IMG/VR virus record: IMGVR_UViG_3300046059_000043
Location: 1 to 57,451 of that record
From: a virus
DNA length: 57,451 nucleotides
Direction: 5' to 3' (one strand)
Shown here: piece after piece, positions 1 to 57,451 of the stretch
Position numbering within the stretch: the stretch's first letter is position 1
How the letters are laid out: each line of letters opens with the position of its first letter
Notes under the pieces: generated by a model
Database searches by the model: none
What the model saw: the letters and a program-made list of their open reading frames with translations, nothing else
Told to the model about the DNA's origin: nothing
Position numbers and translations under genes: made by a program

Positions 1-55
1 GGGGGACCCTCTCAGGTCCCATTCTACGCCCGCAGCGTCAGTACCACCGAAAATG
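1..55. repeat. 55-bp terminal direct repeat, identical to 57397..57451. Read as the assembly overlap of a circular or terminally redundant molecule.
   Basis: The first 55 nt, GGGGGACCCTCTCAGGTCCCATTCTACGCCCGCAGCGTCAGTACCACCGAAAATG, recur exactly as the last 55 nt of the window. Confidence 0.95.
3..20 (-). terminator. Hairpin GGGACC-N6-GGTCCC downstream of leftward ORF 38..493
   Basis: 6-bp perfect inverted repeat at 3-8 and 15-20. It lies just past the stop of the minus-strand ORF. No T-run follows, so terminator function is uncertain. Confidence 0.3.
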
Positions 56-493
56 GTCCGGTTCGAGCGGTTCAAGTTCGTCCTCCGAGTCGGTCGGCTC
101 GGTTGTAAGCGCCCGGACGGCGCTGAACGCATTTTCCATCCCGGTAAAGCGGAGCGTGAACGCCGCGTGCGGGTCCTCTTCTGGATGAGGCCGCTCAACG
201 GACCCGTCCGGCGCGCACCGGATCACTTGGTATCGGCGCGGTTCCTCTGTTCGGTGTCCGGGCGGCCCGGTCGGGGGTGCCTTACTGGACACGACGGCGT
301 AAGCATGGCCGTCGGGTCCCACCGTCGGCGTGCCGTGCAAAAGCGAGCTATGAAACCGCATCGTGTCGTCGTCGAAAAAATGGCCGCCCTGTTCTTCGTG
401 GCGGCGGATCACGTCGCCCCACGGAACGGGGGGCGAAAACGGTTCGTGCGGGGATTCCCTGTGTGTGTCGGGGTGCTCTTTGGTCGCATCCAT
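38..493 (-). CDS. hypothetical protein (151 aa, acidic, His/Pro-rich)
   Basis: ORF track. The ATG at 493 sits in the recurrent GAAACCGATG start context. I recognise no motif. Confidence 0.6.
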   Translation of the reverse strand: MDATKEHPDTHRESPHEPFSPPVPWGDVIRRHEEQGGHFFDDDTMRFHSSLLHGTPTVGPDGHAYAVVSSKAPPTGPPGHRTEEPRRYQVIRCAPDGSVERPHPEEDPHAAFTLRFTGMENAFSAVRALTTEPTDSEDELEPLEPDHFRWY

Positions 494-625
494 CGGTTTC
501 GGTCCGTCTGTTCTCAGTGAGCGAATGAACGGGGAACGTCCCGTTCGCGCCGGGCGCCCGCCCCTGGCTGAATGCCAGCGAAACGGACGCCCGAAACGAG
601 CGGGGCGAAGAGTGCACGTTCAACA

Positions 626-1687
626 TCAGCTGAAGAGCCGATAAAGCGTGTAGCTCTTCCCGTGCTCCCCGATCTGGACGCGCTTCGCCACCGCCTCTTG
701 CTCGTCAAAGTAGCGGGGGGCGTCGGCATCGGGCTGTTCCTGGAATCGCTCCGTCAGCCACACCACTTCGCCGCCCGTCTCTTGGGCGAAGCGGAGCGCC
801 TCCTCAGAGGGACACGAGCGCTCCGAATACGAGGCCTCTTTGTCAAAGTCGACGCGGAAGCTGTCGTGGTAGTCCGCCGCCACGCGCTCCAGGACGTAAC
901 GGCGTTGGCAGTCGTAACCCTCTTCAAGGGCATCCTGCAAAACGTCGGAGCCGTGGGTTTCAGCCCACTCGGCCCGTTCGGCCTTTCTGAGCTCACGGCG
1001 CTTCTGTTTCTCCGCCCGGCGCGCTTCCTTGCGGCGCTCCTTTTCTGCCTCGTACGCCTCCTTTCTTTCCTTCGCCTCCTCATTGGCGCTTTTGATCTGG
1101 CCGAAATGATCGGAGTCCTCAAAATCGGAGAGGACCCCGGATTTCAGGACGAGAGGCGGTTCAAGGGTGCCCTCTCCCTCCGTCACGGTTCCGCGGTTCT
1201 CCCTGAGGAGATGCAGCAACCGCGGGGCCGCCTCATCCAAGTTTTCGACGTGCTCGGTGCGCTTCAGCTCGAAAAGGTCTTCGCGCCTGTCGAGGGCCTC
1301 TCCCAGCATGTCCGCAGTCAGAGGCTCGCTGAACTTCATGTACTGCCCCGCCGTCGAGCGCGACGTTGGAACTTGGAGCTCAGGGTAATCGCTGAGGCGC
1401 TCATAAGTGCGCCTCACCGACCCGACCGTTCGGCTGTTGTGGATTTTGTTCTCAGGGACGCGCAGGGAAACCGTTTTTGAGATGTCTCCGCTCGAACGCG
1501 TGCTCCCTACATCCGCAAGGTCGTAAAGCCTCTTCCGCACGGATGCGGGCACGTCCTCCGCGCTCACGTCCAGCGTCTGCGTCCGGTCGGGGCGCTTCCC
1601 AGTCTCGGCGAACCGCTCTTTGCGGTATTCGTCGGTGAGCGCGTATTTGATCGAAAAGGTGACAGGGGTGCTCTCTACGGTGTTCAT
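626..1687 (-). CDS. hypothetical protein with a central Lys/Glu/Arg-rich helix
   Basis: ORF track gives 626..1747. I prefer the internal ATG at 1687 (MNTVEST...). Charged helix: EEAKERKEAYEAEKERRKEARRAEKQKRRELRKAERAEW. Confidence 0.6.
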   Translation of the reverse strand: MNTVESTPVTFSIKYALTDEYRKERFAETGKRPDRTQTLDVSAEDVPASVRKRLYDLADVGSTRSSGDISKTVSLRVPENKIHNSRTVGSVRRTYERLSDYPELQVPTSRSTAGQYMKFSEPLTADMLGEALDRREDLFELKRTEHVENLDEAAPRLLHLLRENRGTVTEGEGTLEPPLVLKSGVLSDFEDSDHFGQIKSANEEAKERKEAYEAEKERRKEARRAEKQKRRELRKAERAEWAETHGSDVLQDALEEGYDCQRRYVLERVAADYHDSFRVDFDKEASYSERSCPSEEALRFAQETGGEVVWLTERFQEQPDADAPRYFDEQEAVAKRVQIGEHGKSYTLYRLFS

Positions 1688-1840
1688 AACTGAGGTTGCC
1701 GCACATGCGGCGATTTGGTTCGAATGGAATGAGCAGCACAGGCACATGCCTGTGCGGCGGGCGAGACGCCCGGCAGAGGGAACCGAAGGCTGTTCGGCTC
1801 CTCTCTGCCCGGCCTCTCGGGCCGGGGCTGTTCCCCGCAG

Positions 1841-2317
1841 CTAGATCCGCGCGGGCTTCTCCGCAAACGCGCGGACGCCGGACGGAAGCTGCTTCCACGC
1901 CTCGTGCACGACACGCGGCACGCCGCTTACGTTATCGTCGCCTTGCTGATACGGCCTCAGCGCATCCGCTTCGTAGTAGCGGCGCGGCGTGATGCGATTC
2001 GTCAGGCAGTAGGCAATGCACTGAAGCGCCGTCCGATCCTCGGTTTGGCGATGGGAGATGCGCCAATCAAGATCGCAAATGTTGGGCGTCTCGTGCGAAA
2101 AGCACACCGTCGCCCCCGGCGGCGCGTAGCGCTTCCGGTTCACCGCCTGGTATTCGCCACGCTGGTACTCCCCAGAGGACCACACCGGCGCGCCGTGATG
2201 CTCGGATTTCGGGTTGTGGTATGTGGTCAGCCGCGGAATCTGAATCCAACGACCGCGCTTCCGGATGACATAGATCGTGCGCTTTGAAGAGTCGGTTCGG
2301 GTGGATTGTCGTCTCAT
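1841..2317 (-). CDS. hypothetical protein (158 aa)
   Basis: ORF track gives 1841..2386. The ATG at 2317 (MRRQST...) is in a CGAACCGATG context and is preceded by three promoter-like boxes. Confidence 0.6.
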   Translation of the reverse strand: MRRQSTRTDSSKRTIYVIRKRGRWIQIPRLTTYHNPKSEHHGAPVWSSGEYQRGEYQAVNRKRYAPPGATVCFSHETPNICDLDWRISHRQTEDRTALQCIAYCLTNRITPRRYYEADALRPYQQGDDNVSGVPRVVHEAWKQLPSGVRAFAEKPARI

Positions 2318-2338
2318 CGGTTCGGTGATGTCTGATGC

Positions 2339-2413
2339 GAAAAAAAGTCGGTAGGGTGTCGGCAGAAAAAATGCCGGTAGGGGCACCGCCTGCGAAAAAA
2401 CGCAGGTAGGGGG
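2339..2413 (-). promoter_or_regulatory. Three tandem copies of the A-run/CGGTAGGG box (minus strand: CCCTACCG-N-T6-7-C)
   Basis: Plus strand: GAAAAAAAGTCGGTAGGG (2339-2356), GAAAAAATGCCGGTAGGGG (2365-2383) and GAAAAAACGCAGGTAGGGGG (2394-2413). They begin 22 nt upstream of the ATG at 2317. Confidence 0.45.
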
Positions 2414-2484
2414 TGCCTACTGGCGAACCGGGGCGGGGTATCGGGTCAACCGCCGAACGCCGACGGTGCGTCGATCGGATCCCT

Positions 2485-2498
2485 GAACCTGTCGGTTC
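2485..2498. promoter_or_regulatory. GAACC-N4-GGTTC palindrome (GAACCTGTCGGTTC)
   Basis: Perfect 5+5 inverted repeat in the intergenic region between ORFs 2586..3428 and 1841..2317. One of five perfect copies in the genome. Confidence 0.4.
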
Positions 2499-2585
2499 AT
2501 CGCCCGAACGGTCCGCGCCGGACGCCCCACAGCTAACGCTTCAGTGCCAGCGATTCAGCACTGCGGGGCGCCCGAAACGGGCCGT

Positions 2586-3428
2586 TCAGCGGGCGTTCGC
2601 CCGGTGAAACAGATCCGCCAGTTCAACGGCACTGGCAATCGTCGCCGTGTCGACGTAGGCAGAATCGGGCGTCTCAAAAATGAAGTGCTCCCCGATCCGC
2701 TCCATGCACTCCCGGAAGAGGGCGCGCCGCTCCTTCTCCGGGACCGAATCAAGAATGTGAAACAGCGTCTCTTCAGCGTCCATCGGATGCGTCGCGCCCG
2801 GCACGTTCGCCCGGCGCGCCCGGCGGAGAAACTGTGTCGCCCGCTCGCCCGACACTGCACGGGTCTCTAACTCCGACCAAAAATCGTCAACGGCCCACGA
2901 CCGGATCGCATCCCGGCGGAGCTCCGACCGCAGTTCTTGCCAGTCGGTTTCGTCAAGAAGCCCGGTCGAGTACCCCGTTTCCGCGCACAGCATACGAAGG
3001 TCCCGGATCACACCCGGATCGGTCACATCCCCGCGCACGAGGACACCGTGAGAGTTGTATCCGCCATGTGTCCCGTGCACGCCCTCCACATCAGAGTGCC
3101 GCTCTAAAAAGACGCGCTGGTTCGACCGCTCCACCGTGCCGTGGTGGTAGGAGCCCCACGAGGCCCGATCCGGCGAAAAAAAGAGGTACCCGGGTTCGGT
3201 CTCCCGTGTCGGCACGTGAGAGAACCAGTAGTCGGTGATGCTGTCTGGATCCTTCAGATCGCCCATCGACACAGACTCACCCGAATTGGGACGGCGGTCT
3301 ATATCATAGCTGGATAGATCACTGTCCGTGCGCCGCCGGATGCGGACCGCACGCCACCGCCCGCGGGGCGGGTCAAGGTCCCGCACGGACTGTTCTTCGG
3401 TTTGCGATTCGGTTGTTGATCGGTTCAT
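2586..3428 (-). CDS. hypothetical protein (280 aa)
   Basis: ORF track. ATG in a GAAACCGATG context. Acidic composition. Confidence 0.65.
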   Translation of the reverse strand: MNRSTTESQTEEQSVRDLDPPRGRWRAVRIRRRTDSDLSSYDIDRRPNSGESVSMGDLKDPDSITDYWFSHVPTRETEPGYLFFSPDRASWGSYHHGTVERSNQRVFLERHSDVEGVHGTHGGYNSHGVLVRGDVTDPGVIRDLRMLCAETGYSTGLLDETDWQELRSELRRDAIRSWAVDDFWSELETRAVSGERATQFLRRARRANVPGATHPMDAEETLFHILDSVPEKERRALFRECMERIGEHFIFETPDSAYVDTATIASAVELADLFHRANAR

Positions 3429-3564
3429 CGGTTTCGGTTGACTTCGTTCATCGGTTCAGTGAGTCGGACGCCGAAAGCGGCGCCCGCACCGGGCGGTCGG
3501 CTATGCCAGCAACGGTAAACACTCCGTCAGCACAGCGGACCGCCCGAGACGGGCGTCGGATGGC

Positions 3565-4344
3565 CTACACGCGCATCAGGTTCGCCACGCGGTCTGGTTC
3601 CTCCCACCGGGTGCCGAACTTCGCGTTGTGGGCACGAAGGAGCTCCACACCCATCACCGTGTATGGAAACGGCACTCCCATCGCCCCATGCGCGTACGAA
3701 TACACGAAGTGAGACGCCACGTGTGTATCACTGAGGGCGAGTTCCCGCACGGATTCGACAAAGCCCGCGGGGACCGCCGCATCATACGCCCGGTGCCCGC
3801 CCGACCGCGGTTCGATCTGTAGGCGCTCCGCTAGATACGCGTCAATGCTGAAACCGCCGTCGGGCGTGTCGTACGCCGTCGGTCCATTATCGCCGAACGG
3901 CGTGCGCCGTACCGACCGGATCCCCGCCGACACGCTCCGTTCATAACAGTCCCACAGGTTCTCCCCCGAGGCGCGCCCCTGGATCACACCCGGCACGTGA
4001 CCGCTGTACTGACGTGCGTTCATCTCTGCCTCGTGGGCTGCCCCCTCTATCGTCTCCGCGCCCGGATCCTCGCCCGGACGGGCGCGAAGCGCCGCGGTCC
4101 GCCCGTTGTGGAATCCAACTTCTACCACGTGCGTAGCGGCGCCGCGCCCATTGTCGAAACCCTCCGTCCCACCGGTCCCGCGGCGCTCTGCAATGTGGAG
4201 CATTGCTTCATCCACGGTGCCCGCGAACATACCCGGACTGCGGTGGATCGTCGCGTTGGTGACCGCATCAATGGCCTCCGCCGTGATCGCTGCTGCACGC
4301 CTGTGCTGCTGAATGTCTTCTTTGATCGCTTCCATTGGTCTCAT
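3565..4344 (-). CDS. hypothetical protein (259 aa)
   Basis: ORF track gives 3565..4530. I prefer the ATG at 4344 (MRPMEAIK...) in a CAAACCGATG context, 14 nt after a T8 run. The longer form would overlap the upstream ORF. Confidence 0.6.
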   Translation of the reverse strand: MRPMEAIKEDIQQHRRAAAITAEAIDAVTNATIHRSPGMFAGTVDEAMLHIAERRGTGGTEGFDNGRGAATHVVEVGFHNGRTAALRARPGEDPGAETIEGAAHEAEMNARQYSGHVPGVIQGRASGENLWDCYERSVSAGIRSVRRTPFGDNGPTAYDTPDGGFSIDAYLAERLQIEPRSGGHRAYDAAVPAGFVESVRELALSDTHVASHFVYSYAHGAMGVPFPYTVMGVELLRAHNAKFGTRWEEPDRVANLMRV

Positions 4345-4376
4345 CGGTTTGGTTGTCGAAAAAAAACGAGAGTACC

Positions 4377-4394
4377 CGAACGGCGAACCGTTCG
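4377..4394 (-). other. Hairpin CGAACGG-CGAA-CCGTTCG (UUCG loop on the minus-strand transcript)
   Basis: 7-bp perfect stem with a 4-nt loop, between palindrome 4408-4421 and the T8 run at 4359-4366. Confidence 0.4.
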
Positions 4395-4407
4395 CGCCGT
4401 CCGCCCC

Positions 4408-4421
4408 GAACCTTTCGGTTC
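4408..4421. promoter_or_regulatory. GAACC-N4-GGTTC palindrome (GAACCTTTCGGTTC)
   Basis: Perfect copy, identical to the one at 49187-49200. Intergenic, upstream of ORF 3565..4344. Confidence 0.4.
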
Positions 4422-4484
4422 TATTCGGTTGGGGGCGGACGAAACGAACAGCCCGTCGCCTATGACCGGGCACCCTCCACGGCG

Positions 4485-5099
4485 TCAAGCACAACGAGCG
4501 CCGTGTCGCGCCCGCCGACCGCTCGGGCAAGGGGCGTGCCGTCCGCCCGGTCGTACACGTCGTACATCTGCCCGGTCAATCACGAGACGACCGTCGTCCC
4601 GGCGCTCCGTGTCTGGGGGCAAGTCGCTTAGGGCCTCATCACAACGCGCCCGGGCAGTGCTCACAGCCGACCGAATCTCATCCGGGTCAAAGTAACCGGT
4701 TCGCGTTTCGAGGGGCTGAAAATCAATCTCTGGAACCTCGACGCGGGCGTGAAATCGTGATTTCCCTTGCGCCTGCCCCAGATCAAAGCAGAGACGGTAG
4801 CCGTCAAGGTGGCGGTTCTGGTATACACACTTTACCCATGCCCATAGGTACAGCGTCCGGTCTGCCGGAACCGGATCCCCGCGGAGGCGCTCCGCTTCCG
4901 CTTCCTCTTCATCAGTGAGCGGCACGGCCCACGGCCTGCCCCGCTCAAAGAAGTCGTCCGCTACGGGGATGCGGAGGCCCTTCGCATCCTTGCGGGCGCG
5001 GTCGTCCGAAAGGGCCTCCCCAATGCTGTAGAGGATACCGCGGGTGCTAGCGCGGCCCACGCGGTCGGAAGTGCGGTCGTCGGTGCTAGAATGACTCAT
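4485..5099 (-). CDS. hypothetical protein (204 aa)
   Basis: ORF track. ATG in a TGAACCGATG context. An A6 run lies 23 nt upstream, at 5123-5128 on the plus strand. Confidence 0.6.
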   Translation of the reverse strand: MSHSSTDDRTSDRVGRASTRGILYSIGEALSDDRARKDAKGLRIPVADDFFERGRPWAVPLTDEEEAEAERLRGDPVPADRTLYLWAWVKCVYQNRHLDGYRLCFDLGQAQGKSRFHARVEVPEIDFQPLETRTGYFDPDEIRSAVSTARARCDEALSDLPPDTERRDDGRLVIDRADVRRVRPGGRHAPCPSGRRARHGARCA

Positions 5100-5139
5100 C
5101 GGTTCAGTGTTGGTTTGGTGAGAAAAAACAGGAAGCGTG

Positions 5140-5310
5140 CTACGTTGACCAACGGCGCGACCGGGCCTCGTGGCGCCGACGGCGCACGTTCAACGGATCG
5201 GCAGTCTCAATCCGCTCGACGGCCCGCCGGTAAACGTCGGCCTCCTTTTCGGCCAACCGCCGCTCATGAACCCGGTCGCGCTCGCGGTGATAGGGGAGAG
5301 AGTCCGTCAT
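5140..5310 (-). CDS. Possible small basic protein (56 aa, MTDSLPYHRERDRVHERRLAEKEADVYRRAVERIETADPLNVRRRRHEARSRRWST), below the ORF-track cutoff
   Basis: Hand translation of the minus strand from the ATG at 5310 to the TAG at 5142-5140. Third codon positions are mostly G/C. It would be the first leftward ORF next to the 12-bp palindrome. No homology evidence. Confidence 0.35.
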   Translation of the reverse strand: MTDSLPYHRERDRVHERRLAEKEADVYRRAVERIETADPLNVRRRRHEARSRRWST

Positions 5311-5341
5311 CAGTATAGGGGATCGATTTATGGAATATCGT

Positions 5342-5353
5342 GTGATATATCAC
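5342..5353. promoter_or_regulatory. Perfect 12-bp palindrome GTGATATATCAC in the AT-rich core of the divergent control region
   Basis: Self-complementary 12-mer read directly. It sits between the leftward and rightward arms in the most AT-rich stretch of that region. Confidence 0.45.
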
Positions 5354-5695
5354 GGGCTTCGGGGGGTGTAGTTCCGGTGTGCGTGTGAAGAATCATGCGT
5401 CGGGCAACCCAACCCACAAAATTTTTTGCGCCCGAAAACCTCTTAGTGTTACGGTTCTCTGCAGTATCGGCACGCATTCCCGTGGTATATGCCACTTTGT
5501 CACCAACCGTAACGCATTCACACGGGAACCAGGGGTTGTGTAATTTTTACCCGACCCGAAACCGGGACGCCGCCCCAACACGCGTGATTTCAGGTTCCGC
5601 AATCCCCGCCGGAACCACATTGACATTCCCCACTTGATTCCCGACCAGCGGGCCGTTACCTTCTCCGTCCGTTCTTCTCACAGGGACGCAGGCGT

Positions 5696-6739
5696 ATGGC
5701 AACAGCAGCGACCATTTTCAGCGGCGGTGGCGGTGCAGACATCGGCTTATCGCAGGCGGGCTTGGGTGTGCGCTGGGGAATCGAGCAGGACGAGGCTGTC
5801 GCTCAGGTGGCCCGCGAGAACGGGTTACCCGTGCAGGTTGGGGACGTGACGGAGGTGGATCCGGGGTCGTATGAGGCGGTGGATGTGCTTCACGCCAGCC
5901 CGCCCTGTCCGAACTTTAGCGTAGCGAAGACGGCGGGTAAAGAGACGGAGGAGGATGTGTCGCTCGCCCGAGGGGCGGTTCGGTTTGTTCGGGGTGTTGA
6001 ACCGAAGCTGTTCACGCTTGAGAACGTGTGGGGATACCGGAAGAGCGATAGCTGGCGACTCATTCGGGAGGTGCTTCAGGGGGAGGGGTATCGGTGGAAC
6101 GCGTGGCGGCTCTGCGTAGCCAACTACGGGGTACCGCAGACGCGGAAGCGGATGATTGTTGCAGCGCGGAAGTGCGGGCCGCGACCGACGAGGCCGCCCG
6201 CCACGCACGCGGAGGAGCCAGGAGGAGGGGGGCTTTTTGGGGAGGGTCTGAGCGAGTGGGTTGGTTGGTACGAGGCGGTCCAGGACCTCATTCCGGGCCT
6301 TCCGGAGACGGAGCTGGCGGACTGGCAGAAGGATCGTCTTCCGGACGAGCTGGTGGAGACGACGATTGTTGACACGCAGCCGAATGCGCGGGGGCAGTGC
6401 CGTCGGGGGGCAGAGCCGACGAAGACGGTCGCGGCGGATCCGTCGGGGGGAGTGCCGCGGGCCGTTTTGGTCAGCAATATGAATACGGAGTGGGGCGATG
6501 GGATGCATGAGGGGGATGAGCCATCTCTTACAGTGACTGATCAACACGGAGGGCGTCTTCGGGCCATGTTGGGCCGCCGCGTCGTTCAGATGACGCCGCG
6601 CTGCCTGGCTCGCTTTCAGAGCTTCCCCGACTCCTACGAGCTGCCAGAGAGCAAGAGTCTCGCCTGCCGCATCATCGGCAACGCGGTCCCGCCGCTGGCG
6701 ATGCGGAAGTGGATCCAGAACTGGACGAAACACCCGTGA
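5696..6739 (+). CDS. DNA (cytosine-5)-methyltransferase
   Basis: C5-MTase motifs appear in order: I IFSGGGGADIG, IV HASPPCPNFS, VI TLENV, VIII QTRKR, X GNAVPP. Confidence 0.92.
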   Translation: MATAATIFSGGGGADIGLSQAGLGVRWGIEQDEAVAQVARENGLPVQVGDVTEVDPGSYEAVDVLHASPPCPNFSVAKTAGKETEEDVSLARGAVRFVRGVEPKLFTLENVWGYRKSDSWRLIREVLQGEGYRWNAWRLCVANYGVPQTRKRMIVAARKCGPRPTRPPATHAEEPGGGGLFGEGLSEWVGWYEAVQDLIPGLPETELADWQKDRLPDELVETTIVDTQPNARGQCRRGAEPTKTVAADPSGGVPRAVLVSNMNTEWGDGMHEGDEPSLTVTDQHGGRLRAMLGRRVVQMTPRCLARFQSFPDSYELPESKSLACRIIGNAVPPLAMRKWIQNWTKHP

Positions 6740-6798
6740 CATACCCCACGTAGTAAGAATCCACGTTCAAGTCATCCACTGACAGCCCGCTCGGACCC

Positions 6799-7872
6799 AT
6801 GAAATCAGCGAAGAGGAAGCTCCAAGACGAGTATCTTGATGGTGTCCCCACCCCGCAGCCCGGGCAGGACATGCCGGATTATTCCCACGGCCTGAAGGTG
6901 CTTGCAGAGGCGATTGATGATGTCAGGCGGAGCCTGAAGGAGGAGATTAAGGCGCTTTTTGAGGAGGTGGAGGAGACGCCGAGCATGTCCCGGGTATCTG
7001 AGGAGCTGGTGAACTTGGAAGATCGAATCAGCTCGATTAAGGAGATCACTGAGGAGATGAGCGAGGAGAGTCTCGTGTCGGAGTGGTTGAGTGAGGTAGA
7101 GGAAGAGCTGGAGGCCCTGAAGCAGGGGGAATATGGCTATGGCGAGATGGTTGGATCCGCAGCCAAGATGGGGCAGCGGGTTGATCAAAACGCGCAGCGC
7201 CTCGATGAGGCGGAGGAGGCTCGTGAGCGACTTGAGGACAGTTTGGTCGACAAGGCCCGCTCCATAGAGTCCTGCGAACAGGGTATTGAGGCGCTCGGGC
7301 GGGTGATTGATGACTTCGGGGAGAGGCTCGGCGACCTTTTTGAGAGGCTGGAGGGATTGGAGGCCCGCGTTCAGGAGGAGGATTTCGGGCCAATCGGTTC
7401 GGAGTTGGGCCGCTTGTCGGAGGGGCAGGGGAAGCTGTCATCCCTGTTGGAAGAGCTTGAGTCCCGCATTGAGGACATGGAGGAGGGGATGGACATCCAA
7501 GATGAGGAGCGAGCGAGCATGACAGGGATGATTGAGCGTCTCCGCCGGAGGGTTACCCGCCTTGAGGAGGCTTGGTTGGCTGATCGGTCCGATGCGGAGG
7601 TGGTGGAGGGCGGAAGCAGCGAGGCGACTCAGGCGGAGGCGCCCGCTCGCCCGAAGTCTCCTTTCCAGGAATCTCCTCGCTCGGATTCTTCTTCTGAGCC
7701 GTCCTGGCACGACGGGCCGCCGGAGCCGGGCGTGTACATTCGGGCGCATGAGCGTGGGAAGCCGGAAGTGGCCCGCATTGTGGCCCCGGCGGCGCTCGAC
7801 ATTCCGGAGTCGGAGACGTTTTACGGCCCGATTCCGGAGAAGGAGGGGACGGGCCTCGAAACATACGTGTAG
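6799..7872 (+). CDS. Acidic coiled-coil protein, function unknown (357 aa)
   Basis: ORF track. Long Glu/Leu/Arg heptad-like stretches, for example LEDRISSIKEITEEMSEESL and LERLEGLEARVQEED. Confidence 0.65.
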   Translation: MKSAKRKLQDEYLDGVPTPQPGQDMPDYSHGLKVLAEAIDDVRRSLKEEIKALFEEVEETPSMSRVSEELVNLEDRISSIKEITEEMSEESLVSEWLSEVEEELEALKQGEYGYGEMVGSAAKMGQRVDQNAQRLDEAEEARERLEDSLVDKARSIESCEQGIEALGRVIDDFGERLGDLFERLEGLEARVQEEDFGPIGSELGRLSEGQGKLSSLLEELESRIEDMEEGMDIQDEERASMTGMIERLRRRVTRLEEAWLADRSDAEVVEGGSSEATQAEAPARPKSPFQESPRSDSSSEPSWHDGPPEPGVYIRAHERGKPEVARIVAPAALDIPESETFYGPIPEKEGTGLETYV

Positions 7873-7930
7873 TTCCCCACGTGAAAGCGTGTCCGTCCGC
7901 AGGATCTTTCACCAGTGATCGGTGGCAAGG

Positions 7931-8182
7931 ATGAGTAGCCCGATAGATGGCCTGCCTGATCGGTACATGGGCTACCTCCCGCCGGAGTCGGAGGTCCCCG
8001 AGGGCGCGCCCAAGGAGGAGGCCGACGCGTACCGTGCGGTGAGGGCGATCATTCGGTGGGCGCAGGAGAACACCTCTGAGTCAGATGAGGTGATCGCCCG
8101 GAAGGTGATGAATGCCGTGCGGATGGGCGAGCTTGCATCGAATATGGACTTCCCTGAATCCGTCGGCTTTTTCCCAAACTAA
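7931..8182 (+). CDS. hypothetical protein (83 aa)
   Basis: ORF track gives 7922..8182 from a GTG. The first ATG is at 7931. Confidence 0.55.
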   Translation: MSSPIDGLPDRYMGYLPPESEVPEGAPKEEADAYRAVRAIIRWAQENTSESDEVIARKVMNAVRMGELASNMDFPESVGFFPN

Positions 8183-8196
8183 CGGTGATCGGTTTT

Positions 8197-8697
8197 ATGA
8201 GCGAGTCAGGAGCAGAGCCAGAGCCGGATTGGATGGAGGTCAAGCCCGGGCGGCTCTCAGTGTCAGGCCGGTCGCTTGTTGACGAGGAGGAGGTCGTCGT
8301 GGCCGAGGTGAACGGGCTGGCCTATCCGGAGGGCGTCCTCACAGAGATCGCGTGGCGGTACAACAAGTATCCGGGCCTAAAGAGCACCCGGAGTGATCTC
8401 CGAGAGGCGATCTCTGATGCCTGCTTCGCGCTGAATCACGGCAATACTGATCGTGCGAAAGGGTACCTGCTATTCGCCCTCGGCGAACGAAAACGGCCAT
8501 CTGATGAGCAGCAGTTGCGGGAGGCGCTCACCACACGTCGCTCCCACGACCGCATCTCCGGCACGGGCATCCTGCGGAGGGCAGCCGAGCAGGTGGATTC
8601 TCAGGCCCTGGCCCGAGACCTGATGTCGATGGCGTCGGATGTCGACGCCGCCCTGAACGGCAGCTCCGCTAACGACAGCCCCGCCAGCGATGAGTGA
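8197..8697 (+). CDS. hypothetical protein (166 aa)
   Basis: ORF track gives 8185..8697. The first ATG is at 8197 (MSESGAEPE...). Confidence 0.6.
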   Translation: MSESGAEPEPDWMEVKPGRLSVSGRSLVDEEEVVVAEVNGLAYPEGVLTEIAWRYNKYPGLKSTRSDLREAISDACFALNHGNTDRAKGYLLFALGERKRPSDEQQLREALTTRRSHDRISGTGILRRAAEQVDSQALARDLMSMASDVDAALNGSSANDSPASDE

Positions 8698-8983
8698 CCC
8701 GCTCTACCAGGTTGTCCACTACCTGAATAGCAATCTCACGGATCTCGGCGTGAAGCTGAAGGTGGGCATGGAGACGACTGTGCGGACAACCGTCATTATC
8801 GGCCCCCTAGAGCATGAAACGGATCTGCATGTGCGCATCACTGAGGAAGGGTGGGAGCTGGCCGGTCCGGAGGCTCAGGTCCAGCGCATCGAAGAGGAGA
8901 TCCGAGACCGGCTCGCCGTCCGGCCCCGATTGAGGAGCCGATTTCTGGAGCCGGTCTCGGATCTCCTCATCGCAACAGCATGA
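8690..8983 (+). CDS. hypothetical protein (97 aa)
   Basis: ORF track. The start overlaps the previous stop by 8 nt. Confidence 0.6.
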   Translation: MSDPLYQVVHYLNSNLTDLGVKLKVGMETTVRTTVIIGPLEHETDLHVRITEEGWELAGPEAQVQRIEEEIRDRLAVRPRLRSRFLEPVSDLLIATA

Positions 8984-9225
8984 AATTCGGTAAAATCTAC
9001 CACATACCCATGTCAAAACTCTCCGACAAAGGCGACCTGACCGGCCTGGCCGAAGACCTTGAGGCAGTGTTCGAGGAGCACAGGTTTTCGGATGTAGCCC
9101 TCGGGGTCGCGTTCACCTTGCCCGAGAATCGGCGCAAGGCCCATTGGGTCACCAACGTGTCAAGGGAGCAGGTCATCCAGCTCTTCGCGGGGACTGCCCA
9201 GAAGATGCAGTCCGAGGTGAACTGA
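8980..9225 (+). CDS. hypothetical protein (81 aa)
   Basis: The ATG at 8980 overlaps the upstream TGA (ATGA). The ORF-track form 8851..9225 would overlap most of the previous gene. Confidence 0.55.
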   Translation: MKFGKIYHIPMSKLSDKGDLTGLAEDLEAVFEEHRFSDVALGVAFTLPENRRKAHWVTNVSREQVIQLFAGTAQKMQSEVN

Positions 9226-9336
9226 TCCTACCCAGGGCAACCCTTCATGAGGCTCCAAAGAGCGACAGCTACGAAGAAACAGATAGAGCACCCACTTGCA
9301 GAGCATCTACTTACGAATAGCACCCTTCACTACCCA

Positions 9337-9363
9337 CTCATAAGGCGCAACAGACGCTATGAG
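9337..9363. repeat. 27-bp sequence CTCATAAGGCGCAACAGACGCTATGAG, repeated in perfect inverted orientation at 56682..56708
   Basis: The reverse complement of 56682-56708 equals 9337-9363 exactly. Both copies include a start codon and its 22-nt leader. Confidence 0.9.
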
Positions 9364-9943
9364 CAGGCAAAAGAAGCTCCCGAAAGTTCTCTCCAATGAG
9401 GAGACGGACTCTCTCTTTCAGCAACCGAACCGGCGCTACTTCAGCCCGCACCGCGATTACCTGATGATGCGGGTCATGCTGATGGCCGGGCTGCGGGCCG
9501 AGGAGGTGACGACGCTTCGGCCCGAGCACGTAGACCTTCAGACCGGCAAGACGAATGTCGTGGAGGGCAAGGGCGCGAAGGACCGCAACGTGTGGCTCTC
9601 CGATGGGGTCTTGTCGGAGCTGCGGGAGTGGCGGGCGCGGCGGGCAAATGCGGATCTCGGGTCGCAGTCCGCCGCCCCCCTCTTCCCGACGCAGAACGGG
9701 ACGGCGGTCGCGACCTCTCACCTGCGGCGTTCGGTAAGCCGGTACGCCAGCGATGCTGAGATCCGCGGGGTCTCCCGCGTGAGTCCGCACACGCTCAGGC
9801 ACACCTTCGCCACGCGCCTCTACAAGCAAACCGGCGACATTCGGCTGGTCCAGAAGGCGCTCGGGCACTCCGACGTGTCGACGACGATGATCTACACCCA
9901 CATCGTTGACGACGACTTGTCCAGCGCGATGCGGAGCCTGTAG
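9359..9943 (+). CDS. int: Tyrosine recombinase/integrase, catalytic domain only (194 aa)
   Basis: Catalytic signature: MAGLRAEE (Arg I), EGKGAKDR (Lys), HTLRHTFAT (His-x-x-Arg), LGHSD (His), TMIYTH (Tyr). The protein starts at the beginning of the catalytic domain, with no N-terminal core-binding domain. Confidence 0.85.
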   Translation: MSRQKKLPKVLSNEETDSLFQQPNRRYFSPHRDYLMMRVMLMAGLRAEEVTTLRPEHVDLQTGKTNVVEGKGAKDRNVWLSDGVLSELREWRARRANADLGSQSAAPLFPTQNGTAVATSHLRRSVSRYASDAEIRGVSRVSPHTLRHTFATRLYKQTGDIRLVQKALGHSDVSTTMIYTHIVDDDLSSAMRSL

Positions 9944-9986
9944 GGGGACCCCCCTCGTAGACCTGTCGCTCAGAACCGCGCCCCTC

Positions 9987-10250
9987 ATGACTATTGCAGA
10001 CCACACTGTCCAGTATTGTAAGGAGCATGATCTCCCGGGCGTATCTGCGGGCGATCTCGGTGTCATCGGCGACATCGCCGAGCGCTCAGGTGTCGCGGAG
10101 CGGAATACCATGAATCCGCACCCCCTGAATCGGCGTGACAACGTGCTCGCAGGGCTAGAGCGAGATGAGCGGTTTGAGAAGCATTACTACCGTGGTCACG
10201 ATTCGAGAGGCAGGACCCGCACGCTCCGCAGATTCATGCTCAGAGAGTGA
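9987..10250 (+). CDS. hypothetical protein (87 aa)
   Basis: ORF track gives 9906..10250. The first ATG past the integrase stop is at 9987. Confidence 0.5.
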   Translation: MTIADHTVQYCKEHDLPGVSAGDLGVIGDIAERSGVAERNTMNPHPLNRRDNVLAGLERDERFEKHYYRGHDSRGRTRTLRRFMLRE

Positions 10251-11107
10251 GCGAGGCATCTTCTTTCGACTCAACAATCCCCTTCAACGCGATGGCAGAT
10301 TCCGACCAGAGTCCTTCTGGAAATGCAGCCCAGGGTTCTTCCGGCGCTGAGGAGAAGTATGACTGGCCTGTGCGAAGCCGATTCCAAAAGAAGTATCTCC
10401 CCTACGGGGTGCGGATCTGCGATGAGACCCTGAATGAGATCCGCGTGTTCAAAGACTGCAAGGTAGTGACTGCTGCTGAAAACGGGAGGAAGGCCGTAGT
10501 TATAGAAACCCGTGAGGGAAAGCTTCGAGCGAGGTACGGAGACTGGATCATGGAGGACTCAGAGGGCAGCCACTACCCCATCGCGCACGAAGAGCTTCGG
10601 AAGACATATGAGCCGGTAGATGACGACCGGCTGAGAGCGCCTAACCAGTCATCTACTTCCGAAACCAACCGACAGGTTGATATGCCGACTAAAGAGGACG
10701 CATCGCGCTTTAGCGGTGAGGTGGCCGAGAGGCTCTCCGATCACCATGAGGAAATCGACGTGATCGCCCCGTCCAATGAGTTTCAGGGGACGCGCCAGGG
10801 GTTCTGGACGGTCCGCCTATCGAGCTTCGAGATCCGCTCAGAGCTGGAGTTTGCGGTCTGGCCCTGCCGCAAAGAGGACCGGTATCACCTGGGCGTTCGC
10901 CTGTTTGGGCAAGGAATTCAGGTGTGCCCGAACGGCCTGTTTGGTCACTCGCGCCAACTCAATTCCCTTCACACGAGTCCCGGCACGGCCTATCACCGTC
11001 TCATGGGACTCTTGAACGCGCAGGCGATCGCTCTGGGCGCTGAGGCTGAGGCTCCGGATTCTTCTGATCAGGGCGCGGATGCCGTTTCTGAGGACTGGAT
11101 TACCTGA
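10247..11107 (+). CDS. hypothetical protein (about 286 aa)
   Basis: ORF track. The GTG at 10247 overlaps the upstream TGA. An alternative ATG lies at 10292. Confidence 0.6.
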   Translation: MSEASSFDSTIPFNAMADSDQSPSGNAAQGSSGAEEKYDWPVRSRFQKKYLPYGVRICDETLNEIRVFKDCKVVTAAENGRKAVVIETREGKLRARYGDWIMEDSEGSHYPIAHEELRKTYEPVDDDRLRAPNQSSTSETNRQVDMPTKEDASRFSGEVAERLSDHHEEIDVIAPSNEFQGTRQGFWTVRLSSFEIRSELEFAVWPCRKEDRYHLGVRLFGQGIQVCPNGLFGHSRQLNSLHTSPGTAYHRLMGLLNAQAIALGAEAEAPDSSDQGADAVSEDWIT

Positions 11108-11115
11108 GCAGGTTC

Positions 11116-11130
11116 GAAACCGACAGGTTC
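11116..11130 (+). promoter_or_regulatory. GAAACCGACAGGTTC element, 2 nt upstream of the ATG at 11133
   Basis: The same 16-mer, CGAAACCGACAGGTTC, recurs at 15522-15537. It is a near-variant of the GAACC-N4-GGTTC palindrome. Confidence 0.4.
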
Positions 11131-11132
11131 AA

Positions 11133-11423
11133 ATGCGACAGACGCGGCTTTTTGACGGGAAGGCAAACAGGGATCCCCGGATCTCGTACCTGAAAGAGGC
11201 GGCGCGCGTTGCCGCCGAAGGCTACTGGAACCACGCCCTCACCGCTTTTGACCGGCGCCCGGTTGAGGTCCAAGGCGAAAAGGTGAGTGACCTCTTGGGG
11301 GCTGAGTGCGAGCGGTGCGGGGCCTACGTGCACGTGCGTCCGGAGGCGAAAGGCGGGCAGCCCAGCCTGCCACCGATCGAAGGACCCGCCGTCTCCACAA
11401 AGTGTGATAAAGCCCCTGAGTGA
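11133..11423 (+). CDS. hypothetical protein (96 aa) with a CxxC pair
   Basis: ORF track gives 11079..11423. The first ATG outside the upstream gene is at 11133 (MRQTRLF...). Contains GAECERCGAYVH. Confidence 0.5.
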   Translation: MRQTRLFDGKANRDPRISYLKEAARVAAEGYWNHALTAFDRRPVEVQGEKVSDLLGAECERCGAYVHVRPEAKGGQPSLPPIEGPAVSTKCDKAPE

Positions 11424-11424
11424 A

Positions 11425-11748
11425 ATGAAACAGAAAGTTGCCATCGCTCGCGCGAAGCAGGTCCTCGCCCCCGAGATCAAAGGGCACTGCCCCACGGAGA
11501 TCCCCATTCACCTGAGTGCCTCGGAGGATCCGACCGAGGTGATCGGATGGCTCGTCGGACAGGCGTACGTGAATTACCTCACTGATGACGGCCTCTCCGA
11601 GGGAAAGGCCAAAGAAATCGTTGCTGATCTCGCCAGCAGCAGCACTGTCAGCCTGGATGTGATCGTGCCGAAGGAGGCGACAGCTTCCGAATCGACAGAT
11701 TCAGGACTGAAAGGTCCACAATCGACAGATTCGGAACCGACAGCGTAA
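11425..11748 (+). CDS. hypothetical protein (107 aa)
   Basis: ATG at 11425 (MKQKVAIARAK...) inside ORF-track entry 11287..11748. The 3' end carries AATCGACAGATTC direct repeats. Confidence 0.5.
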   Translation: MKQKVAIARAKQVLAPEIKGHCPTEIPIHLSASEDPTEVIGWLVGQAYVNYLTDDGLSEGKAKEIVADLASSSTVSLDVIVPKEATASESTDSGLKGPQSTDSEPTA

Positions 11749-11779
11749 GAACCAACAGGGTCATAAGCGAAAGCTCAAG

Positions 11780-12040
11780 ATGGATCCCTTTGAGACCCCT
11801 CAAGACGAGACCCCGCCCCGCATCATCGAGGGGCGCGATTACTTCGACGAGACCGACGGGGCCAAAGAGCGGGCCGCCTGGTGCCACTGTCCGTACTGCC
11901 TGCGCCCGTTTTCCATCTCGCGCTGGCAGTACAAGGGGATCGTGCACATGGATTGCCGCTGGACAGATTGCAATTACAGCTTTCAGGGCGACCTCCGGGA
12001 GTTCGACACCGAGGCCCGCGACAAGCCGCTTTACGAGTGA
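11780..12040 (+). CDS. Small Cys-rich (zinc-finger-like) protein (86 aa)
   Basis: Contains CHCPYC ... HMDCRWTDC. Confidence 0.55.
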   Translation: MDPFETPQDETPPRIIEGRDYFDETDGAKERAAWCHCPYCLRPFSISRWQYKGIVHMDCRWTDCNYSFQGDLREFDTEARDKPLYE

Positions 12041-12091
12041 GCTGAAACAGGCGTGAGCTTTCCCACGTAGTAATAACAGGAACTGCTTGTC

Positions 12092-12376
12092 ATGTCCCTT
12101 GAGAAGCTCAAAGAGAGGGTCCTTACCGTCACGCAGGCCGCGCAGGAAAAGGGCTGTGAGCGGAAAACGATCCGCCGAGCCGTGTATCGGGGCGACCTGA
12201 CCCGGTTTGAACTCGGCGTCCCGCAGCGCGTCCTCATTCTCCGCGATAAGCGCTACAAGGAGTGGGAGCCGGACCCAGTCCCATTTCAGTTTCGATCCTT
12301 GGACGAGATTCGGGCGGAGGAAAGTGATACGACAGAAAACGGCTCAACCGAAGACGACTCAACTGAAGACGATTGA
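12092..12376 (+). CDS. Helix-turn-helix DNA-binding protein, possibly excisionase-like or a regulator (94 aa)
   Basis: LTVTQAAQEKGCERKTIRRAVYRGDL is an HTH-like segment near the N-terminus, followed by an acidic tail. Confidence 0.55.
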   Translation: MSLEKLKERVLTVTQAAQEKGCERKTIRRAVYRGDLTRFELGVPQRVLILRDKRYKEWEPDPVPFQFRSLDEIRAEESDTTENGSTEDDSTEDD

Positions 12377-12424
12377 GCAACCCGCCGATTCCCGCCGCAC
12401 ATTCGCGCAGCAGACGGAGCAGAA

Positions 12425-13249
12425 ATGTTTTTTGCACAGGCTAACCATGAGAAACAGGCCGCCGAGGCGCTGAACAGGTCCCTCGCCGAGCACGAGCCGC
12501 GGTCCGTCTTTCTGCTTTTCAGCGGCGGACACGACTCGCTCGTATCCACCCACTTCTCGAACCTGTTTCTGCGGTCGAAGGGGCTGGATCCGACCGTCCT
12601 GCATATTGACACGACGATCAGCGTCCCCGAAAATGAGCAGTTCGTCCGGCAGACGGCCCGCGACCTGAAGTGGGCACTGCGGATCATCCGTAATGAGGAG
12701 CATGACGGCAAATCCTACGAGGAGTGGGTCCTCGATGAGGGCTTCCCGACCCCGTTGGACCACGTGTTCGTCTACGCCCACCTGAAGCGGGAGGCCATCC
12801 GCCAAGTCGTGCGCGAAGAGAAAGAGGAGCGCTCAGATCGGGTCCTATTCGTCACCGGCGTCTACGCGGGGGAGTCCGGTCGCCGGGCCGGGTTCCACGA
12901 ACCAGAGAAGCGGGTCGGCGCTCAGGTGTGGGTCAACCCCTGCTTCGACTGGTCCGAGTCTCAAATGGCTGAGTATCGCCGCCGCCATCACTTGCCGACA
13001 AATGAGCTCGCTGCCGAGTACGGAACCTCGCCGGAGTGCCTCTGCGGAGCGTTCGCGCACCCTGGTGACCTGGAGGCTGTTGAGCACATCTGCCCGGCCC
13101 TGGCCGCAAAAATTCGGAAGCTCGATGAGATGACGACAGGGCGGGGGTATCCCTGGAGCTGGGACCACGATGAGATTCCCCAGCGCTGGAAACAGGAAAA
13201 AGAAGGTCAGAAGTCCCTTTTCGAGCCTCTTTGCACAGACTGTGGATAA
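12425..13249 (+). CDS. PAPS-reductase-family PP-loop ATP pyrophosphatase, paralog 1 (274 aa)
   Basis: PP-loop VFLLFSGGHDSLVSTH, a later ECLCG element and a C-terminal CTDCG. Clearly paralogous to 13818..14720. Confidence 0.75.
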   Translation: MFFAQANHEKQAAEALNRSLAEHEPRSVFLLFSGGHDSLVSTHFSNLFLRSKGLDPTVLHIDTTISVPENEQFVRQTARDLKWALRIIRNEEHDGKSYEEWVLDEGFPTPLDHVFVYAHLKREAIRQVVREEKEERSDRVLFVTGVYAGESGRRAGFHEPEKRVGAQVWVNPCFDWSESQMAEYRRRHHLPTNELAAEYGTSPECLCGAFAHPGDLEAVEHICPALAAKIRKLDEMTTGRGYPWSWDHDEIPQRWKQEKEGQKSLFEPLCTDCG

Positions 13250-13254
13250 CTGCT

Positions 13255-13812
13255 ATGCCCACCCGCTGTATTCGGTGCAACAGACCGCTTTCCGATCCTC
13301 GCTCTATCGCCCGAGGCATGGGGCCGGTGTGCGCCCGAAAGTCCGGCTTCACCGGCGAGAAGACCTCCAGGGAGATGCGAGACTTCCACGACGCCCGCGT
13401 GTGGGAGGACGTTACCCTCCAGGACGCCCTCGTGCTAGAGCGGGAGCCCCGCTCTGAGAAGATGGACCTGGCGAAGACCAACGTGCCGCACTTGGTCGTG
13501 CACCACTCCCCGACCGGCTTTGAGTGGGGGTACTCCGGGTCCGGGCCCGCCGACCTGGCGCTCAACGTCGTGCACTTCTTTGTCGAGGAGATGGACCTGG
13601 CCGAAGAGACGCAGGAGAGAGTGGTTGAGTGCCGTGAAGGAGAGGTTTCCCAGCTCGCCTGGGACCTGCACATCCCGTTCAAGGAGGAGGTGATCGCCAA
13701 TATCAGTGAGGATGGGGGCCGCCTCACCCCGACGCGGATCCGGGACTGGATCATGGAAGCCGCTGAGAATCGGTTCCATGACTCCGGCCCACAAGACACC
13801 CAAGTACAGTAA
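13255..13812 (+). CDS. Zinc-ribbon protein (RCIRCNRPLSDPRSIARGMGPVCARK) with a C-terminal domain of unknown function (185 aa)
   Basis: ATG at 13255. From memory, the CxxC...GxGPxC motif resembles small actinophage proteins of the DUF6011 type, and VVHHSPTGFEWGYSGSGPADLA resembles DUF6166. HMM confirmation is needed. Confidence 0.5.
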   Translation: MPTRCIRCNRPLSDPRSIARGMGPVCARKSGFTGEKTSREMRDFHDARVWEDVTLQDALVLEREPRSEKMDLAKTNVPHLVVHHSPTGFEWGYSGSGPADLALNVVHFFVEEMDLAEETQERVVECREGEVSQLAWDLHIPFKEEVIANISEDGGRLTPTRIRDWIMEAAENRFHDSGPQDTQVQ

Positions 13813-13817
13813 ACCCG

Positions 13818-14720
13818 ATGAGCACGCTTCAAGAAGCGCTCCACAAAGGCAAAACGGCTCTCCGCGAGGCCATCGGTGAGCATGAGCCGAACCAGGTGTT
13901 CGCGGCCTTCTCCGGCGGGACCGACTCGCTGGTTGCGGCCCACGCCCTGCATAAGGCGCGGCTCGGCTGTATTGGAACGCCGGTGGCCGCGCTCCACATC
14001 AACACCGGCATCGGGATGCAGCGCACCCGAAAGTACGTGCGCAGCACCTGCGATCGGATGGGGTGGGACTTGGTTGAAGAGAAGGCCACCGACAACGGCC
14101 ACCGCTATGAGGACCTGGTGCGGGGGAAGCAAAAGGGTGTGCCGGGCGGCTTTCCAGGCCCGCCCCTGCACCCGCTCTACTACCGCTACCTCAAGGAGCG
14201 CCAGATTGAGCAGGTCCACCGCGATTATAAGGGGGGGCGGGGCGGCAAGATTATGCTCGTCACCGGCATCCGGGCCGACGAGAGCCGCGTGCGGGCCGGA
14301 TACGAGAACGGGTGGATCTCCCATCACAATGGCGTCGTCTGGGTCAACCTGATCTACGACGTGACCGCCAGCCAGAAGCAAACCTACATCGACACCTTCG
14401 GCCTGGAGACCAACCCCGTCTCCGACGTGTTCGGAATGAGCGGGGAATGCCTCTGTGGGTGCTTCGACGAGAACGGCGGTCGGCTGACCGAACTGAAAGC
14501 CTGCTGCAAGCGTTTTGATGAGATGGAGACCTACCGGCGCATCACGGGCCTTCAAGACGAGGTCTCCGATCGATACCCGTGGCGATGGGACGAGCGGAAG
14601 CCCGGCTGGGCCAAGCAGGCCGAAGAGGGGCAGCTTGCGTTTGAGGGCCTTCCCGGCGCAGAGAAAAATAACCGCCTCGCTCACATGTGCGTCGGGTGCG
14701 GGAAGTCAGGGACCGCGTAA
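13818..14720 (+). CDS. PAPS-reductase-family PP-loop ATP pyrophosphatase, paralog 2 (300 aa)
   Basis: PP-loop VFAAFSGGTDSLVAAH, GECLCGCF, YPWRWD, C-terminal CVGCG. It aligns by eye with paralog 1 along its whole length. Confidence 0.75.
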   Translation: MSTLQEALHKGKTALREAIGEHEPNQVFAAFSGGTDSLVAAHALHKARLGCIGTPVAALHINTGIGMQRTRKYVRSTCDRMGWDLVEEKATDNGHRYEDLVRGKQKGVPGGFPGPPLHPLYYRYLKERQIEQVHRDYKGGRGGKIMLVTGIRADESRVRAGYENGWISHHNGVVWVNLIYDVTASQKQTYIDTFGLETNPVSDVFGMSGECLCGCFDENGGRLTELKACCKRFDEMETYRRITGLQDEVSDRYPWRWDERKPGWAKQAEEGQLAFEGLPGAEKNNRLAHMCVGCGKSGTA

Positions 14721-14749
14721 CCGATTCATATTCAGAGCCAACAGCTCGT

Positions 14750-15496
14750 ATGGGCGGATCAAATACGGAAGTCATCGTCAAGTACGTCGACTCGGAGACG
14801 GGCGAGAAGGTACCGAGAGATAAGGTCTCCGAAAAGGTGCGCCGCCTGGCCCCGGACTACCGCAAGGATGCCGTGCCGGACCTTGGGCCAGAAGACGACT
14901 TCGACTGCGACGAGCTTGCGGAGAAGTATGGCATCTGTGGGGCAGAGACGAGCGATGGCACCCCCTGCATGTTTCGAGCCGGAAGGGACACAGACCACTT
15001 CGGCTTTGGGCGCTGTTTCCGCCACGATAGTGACAGCACACTGACGAAAGGGCGGTACTCGAAACTCCGCGGGAAGATCGCGGACCGATACCACCGCCAC
15101 AAGAAGGGCAAAAACCCCTTGGACATCACCGACGAGATCGCCGCGATGCGCGCGCTCTTTGAGACGTTTATCAACGATTACGACCAGATCCGCGAGGACC
15201 TGCGCGCGTGGAACGAAGCGGAGCGAGAGGAAAGCAGCGCTGGGATTAGCCGCCCTCGCCGCCTGCCCGCCCTCCGGGACGGCTTCGAGATGCTTCAGGG
15301 CCTCTCGAAGGTGGCCCAGCGCCAACAGCAGATCGACATGGAGGATGCAGTCTCACGCCGCGAACTCAGAAGAGTCCTCCAGGAGTTTGCCCGCGTGGTC
15401 GAGCAGGAGATCCCCAAAGACATTCCCGAGGACTTAGATGGAGACGAGCTGATCCGCCGCATCAAGGACGGCTGGAACAAGATCCACATTTACTGA
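14750..15496 (+). CDS. hypothetical protein with a zinc-ribbon-like motif (248 aa)
   Basis: ATG at 14750 (MGGSNTEV...). Contains CGAETSDGTPCMFRAGRDTDHFGFGRCFRH and a helical C-terminal half. Confidence 0.55.
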   Translation: MGGSNTEVIVKYVDSETGEKVPRDKVSEKVRRLAPDYRKDAVPDLGPEDDFDCDELAEKYGICGAETSDGTPCMFRAGRDTDHFGFGRCFRHDSDSTLTKGRYSKLRGKIADRYHRHKKGKNPLDITDEIAAMRALFETFINDYDQIREDLRAWNEAEREESSAGISRPRRLPALRDGFEMLQGLSKVAQRQQQIDMEDAVSRRELRRVLQEFARVVEQEIPKDIPEDLDGDELIRRIKDGWNKIHIY

Positions 15497-15508
15497 CAGC
15501 AGGTCCAT

Positions 15509-15537
15509 GAAGCGACAGCTTCGAAACCGACAGGTTC
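15509..15537 (+). promoter_or_regulatory. Two adjacent GACA-loop hairpins or palindromes: GAAGCGACAGCTTC followed by GAAACCGACAGGTTC
   Basis: Read directly. They fill the 47-nt spacer before the GTG start at 15544. Confidence 0.4.
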
Positions 15538-15543
15538 TGACCC

Positions 15544-16080
15544 GTGCCTGAGCAGTGGCAGTACCACATCACGACCGCCGACGAGGAGCGCGCCCTGAAG
15601 GAGGCGCGGCGCCGGTGCGATCACAAGACGCGCCGCTCGGTGCCCTCGAACAAGGTCGACACCGAAGCGAGCGAGCTGGAGGTGCACGTTCGAGGGGTGT
15701 ACGGGGAGATCGCGTTTGCCAACCTGTTCGATGTCGGCCTCGACACGAAGGCGCGCATTAACGGGGACGGCGGGATCGACTTCCAGTTTACCTCCGGCCT
15801 CACCATCGACGTGAAGACCCGCTCGCAGCCGGGCCGCGACCTGGCCCTCTTCTCCCCGACCCTGCCGGGGCGCTCGGCGCACGTGTTCGTCCTCTGCTGG
15901 CGCATCACGCGCCGCACGTACCAGCTCGCCGGATGGACGACCCCCGTCGGCTTCCTCTTTGACGGGCGCGTGGAGCGCTTCCCACAGATGGGCGAGCGCC
16001 TCCTCGCTCAGCCGCAGGACCTGATGCCCCTCTCCGCCCTGAAACAACTCCGAACCGAGTGGCATTCCTCACTTGACTAA
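15544..16080 (+). CDS. Putative PD-(D/E)XK-fold nuclease (178 aa)
   Basis: GEIAFANLF ... DGGIDFQFTSGLTIDVKT fits a D...(D/E)xK arrangement. GTG start. The assignment is tentative. Confidence 0.35.
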   Translation: MPEQWQYHITTADEERALKEARRRCDHKTRRSVPSNKVDTEASELEVHVRGVYGEIAFANLFDVGLDTKARINGDGGIDFQFTSGLTIDVKTRSQPGRDLALFSPTLPGRSAHVFVLCWRITRRTYQLAGWTTPVGFLFDGRVERFPQMGERLLAQPQDLMPLSALKQLRTEWHSSLD

Positions 16081-16095
16081 CCCCTGACTTTTGAC

Positions 16096-16332
16096 ATGTC
16101 TGATCAACCCGACATTGACGTTTCCCCAGGCACGAAGGTGGAGAAGGGCGGGCACCGCTGGGTCTACTGTCGAAAGAATTTCCTCTCCAGTGACCTTCCG
16201 CTCCAGCACATGGTCGTATCGACCGTAGATGGGAGCGTGCAGATCATCTATCCTCAAATGCACGGGTCGGTCTCGAAGGCCCTCCGCGAGAATGGGTTCT
16301 CCCTTCCAAAAGCGACATCACCGCCTAGTTAA
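16096..16332 (+). CDS. hypothetical protein (78 aa)
   Basis: ORF track, ATG start. Confidence 0.5.
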   Translation: MSDQPDIDVSPGTKVEKGGHRWVYCRKNFLSSDLPLQHMVVSTVDGSVQIIYPQMHGSVSKALRENGFSLPKATSPPS

Positions 16333-16369
16333 AAGTTCAGAGGAACCCCTCCACAAGAACCCCTCCAGG

Positions 16370-16546
16370 ATGGCCCGCAGAAATCTCGAAGACGTGCCCT
16401 GGGACATCGTGTGCCGCCTTTACCGATCCGGCTACACCGGACCCCGGCTGGCAAAGCTGGTTGGGTGCCCGCCCAAAACGATCTACCGAAAGCTGCGGGA
16501 GCGGGGCATCAAGATCCGGAAGCAAGGCAAAAAACCAAACCCGTAA
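16370..16546 (+). CDS. Small HTH DNA-binding protein (58 aa)
   Basis: ATG at 16370. GPRLAKLVGCPPKTIYRKLRERGI is HTH-like, with a basic tail. Confidence 0.5.
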   Translation: MARRNLEDVPWDIVCRLYRSGYTGPRLAKLVGCPPKTIYRKLRERGIKIRKQGKKPNP

Positions 16547-16566
16547 CTGAGAGAGACTCCTGACGG

Positions 16567-16995
16567 ATGGACCTTGAAGAGTTCAACACGAAGTTCGGCG
16601 CGAGCGAGGAGGAGGTTCATAAGCAACTGGTCGAATACCTCGACCACGCGGTAGAGGAGGCCGCGCTCCTCTTCCACCCGGCCAACGGCGGCCTCATGCC
16701 AATGGGTACCGCCGGGAAGCTCAAGGGGATGGGATTAAGACAGGGCGTGCCCGACCTGCTGCTCGCGCTCCCGAAGGCGGACAAGCATGGCCTCTTCGTC
16801 GAGCTGAAGACGAAGGAGGGCCGCCTCCGGGGGAAGCAGGTGTGGTGGCTCTACCACCTCCGGCGTCAAGGCTTTGGGGCGATCTGCTGCCGCGGCTTCG
16901 AGGACGCCCGGACCCGCATTACCGCCTACATGGGCGGCAACTACAGCGAGCACCCCCTCCCTACCGAGCGCATCAAAAAGCCCGATCACGTCTGA
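16567..16995 (+). CDS. VRR-NUC domain nuclease
   Basis: GVPDLLLALPKADKHGLFVELKTKEGRLRGKQVWW matches the VRR-NUC PD...ExK core. Confidence 0.85.
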   Translation: MDLEEFNTKFGASEEEVHKQLVEYLDHAVEEAALLFHPANGGLMPMGTAGKLKGMGLRQGVPDLLLALPKADKHGLFVELKTKEGRLRGKQVWWLYHLRRQGFGAICCRGFEDARTRITAYMGGNYSEHPLPTERIKKPDHV

Positions 16996-17420
16996 TGGAC
17001 AAGCAGAGCAACGGACACCCGGAGCCGCCGACCGACGAGTATCCGCCCGACCCGCCGGAGGTGTGCCGCTACTGCCGCAGCCCTGTGAGCCTCGTCAGCG
17101 CAGAGGAGGTCTATCCGGGCATGGGGCTGGAGGCAAAACTCTACTTCTGCGAGGGATGCGGCGCTCGGGTCGGCGTGCACGAGGGGACCGACGACCCCGT
17201 TGGCTACCTGGCCGACGCGGAGCTCAGGCGGTGGCGGCGCGTCCTGCACGAGGCGCTGAGGGAGCTCCGAAAGCCGCGCTTCTACCAAAAATCGGTGCAC
17301 GGACTCATTCGAGAGGCCCTCGGCGTGCCTAGGGAGCGCGCCCGCGTGGCGATGCTCTCGATCGGGGAGGTCAAGAACATGATCGTGTGGCTGATGCGAC
17401 AGGGACCCGAAATCTCATGA
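16995..17420 (+). CDS. Zinc-finger protein (141 aa)
   Basis: The ATG overlaps the upstream TGA. Contains CRYCRSP ... CEGCGARVGVH followed by RRWRRVLHEALREL. From memory this resembles phage zinc-finger domain proteins such as DUF3268. Confidence 0.5.
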   Translation: MDKQSNGHPEPPTDEYPPDPPEVCRYCRSPVSLVSAEEVYPGMGLEAKLYFCEGCGARVGVHEGTDDPVGYLADAELRRWRRVLHEALRELRKPRFYQKSVHGLIREALGVPRERARVAMLSIGEVKNMIVWLMRQGPEIS

Positions 17421-17692
17421 GCGCCAACCCTATCTCTGATGGCGCAGTGGATATATTTCCTGTCTTTACCTCCGCTGTCAACCGGAATCAGGACAAAGGA
17501 CCCGGGAGGGCTGTGCACCTTGGAACGGAGGAGAGGTGGACGCTCTGCGGCATGGACAAGGTGCACCCGCACCTGCTCTGGAATTCTAGCTACCCGATCC
17601 ACGATCTTGAGGGGTTCCTCTCCGCGGACCCCGATGATGTGCTCTGCAGGACGTGCAGGTCGATTGCGCGCTCCCTCATAAATGGAAACTGA
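17417..17692 (+). CDS. hypothetical protein (91 aa)
   Basis: ATGA overlap with the upstream gene. ORF track gives 17387..17692. Confidence 0.5.
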   Translation: MSANPISDGAVDIFPVFTSAVNRNQDKGPGRAVHLGTEERWTLCGMDKVHPHLLWNSSYPIHDLEGFLSADPDDVLCRTCRSIARSLINGN

Positions 17693-17713
17693 ATCACCCC
17701 ACCCCACTGAGAC

Positions 17714-17914
17714 ATGCGAGACCGGCACATCCACGAACCCTGGCAGGGCGAATCAGGCCGCTGCAATCACTGCGGCACGGTCATCTCGACGGTGAAGCAA
17801 TACTGCGACCCATGCGCCCCGGACCGAAGTGTCTGCGCGCAGTGCGGGACGCCGATGAGCAAGAACCGGCGGCCACCAGTGTGTGAAGGATGCCTCAGCG
17901 AAGAGCAGCGTTGA
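17714..17914 (+). CDS. Cys-rich zinc-ribbon protein (66 aa)
   Basis: Contains CNHCG...CDPC...CAQCG...CEGC. Confidence 0.55.
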   Translation: MRDRHIHEPWQGESGRCNHCGTVISTVKQYCDPCAPDRSVCAQCGTPMSKNRRPPVCEGCLSEEQR

Positions 17915-17941
17915 TTTTCCTCAGCAAACACCCACTGAGCG

Positions 17942-18958
17942 ATGAGCGCAGTAGAAGAGTTTCCTGAGACCGTCCCCCTGAAGCCTAAGAGCGAGTTTGG
18001 CCCCGAGTGCCCCGTCGGCTTCTACGAAGGCGTGGGGCGCATGGCGTACCTCCGTCACCCCGCCCTCTCGCGGAGCGCGGTGGCGGCAGGCGCGAGGTAC
18101 TCCATCGCCCACGCCTGGCACGAGTGGAAGTCCGACCCAGAGGAGGAGATGACCGCGGCCCAGAAGTTTGGGAACGCCTTCCACCTGCTCACGCTGGAGC
18201 CAGAGCTTTTCCGCGCCCGCTACGATCGGGCGGCAGACCGGTGCCAGGGCACCCTCGCCTCCGGCGAGCAATGCTCCTACAGCCCTAAGGAGCGCTACGA
18301 CGGGGACTGGTACTGCGGCACCCACGCGCCCTCGGAGAAGGCGCCCGACGCCATCGAGACGCTCACGGCAGGCCAGTTTGAGGCATGCCACGAGATGACC
18401 AAATCCGCCGAGACGCACCCCGAGTCGAGCGCCCTGCTGAATCGGCAGCCCGGCCTTGAGGAGGTGACGATGATCTGGGTAAACCCGGAGACCGGCCTGC
18501 GGTGCAAGGCCCGCATCGACCGCCTGATTGATAACGGGTTCGGAGACGAGGTCAAACCCGCCCTCGTAGACCTGAAGACGACCGACTCCGCCCACGCGGA
18601 GGACTTCCGACGTAAGATCGGGCGGTACGGCTACTGGGCACAGGGGGCCTTCTACACGATGGGCTTCAACACGCTTGCGGCCCAGGTCTACGGCGTGCCC
18701 CCCATCCAGGAGCCGTTCCTCTTCTCGGTCGTAGAGAAGAGCGCGCCGCATGCCTGCCAGGTCTACGCCCTCAGCAGTCGGGTCCGCGAGCAAGGCACCG
18801 AGCGCGTCTTGGAGGTGATGAGCAAGCTGGCTGAGCATGAGACCGATAAGGCTCCTGCCCCAGAGCGCAGCTACAGCCCGAAGGTCGAGATGATTGGCCT
18901 CAGCCGATGGCAGAAGGAGCGCCTGCTTGGAAAAGAGGCGACGGAAGGGCCGCTCTGA
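17942..18958 (+). CDS. PD-(D/E)XK exonuclease (RecE/exonuclease VIII-like fold)
   Basis: GNAFHLLTLEP, KARIDRLID, ALVDLKTT and YWAQGAFY occur in the order typical of PDDEXK recombination exonucleases. Confidence 0.7.
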   Translation: MSAVEEFPETVPLKPKSEFGPECPVGFYEGVGRMAYLRHPALSRSAVAAGARYSIAHAWHEWKSDPEEEMTAAQKFGNAFHLLTLEPELFRARYDRAADRCQGTLASGEQCSYSPKERYDGDWYCGTHAPSEKAPDAIETLTAGQFEACHEMTKSAETHPESSALLNRQPGLEEVTMIWVNPETGLRCKARIDRLIDNGFGDEVKPALVDLKTTDSAHAEDFRRKIGRYGYWAQGAFYTMGFNTLAAQVYGVPPIQEPFLFSVVEKSAPHACQVYALSSRVREQGTERVLEVMSKLAEHETDKAPAPERSYSPKVEMIGLSRWQKERLLGKEATEGPL

Positions 18959-19039
18959 TCTGGACCCCAGGGCTTTTTATTTATCAGTCCCACCTGTAGG
19001 TTTATCTTCTGCTCTCCTCCCCAAAAAGTAACAGACCCC

Positions 19040-19510
19040 ATGCTCAATCAGCCCGCAAACAAACACTACACCGAAGTCAGCTACGCGGAATCCTCCCAGA
19101 AGACGACGATCCAGTCCGAGTCGGAGACCTCCGGCCCCGAGCGGGACGAGCATAAGGTGAAGACGCCCGCCCTCCCCCATCCGGACCTGCACGAGGTGCT
19201 TCAGGCGCTTGCGCCCTGGTTCTGCGATGTGCTGGAGTTCGGAGAGGGGTGGCTGGGCGACTGGACCGTCATCGGCGTCAAGCTCAAATATTCCGGCGGC
19301 GTGCCGGAGCTGGCCGTGACCGCGAAGCGAGAGATCCACACTGGCGACACCGTCTCCCATACGACCCCCTACCTCCCACCGAGCGGAAAGGCCCCCGCGG
19401 TGCTGGAGGCCCTCTTCGAGGAGGCGGAGAAGCACCTCTCCGGCAAGCGCGCTCAGGGGGACCTCTTCATGAAGTCCGATGGGGAGGATTCCCTCAAGGA
19501 TGTCGCTTGA
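19040..19510 (+). CDS. hypothetical protein (156 aa)
   Basis: ORF track. The ATG is preceded by AACAGACCCC. Confidence 0.55.
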   Translation: MLNQPANKHYTEVSYAESSQKTTIQSESETSGPERDEHKVKTPALPHPDLHEVLQALAPWFCDVLEFGEGWLGDWTVIGVKLKYSGGVPELAVTAKREIHTGDTVSHTTPYLPPSGKAPAVLEALFEEAEKHLSGKRAQGDLFMKSDGEDSLKDVA

Positions 19511-19567
19511 CCTGTAGCCCCCCCTATTCTTCTGAATAAGGCCCCACCTTCAGGCTGACACTTTTCT

Positions 19568-20776
19568 ATGAGAGACGTATTCGGCCAGCAGGTCGTCAAA
19601 AACGTATCCTCCCAAATTAACATCGCGTCCTCCAACCCGTACAACGCGGAGCGGTGGCGGCTCTCGGTAGATGGAACCACGGCGTTTCCACAATACGACG
19701 CGGTCCCGCAGTACAACCATGATGGAAAGCGCCATCGGCTGGAGCCGGGTGCCGGGGAGACCGTTCGGCTGCGGACAGCAGAACGCCCGAAATACGTGGT
19801 CGAGTTCGAGTCTGCCGCCACGATGTCGTGGGCGGCCAATAAGGACGCCTCCGGCCTCACGGGAGACGACCGAATCCGCATCGGACGCTTCGACGGCTCC
19901 GACGGATGGGCGATGGAATTCAACGCGGGGCACAGTGAGGAGGAATGTGACCTCCTGGTCATGCGTGGGGGGAGCGTGGTCCGGCGTAAAATCGACAGGT
20001 ATATCCCGGCAACGCTTTCGGACTTTATTCGCATTCTTCAGAAGGGAGCGTGGTACGACGCCACCCGACATGAATGGGACATCTCCCTCGTGCGGCGCGA
20101 ACGGCAGGTCAATGCGGAGGTCGGCACGGTCGGCATGGCCGGAGAGGGGCCAACAACACCGAATCTGCCGATCATGTACGAGGTCCGGGCTGACTCTTTA
20201 ACGTCGGATCTGGTGCTAAAAGCCGGGTCGGTATCGCTTGCCCAATACGGGAGGCCCTCAAATATCGTCCGGGTGAAAGAGCACGCGTTTCAGAGCACCC
20301 TCTCAACCGCAGGCGATTTTGAGCCGCTATACGCGATCCGGAAGGCCCCCTCCTACCGGGACGTAGAAGCACAGATCCTGCGGACGGAGATTTTAAAATA
20401 CGGAACTGATGAGCTTTTTGAGGTCGCCGTCCAGGCATTTCGGAGCTCAAAAGTGAGCTTCGACGGCACCGGTTCATGGGGGGTGCCCCCGGAGTGGTCC
20501 AGCAGGAACAACATCTTAGAGACTCGGAGCGACGTAGATCAAATTGCAGATCAAGACGGAAATCTTGCCGTTACGCCCTCAAATCCGGGCGGCTACCAGC
20601 TTGGGTATCACACTTCACTCGGGGATCTGGGAAGTGATAAGGGCCAGCCGTCCGAGTCGCAGACGGAAAAGGCGTTTCTCCACGAAGATGATGTGGCGAT
20701 CGTCCTCGGGAGGGTCGTGTCCAGTGGCTCCCCGTCCGACGCGACGATCTACACGAAGTGGTCGCAAGGGTGGTAG
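19568..20776 (+). CDS. hypothetical protein (402 aa), beta-rich, possibly virion-associated
   Basis: ORF track. I recognise no catalytic motif. It sits just upstream of terL and is followed by a strong hairpin. Confidence 0.55.
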   Translation: MRDVFGQQVVKNVSSQINIASSNPYNAERWRLSVDGTTAFPQYDAVPQYNHDGKRHRLEPGAGETVRLRTAERPKYVVEFESAATMSWAANKDASGLTGDDRIRIGRFDGSDGWAMEFNAGHSEEECDLLVMRGGSVVRRKIDRYIPATLSDFIRILQKGAWYDATRHEWDISLVRRERQVNAEVGTVGMAGEGPTTPNLPIMYEVRADSLTSDLVLKAGSVSLAQYGRPSNIVRVKEHAFQSTLSTAGDFEPLYAIRKAPSYRDVEAQILRTEILKYGTDELFEVAVQAFRSSKVSFDGTGSWGVPPEWSSRNNILETRSDVDQIADQDGNLAVTPSNPGGYQLGYHTSLGDLGSDKGQPSESQTEKAFLHEDDVAIVLGRVVSSGSPSDATIYTKWSQGW

Positions 20777-20808
20777 TTCGCAGTCGTTTATAACTGATCT
20801 CCCAGAAT

Positions 20809-20855
20809 AAAAAAACGCCAGGCCAGAGGCGGAGCAAGCCGCCTCGGACCTGGCG
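20809..20855. other. A7 run followed by a long GC-rich hairpin (CGCCAGG..GAGGCGG-AGCAAG-CCGCCTC..CCTGGCG)
   Basis: Two nested 7-bp stems read directly. The A-run comes before the hairpin on the plus strand, so it is not a canonical plus-strand intrinsic terminator. Confidence 0.4.
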
Positions 20856-20860
20856 CAGGT

Positions 20861-20884
20861 CACCCACTGAGGGCGCAACAGACG
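20861..20884 (+). promoter_or_regulatory. CACCCACT-GAG-GGCGCAACAGACG box upstream of terL
   Basis: Closely resembles CTACCCACT-CATAA-GGCGCAACAGACG upstream of int (9330-9356) and its inverted copy near 56686. Confidence 0.4.
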
Positions 20885-20947
20885 TACGAGGTCCTATCCC
20901 CCCTGCCCGAGCGGTGTTCCGAACCCACTTACCCGGAAGATTCCCCT

Positions 20948-22654
20948 ATGGACACGGTCGGCGATCTTTTGGAGACAGATCCCCGCGCGGCCCCGAGAAA
21001 GGGTGCTCTTGGGCACGGCCCCGAGAACCCCGCCGGGGACGTGCTCGAAAAGCGCCTCTCCGGCGAGGAGTCGCTTCTGGCCCTCCAGCGAAAGGGTAAG
21101 ATTGCCGACTGGATGGAGGAGGCGTTCGACACGACGCTCGTGCCGCCGATCCGGCGTATGATTCGATCGGTGATGGAGTATGAAGATACTGTTGTGTTGT
21201 CGGCTAACAGTATCGGTAAGACGTTCACGGCAGCTCGGCTCGCCCTCACCCTCTTCAAGTGGCTGACCGAAGACGCGGACATCAAGGACGTGGAGGTGTT
21301 CACGTCCGCGGCCCCGCCGGAGGACAACTTAGAGCGCCTTCTCTGGGGAGAGATTTACGCAGGGCTCGATGAGGCCGACGACCTCGGGCAGGGGTGGAAG
21401 ATCAACTCGATGCACATCGAGGCCGGGCCAAACTCCTACATCACTGGCGTTACCATCCCGAGGTCGGAGCGCCCGGAGGAGATGGAATCCAGGTTCAGCG
21501 GGAAGCACGCCGACGCGCTCTTTTTCATCTTCGACGAGGGGGACGCGATCCCGCGCCCGGTGTACAAGGGCGCGGAAAGCTGCATGTCGGGCGGGTCGAT
21601 CACGAAGATGCTGACGCTTCTCAACCCGCGCAGCCCGTCGGGACCTGTTTACGAGAAGGTGCGGAACGGGGAGTGCAACGTGGTTCGCATGTCGGCCTTC
21701 GAGCACCCGAACGTGAAGACGGGGACGCAGAAGATCCCCGGCGCCGTCACCCGGGAGAAGACGGTCCGCCGCATCGCGGACTGGTCGCGCCGCCTTGCAG
21801 AAAATGAGGAGGAGCCCGACGATCGGGTCACCTTCACGGTCCCGGATTTCCTCGTCGGCGAGACGGCCCGCCGCAAGGACGGCTCGACGGCAGGGCCACT
21901 TCCGCCCGGCATCCGGGTCGTGACGAACCCGAGCCTGTGCCACATGGTGCTCGCCAAGTACCCGAAGACGAGCTCGTACAAGCTCATCTCCGAATCCTGG
22001 GTGGAGGCTGCCGTCGACCGCTGGGAGGCTCACATCGACACCCATGGAGCGGAGGTGCCGGACGGGGCCATCATGGGCTACGACGTAGCGTCGGTCGGGG
22101 TGGACAAAAACGTGCTCTGCTTCCGAAAGGAAAACTTCGTGGGCCACTTCGACTGCAAGTGGGGCGGGGTCGACTCGGACGTAGGGGCCGACAAGGCGGC
22201 GATGTTCTACCAGGAGAAAGGCGCCAAAAGAGCAAAGGTGGACACGACCGGCGTTGGGGACGGGGTCCCCCGCAAGATGCGCAAGAAGGGAGCCAGCCAC
22301 ACCGACGGGGTGAAGGTGTCGGAGGCCCCGACCACCCAAGTCGCGGAGGGGGAGTTCCACCGGCTGCGCGACCAGCTTTACTGGAAGGTGCGCGAGTGGC
22401 TGAGGCCGACCGACGAAGAGCCGTCGGAGGCGATGCTCCCACCGAACGACCAGCTCAAGCGCCAGCTCACGACGCCCACCTGGTCGCAGACGAAGAAGGG
22501 GGAGATCCGGGTTATGTCCAAAGATGAGATGCGGGCGGAGATGAGCGGGGACTCCCCGGATGAATTTGACGCGCTCGCCTTGACGTTTGCCCCGGAGAAC
22601 CCATATACAGAGACCGCCCGTTGGAGCGACGACGAATTCGAGCCGCGCCTCTGA
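20948..22654 (+). CDS. terL: Terminase large subunit
   Basis: Walker A-like SANSIGKTFT, Walker B ALFFIFDEGD, and C-terminal nuclease acidic motifs GYDVASVGVD and VDTTGVGDG. It precedes the portal gene. Confidence 0.9.
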   Translation: MDTVGDLLETDPRAAPRKGALGHGPENPAGDVLEKRLSGEESLLALQRKGKIADWMEEAFDTTLVPPIRRMIRSVMEYEDTVVLSANSIGKTFTAARLALTLFKWLTEDADIKDVEVFTSAAPPEDNLERLLWGEIYAGLDEADDLGQGWKINSMHIEAGPNSYITGVTIPRSERPEEMESRFSGKHADALFFIFDEGDAIPRPVYKGAESCMSGGSITKMLTLLNPRSPSGPVYEKVRNGECNVVRMSAFEHPNVKTGTQKIPGAVTREKTVRRIADWSRRLAENEEEPDDRVTFTVPDFLVGETARRKDGSTAGPLPPGIRVVTNPSLCHMVLAKYPKTSSYKLISESWVEAAVDRWEAHIDTHGAEVPDGAIMGYDVASVGVDKNVLCFRKENFVGHFDCKWGGVDSDVGADKAAMFYQEKGAKRAKVDTTGVGDGVPRKMRKKGASHTDGVKVSEAPTTQVAEGEFHRLRDQLYWKVREWLRPTDEEPSEAMLPPNDQLKRQLTTPTWSQTKKGEIRVMSKDEMRAEMSGDSPDEFDALALTFAPENPYTETARWSDDEFEPRL

Positions 22655-22669
22655 AAGACACCGATCCCA

Positions 22670-24109
22670 ATGTTTAACCGACTGTGGACGGGCCTGAAGG
22701 CCGCAGGCCACGCGTTCAAAACGACCGTTCGTACCTTCAACCTGTCCAGCTCACGCGGCTTCTGGTCTGGCTTCAAGGCCGAGTGGACTAACGCGACGTA
22801 CCGCAACATCGCCCAGATGGCGATCCGCAACCCCACTGTGCACAGGGGGGTGAACGAGATCAAAAACCGGGTTCAGTCGGTCTTTAAGCACGTCCAGCCC
22901 GTCCGGGACACGGAGGGCGGGGGCGTAACGGAGGTCGATGACCACCCCGTCTTGCGCCTCCTTGATCAGCCCAACTCGCGCAACCCGTTCAGCTACCTGC
23001 TGGCCGGGATGACGTGGCAGTGGTGGGCCGCAGGCGAATTCTTCCTGCGCGCATGGAGCCCGTCGACGGGGCCAAGCCGCCGCCAGTACCCGCGCCGACT
23101 CCAGCTCTTTCGGGCGAGCGACTTTGCCGGGTTCGAGTTTGACCCGCAGAGCGGCTTTCCGGAGGGCTATCACTTGAGGCTGCCGAACGACAAGACCGAG
23201 CTCTTTGGAAGAGACGAGATCATCCACGCCCGCAACTACAACCCGCTCCCCCGGCATCGCTTTCGGGGGCTGCCCATCTTGATTGGCGTCCTGCGCAAGC
23301 TCGATCTCCAGCAGGCGCAGGACAAGTGGAACAAGTCTGTGAGTTCCTCCGGCGGACGGGCGCCGTTTTTCTTGATGCCGAAGGGCCTGGAGCCCGGCGA
23401 CTTCCTCTCAGAGGAGAAGCGGGACCAGACGCAGGAGAAGATCGAGAAGCAGTACGAGGGGGCGGCCACCGACTCGATGCCGTGGGTCCTGAGCGGTATG
23501 TTTGAGGTGATCGAGTCGGCCCACACGCCGGAGGAGGCCCGCATTCGGGAGGGGTACGACCAGGACACGAAGGAGCTTGCGAAGGGGATGGGCCTCTCGC
23601 CGGTCCTGCTCGGCTCGACCGACGGGGCCACCTACGACAACCTCGAAACCAGCGAGTACCAGGCGTACCGGGGCGTCGTGCTCCCCTTCGTGGACCGCAT
23701 CCTGGATGAGCTGAACCGGCACATCATGCCCCGCTTCGCCAATGCGCGGGACCGATGGGACGACGTGTACCTGCACTACAATCGCCGCTCGATCAACGCG
23801 CTCGATGTGGCGATGAAAAACAAGGTGGAGGCGCTCTCAAAATTGGTCAGCTCCGGCACCATTAGCCGGGATGAAGCCCGCTCAGAGACGGGCTGGCCCG
23901 AGCGGGGCGGCGATGCGGGGACGCTCTACGCCCCCGGCAACATGATCGCCATCGATCAGGCCGGGAGCAGGGAGGTCGGCTCCCCGGAGCGCCCCGAGCT
24001 GACGCCCGAGATGGACGACCTCATGGGGCGCTGGGCCAACATGTCTTCAGGAGCCGTCGAGAAGGAGATCGACGAGTTGTTCAGCTTCGAGAGCAACGGT
24101 CACGCCTAG
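22670..24109 (+). CDS. Portal protein
   Basis: 479 aa, placed directly after terL and before the MuF-like gene. HK97-type portal-like segment GMGLSPVLLGSTDGATYDNLETSEYQAYRGVVLPFVDRI. Confidence 0.8.
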   Translation: MFNRLWTGLKAAGHAFKTTVRTFNLSSSRGFWSGFKAEWTNATYRNIAQMAIRNPTVHRGVNEIKNRVQSVFKHVQPVRDTEGGGVTEVDDHPVLRLLDQPNSRNPFSYLLAGMTWQWWAAGEFFLRAWSPSTGPSRRQYPRRLQLFRASDFAGFEFDPQSGFPEGYHLRLPNDKTELFGRDEIIHARNYNPLPRHRFRGLPILIGVLRKLDLQQAQDKWNKSVSSSGGRAPFFLMPKGLEPGDFLSEEKRDQTQEKIEKQYEGAATDSMPWVLSGMFEVIESAHTPEEARIREGYDQDTKELAKGMGLSPVLLGSTDGATYDNLETSEYQAYRGVVLPFVDRILDELNRHIMPRFANARDRWDDVYLHYNRRSINALDVAMKNKVEALSKLVSSGTISRDEARSETGWPERGGDAGTLYAPGNMIAIDQAGSREVGSPERPELTPEMDDLMGRWANMSSGAVEKEIDELFSFESNGHA

Positions 24110-24129
24110 CGCTGACCAGCCAGAGGACA

Positions 24130-24426
24130 ATGATTGTCATAGATACCAAAGACGGAGAGCCAACCAACCCGGTTCGCACCGCTGGCGGCCACCAGGCCGC
24201 CCACGTGCTTTCCGACAAGCCGGGAGAGGCAGGGAGCAGGGAACTGATCAACTTCGCCGCAGAGATCGGTCTCCTTCAAAGGCACGTCCAGGAGCCGGGC
24301 ACGCCCAGAGAGCATCTGGATGTGTGGGGAACTAAACTCGACGCCGCCCTTGAGGCAGGAGCGGAAGAGGTAGGGATGCGTGGGGTGGTAGACGTGATGC
24401 AGAAGAAGAGAGAGCCGCATAACTGA
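24130..24426 (+). CDS. hypothetical protein (98 aa), possibly DUF4031-like
   Basis: From memory, HVLSD...ELINFAAEIGL...HLDVWGTKLDAALEAGAEEV resembles the DUF4031 pattern. Unverified. Confidence 0.45.
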   Translation: MIVIDTKDGEPTNPVRTAGGHQAAHVLSDKPGEAGSRELINFAAEIGLLQRHVQEPGTPREHLDVWGTKLDAALEAGAEEVGMRGVVDVMQKKREPHN

Positions 24427-24434
24427 CTTCAACG

Positions 24435-25469
24435 ATGCCACACACGTGCGCTCAGCCGGACATGTCGGGCAGGCAGGACACGAGGGCCTTGAAGGTGGGC
24501 CTGGCTCATGTCGCCAAAGAGCGCCTCTCCCACGTAAGGAACTCTTGGGATCCGAAGGCCAATCAGTATCCACACGGCACGCGGCGGCCTCGCGAGGAGG
24601 TGCTCCGCGACGACTGGGCAATGACGCACCGCGTGAAGGCGGCGGCCCGACAGGAGCTGCGCTCGACGCTCCGCTCGATCTGGCAGGAGCAGGGCAACCT
24701 GATCGTGCGGCGCCTGCGCGAGGTGCAGCGGTCCGGGCGCGCCACGCGGGCGATGTACGGGGCCTGGCAGTCTGCGGTAACGTCCAAAGAGGACCCCAAC
24801 CAGGCGATCCACCGCCTCATCATCCAGCGCCTGATCGAGTGGGAGAGCTGGAAGGAGCGCGTCCGCGAGGAGACCAGGCCCCTCCTTGAGCGCATCATCG
24901 AGCAGGGCGGGGAGACGGGCGGGATCCGCGTCGGGGTGAGCGGGGTCGACTTTACCTCGTCCAGTCCCTTCGTCCAGCAACAGCTCAGCGAGATCCTGGG
25001 ACTCGTCGAGTCGACGGAGGACACGTGGTCCAGTCGTCTAGCCCGCACGATCCAGCGGGGCTTGTCTGAGGGGGAAGACTTTGAGGACCTCGTGGCCCGC
25101 GCGCGGGAGCAGCAGGAGTATCAGACGGGCTCGCGCCTGCGCCGCACCGTCGAGACGGCGGGAAACGGCGGCTTTGAGGCCGGGCAGCTCCAGGCGTGGC
25201 GCGACGTGGGAATCAGTGAGCGGTTGTGGGTCACCGAGCGGGACCTGCGCGTGCGAGGGACGGCGGAAGACATCTGGGACCACCGCGGCGCCGACGGGCA
25301 GACGCAACCCCTGAACCAGCCCTTCATCATCGTGACCGTCGATGGCTTCAGCTCCGAGGTCCTCATGTACCCGGCGGCCCCGGAGGCGTCGGCGGCCAAC
25401 GCGGTCAACTGCCGTTGTAGCCAGTCCCCAGAGCTGGACCGCGGAAACCTGCCCGAATCGCTCCGTTGA
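24435..25469 (+). CDS. Head morphogenesis protein (SPP1 gp7 / Mu F-like)
   Basis: The C-terminal region DHRGADGQT...PFII...YPAAPEASAANAVNCRCS shows the typical MuF NCRC ending. Position after the portal gene fits. Confidence 0.8.
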   Translation: MPHTCAQPDMSGRQDTRALKVGLAHVAKERLSHVRNSWDPKANQYPHGTRRPREEVLRDDWAMTHRVKAAARQELRSTLRSIWQEQGNLIVRRLREVQRSGRATRAMYGAWQSAVTSKEDPNQAIHRLIIQRLIEWESWKERVREETRPLLERIIEQGGETGGIRVGVSGVDFTSSSPFVQQQLSEILGLVESTEDTWSSRLARTIQRGLSEGEDFEDLVARAREQQEYQTGSRLRRTVETAGNGGFEAGQLQAWRDVGISERLWVTERDLRVRGTAEDIWDHRGADGQTQPLNQPFIIVTVDGFSSEVLMYPAAPEASAANAVNCRCSQSPELDRGNLPESLR

Positions 25470-25551
25470 AGAAAGCAGTTGAATCTTTTGGATCCGGTGC
25501 CTTTTTTAGAGGGCACTGCGCCAACGTTTACAGGGGGAACGCGGCTCACGT

Positions 25552-27483
25552 ATGCCCTACGACATCGCTCAGCGGTCCTGCACGCAGGCAGACGGCACCG
25601 AGGGCAGTTACGTGCTGCGGAAACGGTCCTCTGGCGAGCAGGTCAGCTGCCACGTGAGCCGCGCGGCGGCGGAGTCGGCCCGGCGCATCCGCGTGCAGGC
25701 CGAAAAGGAATCAGGCGCCCCTTCAACCAAAGCCACCGAAGAGGAGATTTCCGGGCGCTACGACGAGTTTCGGGGCACCGTCAACATGAACGCCTCCGAG
25801 ATTGAGCAGTGGGGGAGCACCGCTTGCGCGGACCAGGCGTCCCAAAACCCGCAGGAGGTCCGGAATCGCGTCATCGGCCTTCTCCGCACCCCGAAGGACC
25901 AGTGGGGCGAGAGCGAATACGAGGCCGCCGGGCGCGTGATCAGCTTCGTGAGCCGCATGAGGGGCGTTCAAGGCGGGGACGCGCCGAGCGACGACTGCCC
26001 GTCGAAGCGCACGATCTCGCTCCGCAACTGGGGCTTTGATCCGAACAAGAGCGCAGGCGTCCAGGTAGGCACCGGACCTGACGAGAGTCTTTCAAGCGAC
26101 CCCTCAAAACAGACCCCCTCAATAGGGACCCCCTCAATGGAGGATCCTCTGATCAACTTCGGCGGCGGCTTGAAGGTGCTCGGGTCGGGGAAGCAGTATG
26201 GAAAGGACCCCAGCGGCCCTCGCGTGGGCGGGTACGCCATCGTCTACACGGGGCCAAACGACCTGGACTTGGACGGACAGTTCTTCTCGAAGGAGACCGA
26301 CTTTTGGCTCCCACAGGGGAGCAAAGGCTTCGTGTGGCCCATTTACGGCCACGGCCAGGACCCGACCCTCAAGAACAAACGCTTCAGCTCCGAGCCGTGG
26401 AAGGTGCGGGAGGACGATGCGGGCCTCTGGATGGAGGGGCAGCTCGAAATCGCCGACAAGTACGACGAGATGGTGCTGGAGAAGGGCATCAAGCCGGGCA
26501 AGATGGGGCTCTCCACCGGAGCGCTCTCTCACCTCGTCTCCGTCAGCCGCACGAAAGAAGGCCCAGACGGCGCTGAGCACATCGACGACTGGCCCGTCTA
26601 CGAGAATTCGATCACGCCGCAGCCGTCGGAGTTCCGGACCAAGCTGGGCCTGGAGGTCAAGGAGCATGGCATCCGTCGCCTCGGTGACCTGCCGATGCCG
26701 GGGGCGAAAGCCATCTGCACGGGCCACGGCCCCCAGCGGTTCGGGGCAGGGGAGCGCGCGGAAGAGGGGGCCGCCCGCAGCGTTCGCGCCCGGAAGGCTC
26801 AGCACGACTATTCGGAGGGGGACCTGGTCGCCTGGGAGGGAGGGGATGCTCAGGGGCGCGTCGTGAACGTGTCGACGAGCGGGACCGCGAGCGGATCGCT
26901 AGAGCCAGAGGGGACCAGCCACGAGACCTCTGAGGAGAACCCCGGCTACATCATCCAGCTCGTTGATCGGGAGGATGGGCAGATCGTGGGCCGCACCGAC
27001 GAGGACGGCAACCCGCAAACCGTCTTTCACCGTGCCGGAAGCCTCACCTCGATCACCGAGGAGGAGGTCTCACAGAAAAGCTTGCCTGAAGAGTTTCCGC
27101 TCAAGGAACTGGCGGGCTTTGCCGACTCTCTGACCGAGCAGATTGAGGCGGCGGAGGCGGGCCTCAAGCTCGACAACCTGGCGTCTGGCCTCTCTGCCCT
27201 CACGAAGAGCCTCCAGAAAGGTTCGACCCTCGGGCAGAACCTCGACCAGCAGATCATGTCGACAGTTGGAGCCAACGAGGACATGAGCCGAGCCGACGTA
27301 ATCGAAGAGATGGCGAGCGAGGCGGAGATTGACGAGAGCACCGTCCGGTCCATCCTCGGGGATTCCCCGGAAATCGACTGCCCGCCCCGCGCCCGCCTCG
27401 AAGGATTTGCCCGCGCATTTGGAATTGACACCGAAACGGTTGTAGGTTGGGCGCGAAGCGACGGATGTAGTTACGACGGATAG
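25552..27483 (+). CDS. Prohead protease (HK97/S78-type) fused to N- and C-terminal extra domains (643 aa)
   Basis: Protease core GYAIVYTGPNDLDLDGQFF...IYGHGQD...EDDAGLWMEG...MGLSTGALSH...ENSITPQPSE. The N-terminal segment SGRYDEFRGTVNMNASEIEQW...EYEAAGRVISFVSRMRG is DUF3140-like from memory. The acidic helical C-terminus looks scaffold-like. Confidence 0.75.
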   Translation: MPYDIAQRSCTQADGTEGSYVLRKRSSGEQVSCHVSRAAAESARRIRVQAEKESGAPSTKATEEEISGRYDEFRGTVNMNASEIEQWGSTACADQASQNPQEVRNRVIGLLRTPKDQWGESEYEAAGRVISFVSRMRGVQGGDAPSDDCPSKRTISLRNWGFDPNKSAGVQVGTGPDESLSSDPSKQTPSIGTPSMEDPLINFGGGLKVLGSGKQYGKDPSGPRVGGYAIVYTGPNDLDLDGQFFSKETDFWLPQGSKGFVWPIYGHGQDPTLKNKRFSSEPWKVREDDAGLWMEGQLEIADKYDEMVLEKGIKPGKMGLSTGALSHLVSVSRTKEGPDGAEHIDDWPVYENSITPQPSEFRTKLGLEVKEHGIRRLGDLPMPGAKAICTGHGPQRFGAGERAEEGAARSVRARKAQHDYSEGDLVAWEGGDAQGRVVNVSTSGTASGSLEPEGTSHETSEENPGYIIQLVDREDGQIVGRTDEDGNPQTVFHRAGSLTSITEEEVSQKSLPEEFPLKELAGFADSLTEQIEAAEAGLKLDNLASGLSALTKSLQKGSTLGQNLDQQIMSTVGANEDMSRADVIEEMASEAEIDESTVRSILGDSPEIDCPPRARLEGFARAFGIDTETVVGWARSDGCSYDG

Positions 27484-27502
27484 CCCTCTACAAACAGCCC
27501 GT

Positions 27503-27525
27503 CACCTCTCAGAGTGCAACAGACC
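27503..27525 (+). promoter_or_regulatory. CACCTCTCAGAGTGCAACAGACC box upstream of the capsid gene
   Basis: A degenerate relative of the int and terL upstream boxes, 58 nt before the ATG at 27583. Confidence 0.3.
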
Positions 27526-27582
27526 CGCTTGCCCGGCTCAGGGCGCACCTACTCTTTTTCTCACAACCGCACTCTGACACTT

Positions 27583-29031
27583 ATGAAAACGCGAATCACA
27601 ACCTTTCTCTGCGCGGTCCTTGGGGCCGTAGCGGTAGGTGTCGCCCTGGCCCTACCTGCCGAGGCCGCAGACACGCTTTCTCGTCTCGCTTCGGATCTGA
27701 TGAGCGCTCAGGCCGACCCTGGGGTCCTCCTGGCGGAGATGGCGCTCCCTGCCGCCACGAAGGAGAAGATCGACGACATCAAGAAAAACATGAAGGAGCT
27801 TCTGGACCCGGACGACGGCCTGATGGCGAAGGTGGGCACCATCGAGGGGCGCCTCGAAAACGTGAAGGAAAAGATTGAGAAGCGCTCCCTCGACAACGCT
27901 GAGTGGGTCGACGAGCTCAATGAGGCGATCAAGGAGCAGAAGATTAAGGAGGTCATGGAGGACATGTCCGAGGAGCTCCATGAGCGCATGGACGAGATCG
28001 AGAACCTCGGTGAGCTGGGCAATGGCAAGGCGGGCGGGTCCACGGGCCAGAAGATTGCCGAGAGCTTCAAGTCCGCCTACGAAAGCGCCTCGGACCCCGT
28101 CCGGGGGAAGTGGAGCGCGGACCTCTCCGGGATGCTGCTGAAGGAGATCACGAACGTCAGCGGCTCGGCGGGGCCGGCCATCGTGGAGCAGCAGCAGGAC
28201 GAGATCGTCGGCACCTCTCTCCGAGAGGTCACGATCTTCGACCTGCTGGATTCGGTCCCGGTGTCCACCGACACGGTCGACTTCGTGCGCGTGAAGGCGG
28301 TCACCGACAACGCAGGCAGCCAGCCCGGCCAAGGCGGCACCGTCCCGTTCAGCGACTGGACCTTTGAGGAGGTCAGCAAGAAGATCGAGACGATCATGAT
28401 GAAGGTGCGGGCCGCCCAGCAGGTCCTCGAAGACGAGCAGCGGCTCGAAAACTTCGTCCGCACAGAGCTGCGCCGATACCTCCTGATTGAAGCCGAAAAT
28501 CAGATCATCACCGGCGACGGCGTCGGCAACAACCTGCTCGGCCTCGTCCCGCAGTCGGTCGATTACGACAACAACTTGGAGGTCTCGGTCGTGGACAGTC
28601 CGGTCACGGACCTCGACCGCATCATGGTCGCCATCCTCCAGACGCAGCGCTCCGAGCTTCCGGCCACGGGCATCCTGATGCCCTACCTGAACTGGACCTC
28701 GATCCAGCTCATCAAGGACCAGGAGGGCCGCTACCTGTTCGTCCAGCCGCAGACTGACACGACGCCGCGCCTCTGGGGCCTGCCCGTCAATCCGACCAAC
28801 GCCCTGCCCGAAGGGTCCGCCCACGTCGGCAACTACAACCTGGGCGCCACCTTCTACGACCGGCAGGACACCGAGGTGATGGCCTCGACGGAGGACGAGG
28901 ACAATTTCCAGCGCCTGCTCGTCACGTTCCGCGCCACGATGCGGGGCCAGGTGGCCGTTAAGCGCAAGGAGGCGCTCGTCTCCATCCCGCAGGGCGAGCT
29001 GGACGGCACGGCTCCGACCGCTGGATCGTAA
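27583..29031 (+). CDS. Major capsid protein (HK97 fold) with an N-terminal coiled-coil delta/scaffold domain
   Basis: TIFDLLDSVPVSTDTVDFVRV, LEDEQRLENFVRTELRRYLLIEAENQIITGDGVGNNLLGL and ATFYDRQD...EDEDNFQRLLVTFRATMRGQVAVKRKEA are typical HK97-family blocks. The start is uncertain: 27583, or a downstream Met near 27703. Confidence 0.9.
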   Translation: MKTRITTFLCAVLGAVAVGVALALPAEAADTLSRLASDLMSAQADPGVLLAEMALPAATKEKIDDIKKNMKELLDPDDGLMAKVGTIEGRLENVKEKIEKRSLDNAEWVDELNEAIKEQKIKEVMEDMSEELHERMDEIENLGELGNGKAGGSTGQKIAESFKSAYESASDPVRGKWSADLSGMLLKEITNVSGSAGPAIVEQQQDEIVGTSLREVTIFDLLDSVPVSTDTVDFVRVKAVTDNAGSQPGQGGTVPFSDWTFEEVSKKIETIMMKVRAAQQVLEDEQRLENFVRTELRRYLLIEAENQIITGDGVGNNLLGLVPQSVDYDNNLEVSVVDSPVTDLDRIMVAILQTQRSELPATGILMPYLNWTSIQLIKDQEGRYLFVQPQTDTTPRLWGLPVNPTNALPEGSAHVGNYNLGATFYDRQDTEVMASTEDEDNFQRLLVTFRATMRGQVAVKRKEALVSIPQGELDGTAPTAGS

Positions 29032-29690
29032 TGATGCAGGATCCGGGTAAGCTCATCATCGGCGTCGGGACGGGCCGCTGCGGCACGAAGAGCCTCGTTC
29101 GGCTCTTGGCTCAGCAGCCCGCCACCCATGCCACGCACGAGCGGTTTCAGGACCGCGTGCGCTGGAACTGCCCAAAGAACCTGTGGCCCCTCCGGCTCTG
29201 GCGGGACACGGCTCAGCAGGAGGGGCCACCCGTTCGCGCGGAGGTGGCCCTTCACTGGACGCCCCACATTCGGGCGTTTCTCAAGTGGGCCGATCAGGAG
29301 GGCCGAACCCTCCGTGTCGTGGGCCTGAAGAGGAGCCGAGAGGAGACCATCGATTCCTACATGCGGTGGAAGCCCGATGCGGATCACTGGTCGTATCACG
29401 GCCATCGGTCACAGGCGACCGACGACTGGGACCACTGCTACCCGCCCGAGATGGAGGCGGACTCGAAGCGGGAGGCGATCGGCCTGTTTTGGGACCGCGT
29501 GTATTCGGAACTGGAGTCTATCGACGACGAGCGAGTGAAAGTCTTCAGGACTGAGGACCTGAACACTGAGGAGGGGGTCCGCTCTATCCTCAGCCACTGC
29601 GGCTACGAGGACCCCGTCGTAGACGTGGGAATCCAGATCCAAGCTCCTACCATCGAGGACGCCCGCAACTCGACGCAATGGGAGAGCTGA
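29031..29690 (+). CDS. Sulfotransferase-like protein (219 aa)
   Basis: IIGVGTGRCGTKSLVRLL resembles the PAPS 5'-phosphosulfate-binding loop (RSGTT type). VVGLKRSREETIDSY resembles the 3'-phosphate-binding R...S element. Its ATG overlaps the capsid stop (TAATG). Confidence 0.55.
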   Translation: MMQDPGKLIIGVGTGRCGTKSLVRLLAQQPATHATHERFQDRVRWNCPKNLWPLRLWRDTAQQEGPPVRAEVALHWTPHIRAFLKWADQEGRTLRVVGLKRSREETIDSYMRWKPDADHWSYHGHRSQATDDWDHCYPPEMEADSKREAIGLFWDRVYSELESIDDERVKVFRTEDLNTEEGVRSILSHCGYEDPVVDVGIQIQAPTIEDARNSTQWES

Positions 29691-29714
29691 CTTTCAGGAC
29701 GCTGCATAAAGAAA

Positions 29715-29744
29715 GCCCGCTCCGAGCGGTAACTCGAAGCGGGC
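29715..29744 (+). terminator. Hairpin GCCCGCT-C-CGAG-CGGTAA-CTCG-A-AGCGGGC after the sulfotransferase gene
   Basis: A 7+4 bp interrupted stem read directly. No T-run follows. Lower-GC spacer lies downstream. Confidence 0.35.
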
Positions 29745-29878
29745 ATAAGGTGTGCCAAGGGCGGCACAGACTGAAGTATTACTATGGTAACAAACGAATA
29801 CGACTGGGACAAGCCCGGACGAACACAAGAACACCGACTCTCTGAATCTTCACCTTGCCTTGACGGTGGACGAAGAGG

Positions 29879-30988
29879 ATGATTGACGAGATCGCCCACA
29901 TCATCCCGACGCACGAGCGGCCCGCCGTCGCTCAGCGCCTGGTCGATTCGATCAACCACTTTTATCCGGATTCGCAGGTCTACGTCTGCGACGACAGCCG
30001 CGCGCCAGAAACCTACGACGGGGCGACCGATGTCCCCGCGACGGCCTACGACATCGGCCTCAGCGCAAAGCGCAACCTGCTGGTGCAGGCGTCGACCGAA
30101 CCCTACGTGATGCTCTGGGACGATGACTACGTCTGTACCTCCAACACGGACCTTCGCGTCTTCTATGAGCTTCTCCAGGAGGTAGAGGGCTGTGGGATGG
30201 TCGGGGCCGAGTGGTCGCTCAGCCAAACGCAGGACCGAAATGTCTGGTTTACCGGCCAGCTCATTCCGAACGGCGCAGAAGTTAAGGTCCGCCCGCCCGA
30301 GGGAGACCCTGAGCGCATCGAGACCGGCGTGGGCACCCTCGCCTATCACGAAGTCGACCTGCTCCCGAACTGGTTCATGGCGCGGCGCGAGCTTCTGGAG
30401 ACCGTCCCGTGGGACGAGAAGCTGAAGCTGAACGAGCACCTCGAATTCTTTGCCCGCCTCACCGCGATTCGGGCAGACAGCCCACGCGGGAAGCGGTGGC
30501 GCGAGCGGTGGGAAACGCTCCAGGAGGGTGAGGACCTCTTCAAGGCCAGCCAGAATGGGAAAGCGGTCGTGCAGGCCCAAGCATCCTTCTCAAATAAGAA
30601 CCATCTGGAGCACATCGGCGGCCATGTAGCGACCGGCGACTGGATCGAGGTAGATTCCGACTACGCGGAGGAGCTAATCGACTCGGGGCTCGCCCTCCCG
30701 ATGAGCGCAGTAAGGGACACGCGCCCATTCCCATTGCTAAAGGGAACAGTGGACATGGATATGAAGTGTGTCTTAACGCCAAATACGACATCCCAGCACA
30801 TGCGAAGCGAGGGCCGCGCCTCTGAGGCGTACACGGAGAAGAGGTACCGCCGCGATCAGTTCATGCCGCTTCAGAAGGCAAAGCTCGGCATTCGGACGCG
30901 GGACCTGGTCCAGTGGTCGAGGTATCCGTACCCGTCGCCCGACTTTGACGACCCAGACCCCTCTCTACTCGAACTGCCTTCTGTCTAA
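29879..30988 (+). CDS. Family-2 (GT-A fold) glycosyltransferase with a C-terminal extension (369 aa)
   Basis: IIPTHERPAVAQRLVDSINHFYPDSQVYVCDDS follows the GT2 N-terminal pattern, and LWDDDY is a DxD motif. Confidence 0.7.
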   Translation: MIDEIAHIIPTHERPAVAQRLVDSINHFYPDSQVYVCDDSRAPETYDGATDVPATAYDIGLSAKRNLLVQASTEPYVMLWDDDYVCTSNTDLRVFYELLQEVEGCGMVGAEWSLSQTQDRNVWFTGQLIPNGAEVKVRPPEGDPERIETGVGTLAYHEVDLLPNWFMARRELLETVPWDEKLKLNEHLEFFARLTAIRADSPRGKRWRERWETLQEGEDLFKASQNGKAVVQAQASFSNKNHLEHIGGHVATGDWIEVDSDYAEELIDSGLALPMSAVRDTRPFPLLKGTVDMDMKCVLTPNTTSQHMRSEGRASEAYTEKRYRRDQFMPLQKAKLGIRTRDLVQWSRYPYPSPDFDDPDPSLLELPSV

Positions 30989-31003
30989 TTACCCTACAGT
31001 CTC

Positions 31004-31447
31004 ATGGCTACGCGCATCGAAGCACTCGCGTCCTTCGCAAACAGCGACGAGCTCGGCGACATTGGCGGGCTTATCGCTACTGGCGAAACCGCCGTCGTCG
31101 CCGACGAATACGCGGAGGAGTTGGAGCGGCAGGGGCTTGTGGAGATCATCGATACCGATGTAAACAGAAGCGATGACGGGGCGGAGGACGAATCGGACGG
31201 ATCAACCTCAACTTCCAGCTCTGAGGAGGGTGCTTCTGAGGAGCGGTCATTCGAGCACACGAGTTACGTCGATGAAGACGGCACTTTCACCGAGGAACTT
31301 CCCCACCATGAGCTGCTGGCGGAGTCAGGCGTTAATACCTTTGACGACTTGGCCGGGATCGCGGGCGCTTTTGAGTTCATAAGGGGAATCGGCCCCGCGA
31401 AGGCGGAGGACCTAAGCGAAGCCTGGGACGAAATTGTCAGTGAGTGA
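31004..31447 (+). CDS. Acidic protein with a C-terminal helix-hairpin-helix (147 aa)
   Basis: FEFIRGIGPAKAEDL is HhH-like. The N-terminal GGLIATGETAVVADEYAEELERQGL module is shared with the GT C-terminus. Confidence 0.55.
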   Translation: MATRIEALASFANSDELGDIGGLIATGETAVVADEYAEELERQGLVEIIDTDVNRSDDGAEDESDGSTSTSSSEEGASEERSFEHTSYVDEDGTFTEELPHHELLAESGVNTFDDLAGIAGAFEFIRGIGPAKAEDLSEAWDEIVSE

Positions 31448-32133
31448 TGGACGTGCGCACAGAGGACCTCATTACGAAAGATGATGTGGGCGATGCCCTG
31501 ATGCGCGCCGACGAGGGCGACGTGATTCGGGATAAGGCCCTCAAGGACGGCTCGGACTTCGAAGAGGAGGCGCTGGAGACAATTCGCTCAGTGACGGGTC
31601 GCATCCAGGACTGGCTTGCCCGCGACCTGATCGCGGCGGAGCATACCGACTACCTGAGTCCGCGCGACTGGTCGCAGAAGCGCGCCCACCCGACCCCCTC
31701 GACGGCCCACCCCTACCGCTACTACCCCCGCCAGTGGCCTCTGCTCGGCGTCACAGGCAAAAGCGACGCTGAACCCAGCGTGCACCTCGGGTCGGGCAGC
31801 AAGGTGGTCTGGTCCACCGCCTCGTCGCTTGCCTACGTGACGTACATCGCCGGTTACAAGCGCCCCGACCAGCAGCATTCGGACTTCCCGACTGTGGTCA
31901 CCGACAACGTAAGCCAAGGCGCGATCCCGCGCCTGCCAGAGAAGATCAGGCAGGTGGCCGAAAACATCGTTATCTACCGCCTCATGCAGCGGCTGAGCGG
32001 GCTGATTGGGATCTCGATGTCGGAGGTCTCATACGGGGAATTCGAGAACACGAAGAGCCAAAGGGAGGCCGACAAGGACTACGAAGAAAGGCAGCTCCGC
32101 ACGCTGACGGCGGGGCATGGCGCCATCGCCTAA
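31447..32133 (+). CDS. Putative head-tail adaptor/connector protein (228 aa)
   Basis: Assigned by position in the neck module. ATG overlaps the upstream TGA (TGATG). No strong motif. Confidence 0.4.
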   Translation: MDVRTEDLITKDDVGDALMRADEGDVIRDKALKDGSDFEEEALETIRSVTGRIQDWLARDLIAAEHTDYLSPRDWSQKRAHPTPSTAHPYRYYPRQWPLLGVTGKSDAEPSVHLGSGSKVVWSTASSLAYVTYIAGYKRPDQQHSDFPTVVTDNVSQGAIPRLPEKIRQVAENIVIYRLMQRLSGLIGISMSEVSYGEFENTKSQREADKDYEERQLRTLTAGHGAIA

Positions 32134-32174
32134 CCCACCACCCACGCGCGCCCCGCCTATATGAACATCCCTAT

Positions 32175-32804
32175 ATGAACATCAACATCGAGCACAACAT
32201 CGGCCAGGTGGCGGAGGTGTGGATGGAGGCCCCCGAGAGGCTCAAGCCGGAGGTGCTGCGGCCCTTAGCGAAGCGGATCCAGGTGCGCTTCGGCCAGATT
32301 GCGACGAACCGCTACATGCAGGAGGGGCCACCGAAGCTCCCGTGGGCCAACCGGTATCCGGACCGGCCCGCGGCGGATCCCGGTCCGCTTCGCAAGCTGC
32401 GCGGCCAGCTCGCCGCGGGCTATGAGGGCCGGTTTTACGGGGGCGAGCGGCAGGGGGAGACGAGCGTTGAGATTAGCGTGGGGGAAAGCTCGTTCCAGCT
32501 CCAGTGGAGCCGCGTCGTCAAGACGGCCTACGCCCGAATGCACGAGAAGGGCGGCTCGTTTAGCCACGAGGTCCCGATCACCGATCGGATGCGCGGCTAT
32601 CTCTACTACAAGGCGCAGGAGCAATCCTCCGGGCGCGGAACCGACTGGATGGCTCTCTTTATCGCTTCGCAGCACCAGAGCACGTTTTCTGTGGAGGGGT
32701 CCATCCCTGCCCGCCCCGTCGCAGAGCCGACGGCGGAGGACCTTCAGCCCTTCATCGTAGAGACGGCGGGTGACCTCGCCGATGACGTGCTTTCGGACCT
32801 TTGA
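32175..32804 (+). CDS. Putative neck/virion morphogenesis protein (HK97 gp10 / Mu gpG-like)
   Basis: YARMHEKGG...IPARPVAEPTAEDL resembles the conserved end of those families. Position in the neck module fits. Confidence 0.5.
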   Translation: MNINIEHNIGQVAEVWMEAPERLKPEVLRPLAKRIQVRFGQIATNRYMQEGPPKLPWANRYPDRPAADPGPLRKLRGQLAAGYEGRFYGGERQGETSVEISVGESSFQLQWSRVVKTAYARMHEKGGSFSHEVPITDRMRGYLYYKAQEQSSGRGTDWMALFIASQHQSTFSVEGSIPARPVAEPTAEDLQPFIVETAGDLADDVLSDL

Positions 32805-32828
32805 GCCGAACCAGCCCACCCCGCCGAC

Positions 32829-33401
32829 ATGAGCGCAATTCGGGAGGTCCCTCCAGCCGATAAGCGCGCGAAGCTACGCGAGCTAATTGAGGGAGTGTTC
32901 GCCGACCACGGCCTCGACTTCCAGGTGTACGAGCGCCCCGTGAACCAGCTCCTGAAGGTCTCCTCACGCTTGCAAGAGCGGATCGTGGCGGAGAGTCCTG
33001 CAAGCGAGCGGGTCCGCTTCTGCTCGATCTACTGGGCCGGGCCGCAAGATGAGAGCATGGTGAGCGGCGGCTCGCAAAATTCGCTGTTGCGGCTGGACGG
33101 CTCTCAGCACGGTGGAGTTGACCTTTTCCGCGTCACGCTTGACCTTGAATGGGAGAGTGGGGACGAGACGCCCGGCTCGGGGTCGTTCCCCGCGTGGGAG
33201 AACCTGGTGATCGGCGAGAATCCGCTCGGCCTCGTGTCGACGCTGCGCCAGCAGCCGGTCCTTCACTTGGATTCCGGCGATACGGTCTACCTCTCGGTCC
33301 CCCTGAACCCAAGCTTTCCGCCTGGCCCACGGCCCACGAAAGACCTTGGCATCGAAGCGACCCACCACGGCCAGTTTGAGGTGGCGGTCACGCACTGGTA
33401 G
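32829..33401 (+). CDS. Putative tail terminator/neck protein (190 aa)
   Basis: Assigned only by its position immediately upstream of the tail tube gene. Confidence 0.35.
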   Translation: MSAIREVPPADKRAKLRELIEGVFADHGLDFQVYERPVNQLLKVSSRLQERIVAESPASERVRFCSIYWAGPQDESMVSGGSQNSLLRLDGSQHGGVDLFRVTLDLEWESGDETPGSGSFPAWENLVIGENPLGLVSTLRQQPVLHLDSGDTVYLSVPLNPSFPPGPRPTKDLGIEATHHGQFEVAVTHW

Positions 33402-33443
33402 CACAGACGCCATTCCGCTTTTTTACAGCAGCCCGCCCCCGAT

Positions 33444-33923
33444 ATGGCTAAGCAAGGAGCATCCATCAAAGATCAGCAGCTCAAGTACGAGTACACGACC
33501 GACAACCCCTTCGAGGTCAGCTCCCCCACCTGGACGGAGATTGACGCCGTCCGCATGAGCGACGACAGCTCGGACCGGCCCCAGGTCGGATCCGTCGGCG
33601 CGACCGTCTTGGACGGTCGCCAGTCCTCGGCCCGGAAGGAGCTAGAGTTTGCCTACGCGGTCAAGAAGCACCAGAGCGAGGGCGCAGAGATTGACAACCT
33701 CCAGCAGTACGACGATGAGGAGACGCCCATCTGGGTCCGCGAGACGCCGCTTCAGGACGCAGGCACGCCCGATGTGATCGGCGGGCGCCTCGGCCTCATT
33801 CCGCGCATTGCCCAGCAGAAGCAGGGGAGCGACGGGCACCACATCTACCTGCTTGAGCTGAGCGGCACGGAGGCGCAGGCCGGGAAGCTGATGACGGAGG
33901 ATCCGAATTACACCGGCTCCTAA
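33444..33923 (+). CDS. Putative major tail (tube) protein (159 aa)
   Basis: Assigned by its position directly before the chaperone pair and the tape measure gene. Confidence 0.5.
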   Translation: MAKQGASIKDQQLKYEYTTDNPFEVSSPTWTEIDAVRMSDDSSDRPQVGSVGATVLDGRQSSARKELEFAYAVKKHQSEGAEIDNLQQYDDEETPIWVRETPLQDAGTPDVIGGRLGLIPRIAQQKQGSDGHHIYLLELSGTEAQAGKLMTEDPNYTGS

Positions 33924-33971
33924 CCCACGCGACGCGTAGCGTAGCCACTCAGACAACCACCAGTTTGGCCC

Positions 33972-34313
33972 ATGTTTCAGGTACAGCGAGACATGGAGGG
34001 TGGTGGGAAAGAGCTGGAGCTGGAGCCCCCCTTGGAGACGGTCGACAAGGAGGACATCTCGCTCCGCGACGTGTCGCGTCTGTGCCAGCTTCTGAACAAG
34101 GGTTCAGAGCAGGACGTGGACGTAGACCACATCCTCCAGGGCAAGCCGGTCAAGTTCCCCGAGCAGGTCGGCCTGCGGCAGGCGCATGAGTTTATGGACC
34201 TCATGCTCGAAAACGCCCAGGCGTACGACATCGAGGCGATGCCTGCCTACCAGGTGCAGAGCCTCTTGGGGGTGATGACCGACCATTTTATCTCTGCCTC
34301 ACGTGGCAACTGA
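33972..34313 (+). CDS. Tail assembly chaperone (gpG-like, 113 aa)
   Basis: Position upstream of the tape measure gene. A start-less -1 frame ORF overlaps and extends it. Confidence 0.7.
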   Translation: MFQVQRDMEGGGKELELEPPLETVDKEDISLRDVSRLCQLLNKGSEQDVDVDHILQGKPVKFPEQVGLRQAHEFMDLMLENAQAYDIEAMPAYQVQSLLGVMTDHFISASRGN

Positions 34314-34537
34314 GCTACGCTGAGGACTACCTGACGGAGTACCAGGAGGGGTGGTGGTTCTACCCAGCGGCGGACGAGGATTCCTCCATCGTCTCAGTCG
34401 AGACGGAGATTGCCACCCTCCCCCCGGACCGGTACGACCTGCTGGTGTGCCAGTGGCCGCTCTACAAGACCCTCATCTACATGGAGCAGTCCCGCGTGAA
34501 CGAGGAGATGGACGACTTTGCGTCTGGCGGCTCCTAA
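33972..34537 (+). CDS. Tail assembly chaperone -1 frameshift product (gpGT-like)
   Basis: The -1 frame is open from before 34200 to the TAA at 34535-34537. It encodes ...SYAEDYLTEYQEGWWFYPAADEDSSIVSVETEIATLPPDRYDLLVCQWPLYKTLIYMEQSRVNEEMDDFASGGS and has no start codon of its own. Candidate slip sites are the GGGGG run at 34268-34272 and the TTTT run at 34286-34289. Confidence 0.6.
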
Positions 34538-34576
34538 TGAGGAAGCTCCTGACCCCTCACCTGATTGCCCTCGCCT

Positions 34577-37500
34577 ATGGCGAACGTAGAAGTCACCATC
34601 ACCGTCAGCGACGAGGGGGTTGTGCAGAGCGTCCGCGCAGGGGCGGAGGAGTTTGCTCGGCTGGAGGAGTCGGTCGAGGGCGCCGCAAGCGCATCCGACG
34701 ACTTCGCGTCGACGCAGTCGCAGGTATCTGACGCCGCCCGCCAGTCCGGCGATGGCGTCGCGCAGGCCGCCAGCCAGACCAGCGCGTACGAGAAGGCGCT
34801 CCAGGCCCTCAACCAGCGCGGCATCCGGACCACCGACCAGCTCCGCGAGCAGCGGGACGAGCTGGAGCGCCTTCAGGGCCAGTTCCCCCAAAACTCGCAG
34901 GCCGCTCGCGCCCTTCAGGCCGAGATTGATCGCCTCGGTGATAAGATCGGGCAGAAGAGCGTCCAGGACATCCAGCGCCAGATCGAGCAGCTCCGCCGCC
35001 TGGAGCAGCAACTGATTACCCTGTCCGGCGTGATGCGGCAGGCGGGTGATACGCCCCCGATCAGTCGTGAGGCGGTGCAGGGCCTCGAAACCGCAGAGAA
35101 GGACCTCGACCAGTTTCAGGCCACGGCGGTCGATGCGACCGAGGCCATCGGCAATGTGCGAAGCCGCATCGAGACGCTCAATCAGGAGCTTCAGGAGACA
35201 TCGGCTCCGGACACCCAGATCAGCGCCTATGAGCAGGCGGTCCGCGACCTGAACAACGCAGGCGTCGTCACGACCGGCCAGCTCGAAGACATGCGCGATG
35301 AGCTTCAGATCCTTCAGGGCGTCTTCGAGGATGATGAGCGGGTCGTGCGCGAGCTGCAAGAGCAGATCGAACGCCTGAACCGCGAGATTGAGCTGAATGG
35401 GGAGGCATCCGAGGGGGCCTCCGAGGAGGCGGCCCAGCACGCCTCGATGCAGGAGCGTCTCAACGACGTAGGGATCCGCACGACCGACCAGATCCGGGAG
35501 CAGATCCAGATTTTAGAGAGCCTTCAGTCGGACCTGAACGAGTCCCAACGGGAGTATGGCCTACTTGAGGACCGCATCATCCGCCTCCGCGAGGAGATGA
35601 ACCGAGCCGGAAACCGCACGGCGGAGTTCGGGCGGCAAACGGCGAAGAGCCGCCAGTTCATCTTCAGCGCGGGGGATGCGGTGCAGGACCTTCGCTTCGG
35701 CGTGGCCGGGGCGGGGAACAACATCGCCTTCATGGCGGAGCAGCTCAGTGAGATGTCGGCCACGGCCACCTCGGCGGGCGGCATCATTAGCTCCTTGTCT
35801 ACGGCCATCCTCGGGCCTGCGGGGCTGATCCTTGCCCTCCAGGCAATCATTGGGCTCGGCCCAGTGGTCGCCAACAAAATTCAGGAGATCAGCCTTGCCT
35901 CTGATGAGCTGAGCGTCTCAACGGAGGACGCGAAGGAAAGCTTTTCGGAGATGGTCACACTCCTTCAAGCCAGCCAGCAAGAGTTTAGCGTAAGCCGACT
36001 GGTCGCCTCTCAGCTTCGGGACGAGCTTTCGAACGTATCGGAGGAGATTTCCTCAACCTTCTCGATGAGGTTGGAGCAACTGATTCGAGAGGTTGAGATG
36101 TTTAATGATCAATTCAACGCAGATGTATTTGAGGGTTACCGGAGGCAACTTCGTCAAGTCTTGGTCGGGAATGAGGACCTACAAGAGAGCCTCGAAGAGG
36201 TGGGGGTCAATATGGACCTGCTGATGGAGAGCGGGCAGTTGACGGAGGAGCAGATGCGCCAGTTGCGCAGGTCCTTCATTGAGAACAAGAACTCGCTGCG
36301 GAATCTTGAAACCATAACTGAAGGGGCACAGCAGTCGCTTGACGAGCTCGTGCAGTCGAGCAGGCGGGCAGAGCTTCAGCAGCGGCGCTTCAATCGGGCC
36401 ATAGAGGAGGGGCTAACTGCTCAAGAGCTCTACGCGGACACGCAGCGACAGCTCACTGAGCTTTCTGGGGAGCTTCAGGACAAGTTGGAGCTGGGTCTAA
36501 TCAGCGAGCAGAAGGCGCTGGAGCGCCAGGCAAACCTGATCGAAGAGGTGTTGAACCTGGCAGCCGGAACCGAGCTCGCGGGCACCCAGCCTATCGAGGA
36601 CCTGCGCCGACAGTGGGACCAGCTCAACGCCGAGATCAAAGAGACTGAAGACGCGACTGAGGGATCCACGGATTCGCTGACGCAGGCGCTTCAGGACTTT
36701 GAGGACCTAAAAGAGCAGCTTGCGTTCGAGGAGCGGTTCAGCATTGGCACCGAGGCGGACCGGGCGCGGCGAAAGGCTGAATTTCTGCGGGAGACAATCA
36801 AAGAACTCCACGGAGATGTCGACACCTCAGCCGAGGCGTTTCAGAACCTCGTCGAAAAGATGCACCAGTTCTCGGCTGAGGCCGACAGGCTGGAGGAGGA
36901 CAGCCTGAAGGTCGATGAGCTACGGCAGGGCTTCGAAGACCTCCTTGAGACCCAGAGTAGAGAGTTTGAGCTCGGCATCACCGATAACCTGCAGGCAGCG
37001 GAGGACCAAGTAAAGTTCTTGGAGGATGCCCTCCAGCAGATCGCAGATTCGGGCGTCGACATGGACACGAAGGGGGTTCAGGAACTGCAAAACGAGCTCG
37101 CTGCGGCAGAGGCGATCGTTCAAAGCTATGAAGGCACCGCTGAGGAGGCGCTGAGCGTCCAAGAAATCTTGTTGCAACGGTTCTCCGAAGGATCCGATGC
37201 GGCGAAGAGTTTTCAGCAGCACATCGGCAACATGTCCGATGAGATTCAAAAACTCAGCGGCATGGACCAGGTGCTGGCTGGCTTTTCAGAAGAGATCGAC
37301 CTTATCACCCGAATGATGGAGGAGGGCGACCTCGAAAACGCTGAGTTTTTCTTGGAAGCCCTCCGGAGCCAGCTCCAGCAGATGAAGCAGGAGGCGGATG
37401 GGGCCACGCCCGTCATTGACCAAATGCTCAGTAAGCTGGACCAGCTTGAGGGTAGGCTCCAGTCCCTAACCCCTGAAGTAGAAACCTTCGGGGAGCTCCT

Positions 37501-38134
37501 TGAAAACATCAAAAAGCGCGGCCAACAGCTTACAATTCGCTCGCTTACCAGCGGATTCCGTGAGCTCGGGCGAGCCATCGGTCAAGGCGCGGGGGCGATT
37601 GAGGCGTTCGGCCAGGCGGCCAAGAAAACGCTTGCAGATTTGGCTGCCATGCTGGGTCGGATGTTGATAAGAATGGGGGTGACCAATGTGGCCGCTGGAA
37701 ACATTCCCACGGGCCTTGCCCTGATCGCGGCAGGCGGAACGCTTATGACGATCAGCGGAAGCCTTGGAGGAGGCTCTCGTCGGCGTGGCCGCGGCGCTCG
37801 GGCGGGGCGGGGACGGAGTGCCGAAGCTGCCGAGCAAGAAACGTCGTTCCGCCAAGCTGAGGACATCCCTGGGCGCCGGGCGGGCGGCCCCGTCAGGGCG
37901 GGGCACCCCTACCGGGTCGGCGAGGGGGAGACGGAGGTGATGGTGCCCCAGGTGAGCGGCCAAGTCGTCCCGCAATCGGCCTTCCCCCAGCGCGGGCAGC
38001 CTGCGCGCCAGGTCGTGGAAGTGCGCTCCAGGATGGACGGCCAGGTCGAGATGGGAAGCCGCATCAGGGACCTGGGCTTTCAGCTCCGAGACCTGATTCA
38101 AGAAGCGGAAAGCTCGATCAGCGAATCTACGTGA
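34577..38134 (+). CDS. Tape measure protein (about 1185 aa)
   Basis: Very long coiled-coil-rich ORF with hydrophobic Gly/Ala-rich segments (GPAGLILALQAIIGLGPVVA; GLALIAAGGTLMTISGSLGGG), placed after the G/GT pair. First ATG at 34577; the ORF track uses a TTG at 34565. Confidence 0.9.
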   Translation: MANVEVTITVSDEGVVQSVRAGAEEFARLEESVEGAASASDDFASTQSQVSDAARQSGDGVAQAASQTSAYEKALQALNQRGIRTTDQLREQRDELERLQGQFPQNSQAARALQAEIDRLGDKIGQKSVQDIQRQIEQLRRLEQQLITLSGVMRQAGDTPPISREAVQGLETAEKDLDQFQATAVDATEAIGNVRSRIETLNQELQETSAPDTQISAYEQAVRDLNNAGVVTTGQLEDMRDELQILQGVFEDDERVVRELQEQIERLNREIELNGEASEGASEEAAQHASMQERLNDVGIRTTDQIREQIQILESLQSDLNESQREYGLLEDRIIRLREEMNRAGNRTAEFGRQTAKSRQFIFSAGDAVQDLRFGVAGAGNNIAFMAEQLSEMSATATSAGGIISSLSTAILGPAGLILALQAIIGLGPVVANKIQEISLASDELSVSTEDAKESFSEMVTLLQASQQEFSVSRLVASQLRDELSNVSEEISSTFSMRLEQLIREVEMFNDQFNADVFEGYRRQLRQVLVGNEDLQESLEEVGVNMDLLMESGQLTEEQMRQLRRSFIENKNSLRNLETITEGAQQSLDELVQSSRRAELQQRRFNRAIEEGLTAQELYADTQRQLTELSGELQDKLELGLISEQKALERQANLIEEVLNLAAGTELAGTQPIEDLRRQWDQLNAEIKETEDATEGSTDSLTQALQDFEDLKEQLAFEERFSIGTEADRARRKAEFLRETIKELHGDVDTSAEAFQNLVEKMHQFSAEADRLEEDSLKVDELRQGFEDLLETQSREFELGITDNLQAAEDQVKFLEDALQQIADSGVDMDTKGVQELQNELAAAEAIVQSYEGTAEEALSVQEILLQRFSEGSDAAKSFQQHIGNMSDEIQKLSGMDQVLAGFSEEIDLITRMMEEGDLENAEFFLEALRSQLQQMKQEADGATPVIDQMLSKLDQLEGRLQSLTPEVETFGELLENIKKRGQQLTIRSLTSGFRELGRAIGQGAGAIEAFGQAAKKTLADLAAMLGRMLIRMGVTNVAAGNIPTGLALIAAGGTLMTISGSLGGGSRRRGRGARAGRGRSAEAAEQETSFRQAEDIPGRRAGGPVRAGHPYRVGEGETEVMVPQVSGQVVPQSAFPQRGQPARQVVEVRSRMDGQVEMGSRIRDLGFQLRDLIQEAESSISEST

Positions 38135-38143
38135 GCACTCTGA

Positions 38144-41100
38144 ATGAGCAACGAGTTTTTCTCTACGTCTCTCCGGACGCGGGCGGGGACACTCGTCTTA
38201 CGAATGATCGATGACCGCCCCAACCCGACCACGATCAACTTCGGCTATTCCGTCGAGAGCGGGATTGACCTGCGCTGGGGCGAAGGTCGGTCAACGGGGT
38301 ATGGGGAACCCGTGGTGGGATCGTTTGCCGACATTACGGTCAAGGACCCGGAGAATCGGTTCCAGCAGTTCTTCGGGACCGAGTTCGATGAGCTAAGCTT
38401 CAAGGCCCTGATTGAGGGGAGCGTTGAGGGGCACCAGTTCCAGTGGAAGGGGCGCGTGCAGCAATCCCAGTTTGACCGCCCCGTAAGCCCGAGGGTCCAG
38501 AGCGAGCGAAAGACGATCCGCCTCTACGATCGGCTCGGGGCGCTGAAGGACAAAAACCCCATCCCCCGCCCGGAGATCCTGGATGTTGAGGAGTTTCTGA
38601 TGCGGACCCTGTTTCCGGCCCAGCCAAACGTTGACATCCTCTACGACATCGATGTGGAGGGGGCCTCATATTTTGACGGGTCCCCCGTCCCGCCGCAGGA
38701 GTGGTACCCCACCACCCGGCGCCCAGCCACCCGAGACGTGGGGGACACAGACGACGTGGACGATGAAGGCATCGGAGGGGGCTCCCTCCGCGAGCAGTTG
38801 GAGACGTTTGCGGGGCGCCTCGGCCTCAAGGTGTGGCAGGAGCCGTTTACGGGCACGTTCCACGTGGTGCCCCGCTTTCGGGTCGGAGAAGAGATCACGG
38901 ATGCCACCCGCATCACGTCGAACGGCTATCCCCTCGACGATAGCGCAACGCCCAGTTTCGACCGCTCGGCGACCATCCCTCAGCTTCTGGTTCAGGACCC
39001 GCCGCTGCGGGCGGAAAATCAGGACCGTTACCAGTCGGTCGAGGGGGTCAAGAAGGTGACCGTTGAGATCGAAAACTCGCCTCTCCTGAAGAACCCGCAC
39101 TTCAAGCTTTACGAATTTGTAAACAGCCGCACGGGGAGCCTGGAGGACTTCACGGCGGACTTTCTGTTCTGGGAGCAGGCCGAGAACCCGTACTTTGCGC
39201 AGAAGATGCAGGTGCTGTGGCCGTACAACAACCGCGTCTGGCGGAGCGAAGAGGAGGCAAACGACTACGTGGGCCTCAATGTCGTTGAGGACGACAATCA
39301 GCTCTCCCTGCTGCGGCAGCAAACGCGGCCCGTCTCGCGGCAGGACTTTCCCGTCACCGCGCGGCTTCTGTACCGAGCCGTGCCCATTGATCCAAACGCT
39401 CAAAAGAACGACGGATACGTCTTCAACCTCATCCTTGAGCACGTCCGAGACGACGGCACAACCAGTAGGGTCGAGACGGAAGAAATCACACCCACCTTTT
39501 TTGGGGCAGGTCTTGAGCCAGCCACCATCCCTGACGAGAAGTTTATTGAGACGCCCGCCTCACGTGAGGCGGGCCAATACAGGGTCACCGTTTCGGGAAA
39601 TAATATCTGGTTCAAGGTCGTCGGATTTGAGCTTACCGTTCAGAACCCGTCAGGGGATAACCTTCTCCTTTCGTCAATTGACATCACCCCCACCGACAAC
39701 GAGAAAGGGCGGAAAGAAGTCCAGATTAGCGATGATACCTTCTACTTCAACGGGGAGCTAAATCGGCTGAAGAATCCCCTCGGGCGAACCCAGTTTATCG
39801 AGAACTGGGAGAAAGAAACGCAACCGACGGTGCAGCCGATTGACTGGTCCAGCCCCCGCCTTGGCCGCAACTACGACAACCTGTATAAGTATCGGGCCGT
39901 CGCTCGGCTCGCCCAGCAGCCCCCCGGCACCGATGCGCTACAGACCCTGGTGGTGCCTGGCATCTTGACGCCAGGGCGAGCCATCGACATCCAGGATGAG
40001 GGGCGCCTCATTTTTGCCGGTGGGCGGACCGTGCACCTGACCGGTGAGGAGACGGGCACGACGGAACTCAACGACATTGTCGTCCCTGAGGTCCTTTCTG
40101 ATCCGATCGACCCTGGGGCTCGCCCAGAGGCGCCGGACATCCTTCTGACCTCGTTCGCCACGTACGACCTGACCGCGCAGGACGCGAGCCGAATCGAGGG
40201 GTACAAGCTGTCTCGCCGGAACGCGCCCGACGCGCCGGAAACGGAAGTTGAGCAGGCGGCGAGTCAGAATAGCCCTGAGAGCGTCGCGGATCCGAACCCG
40301 GCACCCGGCATGAACCTACATGTCGCGCGGACCTACAACTCGAACGGCGACAGCCCGCCCTCCCGCGAGGCTTTGCAGCTTCCCTCCGGCTGGTATAAAG
40401 ATGGGGATCCCGAGTTTTCGCCGAATCCCATTCCGAGCCCATCGGCAGGCGCGTCTAATGCCGCCCTGATCGACGGGGAGATGTACATTTTTGGCGGCAT
40501 AGACGGCTCTGGGCAGCACGCGCGCTGCTATAAATACGACGTGTGGGCCGACACGTGGACCCAGCTCCCGAATTATCCGGAGGGGCCGACCGAAGGACTT
40601 TTCGCTGCCGCGAGTCCCCCGAACGGCGGGATTATCGTCGGCGGCGGTATTGGCCCGGGCGGCGCTCGGCCTGGGACGCACTTCTGGAACCGATCCGTTC
40701 CGGAGTGGCAGCCGCTCGATAATTTGCCAGAACCGATCGGATACGGCGCCGTGGCCCGAGGGCGCGGCAGCGGAAACTACGAAATTCTGATCGCCCACGG
40801 CGGAGAGGATGGCGCAGGAGCCGCCACAAGCGCCGTGCAGCGGCTGAACTTAAATTCAGGGGCATGGGCTACCCTAAGCGACGCGCCCTTCTCAGAGCGT
40901 CGTCACGGCGCGGTCTACAGGCAGAGCGATGACCTGTGGTATGTGTTCGGCGGGGCGGAGGACCGCTCGCGCCTGTGGCAGTTCAACGCAAGGCAGGACG
41001 CGTGGTCATCGGTTGGGAGCGCCCCGCCCACGCCCGTATCGGAGTACGGAATCGCGTACTCAAACGCACAAGACTCTGCGTTCCTGATTGGCGGGACGCC

Positions 41101-41476
41101 CAGCGGGGGCGGCCAGGCCGAGCAGCCGCAGGAGTATTCGTTCTCCGCAGGCGCGTGGACGGAGCACGCCGGAATGCCGACTCCCAGAAGCGAGGCGCGG
41201 GGCGTCTTCATCGACGGCTTTGATGTTCTGTTCGCGGTCGGCGGGGACGGTGGCTCGCCGACGGGCATCAATGAGGTGTATGTCCTCGGGCTCAACCTCA
41301 AAAAGTCGGGCAGCGAGCCGACGTGGACGAGCTGTCAGGACTACACCGTGGATGAGCCGCTCACCGAAGAAAACGCGCCCACGTGGACGAGCTGCCAGAA
41401 CTACACCGTGACCGCCGAAACCGCAAACACGGCACCGCAGTGGACGAGCTGTCAGGATTATACGACCTCTGAATGA
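38144..41476 (+). CDS. Large tail/baseplate protein with a C-terminal Kelch-type beta-propeller and three terminal PTWTSCQDYT modules (1110 aa)
   Basis: Repeated Kelch-like blades (MYIFGGIDGSG...YKYDVWADTWTQLP; LWYVFGGAEDRSRLWQFNARQDAWSSV; FLIGGTP...YSFSAGAWTEHAGMP). It directly follows the tape measure gene. Confidence 0.75.
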   Translation: MSNEFFSTSLRTRAGTLVLRMIDDRPNPTTINFGYSVESGIDLRWGEGRSTGYGEPVVGSFADITVKDPENRFQQFFGTEFDELSFKALIEGSVEGHQFQWKGRVQQSQFDRPVSPRVQSERKTIRLYDRLGALKDKNPIPRPEILDVEEFLMRTLFPAQPNVDILYDIDVEGASYFDGSPVPPQEWYPTTRRPATRDVGDTDDVDDEGIGGGSLREQLETFAGRLGLKVWQEPFTGTFHVVPRFRVGEEITDATRITSNGYPLDDSATPSFDRSATIPQLLVQDPPLRAENQDRYQSVEGVKKVTVEIENSPLLKNPHFKLYEFVNSRTGSLEDFTADFLFWEQAENPYFAQKMQVLWPYNNRVWRSEEEANDYVGLNVVEDDNQLSLLRQQTRPVSRQDFPVTARLLYRAVPIDPNAQKNDGYVFNLILEHVRDDGTTSRVETEEITPTFFGAGLEPATIPDEKFIETPASREAGQYRVTVSGNNIWFKVVGFELTVQNPSGDNLLLSSIDITPTDNEKGRKEVQISDDTFYFNGELNRLKNPLGRTQFIENWEKETQPTVQPIDWSSPRLGRNYDNLYKYRAVARLAQQPPGTDALQTLVVPGILTPGRAIDIQDEGRLIFAGGRTVHLTGEETGTTELNDIVVPEVLSDPIDPGARPEAPDILLTSFATYDLTAQDASRIEGYKLSRRNAPDAPETEVEQAASQNSPESVADPNPAPGMNLHVARTYNSNGDSPPSREALQLPSGWYKDGDPEFSPNPIPSPSAGASNAALIDGEMYIFGGIDGSGQHARCYKYDVWADTWTQLPNYPEGPTEGLFAAASPPNGGIIVGGGIGPGGARPGTHFWNRSVPEWQPLDNLPEPIGYGAVARGRGSGNYEILIAHGGEDGAGAATSAVQRLNLNSGAWATLSDAPFSERRHGAVYRQSDDLWYVFGGAEDRSRLWQFNARQDAWSSVGSAPPTPVSEYGIAYSNAQDSAFLIGGTPSGGGQAEQPQEYSFSAGAWTEHAGMPTPRSEARGVFIDGFDVLFAVGGDGGSPTGINEVYVLGLNLKKSGSEPTWTSCQDYTVDEPLTEENAPTWTSCQNYTVTAETANTAPQWTSCQDYTTSE
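41318..41467 (+). repeat. Three in-frame copies of the P(T/Q)WTSCQ(D/N)YT module (periods of 60 and 57 nt)
   Basis: PTWTSCQDYTV at 41318-41350, PTWTSCQNYTV at 41378-41410, PQWTSCQDYTT at 41435-41467. Confidence 0.9.
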
Positions 41477-41505
41477 CCGTTTGACAACTGGCTGGCCCGA
41501 CCCTT

Positions 41506-42057
41506 ATGGCCGACAAGAAAGAGCGTGCGTCCGGCACTGGAGAGACGCTTGGCGAGAGCCAATCAGAGGTAGACAACCTGAAGAGCGTCTACACCCTGCG
41601 CGCAGAGCAGAGCGACAGCGAGATCGTTTTGCCGAAGGCGACGGCGGGTAACGTGACCGAAGTTGCGCTCTACGTCATCCGCGTCGATGACGGATCGAGC
41701 GGACATGAGGCACGGATCGCCACGAAGACGTACCCGATTCAGATTTCGCCGGGGCAAGAGGCGCCCAAGTATCGGCTGAGCGGCTTCGAGATGGTGCGCC
41801 TTTACGCTGTCCAGGCCAGGTGGTACGTTATAGCCCGCAGCAGCCTCACTCGCCTCGGCTCAGTCGGTAAGGTTCCCCCCCTGGAGTCGAAGGGGTCGGG
41901 TGCCCAGCCCGAGGTCGTGAGCGACTTGGAGGAGCTGAAGCGGGCGGTGAATCAGCTCATTGAGCGAAGCCGGGAGCAGGGCATCACCGCGGGAAGTGGC
42001 CGCCTGGACACCGACTTCTCCGAATCCGGCTCTATCGTGACGAGCACCGCTTTTTGA
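41506..42057 (+). CDS. hypothetical tail-module protein (183 aa)
   Basis: ORF track, position within the tail genes. Confidence 0.55.
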   Translation: MADKKERASGTGETLGESQSEVDNLKSVYTLRAEQSDSEIVLPKATAGNVTEVALYVIRVDDGSSGHEARIATKTYPIQISPGQEAPKYRLSGFEMVRLYAVQARWYVIARSSLTRLGSVGKVPPLESKGSGAQPEVVSDLEELKRAVNQLIERSREQGITAGSGRLDTDFSESGSIVTSTAF

Positions 42058-42089
42058 GCAACGCCTCTTGAAAAACATCGGATCTGACA

Positions 42090-43088
42090 ATGGCTGTCAC
42101 CACGATTGTCGCGTATGACGCCGACGACAACAAGGTCGACATCTACACGACCGACGACCCGGCGGAGGGCGGCGGCTCAAAACTTCAGGACATCGTTGAC
42201 GCGCTCGGGGAGGAGACTGCGACGGGCGACGAGGCGGACTCGACCGCAGCCGCTGCCCTGAACGCGCGCCTCGCGGCCCTCACCGACGCCCTGCGGTCGG
42301 GCCAGGACAACGACGCCCTCCGCGTGGCGGTAGCCGAGGACATTCTGTCCGGGCAACTGAGCGTTTCCGTCGATGGGCAGAGCGGTTTCTTTTCGGTTAC
42401 CGACAACAACTTCGTCCTCTCGGCGAACGACGGGGTTGACATCGGCGACGTGGGGATCGAAGACATTGCCCCCGTCACCGGGCAGGCAACGAAATCAGGG
42501 TCTCTGCCCGTGACGCTGGCCTCTGACAGAGACACGGTGCCGACCGCCCTTCAGGACCTCTCGCCCGTGACCGGCCAGTCGGCAAAGTCGGGTTCGGTGC
42601 CGGTCACCCTTGCCTCCGACGAGGACAACCTTGGAACCCAAATCGAAGCCATTTCCTCCGTGACTGGCGAGGCGCAGGAGTCCGGCTCCCTGCCCGTCAC
42701 GCTTGCCACCGATGAAAGCGCCGTCCCCGTTGAGCAGCAGACGGCGGTGAAGGTGGAGGACTCCGGGGGCACCGATATTGACCCGGCAAAAAACGTAGAC
42801 GGGGCCTCCGCCACCGCGAGCGTCACCGACACGTCCAACGCCACAATTCAAGTCCCCGATGGTCGGACCACGATCACCGTGATGGTGGAGGCGAGCGGCG
42901 GAGCGGTAGACACGACCGTTGAGGTGTCCACAGGCGGAACCAACTGGTACGAGAAGACCTCCGTGTTTAACTCGAACGTTTCCGACGGAGATGCGGAGGC
43001 GGAGTCGTTCCAGACGGGGGCCGAATACGTCCGCGCAAGCGGCGATGCGAACGTGGGGAGGGTCGAGGTCGCGGCCAAAGGCGCTTGA
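42090..43088 (+). CDS. Tail fibre-like protein with three 31-aa tandem repeats (332 aa)
   Basis: Repeats IAPVTGQATKSGSLPVTLASDRDTVPTALQD, LSPVTGQSAKSGSVPVTLASDEDNLGTQIEA and ISSVTGEAQESGSLPVTLATDESAVPVEQQT. Confidence 0.6.
   Translation: MAVTTIVAYDADDNKVDIYTTDDPAEGGGSKLQDIVDALGEETATGDEADSTAAAALNARLAALTDALRSGQDNDALRVAVAEDILSGQLSVSVDGQSGFFSVTDNNFVLSANDGVDIGDVGIEDIAPVTGQATKSGSLPVTLASDRDTVPTALQDLSPVTGQSAKSGSVPVTLASDEDNLGTQIEAISSVTGEAQESGSLPVTLATDESAVPVEQQTAVKVEDSGGTDIDPAKNVDGASATASVTDTSNATIQVPDGRTTITVMVEASGGAVDTTVEVSTGGTNWYEKTSVFNSNVSDGDAEAESFQTGAEYVRASGDANVGRVEVAAKGA
42465..42743 (+). repeat. 3 x 93-nt in-frame tandem repeat
   Basis: Repeat starts at 42465, 42558 and 42651. Conserved core: VTG-x4-SGS(L/V)PVTLA(S/T)D. 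Confidence 0.85.
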
Positions 43089-43149
43089 GGGCGGGATAAC
43101 CTGTTTCCACCATACCTGAGCCTGCTTCACGAACCGAGAGGTTCACCTA

Positions 43150-45087
43150 ATGTCAAAGCTGGTCACGAAGAGACTTTTTGCGCGGGTTGTGGTGTGGCAG
43201 CCCGCGACGGGGGCCGTCATCGACCTCCCGTCCCGATCGGTAACGGCAGGTGGGGGCTTCTCTCGGGACGAGAATCGAGCGGTGATGTCCGACGGCTCCG
43301 CCGAGCCGACCAGCCGCAGTCATAGTCTGAGGATCCCGATGTCGCACGAGGAGGCGCGTGTGGCAAGTCGGTTGTTCCGGCTCAATAGCTGTCCCGCGCG
43401 GGCACTGCTCATTGGCGTGGAGGGAACCGAGCACGTCCTCTGGCACGAGGAGACGCGCGTCAACATCGAAAGTTCAGAGACTGACCCAGGCCAGTCCGCG
43501 AAGGACCTCGTGCTGGAGTCCTCGATCTTCAACCCGGCGATCTTTCGCGGCATGAACCTGATTGAGGGGGTTCCTTGGCAGGCAACGGAGGCCAAAGACA
43601 CTGGCTCCGGCTTTGAGATGCGGTATCCGGGCGGCGGGTACCGGCCCGGCTACGAGGGACCCGCGTTCGGCGTAGGATCTGAAGACGTGGAGGTCGACAT
43701 GCTCGGCGTCCCGAGCGGCCTTACAGAGGCGACCGTTCAATTTGAGTTTCCGGCGTGGGGATCCGTCCTCAAGCTCGGCGCCGTCACCGGATACACGCTC
43801 GATAATGGAATCCTGAAGGCCCTGGACTGGAATGAGTCGGTGCTCGCGTTCGTCGGTGCGGGGCAGGAGCTTGAGGTTCCGGATCGCACGTGGTACGTAG
43901 AGATTGGGCTGGGCGACGCTGGGGGGCGGCCCCGCCTCGATGTGGTTCGGCCTGGCGTGGGGCAGGGCAAGTTTCTGACCGGAAACCGCGAGAAGGCGTG
44001 CGAGCGCTCCGCCGAGGAGCCGCCGTGGGACGAGATCCCTGAGCCGAACGAGCCGCCGCGGTGGGTGCGGAAAGAGCCGCTCGTGTACGGACTCGACAAC
44101 ATCCCGCCCACGTGGACGAGCTGTGAGGATTACACGACCTCTGAGGAGGGCACGGGTGGAGACAATTCACCGCCCACGTGGACGAGCTGCCAGGATTATA
44201 CTACGACGGAGGAGCAGGCTGAGCCGCCGGAGGAGACGTTCACGTACACGGCCCCGAACGTAGGGCCAACGAGTTACATCTTTACCGCCAGCGGCGGATT
44301 CTCGCGCTTTGATTACTTCCCGGCTCAGTCAAATTACGAGAACTATTTGGATCAGGACGCCGCCTACGACCTGGCCGTTGACGAGTCTGCGGGCTACGTA
44401 TTCCTTGCCATCCAGGAGGCCATTCGGCGCTTCGACTTGAGCGGCGGCTCCGGGACCAATGTGCTGCAAGAGTCCGGCAACGATCCAGTCGGGATTGCCG
44501 TCGACCCGCTCACCCAAGAGGTCTACTTCAGCTACCAGCAGCAAACGGGCATTTACAAGATTGCCTACGACGGGAGCGGGAAGACGCAGGTTGCCAGCGA
44601 CGCGGGGGAGGCGTATGCCCTCGGCGTGGCCCCGGACGGGGGCGACGGCGCGTACATCTTCGGCGTGAGTCCGACGGCGCAAGAGATTGCCCGCTGGAAC
44701 GCGGACGGGTCCGGGAAGAAGGTGCTGAAGGACCTTTCCGGAACGGTCTATTACCTCCAGCGCAACTGCCACCTGCACCTGGAGGGGGCGTGGGTCTTTT
44801 ACCAGCAGTCCAAGTCTGACTCACAGAGAAACGTGCGCCGCATCTCGATGGGCGGGGGCACCGATGAAGGAATTTTTCTTGAGGCGTCTACGTACACGAT
44901 CGCTGACCACCAGTATTGGACCGTGCTTCAAGAGGAGGATAAGTGGATTCAGCTCGAATCCGCAGAGGACGGAGCAACGCGAGTAGAAGAGCGAAACTTG
45001 GATGGGAGCGGTACTACATCCACGACCCTCTCAGGCACCTCCTATGACCTCGGAGAACGGATTGCTTCTGCACAGCTTGTCAGCTAA
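43150..45087 (+). CDS. Tail protein with two central PPTWTSC(E/Q)DYTT modules and a C-terminal YWTD/NHL-like beta-propeller (645 aa)
   Basis: Modules at 44104-44139 and 44170-44205. Propeller-like blades: GIAVDPLTQEVYFSYQQQTGIYKIAYDGSGKTQV; YALGVAPDGGDGAYIFGVSPTAQEIARWNADGSGKKVL. Confidence 0.65.
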   Translation: MSKLVTKRLFARVVVWQPATGAVIDLPSRSVTAGGGFSRDENRAVMSDGSAEPTSRSHSLRIPMSHEEARVASRLFRLNSCPARALLIGVEGTEHVLWHEETRVNIESSETDPGQSAKDLVLESSIFNPAIFRGMNLIEGVPWQATEAKDTGSGFEMRYPGGGYRPGYEGPAFGVGSEDVEVDMLGVPSGLTEATVQFEFPAWGSVLKLGAVTGYTLDNGILKALDWNESVLAFVGAGQELEVPDRTWYVEIGLGDAGGRPRLDVVRPGVGQGKFLTGNREKACERSAEEPPWDEIPEPNEPPRWVRKEPLVYGLDNIPPTWTSCEDYTTSEEGTGGDNSPPTWTSCQDYTTTEEQAEPPEETFTYTAPNVGPTSYIFTASGGFSRFDYFPAQSNYENYLDQDAAYDLAVDESAGYVFLAIQEAIRRFDLSGGSGTNVLQESGNDPVGIAVDPLTQEVYFSYQQQTGIYKIAYDGSGKTQVASDAGEAYALGVAPDGGDGAYIFGVSPTAQEIARWNADGSGKKVLKDLSGTVYYLQRNCHLHLEGAWVFYQQSKSDSQRNVRRISMGGGTDEGIFLEASTYTIADHQYWTVLQEEDKWIQLESAEDGATRVEERNLDGSGTTSTTLSGTSYDLGERIASAQLVS

Positions 45088-45090
45088 GTT

Positions 45091-45435
45091 ATGGCCCGCC
45101 AACTGACGAAAAACGCAAACGGGAACCTCCAGTTTACCGAGAAGGTGTTCGATGATGACGAGGAGAACGTGGACCACCCCCTCCCCTCAATCGTCGAGCT
45201 TGACGAGATTGACGGGCAGCCCGTCCCGAGTGCAGCGCGCACGCCGGATTGGCTTCAGGTAACTATCAATGAACTCGGGGTCGTGGTCGCGGAGGGGCGC
45301 TGGGAGGAGGAACTCACCGTGACGATCCAAAATCCGGACGAGAACTTGGAGGCGGACACGCTCTATCAGTTTCTCTTTCGGGCCACCGACGGTACCGATA
45401 CGTCTGACCACCGCGTTACACTTGAAGTTGACTGA
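45091..45435 (+). CDS. Small Ig/cadherin-like domain protein (114 aa)
   Basis: NGNLQFTEKVFDDDE...YQFLFRATDGTDTSDHRVTLEV. Paralogous to the N-terminus of the next ORF. Confidence 0.5.
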   Translation: MARQLTKNANGNLQFTEKVFDDDEENVDHPLPSIVELDEIDGQPVPSAARTPDWLQVTINELGVVVAEGRWEEELTVTIQNPDENLEADTLYQFLFRATDGTDTSDHRVTLEVD

Positions 45436-45462
45436 TGTCAGCAGAACCGAACCCTACACTTT

Positions 45463-46587
45463 ATGCCAGAGCTCACAGACCCCGACAACGACGGCATTTT
45501 AGAGTTTACCCAGACCGTCGAAGACGTGGACGGGGATTCTCTGTCCATCACGGGGGAGCTGGACCAGATCAACGGCACCACTCAAAGTGGTAGTGACCGT
45601 AACCCGAGCTGGTTTTCGTTCACAACATCGAGTTCCCTCTCCGGCGGCACTCGAACGGTGGATGTGAATATCCAGATCAACGCCTCTGAACTCGGGGGTG
45701 CGGGCACGACGTATACGTTCGAGCTTTATGCCGATGATGGGGTCAGCACGTCGACTTGCACGTTCACCCTTGAGGTCACGTCTTCATCCCCCAACACACT
45801 CTTAATCAGCTATAATGATAATGAATTTCAAACTTATGACATAAAAAATGGTACGTTTAATACGGTAATTCCGAGCGCACCGGGTGCAAACGATTATATT
45901 GTAGCGTTTGCAAAAGACTCTGCAAATGAAAGGGTTTGGTTTGCCTTAAAAGTAGACGGGGTAGACAAGGTAGAATATTACACGGCCCCATTCAGCGACC
46001 TTTCAAACTGGACAAAACAGTTTGAAGATACAACGTCATCATTAGATATAAGGGAACTTCATTACGATAATGAAAAGGACAGACTACCAGCAAGCGATAA
46101 CCAAACAGATGAGACTATTTATTATGATACTAACGGGAACCGTAACGTGGTGCGTGGTTTCACGGTTTTTCCTTTGGCATTTGATGAGAAAAGAGGAGTT
46201 TTTGGAAGTGAGGACGACATCTATGAAATTAGACACTATGATTATGGAAACAACGTGAAAGATGCTGATACGTCGGCGATTTCTACCGGCGCTGCTTTTT
46301 ACCACCCAGTGCTCGATGAATTTGTTTACTATGAAGGAAATAACAACACAATATCTAGATACGACCCTAACGATTCATATAATAAAACTGATGTAAACAA
46401 TTCATTCCAGCTTGGAAATGCTGGAATCCATGCGCCAAATGAAGGCCCAGACGCAGCCGCATGGACTGCAGACGAAAGCTCCAACGGTGAGCTTGTGGTC
46501 ATTGATTTAAGTGACGGCTCTACGATAAGAGATACAGGCGATGTTCCAACTGCCGCCCCAGATGATTATCTCTTAATCAACAAGTAG
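45463..46587 (+). CDS. Tail/receptor-binding candidate: Ig-like N-terminal domain fused to a low-GC C-terminal domain (374 aa)
   Basis: N-terminus DGILEFTQTVEDVDGD...YTFELYADDGVSTSTCTFTLEV. From about 45795 the DNA becomes AT-rich and the protein Asn/Tyr/Asp/Lys-rich. Confidence 0.6.
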   Translation: MPELTDPDNDGILEFTQTVEDVDGDSLSITGELDQINGTTQSGSDRNPSWFSFTTSSSLSGGTRTVDVNIQINASELGGAGTTYTFELYADDGVSTSTCTFTLEVTSSSPNTLLISYNDNEFQTYDIKNGTFNTVIPSAPGANDYIVAFAKDSANERVWFALKVDGVDKVEYYTAPFSDLSNWTKQFEDTTSSLDIRELHYDNEKDRLPASDNQTDETIYYDTNGNRNVVRGFTVFPLAFDEKRGVFGSEDDIYEIRHYDYGNNVKDADTSAISTGAAFYHPVLDEFVYYEGNNNTISRYDPNDSYNKTDVNNSFQLGNAGIHAPNEGPDAAAWTADESSNGELVVIDLSDGSTIRDTGDVPTAAPDDYLLINK

Positions 46588-46639
46588 TTACACTAAAGAA
46601 TATAGAAACTTATCTTTCATTACTCAAAACCCCCAACCC

Positions 46640-47167
46640 ATGCCTGAAACCGCAGAGACAAGCAATCTTGAAGAGCGTATCGCCAACGAAACCGAGGGAC
46701 TCAGCCCCGAGGACCTCGACGGCATCTCCGAGTCGATGGCCTTTAGAAAGGCCACCGCCAAACTCCTCGCAGGCGAGCTGACCGTGCCGGAGTGGGAGTG
46801 GTTCGTGAAGCGAGAATTGAACCAGCTCGTGGACATCCCCTTCGTCCCCGAGGCCGTCGAAAAGGGCATCTTTGATCAGGCCCTTGAGGTCTTGGGGACG
46901 GCGCTGGAGGGCCTCCTCACCGGCGGGTCCGGCCAGCTCGACGAGGTGACGGGTGACCCCTCGTTCCGCAGCGCCACGCTTGACCTGCTTGCGGGGAAGA
47001 CTACAGTTCCTGAGTGGATGAGCGTGGTCGGAAGGCTTTTGAGCGAGCGAGTCGATGTCCCCTATGTGCCGGAGATGGCGGAGGACATTGCCTTCGAGAA
47101 GGGGATCGAACTTCTCGGTTCAGCGCTGCACGGCCTCCTCGAAGACGGAAGCGAAGACGCGAGCTGA
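46640..47167 (+). CDS. hypothetical protein with an internal ~60-aa duplication (175 aa)
   Basis: AFRKATAKLLAGELTVPEWEWFVKRELNQLVDIPFVPEAVEKGIFDQALEVLGTALEGLL pairs with SFRSATLDLLAGKTTVPEWMSVVGRLLSERVDVPYVPEMAEDIAFEKGIELLGSALHGLL. Confidence 0.6.
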   Translation: MPETAETSNLEERIANETEGLSPEDLDGISESMAFRKATAKLLAGELTVPEWEWFVKRELNQLVDIPFVPEAVEKGIFDQALEVLGTALEGLLTGGSGQLDEVTGDPSFRSATLDLLAGKTTVPEWMSVVGRLLSERVDVPYVPEMAEDIAFEKGIELLGSALHGLLEDGSEDAS

Positions 47168-47256
47168 GACGCCGCGTAGCCCACGCCGAGAGGAGTTCCT
47201 TTGAGGAGTCCCTATATGGAGAAGAGACTGAGCCCAACCCACCCACCTGAACAATC

Positions 47257-47610
47257 GTGATCCGCAAAAACCGGAGCTACGCGTCGTTTTACCTGAAGGA
47301 CGACTCAGTTGAGCTAAAGGAGACGGAGGTCCAGGAGGCCATGATCCAAGCTGCTGCCCGCGAGTACGCTGCCGAGCCGCAGCGACTGGTGATCACCTCG
47401 GCCAACGACGGGGAGCACTCCGAGGGGTCCCTCCACTACGAGGACGAAGCCCTAGACCTGCGGGTGTGGCAGCTCGATGACCACGAGAAGACCGCCAGGC
47501 GCCTACAAGATCGGCTCGGACCCCTCTACGACGTGATCGCTGAGTGGCGCGAGAGCGAGGACCACGGCTGGGTTCCTTCTCATATCCACATCGAGTACGA
47601 TCCAAGCTGA
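47257..47610 (+). CDS. Putative endolysin, LAS/M15-type zinc peptidase (117 aa)
   Basis: H-x6-D (SLHYEDEALD) plus H-x-H (SHIHIEYD), as in VanY/M15 D-Ala-D-Ala or L-Ala-D-Glu peptidases. It lies next to a holin-like gene. GTG start. Confidence 0.6.
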   Translation: MIRKNRSYASFYLKDDSVELKETEVQEAMIQAAAREYAAEPQRLVITSANDGEHSEGSLHYEDEALDLRVWQLDDHEKTARRLQDRLGPLYDVIAEWRESEDHGWVPSHIHIEYDPS

Positions 47611-47644
47611 AGGCTCAGCTCATCCATGAAGCCTCAGCTCAGCC

Positions 47645-48235
47645 ATGCTCTCTCACCGCTGGATCCTGATGCTACGCTATTTCCTCCTTGAGCCGCTGCG
47701 CACCCTTACCGACTGGTGGCCTGTGCAGGGTATGATGGCGCTTCTCAGCGCGCTTTTGGCGAGCCTGATCACCAGGATCATCGAGGGCTACGAGATTCTG
47801 CTGGGCGCAGATGACTGGCTCATTTTAGGGGCGGTGACGATGTTTATCCTTGACCTCATGTCGGGCGTTTTCGGGGCGCTCCGACATGAGCATGTTACAT
47901 TCAGCCCGACGGCCCTGAAGCGCAGCGGCTTCAAAGCGGTAGAGTGGGGCTTCATCATCACTGGCTCGGTCATTCTCGCAGGCGCAGCGCGGGAGCAGGG
48001 CCTCTTTTTGATCGACCAGCTCCACATAGGCGCCATGTTTTGGCTCATGACGACCGACTTTATCTCGATGCTCCACAACCTCAAGGGTTCAGAAAAGCCG
48101 GGCATCATAAGCGGGCTGACCGCCCTCGCGGAGGGCGATGTGGGCGAGTTCATCGATGACGCCAAAGACGCTGCCACCGACGACGCCACCGATGATGGGC
48201 CAAACGGGGACACCCCTAGACGGGACAGCCCTTGA
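47645..48235 (+). CDS. Putative holin (multi-pass membrane protein, 196 aa)
   Basis: At least four hydrophobic segments. ILDLMSGVFGALRHEHVTFSPTALKRSGFKAVEW resembles phage holin family 4 (D..tG...A....S....G..K). Acidic C-terminal tail. Last gene of the right arm. Confidence 0.55.
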   Translation: MLSHRWILMLRYFLLEPLRTLTDWWPVQGMMALLSALLASLITRIIEGYEILLGADDWLILGAVTMFILDLMSGVFGALRHEHVTFSPTALKRSGFKAVEWGFIITGSVILAGAAREQGLFLIDQLHIGAMFWLMTTDFISMLHNLKGSEKPGIISGLTALAEGDVGEFIDDAKDAATDDATDDGPNGDTPRRDSP

Positions 48236-48311
48236 GAGCGCTATATTTTGTTTCTGAGAGGAATGACTCTCCGCCCTGCCGATGCCACCAGCCCGAGGCG
48301 ATCGTCTGTAA

Positions 48312-48331
48312 CTGCCGAGCATGGACGGCAG
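48312..48331. terminator. Hairpin CTGCCG-N8-CGGCAG at the convergence point of the two arms
   Basis: 6-bp stem read directly, in the 105-nt gap between the converging genes. No clear T-runs. Confidence 0.3.
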
Positions 48332-48340
48332 AGCAGGCCG

Positions 48341-49126
48341 CTAAGGCTCAATGAGCCCCAGCCGCTCGCATTCCTCGCGGATGTAGGGCCTGAGCTCCGC
48401 AATTTCCTCCCAGATCCAGAGGGCGTACTGCCTGTCCTTCTGCGCCAGGTCGCGGAAGGGGATCGGCCCATCGCCTGCGTGCTTTCCGAAGCAGACGAGA
48501 AGCGTCCCGTCGCCCGCCTCCTTGAGGCGCTCCTTCGAGTCAAGGTAATCGCCAGAATCCGTGGCAAAAGCTGCGATGTCGGATTCGCAGTCGTAGAAGT
48601 CCATCTGCCCCGCAGCGATCTCTAGCGTGGCCGACACGTCGGCGTGGGCCTGGTGAGCCTCCGTCAACTCCTCACGCGCGTATTTGAAGTACACATCCTC
48701 CAGCGAGCGGGACTGGAGGTCCTTCTCCTTCTTGTAGATGTCGACGTGGACGCGGCTTTCGTCTTCAGGGAAGGTGAGGCCCGCCCGGTTCATCTCCGCC
48801 TTGAGGAGGGGAAGATCGTAGGTCTTGCTGTTATAGCCGATCAGGTGGCAGCCGGAGAAGAATTTCTCCACATCCGAAGCAATTTCGGCGAAGGCGGGGG
48901 CGCCGTGGACGCTCGCGTTCGTGATGCCGGTGAGCTGGACCACGTGGTTGGGGATGGGGGAGCGCGGGTCCACCAGCTTGTTCACGGATTCGATGGGCGT
49001 GCCGTCCTCGGCGTACTTCACGGCCCCGATCTGGATGATCCGCGCTTCGGAAGGGTCTTTGCCCGTGGCCTCCAGGTCGAAGCAAATGGCGGGGCGGTCG
49101 GTGTCGAAGGGAAAATCGCCAGTCAT
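48341..49126 (-). CDS. DnaQ-like 3'-5' exonuclease (DEDDh) with an ExoX-type C-terminal domain
   Basis: Exo I ICFDLEATG, Exo II LIGYNSKTYDLPLL, Exo III HQAHADVSAT. From memory, the C-terminal FGKHAGDGPIPFRDLAQKDRQYALWIWEE resembles DUF3820. Confidence 0.85.
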   Translation of the reverse strand: MTGDFPFDTDRPAICFDLEATGKDPSEARIIQIGAVKYAEDGTPIESVNKLVDPRSPIPNHVVQLTGITNASVHGAPAFAEIASDVEKFFSGCHLIGYNSKTYDLPLLKAEMNRAGLTFPEDESRVHVDIYKKEKDLQSRSLEDVYFKYAREELTEAHQAHADVSATLEIAAGQMDFYDCESDIAAFATDSGDYLDSKERLKEAGDGTLLVCFGKHAGDGPIPFRDLAQKDRQYALWIWEEIAELRPYIREECERLGLIEP

Positions 49127-49164
49127 GGCACTCAGTGGGGTTTTTGAAAGGGTGCAGTGAAACG

Positions 49165-49182
49165 AAAAAATGCGGGAGGGGG
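49165..49182 (-). promoter_or_regulatory. A-run/G-box (AAAAAATGCGGGAGGGGG), 38 nt upstream of the ATG at 49126
   Basis: Member of the repeated box family. The next element is palindrome 49187-49200. Confidence 0.4.
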
Positions 49183-49186
49183 TGGA

Positions 49187-49200
49187 GAACCTTTCGGTTC
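49187..49200. promoter_or_regulatory. GAACC-N4-GGTTC palindrome (GAACCTTTCGGTTC)
   Basis: Perfect copy, identical to 4408-4421. Confidence 0.4.
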
Positions 49201-49483
49201 ACGGATGAATCCGACGCACCTTTGATGGGGTGTGCCCACGCTGCCGTAGTTCTTGCTCGTATTCGTCGTGGATTCGGCGCATGTCGCTGGTCACCTCTTT
49301 GCCCTGCCGCTGGCGAGATTTGATCACGGCGTGGATGTAATGGTAGCGGCACTTGAGGCGGAGGTCCTCCCTGATCGAGTCGCCCGTGAAGAGGTCCTCG
49401 ACGACCTCGCGGATGTAGGTGCCGATCCGATCTGGGGTAGACGTATCAGGCGTTGATGTGTCAGTAGTACCTTGCTTCGGCAT
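49199..49483 (-). CDS. hypothetical protein (94 aa)
   Basis: ORF track gives 49199..49516. I prefer the ATG at 49483 (MPKQGTTD...) to limit overlap with the upstream ORF. Confidence 0.45.
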   Translation of the reverse strand: MPKQGTTDTSTPDTSTPDRIGTYIREVVEDLFTGDSIREDLRLKCRYHYIHAVIKSRQRQGKEVTSDMRRIHDEYEQELRQRGHTPSKVRRIHP

Positions 49484-50009
49484 CGAGGTCTTTGCTGTTG
49501 TAGCGGTCAAGTGCATCGGACTTGAGGAGGAAAACAGGCTGGTTGTTCTCGTCGTGGCGCGTCCCGAAGTCCTCTCGCTCTAGCTCATCGATGAGTTCAA
49601 TCATCTCCATCATCGTGTCCCGATCCATCGTCGTCTGAAGGGAGGCACGAATGCGGCGAGACTGGTTTATCACCCGGTCAAAGTCAGCGGGGGTCAAGGG
49701 CTTTCCGTACCGCATCTTGTTGTCGAGGTGCTCGTCCCGCGGCAGCTCGCGGGCGGCATAGCGGATTTCGGCGTCGGTGTAGCCTTGGGCCAGCAGGTAC
49801 TGGGCGAGAACTTGGACCCGCTGCTCGTCCGCGTCGGGTTCGACGAGGCTGACGACCGTGCCGACCGCGTCTTGGACGGTCTCCGGCGAGGCGGGGGCCT
49901 CCCACGCCTCGTCATTCGTAAACTCCGGCACCGCGCCCGGCAGCTTCGAAGATTGACTTTGCTTTTTCAGCGAAGTCGTCGTGCTCTTCGGATCGCTCTT
50001 GGGGGTCAT
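49461..50009 (-). CDS. hypothetical protein (182 aa or shorter)
   Basis: ORF track. Its first 98 nt overlap the 3' end of ORF 49912..50703. A GTG at 49931 would reduce the overlap. Confidence 0.5.
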   Translation of the reverse strand: MTPKSDPKSTTTSLKKQSQSSKLPGAVPEFTNDEAWEAPASPETVQDAVGTVVSLVEPDADEQRVQVLAQYLLAQGYTDAEIRYAARELPRDEHLDNKMRYGKPLTPADFDRVINQSRRIRASLQTTMDRDTMMEMIELIDELEREDFGTRHDENNQPVFLLKSDALDRYNSKDLDAEARYY

Positions 50010-50703
50010 GGCTTGCGTTGATCATTTGAATTTGCTGTTCAAGGCGGGTCTTCACAAGGGCCGCAGAGGGATTCCAGCCCTTGTCGATGATGGTCTGGCA
50101 GACGGCGCGGAGGCAGTCCCATCCCTCCGGGCCGTTGTCTTCACACTTCTGCTCAATGTGATCCTTGATTGAGAGCCCTTGGACCGGCGTCCCGAACGCC
50201 TCCGCGGTGATGGCATCAACGTCGTTCTCCTTAATGCAGAAGGGGTCGGGGTCATCCTCGCGCGTGCCCGCAGGCGCGCGCTCAGCAGCAGTAGTAGTAT
50301 TGTCAGTATTCTCTAATAGTCCGTCTGACTTACTATCAGTATTACTAGATCCCCCATCCTGTCCATGATGGGAGGTGTCCGGGGTGGGTTCTGACCACCC
50401 TGGATCGAATCGGGGGTGGTCAGCCACGACTACTTTCCAGTTGAATGTTCCATCATCGGCGCGGACCTTCTCTCGCTTCATGTATCCGTGATTTTCTAGC
50501 TCTTCGAAAACCGACCTGATTTTGTATTTCTCACACGGGCCGCTTTCTACAATGTCGAACATTCGAGGCGTCCATTCTTCAGGCTTCGAGAAAAGGTAAC
50601 CGAGCACGCCCTTTGCTTCCCAAGAGAGCCGATCGTCTTGGAAGGGGGCGTCGTTTGCAACGTGATAGTTGCCGGAGGTAAATTTGCGCTGGACAAGAGG
50701 CAT
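49912..50703 (-). CDS. Winged-helix DNA-binding protein, possible replication initiator/organizer (263 aa)
   Basis: ATG at 50703. LSWEAKGVLGYLFSKPEEWTPRMFDIVESGPCEKYKIRSVFEELENHGYMKREKVRADDGTFNWKVVV fits the wHTH pattern of phage/plasmid replication proteins. Tentative. Confidence 0.45.
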   Translation of the reverse strand: MPLVQRKFTSGNYHVANDAPFQDDRLSWEAKGVLGYLFSKPEEWTPRMFDIVESGPCEKYKIRSVFEELENHGYMKREKVRADDGTFNWKVVVADHPRFDPGWSEPTPDTSHHGQDGGSSNTDSKSDGLLENTDNTTTAAERAPAGTREDDPDPFCIKENDVDAITAEAFGTPVQGLSIKDHIEQKCEDNGPEGWDCLRAVCQTIIDKGWNPSAALVKTRLEQQIQMINASHDPQERSEEHDDFAEKAKSIFEAAGRGAGVYE

Positions 50704-50721
50704 GGCTGGTTGAGGGTCTGG

Positions 50722-50809
50722 GTAAAAATAAAAGCCCGCCTCGAAGGAGCCTAACGGGGGACAGCACGGGCTGGTGAGTCGCATCCGCTAGGCTCCCTCC
50801 AGGCGGGCT
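50722..50809 (-). terminator. Intrinsic terminator on the minus strand: a 9+8 bp interrupted stem followed by TTTATTTTTA
   Basis: AGCCCGCCT (50733-50741) pairs with AGGCGGGCT (50801-50809), and GGAGCCTA (50746-50753) pairs with TAGGCTCC (50789-50796). The T-rich tract lies at 50722-50732 on the minus strand. Confidence 0.65.
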
Positions 50810-50963
50810 GAAGGAGAAGTCTATAAGTAGCCACCAGCCGCGCCTGTCCTAAGCGCCCCGCACGAACCTTCGGTCGTAAGCGGTGCTTGATCGACCGTCA
50901 GTCGTGAGCGGGAGTGAAAGAGTACAACCAGCCTGCCACAATCTCAACCTCAGAACCTCAACC

Positions 50964-52439
50964 TCAGAACGGCGGCTCGCCTTCAAATTCGTCCTGCGGG
51001 TCATCCGCCTCCCACGACTCGTCGTCTGCACCGCCTTCAGGGGCCTGCTCTACCTCTGACTCTTCAGCGAATCCCATCTCCTCAGCGATCCGCTGCGCCC
51101 GCTTCGGGCCGACGCCTTCGACCTTTTCGGCGAGGACGCCCTTCTGACACGCCTGGTGAAGCTCGCTGGTGCCAGTTATGCCCGCATCGACCAGCTTCTC
51201 CCGGAACGGAGTATCCTCCGGGAGCGTGACCGGCTCCTCTTCCGGCTCCACAGGGGACTCTCCTTGCGGAGGTTCTTCTTCGGGACGTTCGTCGGCGATC
51301 ATGTACCCGATCGCCTCTTGCAGGGGCTGGGGGGCATCATTGTAGTGCTGACGGATCTGCTTCGCGGCCACGTCGAAGCTCACGTTCGACGGGCGGGAGT
51401 GGAGGCTTTCCCGGGCGGCCTGTACGTGCTCGGCGTTCTCTTTCTTGAGGGTGACCCCATAGACCTCCCGCATCTCCACTTGCCCTCCGCCACCTGCTGA
51501 TTGTTTGCCAGACTGCTTGCTCTCGGATGCACGCTGGCCGCGTTGAGGAGAACGAGGCCTACCCCTACCATCACCACCTCTAGGGCTTCCATCCGGCTGC
51601 GCGCCTGCTGAGCGGCTCTGAGAGGAGGGGCTATTTGAGGGTTTCCCTTTAGAGGCGCCTTTCTCCTCCTTCACCTGGCGGGCCAGGTCTGGGTCATCGA
51701 GGTCCTGCGTGAAGATGTCGGAGGCGGCGGTGACCTGCTGGATCGTGCCGACATAGGCCCGCTTCTGGCTCATCTTCAAGCAGGTGTTATACTGCGCCTC
51801 AATCTCCTCATTTTCTTCTCGCCCTTCGATGGAGATCAGCCAGTCGCCGGTCTTGTCGTCTTTCGTTACGCCCACGTCGGCCCCTGGGGGGATGGAGACA
51901 TCGTTCTCCCGCAGGGCCTCCACCAGAAGCGAGAAGTCCGCGTTTGCCATCGAGTCGGAGTAGGACTCCCAAAAGGAGCCGGGGGGCGGGATCTCTGTAG
52001 CTCGGTCTGCCGAGCGGTATCGGTACTTCGGCTCGGCGGTCGAGCAGGACCCCTTCGCCATGCCGAGAAACTCCCCGGACCTCGAAAAAATGCGGCAGGT
52101 GGCAACGTACTCCCGGTGGCCGGGCGGGAGGTCCTCGCGCTCCCGAGAGATCCGCTGCATCTCAATGTCAAAGCGGGCGCTGAGGCGAAAGGCGAAGCTG
52201 ATCTTTTCGGCCCCTGCTTTCTTCAAGATCGGCGAGGAGGCCCACTCCGGATTCGAGTAATGCTCACCCTCGGTCATTACCTCGTTCATAAGGTTCTGGA
52301 TCTGCTGGACCTGCTTTTTGACCATCTTCGGGGCCAAAGCCGCCTGCACTAGGCCACCTGCCTGCTGGGAGGTGCTGGGTTGTGGCTGCGGCGATTCGGA
52401 GTCCTCTGTGGGCGTGAGAGCGTCTTCCGTGGGTTCCAT
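50964..52439 (-). CDS. Putative recombination/ssDNA-binding protein with a Gly/Ser/Arg linker, HhH motif and SSB-like acidic C-terminal tip (491 aa)
   Basis: ATG at 52439 (MEPTED...). The N-terminal domain carries KKAGAEKISFAF...CRIFSRSGEFLGMAKGSCS...KMSQKRAYVGTIQQVTAASDIFTQD. HhH: EKVEGVGPKRAQRIAEEMG. The C-terminus is ...DDPQDEFEGEPPF. Confidence 0.45.
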   Translation of the reverse strand: MEPTEDALTPTEDSESPQPQPSTSQQAGGLVQAALAPKMVKKQVQQIQNLMNEVMTEGEHYSNPEWASSPILKKAGAEKISFAFRLSARFDIEMQRISREREDLPPGHREYVATCRIFSRSGEFLGMAKGSCSTAEPKYRYRSADRATEIPPPGSFWESYSDSMANADFSLLVEALRENDVSIPPGADVGVTKDDKTGDWLISIEGREENEEIEAQYNTCLKMSQKRAYVGTIQQVTAASDIFTQDLDDPDLARQVKEEKGASKGKPSNSPSSQSRSAGAQPDGSPRGGDGRGRPRSPQRGQRASESKQSGKQSAGGGGQVEMREVYGVTLKKENAEHVQAARESLHSRPSNVSFDVAAKQIRQHYNDAPQPLQEAIGYMIADERPEEEPPQGESPVEPEEEPVTLPEDTPFREKLVDAGITGTSELHQACQKGVLAEKVEGVGPKRAQRIAEEMGFAEESEVEQAPEGGADDESWEADDPQDEFEGEPPF

Positions 52440-52507
52440 TTGACTATGTAGAGTTGTGGGCGTAAAATGAAATGAACGTCCCCAAGGGGGAGGCACTTGG
52501 CCTCCGC

Positions 52508-52720
52508 TTACCTGTTCTGCCGCTCGTCCACCAGGTCGCCGAGCTTGACGAGATACTTGGCTGCCCCGAAGGCGTTCGTGAGCGTTGAGGGGTGGACCCC
52601 CAGCTCCTCGGCAGCTCGTTTCAGCGAGCCGTGCCCGCCAAATTCGACATACACGTCCGACTTGACCTCGCGGATTAGGTGGTATGCTTCCTCGGCTTTC
52701 TCTTTGGTAGACTTGCTCAT
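52508..52720 (-). CDS. Small HTH DNA-binding protein (70 aa)
   Basis: GSLKRAAEELGVHPSTLTNAFGAAK is HTH-like. Confidence 0.6.
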   Translation of the reverse strand: MSKSTKEKAEEAYHLIREVKSDVYVEFGGHGSLKRAAEELGVHPSTLTNAFGAAKYLVKLGDLVDERQNR

Positions 52721-52804
52721 AGGGCGGGGACGGTCGCGTTACTCGGCAGGTAATTCAATGGGGTTTATGACGTGAAACCCCACGGGTTCCTTCGGGGGCG
52801 GCAG

Positions 52805-52821
52805 AAAAAAGTCGGTGGGGG
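52805..52821. promoter_or_regulatory. A-run/G-box (AAAAAAGTCGGTGGGGG) in a divergent 141-nt spacer
   Basis: It lies 84 nt upstream of the minus-strand ATG at 52720 and 40 nt upstream of the plus-strand ATG at 52862. Confidence 0.4.
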
Positions 52822-52861
52822 TCCTTCTCAGCTTTTCTCAAACCGCTTTTCCGCCGCTCCA

Positions 52862-53152
52862 ATGGCTGTAAACGGCTTTGCAGACGCGACCATCCTTCTC
52901 GACTACTCGACCGAGGACCCGGAACCAGTGGACGTAAAAGACCCCTACGCCGCCGACCAGCGGTGGGTGTACGCGACGGGGATTAGCGCCGACACCTTTA
53001 ACATTGAGTACCGGCCCAACACGGACCGAGCCTGGGTCACCGTCGTGGCCGATGTATCCAACGGCGTCCAGACCATGCAGCGGAGGCCGGAGGGGCAGTA
53101 TCGGGTCACGCGGAGCGGCAACACCGACCAGGCCACCATCGCCTTCATTTAG
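52862..53152 (+). CDS. hypothetical beta-rich acidic protein (96 aa), on the opposite strand to its neighbours
   Basis: ATG at 52862 inside ORF-track entry 52772..53152. Third codon positions are strongly G/C in this frame. The overlapping minus ORF 52838..53260 is Gly/Val/Pro/Arg-rich, as expected of an antisense shadow. Confidence 0.6.
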   Translation: MAVNGFADATILLDYSTEDPEPVDVKDPYAADQRWVYATGISADTFNIEYRPNTDRAWVTVVADVSNGVQTMQRRPEGQYRVTRSGNTDQATIAFI

Positions 53153-53174
53153 CCAATAGGGATCCTTCACGCCG

Positions 53175-53297
53175 ATGCGCCAGACGGTCATAGAGTCGGT
53201 GAACGTGAGAGTCGTTGCGGAAGCGGTCCGGAGCGTGGGAGTGCAGAACACCCCGCCCACGTGGTCCTCGTGCCAAGACTACACGTATGCAAAGTGA
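53175..53297 (+). CDS. Unannotated 40-aa ORF ending in the tail-protein module (MRQTVIESVNVRVVAEAVRSVGVQNTPPTWSSCQDYTYAK)
   Basis: Hand translation. It is below the ORF-track cutoff. PPTWSSCQDYT (53253-53285) matches the module repeated in ORFs 38144..41476 and 43150..45087. Confidence 0.5.
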   Translation: MRQTVIESVNVRVVAEAVRSVGVQNTPPTWSSCQDYTYAK

Positions 53298-53330
53298 CGG
53301 AGGGGGGCTGTAGCCGGTAAGCGTCAGCAG

Positions 53331-53422
53331 AAAAAACGCGGGTGGGGGTTGTCGGTCGCCAAAAAAAGTCCGGTGGGCACCCGCCCACCCGCTTGCGGCA
53401 CGCGAAAAAATGTCGGTGGGGG
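53331..53422 (-). promoter_or_regulatory. Three tandem A-run/CGGTGGGG boxes with no leftward gene downstream
   Basis: AAAAAACGCGGGTGGGGG (53331-53348), AAAAAAAGTCCGGTGGGC (53361-53378) and AAAAAATGTCGGTGGGGG (53405-53422). The middle copy overlaps a GGTGGGC-ACCC-GCCCACC hairpin. Confidence 0.4.
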
Positions 53423-53508
53423 CTGATTAATCGCGCGCGCAAAAAGAAAAGAACACGGCCCGCGGGTCGGCGGGCTAAGCGGCGTCGGTCAGGCGCCCAC
53501 ACGCAGAA

Positions 53509-53569
53509 AGGGCCGCCCCGAACGAACCTACAGGTTCGAAAGCGACAGGTAGGCTCCTAGGGCGGCCCT
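53509..53569 (-). terminator. 10-bp inverted repeat AGGGCCGCCC/GGGCGGCCCT enclosing a GAACCTACAGGTTC palindrome
   Basis: Arms at 53509-53518 and 53560-53569, with the inner palindrome at 53524-53537. It lies 40 nt past the stop of minus ORF 53610..54392. On the minus strand it is followed by TTTCT. Confidence 0.4.
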
Positions 53570-53609
53570 TCTATGCGGATGGGAGAAGAAAGCGGAGCTC
53601 ACGAGCGCA

Positions 53610-54392
53610 TCACGCAGGACGTTTGTCCAGATGCGCCTTAGCCATTCGGCGCGCCTCATCCAGGGCGTAGGACCACTGGTAGAAGCCCCAGCACGCATCG
53701 ATCTCATCCCCGCTGGGGCCGAAGAGGCGGAAGCCCACCACCTCTCCATTGAGCCACGTGCTCAGCACATCCAGCTCATTTTCGAACGTGCGGCGCGCTT
53801 TCTCTTCGGTCTCCGAGTCCGTCGGATCCCTATCCTCCGCAAAGAGCCTCTCGGACGCCACCGATCGGCAGGCGTAGATCCATCCGACTTGCCCGGAGTC
53901 CCATTTCGAACGAAAGGGGCCGAAACTGAGCTTTATTCGTCCGTGCTCGTGTTTATAGACGTTGCTGACGATGTATTCGGTCAGCGCTAAGTCACAGGCT
54001 ACGCCTTGGATGCGCTCTTCTTTCTCCTCGTGAAGGTCCCGCGTTTTATCCCAGGAGGATCCGTCTTCATCGGAGAGGGCATTGGCAACGCGGCCATTTA
54101 TCTCCTCCTCAATCTCTCGCTTATGGGCGTGAAACTTCCGCCCGGCGGCCATCGAAGCAAGCGCTTGCCAGAACTCCTTCGGCCCGGATACGTCCGGCGC
54201 GCTTTTGTCTTCGATGTGCTCCATCCTCGGGAGGCACAGGATCCCGAAGGTGGCGCGCTCCCTCGGGTTCGGGGGGCTGTTGTCCGGATAAAGGGTCGCG
54301 CGGAACGTCTGCCCGCCAATGTCAAAAGTTTCGGTTTTCAGTTCAGCGTTACTCATGTGCTCAGTGAGCGTCTGTGATGAAGATGACGACAT
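53610..54392 (-). CDS. hypothetical protein (260 aa)
   Basis: ORF track. An alternative ATG lies at 54356. Confidence 0.6.
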   Translation of the reverse strand: MSSSSSQTLTEHMSNAELKTETFDIGGQTFRATLYPDNSPPNPRERATFGILCLPRMEHIEDKSAPDVSGPKEFWQALASMAAGRKFHAHKREIEEEINGRVANALSDEDGSSWDKTRDLHEEKEERIQGVACDLALTEYIVSNVYKHEHGRIKLSFGPFRSKWDSGQVGWIYACRSVASERLFAEDRDPTDSETEEKARRTFENELDVLSTWLNGEVVGFRLFGPSGDEIDACWGFYQWSYALDEARRMAKAHLDKRPA

Positions 54393-54401
54393 TCGGGGCG
54401 C

Positions 54402-55079
54402 TCACGCCTTAATGGACAGGCCAACGCGCCCCTCCTCGGCGAGCTGCTTGATCGGGCACCGCGTCTGGTAGGGTTCAAAGTAGATGAGGCGCCCCAGGTT
54501 GCGGAGCTCCCCTCGGTCGGTGCGGTCGATTTCGTCGGACAGAATGAAGGGGTTCGAGGTAAGGCCCGCCTCACGCGGGGGGATCTGCTCAAGCCCCGAG
54601 TTGCAGATGATCGGCTCAATCATCTCGTCGAAGACGCGAACGGATTCGACGGTTCGGTCACTTCCGATGCTGCGGCGCAACTCGACCTGCAAGTCATCGC
54701 TTATCGAAAGAACGACCGTCGGGGCGGTGTCGTGGTAGTAAAGCGACACGCCGCCCTTGCGGGAACCGTGATCACCGATCCACGCGGGCGGATCCTCGGG
54801 CGTGGATACGTAATTGAGCGACACGCCCGCTAAATGCACCGTCGAAAACTGGTCTTCCAACGCGGACTTGGTTTGCATCTCAAGCTCCCGCCGCATTTTG
54901 AATTCAGGCATGTCCGGATCAATGCCAGCGAAAGCGCGGATCCAATCCCTGCGAAAGGATAGAGGCGAAACCTCACCTGTCGGTTCTGAGACGGACCGCC
55001 GAAAAACGACGGTCCCCGCGGCGCGGCACAGGTGTTCTTCAGTCGAAGCGGAAATGCGAGGGGTGTCTGTTGCGTCCAT
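54402..55079 (-). CDS. hypothetical protein (225 aa)
   Basis: ORF track gives 54402..55130. I prefer the ATG at 55079 (MDATDTPR...), 20 nt downstream of a T7 run/box. Confidence 0.6.
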   Translation of the reverse strand: MDATDTPRISASTEEHLCRAAGTVVFRRSVSEPTGEVSPLSFRRDWIRAFAGIDPDMPEFKMRRELEMQTKSALEDQFSTVHLAGVSLNYVSTPEDPPAWIGDHGSRKGGVSLYYHDTAPTVVLSISDDLQVELRRSIGSDRTVESVRVFDEMIEPIICNSGLEQIPPREAGLTSNPFILSDEIDRTDRGELRNLGRLIYFEPYQTRCPIKQLAEEGRVGLSIKA

Positions 55080-55099
55080 GATCTCAGTAGGTTGATGAG

Positions 55100-55123
55100 A
55101 AAAAAAGACGGTCGGCCCCACCG
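55100..55123 (-). promoter_or_regulatory. A-run/G-box (AAAAAAAGACGGTCGGCCCCACCG)
   Basis: Member of the box family, upstream of the ATG at 55079. Confidence 0.4.
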
Positions 55124-55190
55124 CGGGCAATGATCCCGCCGCGGCCTCACCGAGTGGGGCGATTAGACCTGTGGTTTGGACCTGTCGGTT

Positions 55191-55493
55191 TCACGGTTGC
55201 CCGTACAGGTAAGCGGACGTGATGCGGGTTTTCCCGTCGATTTGTCGAAGGAAGTTCCCTTCGGTGTATCCGTAGTCAGACAGGGCCGCCTTGAGCTCCG
55301 AGTCTTCGATGTGACGGGGGCCACGAATCAGCACGACCGGCGGGTCTCTGTCCAGATACACGTGCACGTCGAACCGTCGGAGCCGCCCGATCCAATCATC
55401 CGAAAAGGGGCGGGCGAGCTGGCTTTTCATAGCGCGGCGGATGCGCTGACGCCGCCGCTCCTCTGAAGAGTTTCCTTTGGTTGGCTGTTGCAT
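55191..55493 (-). CDS. hypothetical protein (100 aa)
   Basis: ATG at 55493 in a TGAACCGATG context, inside ORF-track entry 55191..55751. Confidence 0.5.
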   Translation of the reverse strand: MQQPTKGNSSEERRRQRIRRAMKSQLARPFSDDWIGRLRRFDVHVYLDRDPPVVLIRGPRHIEDSELKAALSDYGYTEGNFLRQIDGKTRITSAYLYGQP

Positions 55494-55546
55494 CGGTTCA
55501 TTCGTGTTTTTTAGGGAAAAGCGAAAACCGTGACTACTACCCGCTG

Positions 55547-56686
55547 CTAGTCGGTGTGCGTATTGATCTGGTGCACATCGACCGGGGATTCGAACACTTC
55601 GTGCCACGTATCCCCAAGGTCGATCATGTGGTGATCCCGGCGCGTGTGTCCGACGCGGCACCGGATAAAGAGGCGCGTTCCGCGGCTTTTGCCTGTTGGC
55701 GATTCGGTCTGGACGGCGGCGCGCTTGTGCTTGTGGGATCCGAGCGCCCAATGAATTTTCTCCGCGCCGGGAAGCTTGATCGGATCCACCGAAGGGCGGG
55801 GAACGAAGAAGTACTCGCCTTGACGGACGATCACCGATCCTTGCAGGTCGGCCCGACAGAACTGGTAGTTGACCGTTCGGTCTGATCGGTACCAGTATTT
55901 TTTCACCGATGTCTTGCCCCCGGCTTCGCGGTGGGCTTCGGCTTCCTCGTCGGTAAGATCGTGTTTGCGGTACTCATCCGACGTGATTACCGGAAGGCCG
56001 CTCGGGAACGCCTCCGTGCCGCGCATTGCCGTAGACACGTCGTCCGGCCTTAGATACTCGACAATGGCCGCCCGCACGCCTTCCGCCTCCGCGTACTCAA
56101 CCACGAAGGGCAGAAGGTCGACCGTAAACCGCCCGCCGTTGCGGGCGGTGCGGTCGTGGCCTACGCCGACCGCCCCTTCGTGCCCGTCAATCAGAACGAT
56201 ATGCCAGCGCCCGTACGCGCCGGTGCGGGGATCGGCCTCACTTTTGACATTGGTGATGTCGTACGCGTCGGTGCTGCCTGTGCGGCGGATTCGCCGTCGG
56301 CCCGTGCACCTGCGGCTATCGCTCATGTGCGCCTCTATTGCAGAGAGGGGCAGTCGGTAGTCCGCTCCGGGGGCGGGCGAGCAGTGAGCAAAGCCGGTGC
56401 TCCAGCACTGCGCGTTGTTGATGATGAGCCCGGACACGGTCCGAATCGCCTCCCGGGTGCGGTAGTGCCAGAGCGTCCCCGCGCCGTCGGGGTGCTGCTG
56501 TCCCTTGAAGTTAGGGGAGGAGTAGAGCCGCCCCTCGTTGTGGGTTGGGTATTTTCCTTCCGCCCAGGCGCGGGCCACGTCGTCTTGTCGGTCGTAGCAA
56601 GCACGCGACGTTGGTTCGTACCGTGGATGCGGGACACACGTGTCCGTCTTGGATGTGTCTGTTTTGGGTACGGTTCGGGTACTCAT
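55547..56686 (-). CDS. hypothetical protein (379 aa)
   Basis: ORF track. Its start codon and 22-nt leader are identical to those of the integrase gene. Confidence 0.65.
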   Translation of the reverse strand: MSTRTVPKTDTSKTDTCVPHPRYEPTSRACYDRQDDVARAWAEGKYPTHNEGRLYSSPNFKGQQHPDGAGTLWHYRTREAIRTVSGLIINNAQCWSTGFAHCSPAPGADYRLPLSAIEAHMSDSRRCTGRRRIRRTGSTDAYDITNVKSEADPRTGAYGRWHIVLIDGHEGAVGVGHDRTARNGGRFTVDLLPFVVEYAEAEGVRAAIVEYLRPDDVSTAMRGTEAFPSGLPVITSDEYRKHDLTDEEAEAHREAGGKTSVKKYWYRSDRTVNYQFCRADLQGSVIVRQGEYFFVPRPSVDPIKLPGAEKIHWALGSHKHKRAAVQTESPTGKSRGTRLFIRCRVGHTRRDHHMIDLGDTWHEVFESPVDVHQINTHTD

Positions 56687-56708
56687 AGCGTCTGTTGCGC
56701 CTTATGAG
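56682..56708. repeat. Inverted copy of the 27-bp int-leader sequence (partner of 9337..9363)
   Basis: CTCATAGCGTCTGTTGCGCCTTATGAG is the exact reverse complement of 9337-9363. Confidence 0.9.
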
Positions 56709-56725
56709 AAAAAAAGTGGGTAGGG
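56709..56725 (-). promoter_or_regulatory. A-run/G-box (AAAAAAAGTGGGTAGGG)
   Basis: On the minus strand it reads CCCTACCCACTTTTTTT, directly abutting the 27-bp repeat. The int copy has CTACCCA and then CTCATAAGG without the intervening 8 nt CTTTTTTT (the C and T7 run). Confidence 0.45.
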
Positions 56726-56726
56726 T

Positions 56727-56745
56727 GATGAGGAAAATCCTCATC
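56727..56745 (-). other. Hairpin GATGAGG-N5-CCTCATC
   Basis: 7-bp perfect stem between palindrome 56753-56766 and the box at 56709-56725. Confidence 0.4.
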
Positions 56746-56752
56746 TGGGGAA

Positions 56753-56766
56753 GAACCCGTCGGTTC
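56753..56766. promoter_or_regulatory. GAACC-N4-GGTTC palindrome (GAACCCGTCGGTTC)
   Basis: Perfect 5+5 inverted repeat. Confidence 0.4.
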
Positions 56767-56891
56767 AGAGCCCCGGCGGGCCGCCCTACTGGCACAGAGG
56801 ACCGATGAAGAACTGTCACCAGCGGGCCGCCCGCCGCGGCCCCGCCGATCCGACAGGATCTTAGGAGTTCCGTTGGGGACCGCGGTACGGG

Positions 56892-57299
56892 TTATTCTTC
56901 GTCAGGCATAAAGCCGCGCGCCACGTCTTGCCAGTTGACCGCGCACAGAAAGCGCTCCAAGGCCGTTTGCATGAGCCCCGGCACGGTGGCCTGGTCGAAG
57001 GTCCCTTCGCTGCCGATCGCGTGGACCGTGGCGAACGTCTCTTCAACCTTTGCCCGAATCTCGTCTGCGAGCTGCATGCGGACGGCCTCGGTTTCGGAGA
57101 TGACCCCATCAGTGAGGAATTCCGTTTGCGCCTTGGTAAGGCTGCCCGGAACGCGTTCCCGGATCTCTCGGGCCCGTCGCGTCCACATCGCGTGGTGGCG
57201 GCTGTCATTACTGAGGTGGACCTTGACCAGATGCGTGGCCTGGTCCGGGTCCACGGCGGGTCGCGTGTCGGTGGCCTGGTGGTTCGGTGCGTATGCCAT
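56892..57299 (-). CDS. hypothetical protein (135 aa)
   Basis: ATG at 57299 (MAYAPNHQ...) in a CAAACCGATG context, 30 nt after a T7 run. ORF track gives 56892..57371. Confidence 0.6.
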   Translation of the reverse strand: MAYAPNHQATDTRPAVDPDQATHLVKVHLSNDSRHHAMWTRRAREIRERVPGSLTKAQTEFLTDGVISETEAVRMQLADEIRAKVEETFATVHAIGSEGTFDQATVPGLMQTALERFLCAVNWQDVARGFMPDEE

Positions 57300-57329
57300 C
57301 GGTTTGGTGCCTCTCGGCGGTTGGTTCAG

Positions 57330-57345
57330 AAAAAAAGACGGTGGG
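57330..57345 (-). promoter_or_regulatory. A-run/G-box (AAAAAAAGACGGTGGG)
   Basis: Member of the box family, upstream of the ATG at 57299. Confidence 0.4.
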
Positions 57346-57396
57346 ACGAAGTGTCCCTCAAACAGCCCCAAGGGATCTCCCTCTTTGAGGCCGTCT

Positions 57397-57451
57397 GGGG
57401 GACCCTCTCAGGTCCCATTCTACGCCCGCAGCGTCAGTACCACCGAAAATG
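57397..57451. repeat. Second copy of the 55-bp terminal direct repeat
   Basis: Exact match to 1..55. Confidence 0.95.

Follow-up and report, generated by a model that had tools for sequence, protein, structure and literature searches.

Two genes of an uncultivated, hypersaline phage lineage that is nearest to Salinibacter phages begin inside the arms of a perfect 27-bp inverted repeat. The DNA analysed here (57,451 nt, hereafter the window) is a circular phage assembly of 57,396 bp with a 55-bp terminal direct repeat (1-55 = 57397-57451), and the best matches of its terminase and portal proteins are from Salinibacter ruber phages. Neither tRNA genes nor Rfam families were found across the whole window, and a prophage, host and attB search with the terminase protein and a leader DNA pattern gave no match in about 186,000 species genomes. 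The features at the two gene starts are as follows.

9359..9943, plus strand: int, encoding a 194-aa Xer-like tyrosine recombinase, catalytic domain only (Pfam PF00589, Phage_integrase, E=5.8e-36)
55547..56686, minus strand: ORF379, encoding a 379-aa conserved protein with 23 homologues
9337..9363, plus strand: int-side 27-mer leader, -22..-1 plus ATGAG of int
56682..56708, minus strand: ORF379-side 27-mer leader, -22..-1 plus ATGAG of ORF379
9330..9336, plus strand: CTACCCA, a T-less remnant of the CCNACC half that abuts the 27-mer (the int-type flank adjoining the 27-mer reads ...AGCACCCTTCACTACCCA)
56708..56724, minus strand: CCTACCCACTTTTTTTC, a complete CCNACC-N3-T7 motif upstream of ORF379
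56765..56845, minus strand: 30-pair hairpin (cassette stem-loop) directly upstream of the promoter-like motif of ORF379

The repeat and its two genes

The 27-mer CTCATAAGGCGCAACAGACGCTATGAG at 9337-9363 (+) has its exact reverse complement at 56682-56708 (-); the positions, the strands and the inclusion of both ATGs, as reported in the first-pass annotation, were all verified. A third copy is not present in the window even with up to three mismatches. The claim that such a repeat is unlikely by chance is borne out by 100 dinucleotide shuffles, which contained 0 matches, and this result, together with the occurrence of the same leaders in independent assemblies, excludes chance or an assembly artefact. 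Similarity was also said to continue upstream, and indeed seven further nucleotides, CTACCCA, match at 9330-9336 and 56723-56717. The sole upstream difference is the 8-nt CTTTTTTT at 56716-56709, absent at int, which is precisely the indel described as removing the T-run. In two related genomes, L002 and L003, the position of CTACCCA is occupied by CTGTCCA, so that it is unconstrained at int. The pair is not unique, since a third match to the pattern CCCAC-N(4-14)-GGCGCAACAGACG occurs at 20863-20884. Another inverted repeat, 25 bp long and located at 8890-8972, is window-specific; it was rejected as a partner element of int because it is missing from L002 and L003 and its left arm is coding.

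In an alignment, the int product covers XerD residues 105-285 and retains the R, K, HxxR, H and Y motifs. Its best NCBIfam matches are the C-terminal (catalytic) halves of XerC/XerD/XerA at about 150 bits, all under the cut-off, while the FimB/FimE invertase models give 46.6 bits (NF007371, cut-off 222) and 43.2 bits (NF007370, cut-off 221). By these profiles, Int is Xer-like and falls outside the tyrosine-type DNA invertase (FimB/FimE) family. A metagenome scan with int recovered homologues of up to 63% identity, all of them without the motif. Many distant homologues have a dif/lox-like dyad a short distance ahead of the int gene; in other family members such dyads score 8-10/10 and are located at -46..-58. 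AGCACCC repeats are present upstream of int, and in low-GC homologues a GTGAAT repeat accompanies the dyad.

ORF379 has no match in Pfam, PHROGs or NCBIfam, and its predicted structure (AF2, pLDDT 82.4) has none in PDB or BFVD. None of its 23 homologues has an informative name, two carrying only "hypothetical protein", and those of 36-40% identity bear neither motif. The source gene caller began ORF379 at a shorter, 343-aa start (P0001); in the family alignment (23 members), M1 is invariant and P19, Y23 and R28 of the N-terminal stretch are conserved, which argues for the ATG at 56686. Exact-protein look-ups of int and ORF379 in other assemblies, made in search of alternative contexts, found neither protein on record.

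A core motif at gene starts and a T-run motif in leftward cassettes

Within the 27-mer lies a 9-mer, GCAACAGAC, which occurs in six exact copies in the window against 0.26 expected from block-wise Markov simulations (0 of 200 simulations attained six copies), with 0 antisense copies against 0.075 expected. All six exact copies are sense-oriented, and their positions relative to a start codon fall in the range -73..+22 nt. With one mismatch allowed, 16 of 16 matches are sense-oriented, although roughly half of the 1-mismatch matches are background and composition alone predicts a sense bias of about 3:1, so that the exact copies carry the weight. A relative, L116, has five copies within 21 kb. 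The copies in the window are listed below.

9347..9355, plus strand: GCAACAGAC, 3 nt ahead of the int ATG
56690..56698, minus strand: GCAACAGAC, 3 nt ahead of the ORF379 ATG
20863..20884, plus strand: CCCACTGAGGGCGCAACAGACG, the third copy of the extended element, T-less, 64 nt upstream of a terminase-like gene (ATG 20948)
27516..27524, plus strand: GCAACAGAC, intergenic, 62 nt before ATG 27586, conserved in the relative L032
55065..55073, minus strand: GCAACAGAC, just inside the gene with ATG 55076
13277..13285, plus strand: GCAACAGAC, 22 nt past the probable ATG 13255 of a DUF6011/DUF6166 gene
19028..19036, plus strand: GTAACAGAC, a 1-mismatch copy 3 nt before ATG 19040

The 3-nt distance between motif and ATG is seen in all four int leaders and in seven of eight ORF379-type leaders, as well as at gene 19040 and its L003 orthologue, where an exact GCAACAGAC-gcc-ATG is found. 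Inside the window, it holds for two of the six exact copies and for one 1-mismatch copy. The other four exact copies comprise two that precede a start by 62-64 nt and two that follow one, by 6 and 22 nt. The CCCACTGAGGGCGCAACAGACG copy follows a terminator-like hairpin, and the same place is kept in L003; the copy at 27516..27524 stands 19 nt upstream of a CGCACCTACTCTTTTTC motif. In gene 55076, the orthologues begin with ATG GAC GCA ACA GAC (window) and ATG GAA CCG CAA CAG ACG (L116); the motif is thus read in different frames and must be conserved as nucleic acid.

The 8-nt difference between the arms belongs to another repeated motif, CCNACC-N3-4-T6-7, which has nine matches in the window against 0.12 expected, or 11 copies by a looser pattern. 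Every good copy is a minus-strand one within the intergenic DNA of the leftward genes. Besides the one upstream of ORF379, the copies include the following.

2339..2410, minus strand: array of three CCTACC-N3-4-T6-7 motifs
53330..53420, minus strand: array of three CCCACC-N4-T6-7 motifs
55099..55115, minus strand: CCGACCGTCTTTTTTTC, 19 nt upstream of ATG 55076
57329..57345, minus strand: CCCACCGTCTTTTTTTC, upstream of the ATG at about 57300
52803..52819, minus strand: CCCACCGACTTTTTT, with two mismatches to the search pattern
49164..49180, minus strand: CCCTCCCGCATTTTTTC, upstream of ATG 49126

In the array at 2339..2410, the last motif runs directly into GCATCAGAC, and the ATG is 21 nt past the T-run motif. 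In three copies the T-run occupies -29..-21 relative to the ATG, a spacing that would suit an archaeal TATA box. The distance from the T-run motif to GCAACAGAC varies between 10 and 21 nt. The leftward intergenic regions pair the motif with a long GC-rich stem-loop, and the 30-pair hairpin upstream of ORF379 is near-identical in L002, L118 and L116, with four compensatory pairs among three sequences; it is also found in L123 and, in a diverged form, in L124/L125. More generally, the leaders are mosaics of short modules (the T-run motif, CTCA, CACTGAG, GCAACAGAC and AACCG-ATG) whose order and spacing vary. Two parts of the window, 464-2437 and 5520-6765, are missing from L002, and the first gap, whose edges like those of the second are placed above nucleotide level, ends beside the T-run array at 2339-2410.

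Some T-run copies are terminator-like. As a general explanation, an intrinsic terminator was rejected, because only a few copies qualify: mostly the hairpin is 6-14 nt off or the T-run is in the loop, and the common denominator is therefore sequence and not structure. Archaeal TATA boxes on leaderless genes were likewise discarded, since the terminase and portal match phages of bacteria (Salinibacter) and no archaeal viruses. A scan for sigma-70-type promoters predicted none in either leader region, and the CCNACC-T-run motif is absent from the isolated Salinibacter phage B2_17.

In this phage, SD-like 4-mers precede 12% of gene starts against 19% in the background, and the gene leaders are rich in C (34%) and A (27%); initiation without SD is known from Bacteroidia (PMC6847099). 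A hairpin predicted to sequester the AUG in the int leaders is marginal against shuffles (z from -0.95 to -2.2), has one compensatory pair in four sequences, and is absent from the ORF379 leaders of L002 and L116; sequestration of the int AUG by such a structure is a weak possibility from modelled folds.

Conservation in relatives and competing explanations

The int leader is conserved at 27 of 27 positions in L002 and 26 of 27 in L003, whose proteins are 81-91% identical. On the other side, the ORF379 leader of L125 equals the int leader exactly up to the ATG, those of L117 and L123 carry 2-3 substitutions, that of L124 is also orthologous, and those of L002/L118 have an 11-nt insertion. In L002/L118, int and ORF379 leaders have only 15 nt plus TATG in common. 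In L116, with an ORF379 of 49% identity, the leaders of int and of the ORF379 homologue agree in no more than the 11-nt CGCAACAGACG, and this core has been relocated upstream of the T-run at ORF379. As to whether related genomes keep both copies, a question raised in the first-pass annotation, the full pair is not conserved in L002/L118 or L116. The T-run is present in 8/8 independent ORF379-type leaders and absent from 4/4 int leaders, and the hairpin flank is kept in 7/8 of the former, L117 offering too little upstream sequence for a decision. L002 runs collinear with the window, in the same orientation, from ORF379 through the junction as far as 19.4 kb, and the layout of L116 agrees with this. 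When L002 and L003 were compared with the window by tblastx, every match in the segment was collinear and on the same strand, with no inverted synteny. Two IMG/VR scans by DNA pattern yielded L002, L003 and chance matches only.

We favour, at a probability of roughly 0.6, the view that the repeat is a duplicated leader shared by two gene starts and not a recombination site. One leader module (about 22 nt before the start plus ATGAG) would sit ahead of two oppositely pointing genes, the arms being inverted because the genes diverge in orientation. Its functional core would be the asymmetric (C)GCAACAGAC(G), a start-associated cis-element reused at several gene starts and giving the int and ORF379 proteins a common expression setting. 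This element may act at the mRNA 5′ end, in translation initiation or in the binding of a factor at the initiation region; we infer such RNA-level action from the SD depletion, the C/A-rich leaders, the fixed spacing to the ATG and the variable spacing to the T-run. CTTTTTTT, in turn, is half of the separate CCNACC-N3-4-T6-7 motif characteristic of intergenic cassettes in the leftward block, for which this motif most likely serves as promoter and, in some places, also as a terminator tail. Since the remnant of this motif at int is decayed and T-less, int is probably transcribed by read-through from the upstream rightward genes.

The earlier suggestion that the two genes share a leader or operator and are co-regulated fits these observations, with a T-less copy that is without the promoter-like part, as the core is reused, in sense and close to starts. 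The contrast it drew between the T-less and T-run copies also holds, the T-run belonging to an 11-copy leftward family and both states being fixed in every relative. The two copies 62-64 nt upstream and the two within the first ten codons fit poorly with strict ribosome positioning. Moreover, GCAACAGAC precedes a T-run motif in two places (window 27516, L116 9952) and, if the T-run is a promoter, would there fall outside the mRNA.

Among the alternatives is inversion. In this proposal the 27-mers serve as recombination sites for the Xer-like Int, or for another recombinase, and the 10,024-bp segment lying between the arms across the circle junction (about 15 genes) would be inverted; as a promoter-swap switch, this would transfer the T-run promoter of ORF379 to int. 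The start codon of a recombinase with all catalytic residues retained is indeed inside one arm of a perfect inverted repeat, the 27-mer has outer dyad hexamers (CTCATA/TATGAG), both genes would stay co-directional with new upstream neighbours, and the dyads upstream of distant int homologues point to a family habit. Against this, both site-spanning relatives (L002 and L116) keep the orientation, and none of 12 independent junctions in assemblies (eight ORF379-type, four int) is swapped. The dyad of the 27-mer is weak (7/10, below every family dyad), lies at -22..+5, and is lost in L002-ORF379 and L116, and the 27-mer was therefore rejected as the core site of the int family. The arms, as described above, do not persist as a pair, the core is also found at four other gene starts, and recombination with the direct-orientation copy at 20875 would delete 11.5 kb. 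Int reaches only 43-47 bits against invertase cut-offs of 221-222. The switch is not supported by these data, and we consider it highly improbable. Hardly better placed is a rare inversion on 27-34 bp by Int or by homologous-recombination genes of the phage, which would bring the T-run promoter and the hairpin to int, with the assemblies showing the majority isomer only. A less radical novel reading takes GCAACAGAC for a new kind of operator that would control translation initiation on SD-less (Bacteroidota-type) mRNAs through a phage factor. The identity of the arms may instead have no function of its own and reflect a recent leader duplication or gene conversion, much as PeSL (promoter-early stem-loop) cassettes spread and bring about modular shuffling in T4-type phages; 27-34 bp would suffice for no more than rare, accidental homologous inversion. 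The mosaic leaders, with their recombined orders and spacings, are consistent with this, as are the graded similarity of the ORF379 leaders to that of int (from identity in L125 to the insertion in L002/L118) and the resemblance of the leftward stem-loop plus T-run to composite promoter-terminator PeSLs (PMC2839356, PMC4122927). However, the int leader is conserved beyond neutral expectation and the core survives at 49% protein identity, which argues for a leader under selection and not merely a recent copy and makes this explanation unlikely.

A stronger, though still tentative, competitor to the shared leader acting at the mRNA level is a DNA-level site: GCAACAGAC could be an operator for a phage regulator (stoperator-like) or the core of a phage promoter without a -35 element. 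Int, ORF379 and the terminase operon would then form one DNA-switched regulon, and the 27-bp identity would still be a duplicated regulatory module. Protein-DNA binding would more easily account for copies that lie on either side of the T-run, at 62-64 nt ahead of starts or within 5′ coding sequence. At its head, the structural operon has a copy behind a terminator-like hairpin, where a late promoter or activator site would typically be placed. Both motifs are lineage-specific, B2_17 being without the T-run motif, which argues for a phage-encoded reader, and stoperators provide a precedent for asymmetric, orientation-biased sites (PMC9283540). Yet no repressor, sigma factor or RNA polymerase was recognised among the 38 non-structural ORFs scanned, only a weak HTH_17 match in ORF 12092-12376. 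An operator would not be expected to keep a strict distance of 3 nt from the ATG, as the motif does in 11 of 12 int and ORF379 leaders, and, if the motif were a -10-like element, the int and ORF379 transcripts would need to be leaderless.

Comparison with known systems

A repeat that holds the start codon of a recombinase invites a story of phase variation; here, comparative data show a reused leader, which calls for caution in repeat scans. What emerges on the positive side is a small set of cis-regulatory elements (GCAACAGAC, the CCNACC-T-run motif and the 30-pair hairpin) in a phage lineage lacking SD. If the start-adjacent motif does control initiation, it would give a handle on how phages adjust expression in hosts that do not depend on SD, and it would parallel the start-associated sequences (SAS) of mycobacteriophages, which still lack an explanation.

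Tyrosine-recombinase switches include fimS with FimB/FimE and the invertons of Bacteroides and Clostridioides. The present locus resembles them in its bounding inverted repeats, in the small recombinase gene (about 190-200 aa, catalytic residues intact) beside one repeat, and in the promoter-like element inside one end. It differs in size (10 kb and about 15 genes versus a few hundred bp) and in its recombinase, which is Xer-like and not FimB/E-like; a second orientation was seen in no assembly, and the paired conserved dyad-symmetric repeats (two arms, 6-8 bp spacer) and the invertase family of fimS-type switches were not found.

In T4-type phages, PeSL cassettes combine a promoter-like motif with a stem-loop and are reused in the plastic part of the genome ahead of unrelated genes; they make short identical repeats resembling recombination sites, and their role in indel formation was shown from the comparison of near-identical phages (PMC2839356, PMC4122927). 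The 11 T-run copies and long GC-rich hairpins in leftward intergenic DNA correspond to this arrangement, with promoter activity as a prediction, whereas sequences, host and promoter type all differ. Stoperators of Cluster A mycobacteriophages (L5 gp71-type) are asymmetric, dispersed, transcription-oriented sites in or near intergenic gaps, about 20-30 in number, bound by the immunity repressor, which also halts elongation (PMC9283540, PMC6550527). The fixed 3-nt spacing to the ATG seen here has no equivalent in stoperators.

Along with PeSL cassettes and stoperators, the closest counterparts are the SAS of Cluster K mycobacteriophages, short asymmetric motifs in a single orientation 3-7 bp before the ATG of unrelated genes (Pope et al. 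2011, PMC3203893). SAS/ESAS are 13 bp long (GGGATAGGAGCCC), have an AGGAG Shine-Dalgarno core and occur in 11-19 copies in the non-structural half only (PMC3203893). They are repeated within one phage lineage, attached to unrelated gene families and conserved across subclusters. Like them, GCAACAGAC is an asymmetric motif that is repeated far above chance and always sense-oriented; at int, ORF379 and gene 19040 it precedes the ATG by 3 nt. GCAACAGAC differs in being 9-11 nt long and C/A-rich, with no SD and six exact copies, some of them off-start, in an SD-depleted phage, and there is no sequence relationship between the two. By analogy, GCAACAGAC would thus work like SAS without being a member of it, as the SD core is lacking.

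The 27-bp repeat, its genes and its relatives

The inverted repeat is a new instance of an already known kind, the phage cis-regulatory repeat. The 27-mer CTCATAAGGCGCAACAGACGCTATGAG occupies 9337-9363 on the plus strand and recurs, perfectly reverse-complemented, at 56682-56708, which confirms the perfect repeat described in the first-pass annotation; there is no further copy in the window at up to three mismatches. The opinion that such a pair is unlikely by chance is also upheld, as it appeared in 0 of 100 shuffles. The plus copy is closed by the ATG (9359) of int, a 194-aa recombinase ORF, and the minus copy by the ATG (56686) of ORF379, a 379-aa ORF. Both copies are preceded by CTACCCA, and an extra CTTTTTTT (56709-56716) is present in the ORF379 copy and missing at int, exactly the indel initially noticed. 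The CTACCCA at int is regarded as decaying because it reads CTGTCCA in the related sequences L002 and L003.

The source gene caller starts ORF379 36 codons downstream (343 aa, P0001), which, judging by an alignment of 23 homologues, is probably too late: M1 is invariant and is followed by a conserved N-terminal stretch, placing the start at 56686. The 23 family members come from metagenomes only and share many invariant residues (e.g., C94, W95, C102, and H347). The AF2 model is confident (pLDDT 82, pTM 0.79), and no relatives of ORF379 are known by structure or sequence.

A 55-bp terminal direct repeat indicates that the assembly is circular, with a length of 57,396 bp; the segment between the two copies, spanning the junction, comprises 10,024 bp. 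The rightward block (~5.4-48.2 kb) includes genes for a C5 methylase, int, PAPS-reductase-like proteins, nucleases, terminase, portal, and tail proteins, while the leftward block runs from 48.3 to 57.4 kb and through the junction up to ~5.3 kb. Since int belongs to the former and ORF379 to the latter, the two genes are divergent. The best matches of the terminase (50% identity) and portal (39%) are Salinibacter ruber phages, followed by other bacterial phages; no archaeal virus is among the similar sequences, and megablast of the window found no isolated phage. The window bears neither tRNA genes nor Rfam families, and no regulator, sigma factor, or polymerase could be recognised. Shine-Dalgarno (SD)-like 4-mers are depleted upstream of all predicted gene starts (12% vs 19% background), and the leaders are C/A-rich, with recurrent short modules, among them CACTGAG and AACCG-ATG. 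These sequence features fit a Bacteroidota-type host with SD-independent initiation (PMC6847099).

Several other elements were found in this genome. Two PAPS-reductase-domain proteins and a DUF3268 zinc-finger protein (12425-13249, 13818-14720, 16842-17420) are located in the replication-side module and possibly belong to a DNA-modification pathway. The repeat family GTTCGAAACCGACAGGTTC / CGACAG(A/G)TTC (11109-11130, 11674-11762 with a four-unit cluster, 15509-15537, and 53531-53552) has an iteron- or operator-like look and may mark an origin region. A peptide-coding unit, (P)PTW(T/S)SCQDYT, lies on the plus strand at 41306-41476, 44095-44214, and 53244-53297: the 1110-aa ORF 38144-41476 has three units at its C-terminus, ORF 43150-45087 has two in its interior, and a 40-aa rightward ORF (53175-53297) inside the leftward block ends with one, also C-terminal.

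Relatives are few: L002 (IMG/VR, 17 kb; int 91% and ORF379 homologue 75% identical), L003/L032 (30 kb; int 81%, plus the terminase region), L116 (a 56.7-kb Logan contig with a 49% ORF379 homologue, a 192-aa int, and the divergent layout of the window), and the short contigs L117, L118, and L123-L125 with ORF379 homologues. As to whether relatives keep both copies, a question raised along with the repeat itself, the answer is mixed: the int copy is kept (27/27 in L002, 26/27 in L003), and the full pair is absent from L002 and L116. The ORF379 leader is identical as far as the ATG in L125, carries 2-3 substitutions in L117 and L123, and has an inserted CACTGAG module plus CCAACAGAC in L124. In L002 and L118 it bears an 11-nt insertion, so that only AAGGCGCAACAGACG plus TATG is common with int. 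The two leaders of L116 share only CGCAACAGACG, which abuts the ATG at int; at ORF379 it is found 5′ of the T-run, with 40 nt between it and the ATG.

A start-codon motif and a leftward T-run signal

The common denominator across lineages is GCAACAGAC-N3-ATG, present in all four int leaders and in seven of the eight ORF379-type leaders. The initially proposed shared leader is supported. The 9-mer GCAACAGAC occurs six times in the window (9347+, 13277+, 20875+, 27516+, 55073-, 56698-), all copies being sense and located -73 to +22 nt from a start codon. In simulations keeping the composition of each strand block (n = 200), 0.26 sense and 0.075 antisense copies were expected, and six were never reached (0/200). 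A one-mismatch copy at 19028 lies 3 nt 5′ of an ATG and is exact in the L003 orthologue; about half of the other one-mismatch matches are background. A third exact copy of GCGCAACAGACG, at 20873, follows a terminator-like hairpin and stands 64 nt 5′ of the terminase ATG; this copy is preceded by CCCACT, as at int, and kept in L003. The gene downstream of ORF379 has the motif just past its ATG (ATG GAC GCA ACA GAC), and so does its L116 counterpart, but in another frame (ATG GAA CCG CAA CAG ACG), so that conservation is at the nucleic-acid level and not at that of the protein. In Salinibacter phage B2_17 (L122, 11509-11530), GCAACAGAC lies right behind the ATG of CDS B2_17_20 (ATG CCT GAC GCA ACA GAC), a start resembling that of window gene 55076; with just two copies in 44 kb, this may be chance.

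The T-run present at ORF379 belongs to a wider family. Sequences like CCNACCNNCTTTTTTTC gave 9 matches vs 0.12 expected, and with a looser pattern the number rose to 11; every one of these copies is minus-strand and intergenic within the leftward block, and two arrays are among them:

2339-2410, minus strand: triple T-run array, CCNACC-N3-4-T6-7 three times, unit spacing 26-43 nt
53330-53420, minus strand: triple T-run array, CCNACC-N3-4-T6-7 three times, unit spacing 26-43 nt

The layout of the arrays resembles tandem operators or tandem promoters. Most non-array copies, as well as the last copy of the 2339-2410 array, are 19-37 nt from the next ATG, and two T-runs of that array occupy loops of short hairpins (CCTGCG-TTTTTT-CGCAGG, CGGCA-TTTTTTC-TGCCG). 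Given this recurrence, the CTTTTTTT missing at int is half of a recurrent leftward signal. The motif is absent from distant ORF379 homologues (36-40% identity) and from the isolated phage B2_17, so the signals are lineage-specific. Most simply, it would serve the leftward cassettes as their promoter. Some copies look terminator-like as well, in the manner of the composite promoter-terminator PeSLs, the promoter-early stem-loop cassettes of T4-type phages (PMC4122927).

L002 lacks two window segments: 464-2437, which holds two leftward ORFs, and 5520-6765, which holds the C5 cytosine methylase gene (5696-6739). The first gap ends beside the triple array at 2339-2410, which hints at cassettes at indel boundaries, as with PeSLs. 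Upstream of the promoter-like motif of ORF379, a noncoding block of ~81 nt (56765-56845, minus strand) folds into a 30-pair hairpin (consensus -61 kcal/mol) with four compensatory pairs among three sequences only. The block is almost identical in L116 despite ~49% protein identity and has no match in Rfam; it could act as a terminator or RNA-stability element, as a structured RNA, or at the DNA level as a site.

GCAACAGAC lies at a variable distance (10-21 nt) from the T-run motif. A signal that keeps its place relative to the start codon and not to the element upstream, in a genome without SD, suggests action in the mRNA initiation region, where GCAACAGAC could act as a translational enhancer or a binding site for a 5′-end factor. 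The second-ranked explanation, a DNA-level operator or promoter element, is rather unlikely, though copies located 62-64 nt before starts, within the first codons, or 5′ of the T-run fit it better. A CUCAU-AUGAG hairpin that would sequester the AUG is predicted in 4/4 int leaders, including that of L116 with different arms, albeit with weak statistics. Because it is T-less in every lineage, int is probably transcribed by read-through from the rightward genes upstream.

The recombinase and the inversion reading

The int ORF matches Pfam Phage_integrase (E = 5.8e-36) and, best, the catalytic halves of XerC, XerD, and XerA (~150 bits). It aligns to XerD residues 105-285 only, with all catalytic residues but without the core-binding domain, and no separate ORF for an N-terminal domain was recognised nearby. 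It belongs to a family of ~190-aa, catalytic-domain-only Xer-like proteins with a conserved upstream architecture (seen in L004-L020, L036, L037, L039, L041, L044, L078, and L089), whose description was not found in the literature searched. Two direct ~14-nt repeats, GTGAAT plus a part varying with the int sequence, flank a sigma-70-like promoter (ACTTGA...TATAAT), and the second repeat forms, at -46..-58 relative to the ATG, a dif/lox-like dyad such as CACCTATAAT-atgt-ATTATAGGTG. The family probably uses this element for binding, recombination, or autoregulation.

It had also been suggested that the repeat serves a promoter-swapping inversion of the ~10-kb segment. This found no support, and even a rare inversion is very improbable. 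From ORF379 (55554) across the junction to 19.4 kb, L002 and the window are collinear and share one orientation, and the gene layout of L116 matches as well. The T-run is present in 8/8 independent ORF379-type leaders, the ORF379-type flank with the conserved hairpin in all 7 that are long enough (the L117 contig is too short upstream), and 4/4 int leaders are T-less with an int-type flank; swapped junctions thus amount to 0 of 12 observations (8 ORF379-type, 4 int). The symmetry of the 27-mer is confined to its outer hexamers, with CTCAT (also found 3′ of the T-run in another promoter-like copy) and ATGAG (Met-Ser), scoring 7/10 as a 10-7-10 site, and it is gone in the ORF379 leader of L002/L118 and in L116. 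Ten other family members (including L004-L007, L010, L013-L018, and L089) have dyads of 8-10/10 with spacers of 4-9, positioned 46-58 nt 5′ of the int ATG, whereas the window, L002, and L003 have none of that quality from -160 to +25 of int. Int scores only 43-47 bits with the FimB/FimE invertase models (cut-offs 221-222), and the direct-orientation core at 20875 would entail an 11.5-kb deletion if the core were the crossover site. The leader has no match in ~186,000 species genomes, hence no sign of attB or a prophage. Another inverted repeat, in the 3′-terminal part of ORF 8690-8983 (8890-8972, plus strand; 25 bp, 96% complementary, 33-nt loop), was rejected as a partner element for int: its left arm is coding, its right arm is a window-specific extension, and it is missing in L002 and L003.

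Comparison with known phage repeats

In three of the five defining features tested, the window departs from a fimS-type switch. The closest functional analogue is the start-associated sequence (SAS) of Cluster K mycobacteriophages, an asymmetric element of unknown function found in one orientation 3-7 bp 5′ of the ATG of unrelated genes (PMC3203893). The window motif is not a member of that class because it lacks an SD core, differs in sequence, and has fewer copies at looser positions. Stoperators (PMC9283540) follow the orientation rule too but depend on a repressor, and none was found in the window. With PeSL cassettes, the cassette logic is common, and this logic accounts for identical short repeats before unrelated genes (PMC2839356, PMC4122927).

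Follow-up and report, generated by a model that had tools for sequence, protein, structure and literature searches.

Genes named "PAPS reductase / cysH" are among the commonest auxiliary sulfur-metabolism genes reported from viruses. The function of phage PAPS reductase-like proteins is regarded as open (PMC11437467; bioRxiv 10.64898/2026.02.18.706556), and PAPS reductases have been described within Aca-regulated, putative anti-defence operons (PMC13551039). A phage PAPS reductase evading Dnd, for which the latter paper gives its reference 56, was untraceable; the JSS1_004 paper deals with a kinase/shutoff protein and not with a PP-loop enzyme. The viral proteins are grouped in phrog_424 ("PAPS reductase-like"), with examples in Rhodococcus phage ReqiPine5, Mycobacterium phages Girr and Ruby, Rhizobium phage RHph_I3_18 and Halorubrum tailed virus 29. 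DndC, SspD and BrxP, the enzymes of DNA phosphorothioation, are PP-loop ATP pyrophosphatases of the PAPS-reductase superfamily with cysteine/Fe-S sites (PMC10853773). In every known phosphorothioation system a P-loop NTPase (DndD, SspC or BrxC) is required as a partner, and phosphorothioate is reported to be absent from strains in which a PAPS-reductase gene occurs without one (PMC12914056). Further described relatives are the sulfonucleotide reductases, the [4Fe-4S] tRNA thiolases TtuA and NcsA, and NinC of phage lambda. The present study deals with two such genes, here called A and B, that lie on either side of a third gene, M, in a viral genome. The window is the whole stretch of 57,451 nucleotides of IMG/VR record IMGVR_UViG_3300046059_000043.

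Organization of the locus

A (12425..13249, 274 aa) and B (13818..14720, 300 aa) are real open reading frames, both on the plus strand. BLASTP aligned residues 11-274 of A with residues 10-295 of B at 33% identity (E 1e-36), and all the blocks that the first-pass annotation had noted were found in both proteins: EHEP, FSGGxDSLV, LHIxT, VTG..ES..RAG, VWVN, ECLCG, YPWxWD and a terminal CxxCG. The SGGxDS PP-loop is intact in each, reading SGGHDS in A and SGGTDS in B, and the C-terminal motif is CTDCG in A and CVGCG in B. Their membership of the PP-loop PAPS-reductase superfamily was confirmed by PF01507 (A, 49.3 bits, 7e-13; B, 36.9 bits, 5e-9; cut-off 22.5 bits) and by phrog_424 (A, 4e-20; B, 1e-24). 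The C5 methyltransferase noticed elsewhere in the window is also genuine (5696..6739, PF00145 3e-37).

The gene before the trio (12092..12376, plus strand) is present and codes for a small protein of 94 aa, but its designation as a helix-turn-helix (HTH) protein did not reach the Pfam threshold (HTH_17 1.5e-3, AbiEi_4 9e-4). Its orthologs in two related phages are 64% (L001) and 58% (L003) identical at the amino acid level, and in L003 it lies directly 5' of the M gene. M (13255..13812, plus strand, 185 aa) starts at the ATG at 13255, as judged by comparison with L003. Its product opens with RCIRCNRPLSDPRSIARGMGPVCARK, which is a Pfam DUF6011 module (1e-13), and continues with DUF6166 (2e-16). 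The earlier description of a zinc-ribbon protein between A and B was right as to the protein, but since only three cysteines (C6, C9 and C27) are invariant in the N-terminal module, "zinc ribbon" is no more than plausible. The AF2 model of the M protein (pLDDT 83.8) found no fold match in the PDB with Foldseek (best E 1.9), and a literature search on DUF6011 returned nothing. Downstream of B lies a conserved protein of about 248 aa (14750..15496, plus strand, the start being inferred from the L004 ortholog) with the Cys/His motif CGAETSDGTPC...GRCFRHD, for which no Pfam or PHROG family was found. It is 74-86% identical in the four clade relatives L001-L004 and follows B each time. A scan of 11400..16200 for sigma-70 promoters and terminators gave none above shuffled sequences.

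A and B as members of separate lineages

The first-pass annotation had proposed a duplicated, presumably heteromeric pair with an intercalated zinc-ribbon partner, that is, A, M and B as a single DNA-modification machine in which the PP-loop pair would work with M as an adaptor. The three genes are indeed adjacent and co-oriented with gaps of 5 and 5 nt, and the same order is found in L001 and probably in L002. However, comparison with other relatives speaks against such a machine. In L003, whose B is 85% identical, the gene order is HTH-M-B with A cleanly missing; blastn homology between the window and L003 ends at about 12270, within the HTH gene towards its 3' end, and resumes at 13255, at the ATG of M. 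In L004 (B 74% identical) M is separated from B by two unrelated genes and A is again absent. tblastn found A in neither of the two genomes, while B is kept in all four relatives. The segment 12377..13254 (plus strand), which carries A, thus behaves as an indel cassette that the window and L001 possess, L002 shows in part, and L003 and L004 lack.

Phylogeny points in the same direction. In a neighbour-joining tree (200 bootstraps, numpy implementation) the A clade (P0121-P0136, 55-89% identity) and the B clade (P0001-P0027) were each recovered in 200/200 replicates and A and B as sisters in 0/200, so that the paralogs belong to separate, non-sister clades. Other phages (L009-L013) carry an A-clade ortholog (57-60%) as a single gene, and the same solitary occurrence was seen for family homologs with 40-43% identity to B. 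Unlike other phrog_424 carriers, this phage has two members of different clades side by side; of 149 family loci, those of its own clade were the only ones with M or another family copy within ±5-6 kb. M was absent at about 145 family loci outside this clade. A conserved partner gene was sought at 86 and then at 149 loci and nothing emerged beyond lineage-specific synteny, the commonest neighbour family occurring at no more than about 12/86 or 10/149 loci. At the nucleotide level the region matched none of 50,697 phage records, and a scan of genome contigs with protein B alone gave no close relatives; an alignment-based scan of the contigs gave 61 distant loci. The related phages stem from metagenomes, and the nearest matches among genomes are MAGs of Gemmataceae.

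The M family itself has more than 1200 homolog clusters, and the three further M contexts that were inspected have no PAPS-like gene nearby. Small open reading frames upstream of other PAPS-like family members bear no resemblance to the M protein. L009 and L013 share an upstream domain that is unrelated to it. M is a widespread, independent early gene of phages and probably an unrelated neighbour of A and B. The heteromeric reading is largely ruled out by these comparative data, and we consider it very unlikely. Judged from gene comparisons, A is a gained one-gene cassette, since it is missing in L003 and L004, its orthologs are solitary, the two clades are not sisters and the pair with M is restricted to one clade; both A and B belong to a large viral family as solitary members. 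The two-gene arrangement would then represent a cassette gain and not a new multi-subunit system. That A and B act independently of one another and of the M protein is a part of the explanation preferred below, with the same slight leaning in its favour.

Conserved features of the enzyme family

The family comprises 620 viral clusters at E<=1e-30. In an alignment of 47 diverse sequences 21 columns are invariant, and neither A nor B departs from any of them. This set includes S32, G34 and S37, K126, S156 and R159, W175, and four cysteines, C211, C213, C291 and C294, in the pattern CxC...CxxC. The canonical SGGxDS loop, an LDTG-like HxxTG motif and an R-DES-R arginine loop predict that A and B are true ATP pyrophosphatases. 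C211 aligns with the cysteine of "SIGC" in the APS reductase of M. tuberculosis (7lhr, E 0.003), which is an iron-sulfur ligand. The four cysteines are predicted to form a metal site, most likely for a [4Fe-4S] cluster and located where APS reductase has its own, although zinc could be bound there instead. In 9 of the 150 top representative clusters an intein (Intein_splicing and LAGLIDADG) is inserted at SGECL|C...HN|CGAF, and its location exactly in the CxC may be counted as a sign of the functional importance of this motif.

The AF2 model of B has an overall pLDDT of 89.2, with a low C-terminus. Its nearest folds in the PDB are PAPS/APS reductases, TtuA, TilS and CysD (query-normalised TM about 0.41-0.49), and against BFVD Foldseek returned only proteins likewise named "PAPS reductase". 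A PDB sequence search with the cysteine-rich C-terminal 110 aa of B gave noise only. A literature search on PptA, a weak PDB match (21fy_C), found nothing. The phrog_424 proteins of the phages named above belong to the same family (25-38% tblastn identity) and resemble A and B in being single-domain proteins of about 270-300 aa encoded in early or replication regions.

Comparison with enzymes of sulfur metabolism

Family names in Pfam and PHROGs point to PAPS reductase, and PAPS/APS reductases and CysD are among the best PDB matches by sequence and by fold. A and B could accordingly be auxiliary metabolic enzymes that reduce PAPS or APS like CysH or activate sulfate like CysD, perhaps feeding a phage sulfotransferase; supply of APS/PAPS to a sulfotransferase in the late operon had been one of two earlier hypotheses. 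The family profile aligns to CysH across the nucleotide-binding motifs, and the fold, these motifs, the DTG-like loop and the arginine loop are common to A, B and the CysH proteins of M. tuberculosis (7lhr) and of E. coli and Vibrio (1sur, 6vpu). Nevertheless, the scores stay 5- to 10-fold under the family cut-offs of CysH and APS reductase: for A and B respectively, PRK02090 (NF002537) gave 37.8 and 21.1 bits against 154, TIGR02057 gave 22.7 and 19.3 against 254, and the APS_reductase model TIGR02055 gave 20.3 and 13.5 against 235. CysD (NF003587) likewise gave 30 and 22.5 bits against 195.

The PP-loop of PAPS reductases is degenerate, and the aligned Vibrio CysH has "SFGIQA" where A and B have the canonical SGGxDS of ATP pyrophosphatases. 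The catalytic ECG[LI]H motif, which forms the tail of CysH, is absent from A and B, and the CysH alignment stops before the cysteine region; the two proteins extend instead for about 80 aa more at the C-terminus, and this part ends in CxxC. A and B lack the CC pair at the RKV position, having K126 but no cysteine there, and just the first cysteine of CxC aligns with SIGC of 7lhr. Among about 48 open reading frames of the window scanned with Pfam and/or PHROGs, none was recognised as CysN, CysC or a sulfite reductase, and the reading frames between 38 and 22654 are free of Walker A and GTPase motifs that would indicate a CysN GTPase partner. Moreover, CysH uses up PAPS and does not supply it. 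The supposed sulfotransferase (29031..29690) has a weak Sulfotransfer_3 match of 17.7 bits against a cut-off of 27, spanning just 33 N-terminal residues, with no PHROG match and no significant match to a solved structure (best E 0.29). Both the late-operon sulfotransferase and the APS/PAPS supply built on it thus lose their footing, and a role of A and B in sulfur metabolism appears highly improbable.

Comparison with phosphorothioation and tRNA thiolation enzymes

It was also conceivable that A and B carry out canonical DNA phosphorothioation in the manner of DndC, SspD or BrxP. They are in the same superfamily, DndB and Sp-DndD are fused to members of the A/B family, and A has a weak domain-level match to BrxP (PADLOC, 3.5e-5). 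This match amounts to 20.2 bits for A and 10.7 bits for B and covers the PAPS domain only. BrxP of type 4 BREX is a protein of about 780 aa with a PAPS domain and DUF4007, unlike A and B with their 274 and 300 aa, and no brxC, brxZ or brxL gene lies nearby. No DndC or SspD model was matched at E<=0.1 (NCBIfam release 20, PADLOC-DB v2.0.0). HMM searches placed A and B in none of the families CysH, CysD, DndC, SspD and BrxP, to which the first-pass annotation had compared them. The partner proteins DndA/D/E, SspB/C and BrxC/Z/L are missing; the neighbours include no DndE or SspB and gave no Dnd/Ssp match in Pfam or PHROGs, and no NTPase of the DndD/SspC/BrxC type is encoded between 38 and 22654, where no open reading frame has a Walker A motif. 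The cysteines differ as well, with four invariant ones (CxC...CxxC) in A and B as against three cluster ligands and a Cys dyad in DndC (PMC10853773). We regard canonical phosphorothioation as quite improbable.

An RNA substrate comes somewhat closer, though it too seems unlikely. In this case A and B would adenylate and thiolate, or otherwise modify, host or phage tRNA in the manner of TtuA, NcsA or TilS and so tune translation. TtuA is the second-best PDB sequence match (7e-7), and TtuA, TilS and NcsA also rank high by fold, the similarity to TtuA and TilS being as good as that to sulfonucleotide reductases. TtuA and NcsA share the design of a Cys-bound cluster beside the PP-loop. Archaeal virus homologs are annotated as PUA-PAPS reductase fusions, PUA being an RNA-binding domain. 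On the other hand, the TtuA and TilS sequence matches are restricted to the N-terminal PP-loop region (residues 17-88), TtuA aligning to the family over this stretch of 70 residues alone. To our knowledge, the zinc fingers of TtuA have no counterpart in the A/B family. A tRNA scan of the whole window found zero tRNAs. The neighbours are DNA replication and modification genes, and the family fusions are to the DNA-associated DndB, Sp-DndD and ArdC-N, none of which is RNA-binding.

Putative role in DNA modification

Fusions of a full-length family domain to DndB (5e-103, 5e-85), Sp-DndD (1e-7) and ArdC-N (2e-15) occur elsewhere in the family, though neither A nor B is fused in this way. Genes around family members code for C5 and MT-A70 methylases, DpdA, DnaB, SSB, Prim-Pol and dCMP or dCTP deaminases. 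The other earlier hypothesis, a phage-encoded DNA modification, gains indirect support from these fusions and neighbourhoods. The four-cysteine motif, the intein at CxC and the fusions to DndB, Sp-DndD and ArdC-N favour DNA modification over sulfur metabolism. These features, together with the ATP-type PP-loop, argue that "sulfur AMG" is probably a mistaken label for this viral family. The first interpretation as a whole is thus partly supported, and the observation on which it was built is confirmed.

The explanation that we prefer, with a confidence slightly better than even, is that A and B are independently acting, putative DNA-modifying members of phrog_424 and not a duplicated heteromer, M being unrelated. 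B would be a resident gene of the phage lineage, and A a one-gene cassette from another clade of the same family, whose insertion in a sub-lineage separated the HTH gene from M. For the two proteins, each a predicted ATP pyrophosphatase with a four-cysteine metal site, we infer the identity of the metal, the use of ATP, a DNA substrate, sulfur chemistry and an anti-defence role along the following lines. The enzyme would bind DNA in the replication compartment of the phage and adenylate an oxygen on a base or the backbone with release of PPi. The AMP leaving group could then be replaced by sulfur or another nucleophile through the cysteine/cluster site, and the phage DNA may thereby receive a mark that protects it from restriction. 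Two copies that are not sisters could provide two specificities.

A stronger form of this proposal, which we consider speculative and rather unlikely, is that solitary four-cysteine PP-loop enzymes install a DNA mark (a thiolated base or backbone sulfur) without an NTPase of the DndD/SspC/BrxC type, the two copies giving two marks or two sequence specificities. If true, the widespread "cysH AMG" annotation would be hiding a class of anti-restriction DNA modification in phages that is both new and self-contained. The family evidence turns the preferred explanation, a solitary enzyme acting on DNA, into a testable hypothesis, and A and B offer two diverged, presumably active enzymes of one phage for side-by-side biochemistry.

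NinC of phage lambda (nin region), annotated as a PAPS reductase, is likewise a solitary PP-loop protein of an early or recombination region. It is distant from the A/B family, with an hhalign probability of 88% (E 2.8e-6) over 144 N-terminal columns, and the cysteine-rich C-terminal half of the family does not align with it. VRR-NUC and exonuclease genes are found near A and B, an arrangement mirrored in lambda, where NinC adjoins NinB/Orf and NinG/Rap.

Results and Discussion

The paired PP-loop ORFs of the window, A (12425..13249, plus strand, 274 aa) and B (13818..14720, plus strand, 300 aa), are full-length homologs which align end to end with 33% identity (E 1e-36). Both pass the Pfam cut-off for PF01507 and match phrog_424, so the PAPS-reductase family assignment made in the first-pass annotation holds, and the window adds two members at once to an already known viral family. 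Searched with a profile, 1.84 billion representatives yielded 620 clusters of this family at E<=1e-30, rising to 1352 at E<=1e-10, mostly single-domain proteins of 260-320 aa. S32, G34 and S37 of the SGGxDS motif, which define an ATP-type PP-loop, are invariant in the family, as are H60, T63, F112, P113, H118, Y122, K126, S156, R159, W175 and four cysteines, C211 and C213 in SGECLCG and C291 and C294 in a CxxC motif. Since every one of these residues is retained in both A and B, both are predicted to be active enzymes.

In the literature, phage PAPS-reductase-like genes count as uncharacterised or are given, speculatively, a part in DNA modification (PMC11437467, PMC13551039, bioRxiv 10.64898/2026.02.18.706556). 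Judged by their sequences, A and B reach none of the curated families: scores against the CysH, APS-reductase and CysD models were 5- to 10-fold under the cut-offs, the DndC and SspD models gave no match at E<=0.1, and BrxP matched weakly, at the domain level. NinC of the model phage lambda is a distant, N-terminal relative within the PP-loop superfamily which, unlike the family of A and B, lacks the Cys-rich C-terminal half; it is annotated as a PAPS reductase and lies between NinB/Orf and NinD (L099, 1082..1954). Family profiles can be aligned with CysH across the nucleotide-binding and arginine loops, and in a sub-profile C211 falls opposite the 'SIGC' cysteine of M. tuberculosis APS reductase 7lhr (E 0.003), a [4Fe-4S] ligand. 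By fold, B (AF2 model, pLDDT 89.2) resembles PAPS/APS reductases, TtuA, TilS and CysD about equally (query-normalised TM about 0.41-0.49 in the top 30 hits), and the C-terminal 110 residues have no relative among solved structures. It had also been proposed that A and B supply activated sulfate to a sulfotransferase of the late operon. A role in sulfate metabolism is unlikely, as the loop is of the ATP type, the ECGLH motif is absent, the sulfate-enzyme scores are so low, CysN and CysC genes were not found among about 48 window ORFs scanned with Pfam and/or PHROGs, and the putative sulfotransferase (29031..29690) is an N-terminal match of 17.7 bits against a cut-off of 27.

The hypothesis of DNA modification, on the other hand, is favoured, indirectly, by the domain fusions, the inteins and the neighbouring genes. 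The full-length family domain is fused to DndB in P0406 and P0492 (E 5e-103 and 5e-85; L161, 8001..10049, flanked by an MT-A70 methylase and a dCTP deaminase), to the small Dnd-associated protein Sp-DndD in P0381 (1e-7; L162, 4373..5668, beside a C5 methylase) and to the ssDNA-binding ArdC N-domain in P0430 (2e-15; L164, 8001..9536, between podophage head-tail connector genes), and SGGxDS, SGECLC and CxxC are retained in all of these fusion proteins. Inteins prefer essential active-site motifs in proteins of nucleic-acid metabolism. Nine of the top 150 representative clusters (P0368, P0372, P0389, P0392, P0401, P0416, P0421, P0466 and P0475, P0372 being a member of the B clade) contain an intein made up of a splicing domain plus a LAGLIDADG endonuclease, always at exactly the same site, SGECL|C...HN|CGAF, inside the invariant CxC motif and with the second invariant cysteine as its +1 residue. 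A C5 methylase neighbours the family gene in 12 of 86 loci and DpdA in 6 loci; MT-A70 methylase, DnaB, SSB, Prim-Pol and dCMP or dCTP deaminases are other neighbours of fused and single-domain members. No partner gene conserved across the whole family was found in 86, then 149 loci, so the enzymes would act alone or with host factors. In the best-supported picture A and B are two solitary Cys4 PP-loop ATP pyrophosphatases, with DNA as their most likely substrate. Such activity is unlikely to be canonical phosphorothioation, because every known PT system requires a DndD, SspC or BrxC NTPase (PMC12914056) and no Walker A motif was found in any ORF from 38 to 22654. A role on tRNA, to which the TtuA-like similarity could point, is less probable given that no RNA-linked fusions were found in the family and a tRNA scan detected no tRNA genes in the window.

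Close relatives of the window were found in three IMG/VR contigs and one Logan contig. L001 has A, M (13255..13812, plus strand, DUF6011 and DUF6166) and B at 88-89% amino-acid identity, and L002 begins inside A and then has M and B. A is absent from L003 (B 85% identical), where the order is HTH, M, B, and from L004 (B 74% identical), where two unrelated genes separate the M ortholog from B. DNA homology between the window and L003 breaks off within the HTH gene, towards its 3' end, and is regained precisely at the start codon of M (ATG, 13255), which marks A as a clean one-gene cassette. A has its own ortholog clade (55-89% identity), whose members occur singly in unrelated phage contexts (L009, L012, L013), in L009 beside a dCMP deaminase and a nucleoside deoxyribosyltransferase. 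B belongs to a separate ortholog clade, and its remoter relatives (40-43%) are likewise single genes. In a neighbour-joining tree (47 sequences, 268 columns, 200 bootstrap replicates) the A and B clades were each recovered in 200/200 replicates and A and B as sisters in 0/200, and B ranked only 22nd of 39 among the non-clade relatives of A. An origin of the pair by tandem duplication was accordingly rejected. B would be ancestral to the phage lineage and A would have been gained later, as a cassette from another clade of the family. A and B are the only copies in the window, and of the 149 loci compiled for the family from viral and genome collections only the window and L001 have a second copy within +-5-6 kb. 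The A/B heteromer suggested earlier does not agree with the absence of A from L003 and L004 and the occurrence of A-type and B-type genes singly elsewhere.

The same is true of M as the zinc-ribbon partner of this pair. The DUF6011 and DUF6166 architecture occurs in more than 1200 clusters; in three contexts of phage early regions (L094, L095 and the L096-L098 group) no PAPS-like gene lies within 6 kb of the M-family gene, and among the 149 family loci M is near a family member only in the window's clade. M is thus an independent, very widespread phage early gene, tied to A and B by adjacency in this clade only. Its N-terminal module has only three invariant cysteines across the M family, whose core is strikingly conserved and almost invariant (TNVPHxVxHHSPxGFEWGYGGSGPADLALN). 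No PDB fold matches the confident AF2 model of M (pLDDT 83.8; best E 1.9), and the family looks like an enzyme or a ligand-binding domain.

The window is a tailed-phage genome or prophage, with genes for a large terminase (20948..22654, phrog_2), portal, MuF-like protein, major capsid protein, holin and a C5 DNA methyltransferase (5696..6739). Its tyrosine integrase/recombinase (9359..9943) is unusually short (194 aa, catalytic domain only), points the same way as the early operon in which it lies and is 80-91% conserved in L001 and L003; the corresponding position in L004 holds a Phage_integrase gene of 192 aa. A, M and B lie in the rightward early region behind an HTH-like gene (12092..12376). 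Downstream come, in order, the genes of a conserved protein with a Cys/His motif (about 14750..15496), of a protein of 178 aa, of a VRR-NUC nuclease (16567..16995) and of a PD-(D/E)XK protein resembling exonuclease VIII (17942..18958). The Cys/His protein (248 aa, motif CGAETSDGTPC...GRCFRHD) is invariably downstream of B in the window's clade, and a similar DUF5763-like motif is embedded in residues 100-133 of the exonuclease (E 0.0028, sub-threshold); the two may share a small zinc-binding module. Just past the major capsid gene, the ORF with the sub-threshold Sulfotransfer_3 match and a family-2 glycosyltransferase (29879..30988, 3.6e-7) hint at glycan or sulfate decoration of virion or host surface structures.

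Among relatives encoded in genomes, those closest to B (40-44% identity) come from MAGs of Gemmataceae (Planctomycetota; L102, L103, L106, L125), and the 62% G+C of the window would weakly fit a Gemmataceae host. In L125 (6001..6683) and in Streptomyces diastatochromogenes (L158, 6001..6821) the match to the family gene is split into two neighbouring HSPs that differ in frame; these are probably pseudogenes with a frameshift, or errors of assembly, and not duplicates. Around the end of the tail/fibre genes and the lysis genes (44001..48000) G+C falls to 0.54-0.57, against about 0.62 elsewhere, and this segment may be mosaic or recently acquired.

Follow-up and report, generated by a model that had tools for sequence, protein, structure and literature searches.

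The spike protein of the haloarchaeal virus HRPV-1 bears a sulfated N-glycan made by the N-glycosylation machinery of the archaeal host and not by virus enzymes, the virus being pleomorphic and membrane-containing. The glycosyltransferases TarP, which is prophage-encoded, and TarS act on cell-wall polymer. Freeman and colleagues are said to have placed, in 2023, the glycans of mycobacteriophages on the C-termini of capsid and tail-tube proteins. Phage-encoded glycosyltransferases of the mycobacteriophages Che8, Corndog and Myrna modify these two proteins, the most abundant of the virion (PMC11600133, PMC12363180). In F1 phages the glycosyltransferase genes are found close to the genome's 3' end (PMC11256854) and in cluster O they follow an O-methyltransferase, so that the capsid-adjacent position ascribed to some such genes by the first-pass annotation of the locus studied here is not general. 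Sulfotransferases have been annotated in Synechococcus phage S-SCSM1, Xanthomonas phage FoX4, OM43 phage MVGs and giant viruses, some of the giant-virus ones being fused to glycosyltransferases, and the role of those annotated in phages was explicitly called unclear (PMC10580990).

The DNA analysed here, termed the window, is the whole stretch of 57,451 nucleotides of the IMG/VR virus record IMGVR_UViG_3300046059_000043. It contains a sulfotransferase-like gene (ST, 29031..29690) and a glycosyltransferase gene (GT, 29879..30988), together termed the cassette, downstream of the major capsid gene; the genes and protein motifs given below for the region 27514 to 33923 are on the plus strand. As in the mycobacteriophages, the candidate acceptors are capsid and tail-tube proteins, both with conserved C-terminal tails, but the mycobacteriophage system has no sulfotransferase, hosts, capsid lineages and habitat are different, and the modification is proven there while it is proposed here. 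The annotated viral sulfotransferases share with ST the sulfotransferase fold, but they are of the Sulfotransfer_3/1 type and none is tied to a capsid gene or a candidate acceptor motif. The earlier statement that no described phage structural operon with a sulfotransferase was known has to be qualified, since annotated phage sulfotransferases exist; these are outside structural modules. Like TarP and other glycosyltransferases of lysogenic conversion, which decorate a surface polymer, GT is a phage-borne GT-A enzyme, and one distant ST-GT pair is beside an integrase; those enzymes, however, are prophage-expressed and act on host wall polymers, whereas the genes of the window are in a late head module. 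The likeness to HRPV-1, proposed here from the genes, would be that a virus of hypersaline habitats has sulfated glycan attached to a protein of its virion.

Capsid gene and sulfotransferase-like protein

The major capsid gene (27514..29031) encodes a protein of the HK97 fold (Pfam Phage_capsid, 1.7e-35, residues 222-489; phrog_10, 1.4e-48) whose N-terminal region is a coiled-coil, delta/scaffold-like; the ATG 23 codons downstream may be its true start, the close homologue P0219 having 482 aa. Direct reading of the sequence revealed the expected stop/start overlap TAATG at 29029..29033, in which the capsid TAA (29029-29031) and the ST ATG (29031-29033) have one base in common, with a further ATG at 29034 directly after the start codon. 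Overlaps of this kind are commonplace in phage operons. The gap between capsid and ST genes in relatives is 5-37 nt and the 1-nt overlap is not kept; the tight capsid-ST linkage, rather than the overlap, is the conserved feature. No promoter-like site belonging to ST itself was seen in the window lineage and its start overlaps the capsid stop, so that its expression would be late and high.

ST (219 aa, AF2 pLDDT 88.4) belongs to a large, unannotated family of at least 1,513 clusters at 50% identity and is under purifying selection (dN/dS 0.14; 0.14-0.16 for ST and GT). Judged by predicted fold, motifs and transitive Pfam matches, ST is a PAPS sulfotransferase of the Sulfotransfer_4/3 type and not a Walker-A kinase. 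The top PDB matches of the AF2 model in Foldseek were the sulfotransferases 3rnl, SgdX2, Cpz8, TPSTs and 3-OSTs, with moderate scores (TM ~0.5) and with P-loop kinases further down the same list; the query-normalised TM was highest with TPSTs (0.55-0.56). Among 121 diverse members of the family, 78 matched Sulfotransfer_4 and 73 Sulfotransfer_3, and no kinase family was found among their Pfam matches. A broad family profile searched against the PDB retrieved sulfotransferases only, and both the phosphosulfate-binding loop and R-x7-S lined up with theirs, the matches to solved Sulfotransfer_4/3 structures being weak (E 0.007-1.3). ST itself is under every Pfam gathering threshold (Sulfotransfer_3, 17.7 bits vs 27) and no model was found for it in NCBIfam, but the fusion proteins described below score 40.1, 31.6 and 28.6 against the Sulfotransfer_4 gathering score of 22.8.

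The predicted 5'-phosphosulfate-binding loop, G11-V-G-T-G-R16-C-G-T-K-S-L22 (29061..29096), corresponds to the family motif G-[TS]-G-R-[CS]-G-T-x-S-L, in which R16 is nearly invariant, and aligns with GLPRTGTLSM and GFGRTGTASL of solved sulfotransferases. Position 20 (K in ST), where the Walker-A lysine would sit, varies across the family, and the loop is therefore no Walker-A motif (GK[ST]). His36-Glu37 (29136..29141) is a candidate catalytic base: H36 is invariant in the 121 members and aligned to the conserved His of 5tiz, 8y9p, 9kf1 and 6b51, and E37 is kept in more than 90%. The predicted 3'-phosphate-binding element, R101-x7-S109-Y110 (29331..29360), has R101 and S109 invariant and aligned to RDRNDWLTS and RDSERWYDS of solved sulfotransferases. 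The family has invariant residues of its own in W45, W120, W133 and P138, together with the loop Cys ([CS] in the motif). Fold, loop (G-x-x-R-x-G-T-x-S-[LM]), a His ~20 residues on and R-x7-S, all in register, are thus common to ST and to the solved enzymes of Sulfotransfer_4 (PF17784) and Sulfotransfer_3 (PF13469), namely schistosome SULT (5tiz, 6b51), Cpz8 (9kf1), SgdX2 (8y9p) and 3rnl. Small molecules are the substrates of the solved enzymes; the ST family, by contrast, is embedded in glycan pathways.

Every motif named in the first-pass annotation was recovered, IIGVGTGRCGTKSLVRLL (residues 9-26) and KRSREETIDSY (residues 100-110) in ST and IIPTHERP, VYVCDDS and LWDDDY in GT. Its description of ST as sulfotransferase-like agrees with the fold, both PAPS-binding motifs and the transitive family membership, and the generic P-loop kinase that it had named as an example to the contrary runs against the ranking of sulfotransferases over kinases.

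Glycosyltransferase and its surroundings

The second gene had been called a GT2 glycosyltransferase, and Pfam (Glycos_transf_2, 30.7 bits; GA 23.3), fold and homology all point to an intact GT-A/GT2 enzyme (369 aa, AF2 pLDDT 87.9). The protein has an N-terminal GT-A catalytic domain, GT2/GT12-like (residues ~1-200), and after it an extension that is confined to this phage clade. Its top Foldseek match is human B4GALNT1 (26% identity, rmsd 2.8, E 2e-13), which the family profile also matches at the sequence level (E 8e-19); on this sequence and model evidence, GT is homologous to B4GALNT1, the GM2/GD2 synthase of CAZy family GT12. The GT-A domains superpose with an rmsd of 2.8 Å over ~198 columns and the DDS, DxD and EH-EFF motifs align. 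The DxD motif W80-D-D-D-Y84 (30116..30130), identified from 35 homologues and the B4GALNT1 alignment, corresponds to VDDDF of that enzyme, and D81 and D83 are invariant, with D82 in at least 90%, among those homologues. B4GALNT1 is a eukaryotic Golgi enzyme acting on ganglioside glycans, whereas the phage GT appears soluble and continues C-terminally for ~170 aa, with a module common to a neighbouring head-region protein. After B4GALNT1 in the fold ranking come TarP and TarS (13-14% identity), which have the generic GT-A fold alone in common with GT.

That module, of 45 aa (residues 231-275; 30569..30703), is homologous to the N-terminus of the small acidic protein N1 (31004..31447), encoded directly after the cassette in conserved synteny (BLASTP, 49% identity, E 2.6e-7; hhalign, probability 98.4%, E 1e-14). 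It is missing from the 246-aa, integrase-adjacent GT of lineage L115 and from the GTs of L116. In N1 an acidic linker comes after it, and the C-terminus holds a helix-hairpin-helix-like motif; N1 gave weak matches to the RNAP alpha-CTD (E 0.1) and to phrog_2616.

The spacer between ST and GT (29691..29878, 188 nt) has 53% GC vs 62% for the whole window and holds a hairpin at 29715-29744. The hairpin and the lower GC noted earlier are therefore both real, but a T-run is present on the minus strand only, the fold energy is unexceptional (z = -1.7), and the spacer is lineage-specific, without an Rfam match and not conserved in relatives. In these, ST and GT genes overlap or the spacer is different, that of L002 holding a 59-aa zinc-ribbon ORF; insertions concentrate at the ST-GT junction, a hot spot.

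Relatives, fusions and Gly-Ser tails

A survey of related contigs, suggested at the time of the first annotation, revealed that the capsid-ST-GT arrangement is conserved, cultured Salinibacter phages included. These and at least six metagenomic lineages keep the order capsid-ST-GT-N1-N2, and capsid-ST-GT synteny is shared by the cultured phages of Salinibacter ruber M8, the OR896220 lineage among them, and many hypersaline viral contigs. In the head module of L116, portal and protease genes flank the same ST and two GT paralogues, and an unrelated SU10-type capsid module likewise has ST and GT2; the cassette is thus part of head modules that differ in arrangement, three in all. In the distant relative L115 (ST 41% identical), an intact ST and a short GT are between lysis genes and an integrase, a classic lysogenic-conversion position. 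The window encodes a short tyrosine recombinase, and its phage may therefore be temperate. L013 has lost the cassette by a clean deletion of 1,555 bp, with 95% identity to Salinibacter phage 14_3 in the sequence to either side; this natural variant shows that the cassette is dispensable.

P0213, P0193, P0194, P0088 and P0125 each join ST to a GT of the window type, ST coming first, and an ST-GT fusion is also found at four cellular loci. Cellular ST-family genes neighbour GT2, GT8, pyruvyl-transferase and NTP-transferase genes in polysaccharide clusters, and viral ones are found among sugar-modifying genes. Since the two domains are fused and occur in polysaccharide clusters elsewhere, it is likely that they make a sulfated sugar jointly.

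The capsid protein extends past its HK97 domain (the Pfam match stops at residue 489 of 505) in a tail, SIPQGELDGTAPTAGS (28981..29028), which is a candidate acceptor and terminates in the conserved [AS]-P-[TSV]-x-G-S-COOH. The tail is kept across lineages with capsid proteins only 37-40% identical, and its codons have turned over synonymously, TCN/AGY serine codons among them. All eight cassette-bearing lineages have capsids ending in GS and none of six relatives without the cassette does (L013, L105, L107, L117, L119, L120), absence being judged from fetched flanks of 3.5-8 kb only; L013 has APTAA vs APTAGS in Salinibacter phage 14_3. A second candidate acceptor is the putative major tail (tube) protein (33444..33923), assigned solely by position, its gene being flanked by those for neck/tail completion (phrog_26) and tape measure. 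It gave no family or PDB match and ends in P-N-Y-T-G-S-COOH, and its homologues all end in GS wherever the end is visible, L116 included. Three of the 68 ORFs of the window end in GS vs 0.4 expected. The GS tails of capsid and putative tail-tube proteins co-vary with the cassette, a previously unnoted association that is confounded by phylogeny, most cassette-bearing contigs being one clade. Tyr is not conserved in these tails.

Predicted substrate of the cassette

We asked on what the two enzymes may act. With late expression, ST and GT might form a virion-modification cassette working on the GS tails of capsid and tail tube, a reading to which sequence, models and the mycobacteriophage analogy give about an even chance. 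The first-pass annotation had proposed sulfated glycans or sulfotyrosine on virion proteins; modification of the virion is still the best-supported reading, through the GS-tail co-variation, but sulfotyrosine is not favoured, since the Tyr-containing repeat PTWTSCQDYT is absent from the complete record of the cassette-bearing Salinibacter phage 14_3 and Tyr is unconserved in the GS tails. The repeat does exist, in 6 copies, and so do the two PAPS_reduct genes (12425..13249 and 13818..14720, in the replication/DNA-modification region), but neither serves as the support it was taken for: the repeat fails through its absence from 14_3, and the two genes fall far short of what CysH models require (38 bits where the cut-off is 154, and 23 where it is 254). 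A genuine PAPS reductase would use up PAPS and not provide it.

That ST is a tyrosine sulfotransferase acting on Asp-Tyr of these repeats in tail proteins is thus very improbable, although TPSTs give its best query-normalised TM, Asp precedes Tyr in each module and the R16-to-E37 spacing of 21 residues equals the R78-to-E99 spacing of TPST2; the fusion and clustering of the family with glycosyltransferases argue against it as well. There is also little likelihood that ST is a P-loop kinase-like or non-catalytic protein beside a GT that alone is enzymatically relevant. The sub-threshold Pfam scores, the missing NCBIfam model and fold matches to adenylate kinase, TmrD and PFKFB at similar TM scores would suit it, but the family motif G-x-G-R-C-G-T-x-S-L is without the Walker-A lysine, R-x7-S, an element typical of PAPS 3'-phosphate sites, does not vary, the profiles match sulfotransferases only and these precede kinases in the fold search. 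Similarly improbable is some other cytoplasmic substrate (phage DNA, a small molecule, or a protein of phage or host that is not structural) with an accidental capsid adjacency: Cpz8, SgdX2 and schistosome SULT take small molecules, the acceptor of the phage enzymes is a candidate only, and the window also encodes a C5 methylase and PP-loop enzymes, but repeated fusion and clustering with glycosyltransferases indicate a glycan product, and both the head-module association, kept across capsids only 36-40% identical, and the GS-tail co-variation argue against it.

A larger share of probability, still short of likely, goes to a moron that adds a sulfated sugar, at the cytoplasmic face, to a host envelope glycan such as the LPS O-antigen or another surface polysaccharide intermediate, which would mask the receptor and lead to superinfection exclusion or keep progeny from being lost on cell debris. 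It is consistent with the polysaccharide clusters of cellular family members, the insertion hot spot, and the O-antigen islands of S. ruber, which are rich in sulfotransferases and glycosyltransferases and thought to govern virus recognition (PMC6060240). Several observations favour it and at the same time count against action on the virion: B4GALNT1, the closest characterised homologue of GT, extends a glycan and does not initiate on protein; TarP and TarS modify wall teichoic acid; the L115 cassette is beside an integrase; the window has a tyrosine recombinase; and the cassette is dispensable in L013. On the contrary, the expected late, high expression of ST fits superinfection exclusion badly, no membrane or export signal was seen in ST or GT when their sequences were read by eye, and neither the persistence of the cassette in head modules nor its co-variation with the GS ends of two virion proteins is explained.

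For a cassette acting on the virion, we infer from the genes an enzymatic activity, donor sugar, acceptor residue, reaction order and effect on the particle. The GT12-like GT-A enzyme would transfer a sugar, possibly HexNAc going by its closest homologue, from a nucleotide-sugar donor onto newly made virion subunits in the cytoplasm, the best candidate acceptor being the hydroxyl in the conserved Gly-Ser-COOH end that the major capsid protein shares with the putative tail-tube protein. ST would then sulfate that sugar with host-made PAPS. Virion LC-MS/MS has been carried out on other Salinibacter viruses, without the ST gene (Villamor et al. 2018). If the proposed modification is true, the virion surface would become densely covered with fixed negative charges.

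Arrangement of the genes next to the capsid gene

Analysis of the window indicated a siphovirus-like genome in which the late genes are arranged, 5' to 3', in the order portal, MuF-like protein, a 643-aa protein, capsid, ST, GT, N1, N2, neck/tail-completion and further genes including the tape measure. The major capsid protein is of the HK97 type (27514..29031; Pfam Phage_capsid 1.7e-35, phrog_10 1.4e-48), and the gene directly 3' of it encodes the 219-aa sulfotransferase-like protein ST (29031..29690). A spacer of 188 nt with 53% GC, vs 62% in the window, separates ST from the gene of the 369-aa glycosyltransferase GT (29879..30988), which is followed by the genes of two small proteins, N1 (31004..31447) and N2 (31444..32133). 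The capsid stop codon TAA (29029-29031) and the ATG of ORF 29031..29690 have one base in common; this overlap, the hairpin within the spacer (29715-29744) and every motif quoted in the first-pass annotation were found in the sequence.

The T-run that follows the hairpin is on the minus strand only, opposite to the plus strand that codes for every neighbouring gene, and intrinsic termination there would affect antisense transcripts only. A regulatory RNA in the spacer was rejected, as there were no Rfam matches, no conservation and no exceptional fold energy, and the T-run lies on the non-coding strand. The spacer is treated here as lineage-specific filler or an insertion scar.

Within the capsid ORF, a hydrophobic, signal-peptide-like stretch (MKTRITTFLCAVLGAVAVGVALALPAEA-AD; 27583-27670, residues ~24-52) precedes a coiled-coil region, and comparable N-terminal stretches were observed in several, not all, capsid relatives (proteins P0221, P0222, P0224 and P0225 and locus L003). 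Such a start is unusual for a capsid protein and might be explained by a wrongly called start codon, or by a small membrane ORF distinct from the capsid gene. Elsewhere the window encodes a short tyrosine recombinase (9359-9943), a C5 cytosine DNA methylase (5696-6739) and a holin-family protein (47645-48235). The recombinase consists of the catalytic domain only (Phage_integrase 5.8e-36), and with it the lifestyle of the phage could be either temperate or lytic.

Assignment of ST and GT

When ST of the window was analysed alone, Pfam placed Sulfotransfer_3 over the N-terminal loop at 17.7 bits, below the gathering threshold of 27 bits, and none of the NCBIfam and PHROGs family models matched. 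A single-sequence search of the PDB returned nothing above noise level (carbonic anhydrase, de novo proteins; E > 0.2), and a 37-sequence ST profile retrieved no sulfotransferase, with a kinesin at E 0.36. Among the PDB searches with ST sequence or profiles only that with a 121-member profile reached sulfotransferases, and it returned sulfotransferases only (schistosome SULT 5tiz and 6b51, 3rnl, SgdX2 and Cpz8; E 0.007-1.3). An exhaustive profile search delimited a family of at least 1,513 cluster representatives at E <= 1e-3, a lower bound with clusters counted at 50% identity, and 392 at E <= 1e-30; most members are stand-alone proteins of ~200 aa. Scanned one by one against Pfam, 121 diverse members matched Sulfotransfer_4 (78/121 at E <= 0.01), Sulfotransfer_3 (73/121) and Sulfotransfer_1 (7/121), and no kinase family was among their matches. 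In multidomain relatives the ST domain passes the Sulfotransfer_4 gathering score (40.1, 31.6 and 28.6 vs 22.8 bits).

The alignment of the 121 members revealed the elements by which sulfotransferases bind PAPS. A 5'-phosphosulfate-binding loop of the P-[KR]-[ST]-G-T-T type follows strand 1 of ST and reads G-T-G-R16-C-G-T-K-S-L, with R16, G18, T19 and S21 at least 90% conserved (n=121); in the form G-T-G-R-C-G-T-x-S-L it aligns with the corresponding loops GLPRTGTLSM and GFGRTGTASL of solved sulfotransferases. R101 and S109 (R-x7-S) are invariant in 121/121 members and align with the 3'-phosphate elements RDRNDWLTS of 5tiz and RDSERWYDS of 9kf1. H36 is also invariant, followed by E37 at more than 90% conservation, and four structures of the Sulfotransfer_4 type have a conserved His at the position aligned with H36; H36/E37 is a candidate catalytic base.

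The AF2 model of ST (pLDDT 88.4) gave sulfotransferases in 7/9 first Foldseek matches in the PDB (E 2e-5 to 6e-4, TM 0.43-0.56). The first fold matches were 3rnl, SgdX2, Cpz8, TPST1/2 and 3-OSTs (E 2e-5 to 1e-3), with TM only ~0.5, and P-loop kinases were interleaved from rank 8. ST as a Walker-A kinase (G-x4-G-K-[ST]) was rejected: a Thr follows G18, and relatives have M, T, V, H, L, Q, E or D in place of K20 but keep R16. From the profiles and the modelled fold we conclude that ST belongs to a distinct, unannotated subfamily of the PAPS-sulfotransferase superfamily, its activity being a predicted one. The earlier assignment of 29031..29690 as a sulfotransferase is thus well supported by profile and structure searches at the superfamily level, with a sub-threshold Pfam score for the window protein itself.

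The assignment of 29879..30988 as a GT-A/GT2 enzyme was likewise confirmed by fold, profile and DxD motif. GT passes Pfam Glycos_transf_2 (PF00535) with 30.7 bits vs a threshold of 23.3, and a precomputed PF00535 match exists for 30/35 of the GT homologues found; across these 35 homologues no substitution occurs at D38-D39-S40, D81 or D83, and at least 90% retain D82. The GT family profile matches human B4GALNT1 (GT12) by sequence at E 8e-19, the DDS, DxD (W-D-D-D-Y) and EH-EFF motifs aligning with those of B4GALNT1 (ADDS, VDDDF). The AF2 model of GT (pLDDT 87.9) superimposes on the same enzyme (E 2e-13, rmsd 2.8 Å, 26% identity), which indicates a GT-A fold, and the next fold matches were TarP, TarS, a polypeptide GalNAc-transferase (ppGalNAc-T) and K4CP. 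At 26% identity, the similarity to a GalNAc transferase is only a lead to the possible donor and acceptor of GT. The original observation is confirmed, and the enzymatic assignments of both ST and GT are well supported at the superfamily level.

The C-terminal ~170 residues of GT are specific to this phage clade and contain a 45-aa module (GT residues 231-275; 30569-30703) homologous to the N-terminus of N1 (31016-31150; BLASTP E 2.6e-7, hhalign 98.4%, E 1e-14), with weak similarity to DUF7302/phrog_2616. The copy in GT appears to stem from partial duplication of the adjacent N1 gene, and the two copies could share a docking role. The C-terminus of N1 showed a weak RNAP alpha-CTD/HhH-like similarity.

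ST and GT in related phages and in cells

The closest cultured relatives of the window are phages of Salinibacter ruber M8 from the Es Trenc saltern (184 records), whose genes are all annotated as 'hypothetical protein'. A survey of related phages and contigs, as suggested in the first-pass annotation, showed that the capsid-ST-GT arrangement is conserved: the order upstream protein-capsid-ST-GT-N1-N2 is shared by these cultured phages and by several lineages from metagenomes (L001-L010, L104 and L114), across which identity falls from 85% to ~54% for ST and from 90% to ~37% for the capsid. Only in the window do capsid and ST overlap by 1 nt; elsewhere 5-37 nt lie between them. The junction of ST and GT is variable, with overlapping genes in some lineages and unrelated spacers in others; in the closest metagenomic relative (L002, 1075-1254) the spacer holds a 59-aa ORF with a zinc ribbon (CPxCG...CPxC), which the window lacks. 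Small insertions appear to be frequent at this junction. Purifying selection acts on both phage genes (dN/dS 0.14 and 0.16, dS unsaturated).

When metagenomes were scanned with the capsid profile, only a single locus was obtained. In some other relatives the genes are arranged differently. On contig L116 of a more distant phage (FUIF01015123.1; 2618-4930, 7001-8338, 12251-12727), whose capsid is 36% identical to that of the window, a GT-ST-GT set matching the window families at E 3e-45, 5e-61 and 1e-48 is located between the portal and prohead protease genes, still inside the head module and at another place than in the window. Locus L015 carries an SU10-type capsid gene unrelated to that of the window, with an ST-family gene and a GT2 gene 1.7 kb downstream. 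The capsid relatives L117 (7701-12251) and L118 (Logan SRR15882668, SRR15706865) are without ST and have another capsid tail; their capsid gene is closely followed by genes for a GT-D enzyme and two methyltransferases. This gene content suggests that glycan-modifying genes of the head module recur in this capsid clade with varying chemistry.

Alignment of the deletion variant L013 (IMGVR_UViG_3300017511_000014, 5986-6210) with L001 (6631-8185) revealed a clean deletion of 1,555 bp, with 95% identity to Salinibacter phage 14_3 in the sequence on either side. The deletion removes the 3' two-thirds of ST and the whole of GT, and the ST start codon is mutated from ATG to ACG. The cassette formed by ST and GT is therefore accessory.

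Fusion of an ST domain to a window-type GT, in that order, was found in proteins P0213, P0193, P0194, P0088 and P0125 (GT profile E 1e-38 to 1e-19) and at four cellular loci, one of which belongs to Planctomycetales bacterium ZRK34 (complete genome). Further fusion partners of the ST domain are GT2, GT25, Caps_synth, methyltransferase and PIG-L. Cellular members of the family occur in Planctomycetota, where they are especially frequent, and in Bacteroidota, Proteobacteria, cyanobacteria and CPR/DPANN, next to genes for GT2, GT8, polysaccharide pyruvyl-transferase and sugar nucleotidyl-transferase, and the neighbours of distant viral members encode FkbM methyltransferase, epimerase, DegT aminotransferase and nucleotide-sugar transferase. 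Judged by these fusions and neighbourhoods, ST and GT belong together and their predicted product is a glycan. A recent capture of ST from the host was rejected, since neither a Salinibacter nor a close cellular homologue was found and the best cellular matches were at most 37% identical in a scan limited by its search pattern.

Candidate acceptors and the proposed role of the cassette

The capsid protein of the window runs 16 residues past the Pfam domain and ends in APTAGS. Capsid ends follow the pattern [AS]-P-[TSV]-x(0-1)-G(G)-S across lineages (APTAGS, APTTGS, SPSGS, APSGS, APTGS, APVGS, SPSGGS and APSSGS, with TAGSGS in L116), while the sequence upstream diverges. Codon turnover in this tail is synonymous and includes TCN <-> AGY serine switches; selection therefore acts on the peptide and not on the downstream ribosome-binding region. 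The protein of ORF 33444..33923 (159 aa) also ends in GS in every lineage (PNYTGS, PNAGS, PEGGGS, PATSGS and PENSGS), and its homologue in L116 ends in TPGSGS, just as the L116 capsid ends in GSGS. This ORF lies at the position of a major tail protein, between the neck genes and the chaperone/tape-measure genes; PHROGs, Pfam-style searches and the PDB gave no family or structure match for it, and it is a putative tail tube by gene order only. In the window 3/68 ORFs end in GS vs 0.4 expected.

Capsid C-termini of loci with no cassette in the fetched flanks were GGASP (L105), DLTA (L107), IVSS (L117), AEGG (L119) and DSDA (L120), and in the deletion variant L013 APTAGS is changed to APTAA. The capsid GS tail was thus present in 8/8 lineages with the cassette vs 0/6 without it, in a phylogenetically confounded sample in which absence of the cassette was judged within flanks of 3.5-8 kb. 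The sole hydroxyl conserved in both the capsid and the putative tail-tube tails is that of the terminal serine, and Tyr is not conserved. The acidic S/T-rich linker of N1 was rejected as a conserved acceptor, as it is not conserved in relatives.

Several arguments by which virion sulfation had first been supported did not hold. The two PAPS_reduct genes (12425..13249 and 13818..14720), taken as signs of PAPS metabolism, match only the PP-loop domain PF01507 and phrog_424 and are far below the CysH equivalog cut-offs (PRK02090, 37.8 and 21.1 bits vs 154; TIGR02057, 22.7 and 19.3 bits vs 254). Together they span 12425-14720 and flank a DUF6011/DUF6166 gene in a replication/recombination/modification region. 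A role in a system that modifies nucleic acids is more likely for them than one in sulfur metabolism, and they are uninformative on the supply of PAPS. The tyrosine-containing module PTWTSCQDYT was rejected as the ST substrate, as the complete Salinibacter phage 14_3 record has the cassette and lacks the module. This 11-aa module, P-[TQ]-W-[TS]-S-C-[QE]-[DN]-Y-T, has six copies in the window: three at the C-terminus of the tail protein of ORF 38144..41476 (41324, 41384 and 41441), two in the tail protein of ORF 43150..45087 (44113 and 44179) and one that closes a + strand reading frame near 53.3 kb (53262). In the two large tail proteins the copies are in tandem, at or near the C-termini, and the module could be a Cys-containing adhesion or cross-linking motif. 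The parallel drawn with capsid-adjacent GTs of mycobacteriophages also fails for the F1 phages described in PMC11256854, where the GT genes are near the 3' end of the genome and not by the capsid gene.

Annotated phage sulfotransferase genes do exist, and their role is stated to be unclear (PMC10580990). Our literature search on phage and viral sulfotransferases found no dedicated paper and none on a structural-module phage sulfotransferase or a sulfated phage particle, and the Salinibacter virus papers make no mention of the ST and GT genes.

We propose, with an even chance of being right, that ST and GT form a late-expressed virion-coating cassette. GT would glycosylate the GS tails at the C-termini of the capsid and tail-tube subunits, and ST would sulfate the attached sugar with host PAPS as donor. 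The main rival explanation, that the cassette modifies a surface glycan of the host, is supported by the tyrosine recombinase encoded in the window, by the glycan-extending function of B4GALNT1, the nearest homologue of GT, and by the integrase-adjacent relative L115 (5957-7276; ENA ERZ1758345 QH_Go_Scaff1255629). In this temperate-looking phage an intact ST and a short GT of the window type (246 aa, without the C-terminal extension) are located between the lysis genes and the integrase, the classic position of lysogenic-conversion genes; the public gene call places the start of its ST downstream of the P-loop, which is thereby left out, and the real ATG is at ~5957. We consider modification of the host surface rather unlikely.

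In a more specific form of such coating, the terminal Ser of each capsid and tail-tube subunit in Salinibacter phages and related phages would be capped enzymatically with a sulfated sugar by two enzymes of the phage, the GT12-like transferase and a sulfotransferase of a new subfamily; this is a tentative idea, possible and still open to more doubt than belief. Freeman et al. 2023 reportedly found modification on the C-termini of mycobacteriophage capsid and tail-tube proteins. The mycobacteriophage type combines one or more phage-encoded GTs with glycans on capsid and tail-tube subunits; here a GT is encoded, and the conserved C-terminal GS tails of the capsid and putative tail-tube proteins, which co-vary with the cassette, lend indirect support to a system of this type. 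The present system is testable, with 184 cultured Salinibacter ruber M8 phage records that have the genes, a natural deletion variant and a specific predicted acceptor peptide.

If true, capping with a sulfated sugar would give the first sulfated phage particle, P-x-x-G-S-COOH would be a short, portable acceptor tag for a two-enzyme virion-coating system, and the coating would possibly adapt the charge and hydration of the particle to saturated brine. It would also offer, for the first time, a concrete idea of what the sulfotransferase genes dispersed over phage and giant-virus genomes do. The finding defines a large, currently unannotated sulfotransferase subfamily, often fused to glycosyltransferases. 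To our knowledge, glycosylation of phage virions is a recent discovery that so far concerns mycobacteriophages alone; if unrelated saltern phages had a sulfated version, enzymatic coating of the particle would be broader and chemically richer than thought.
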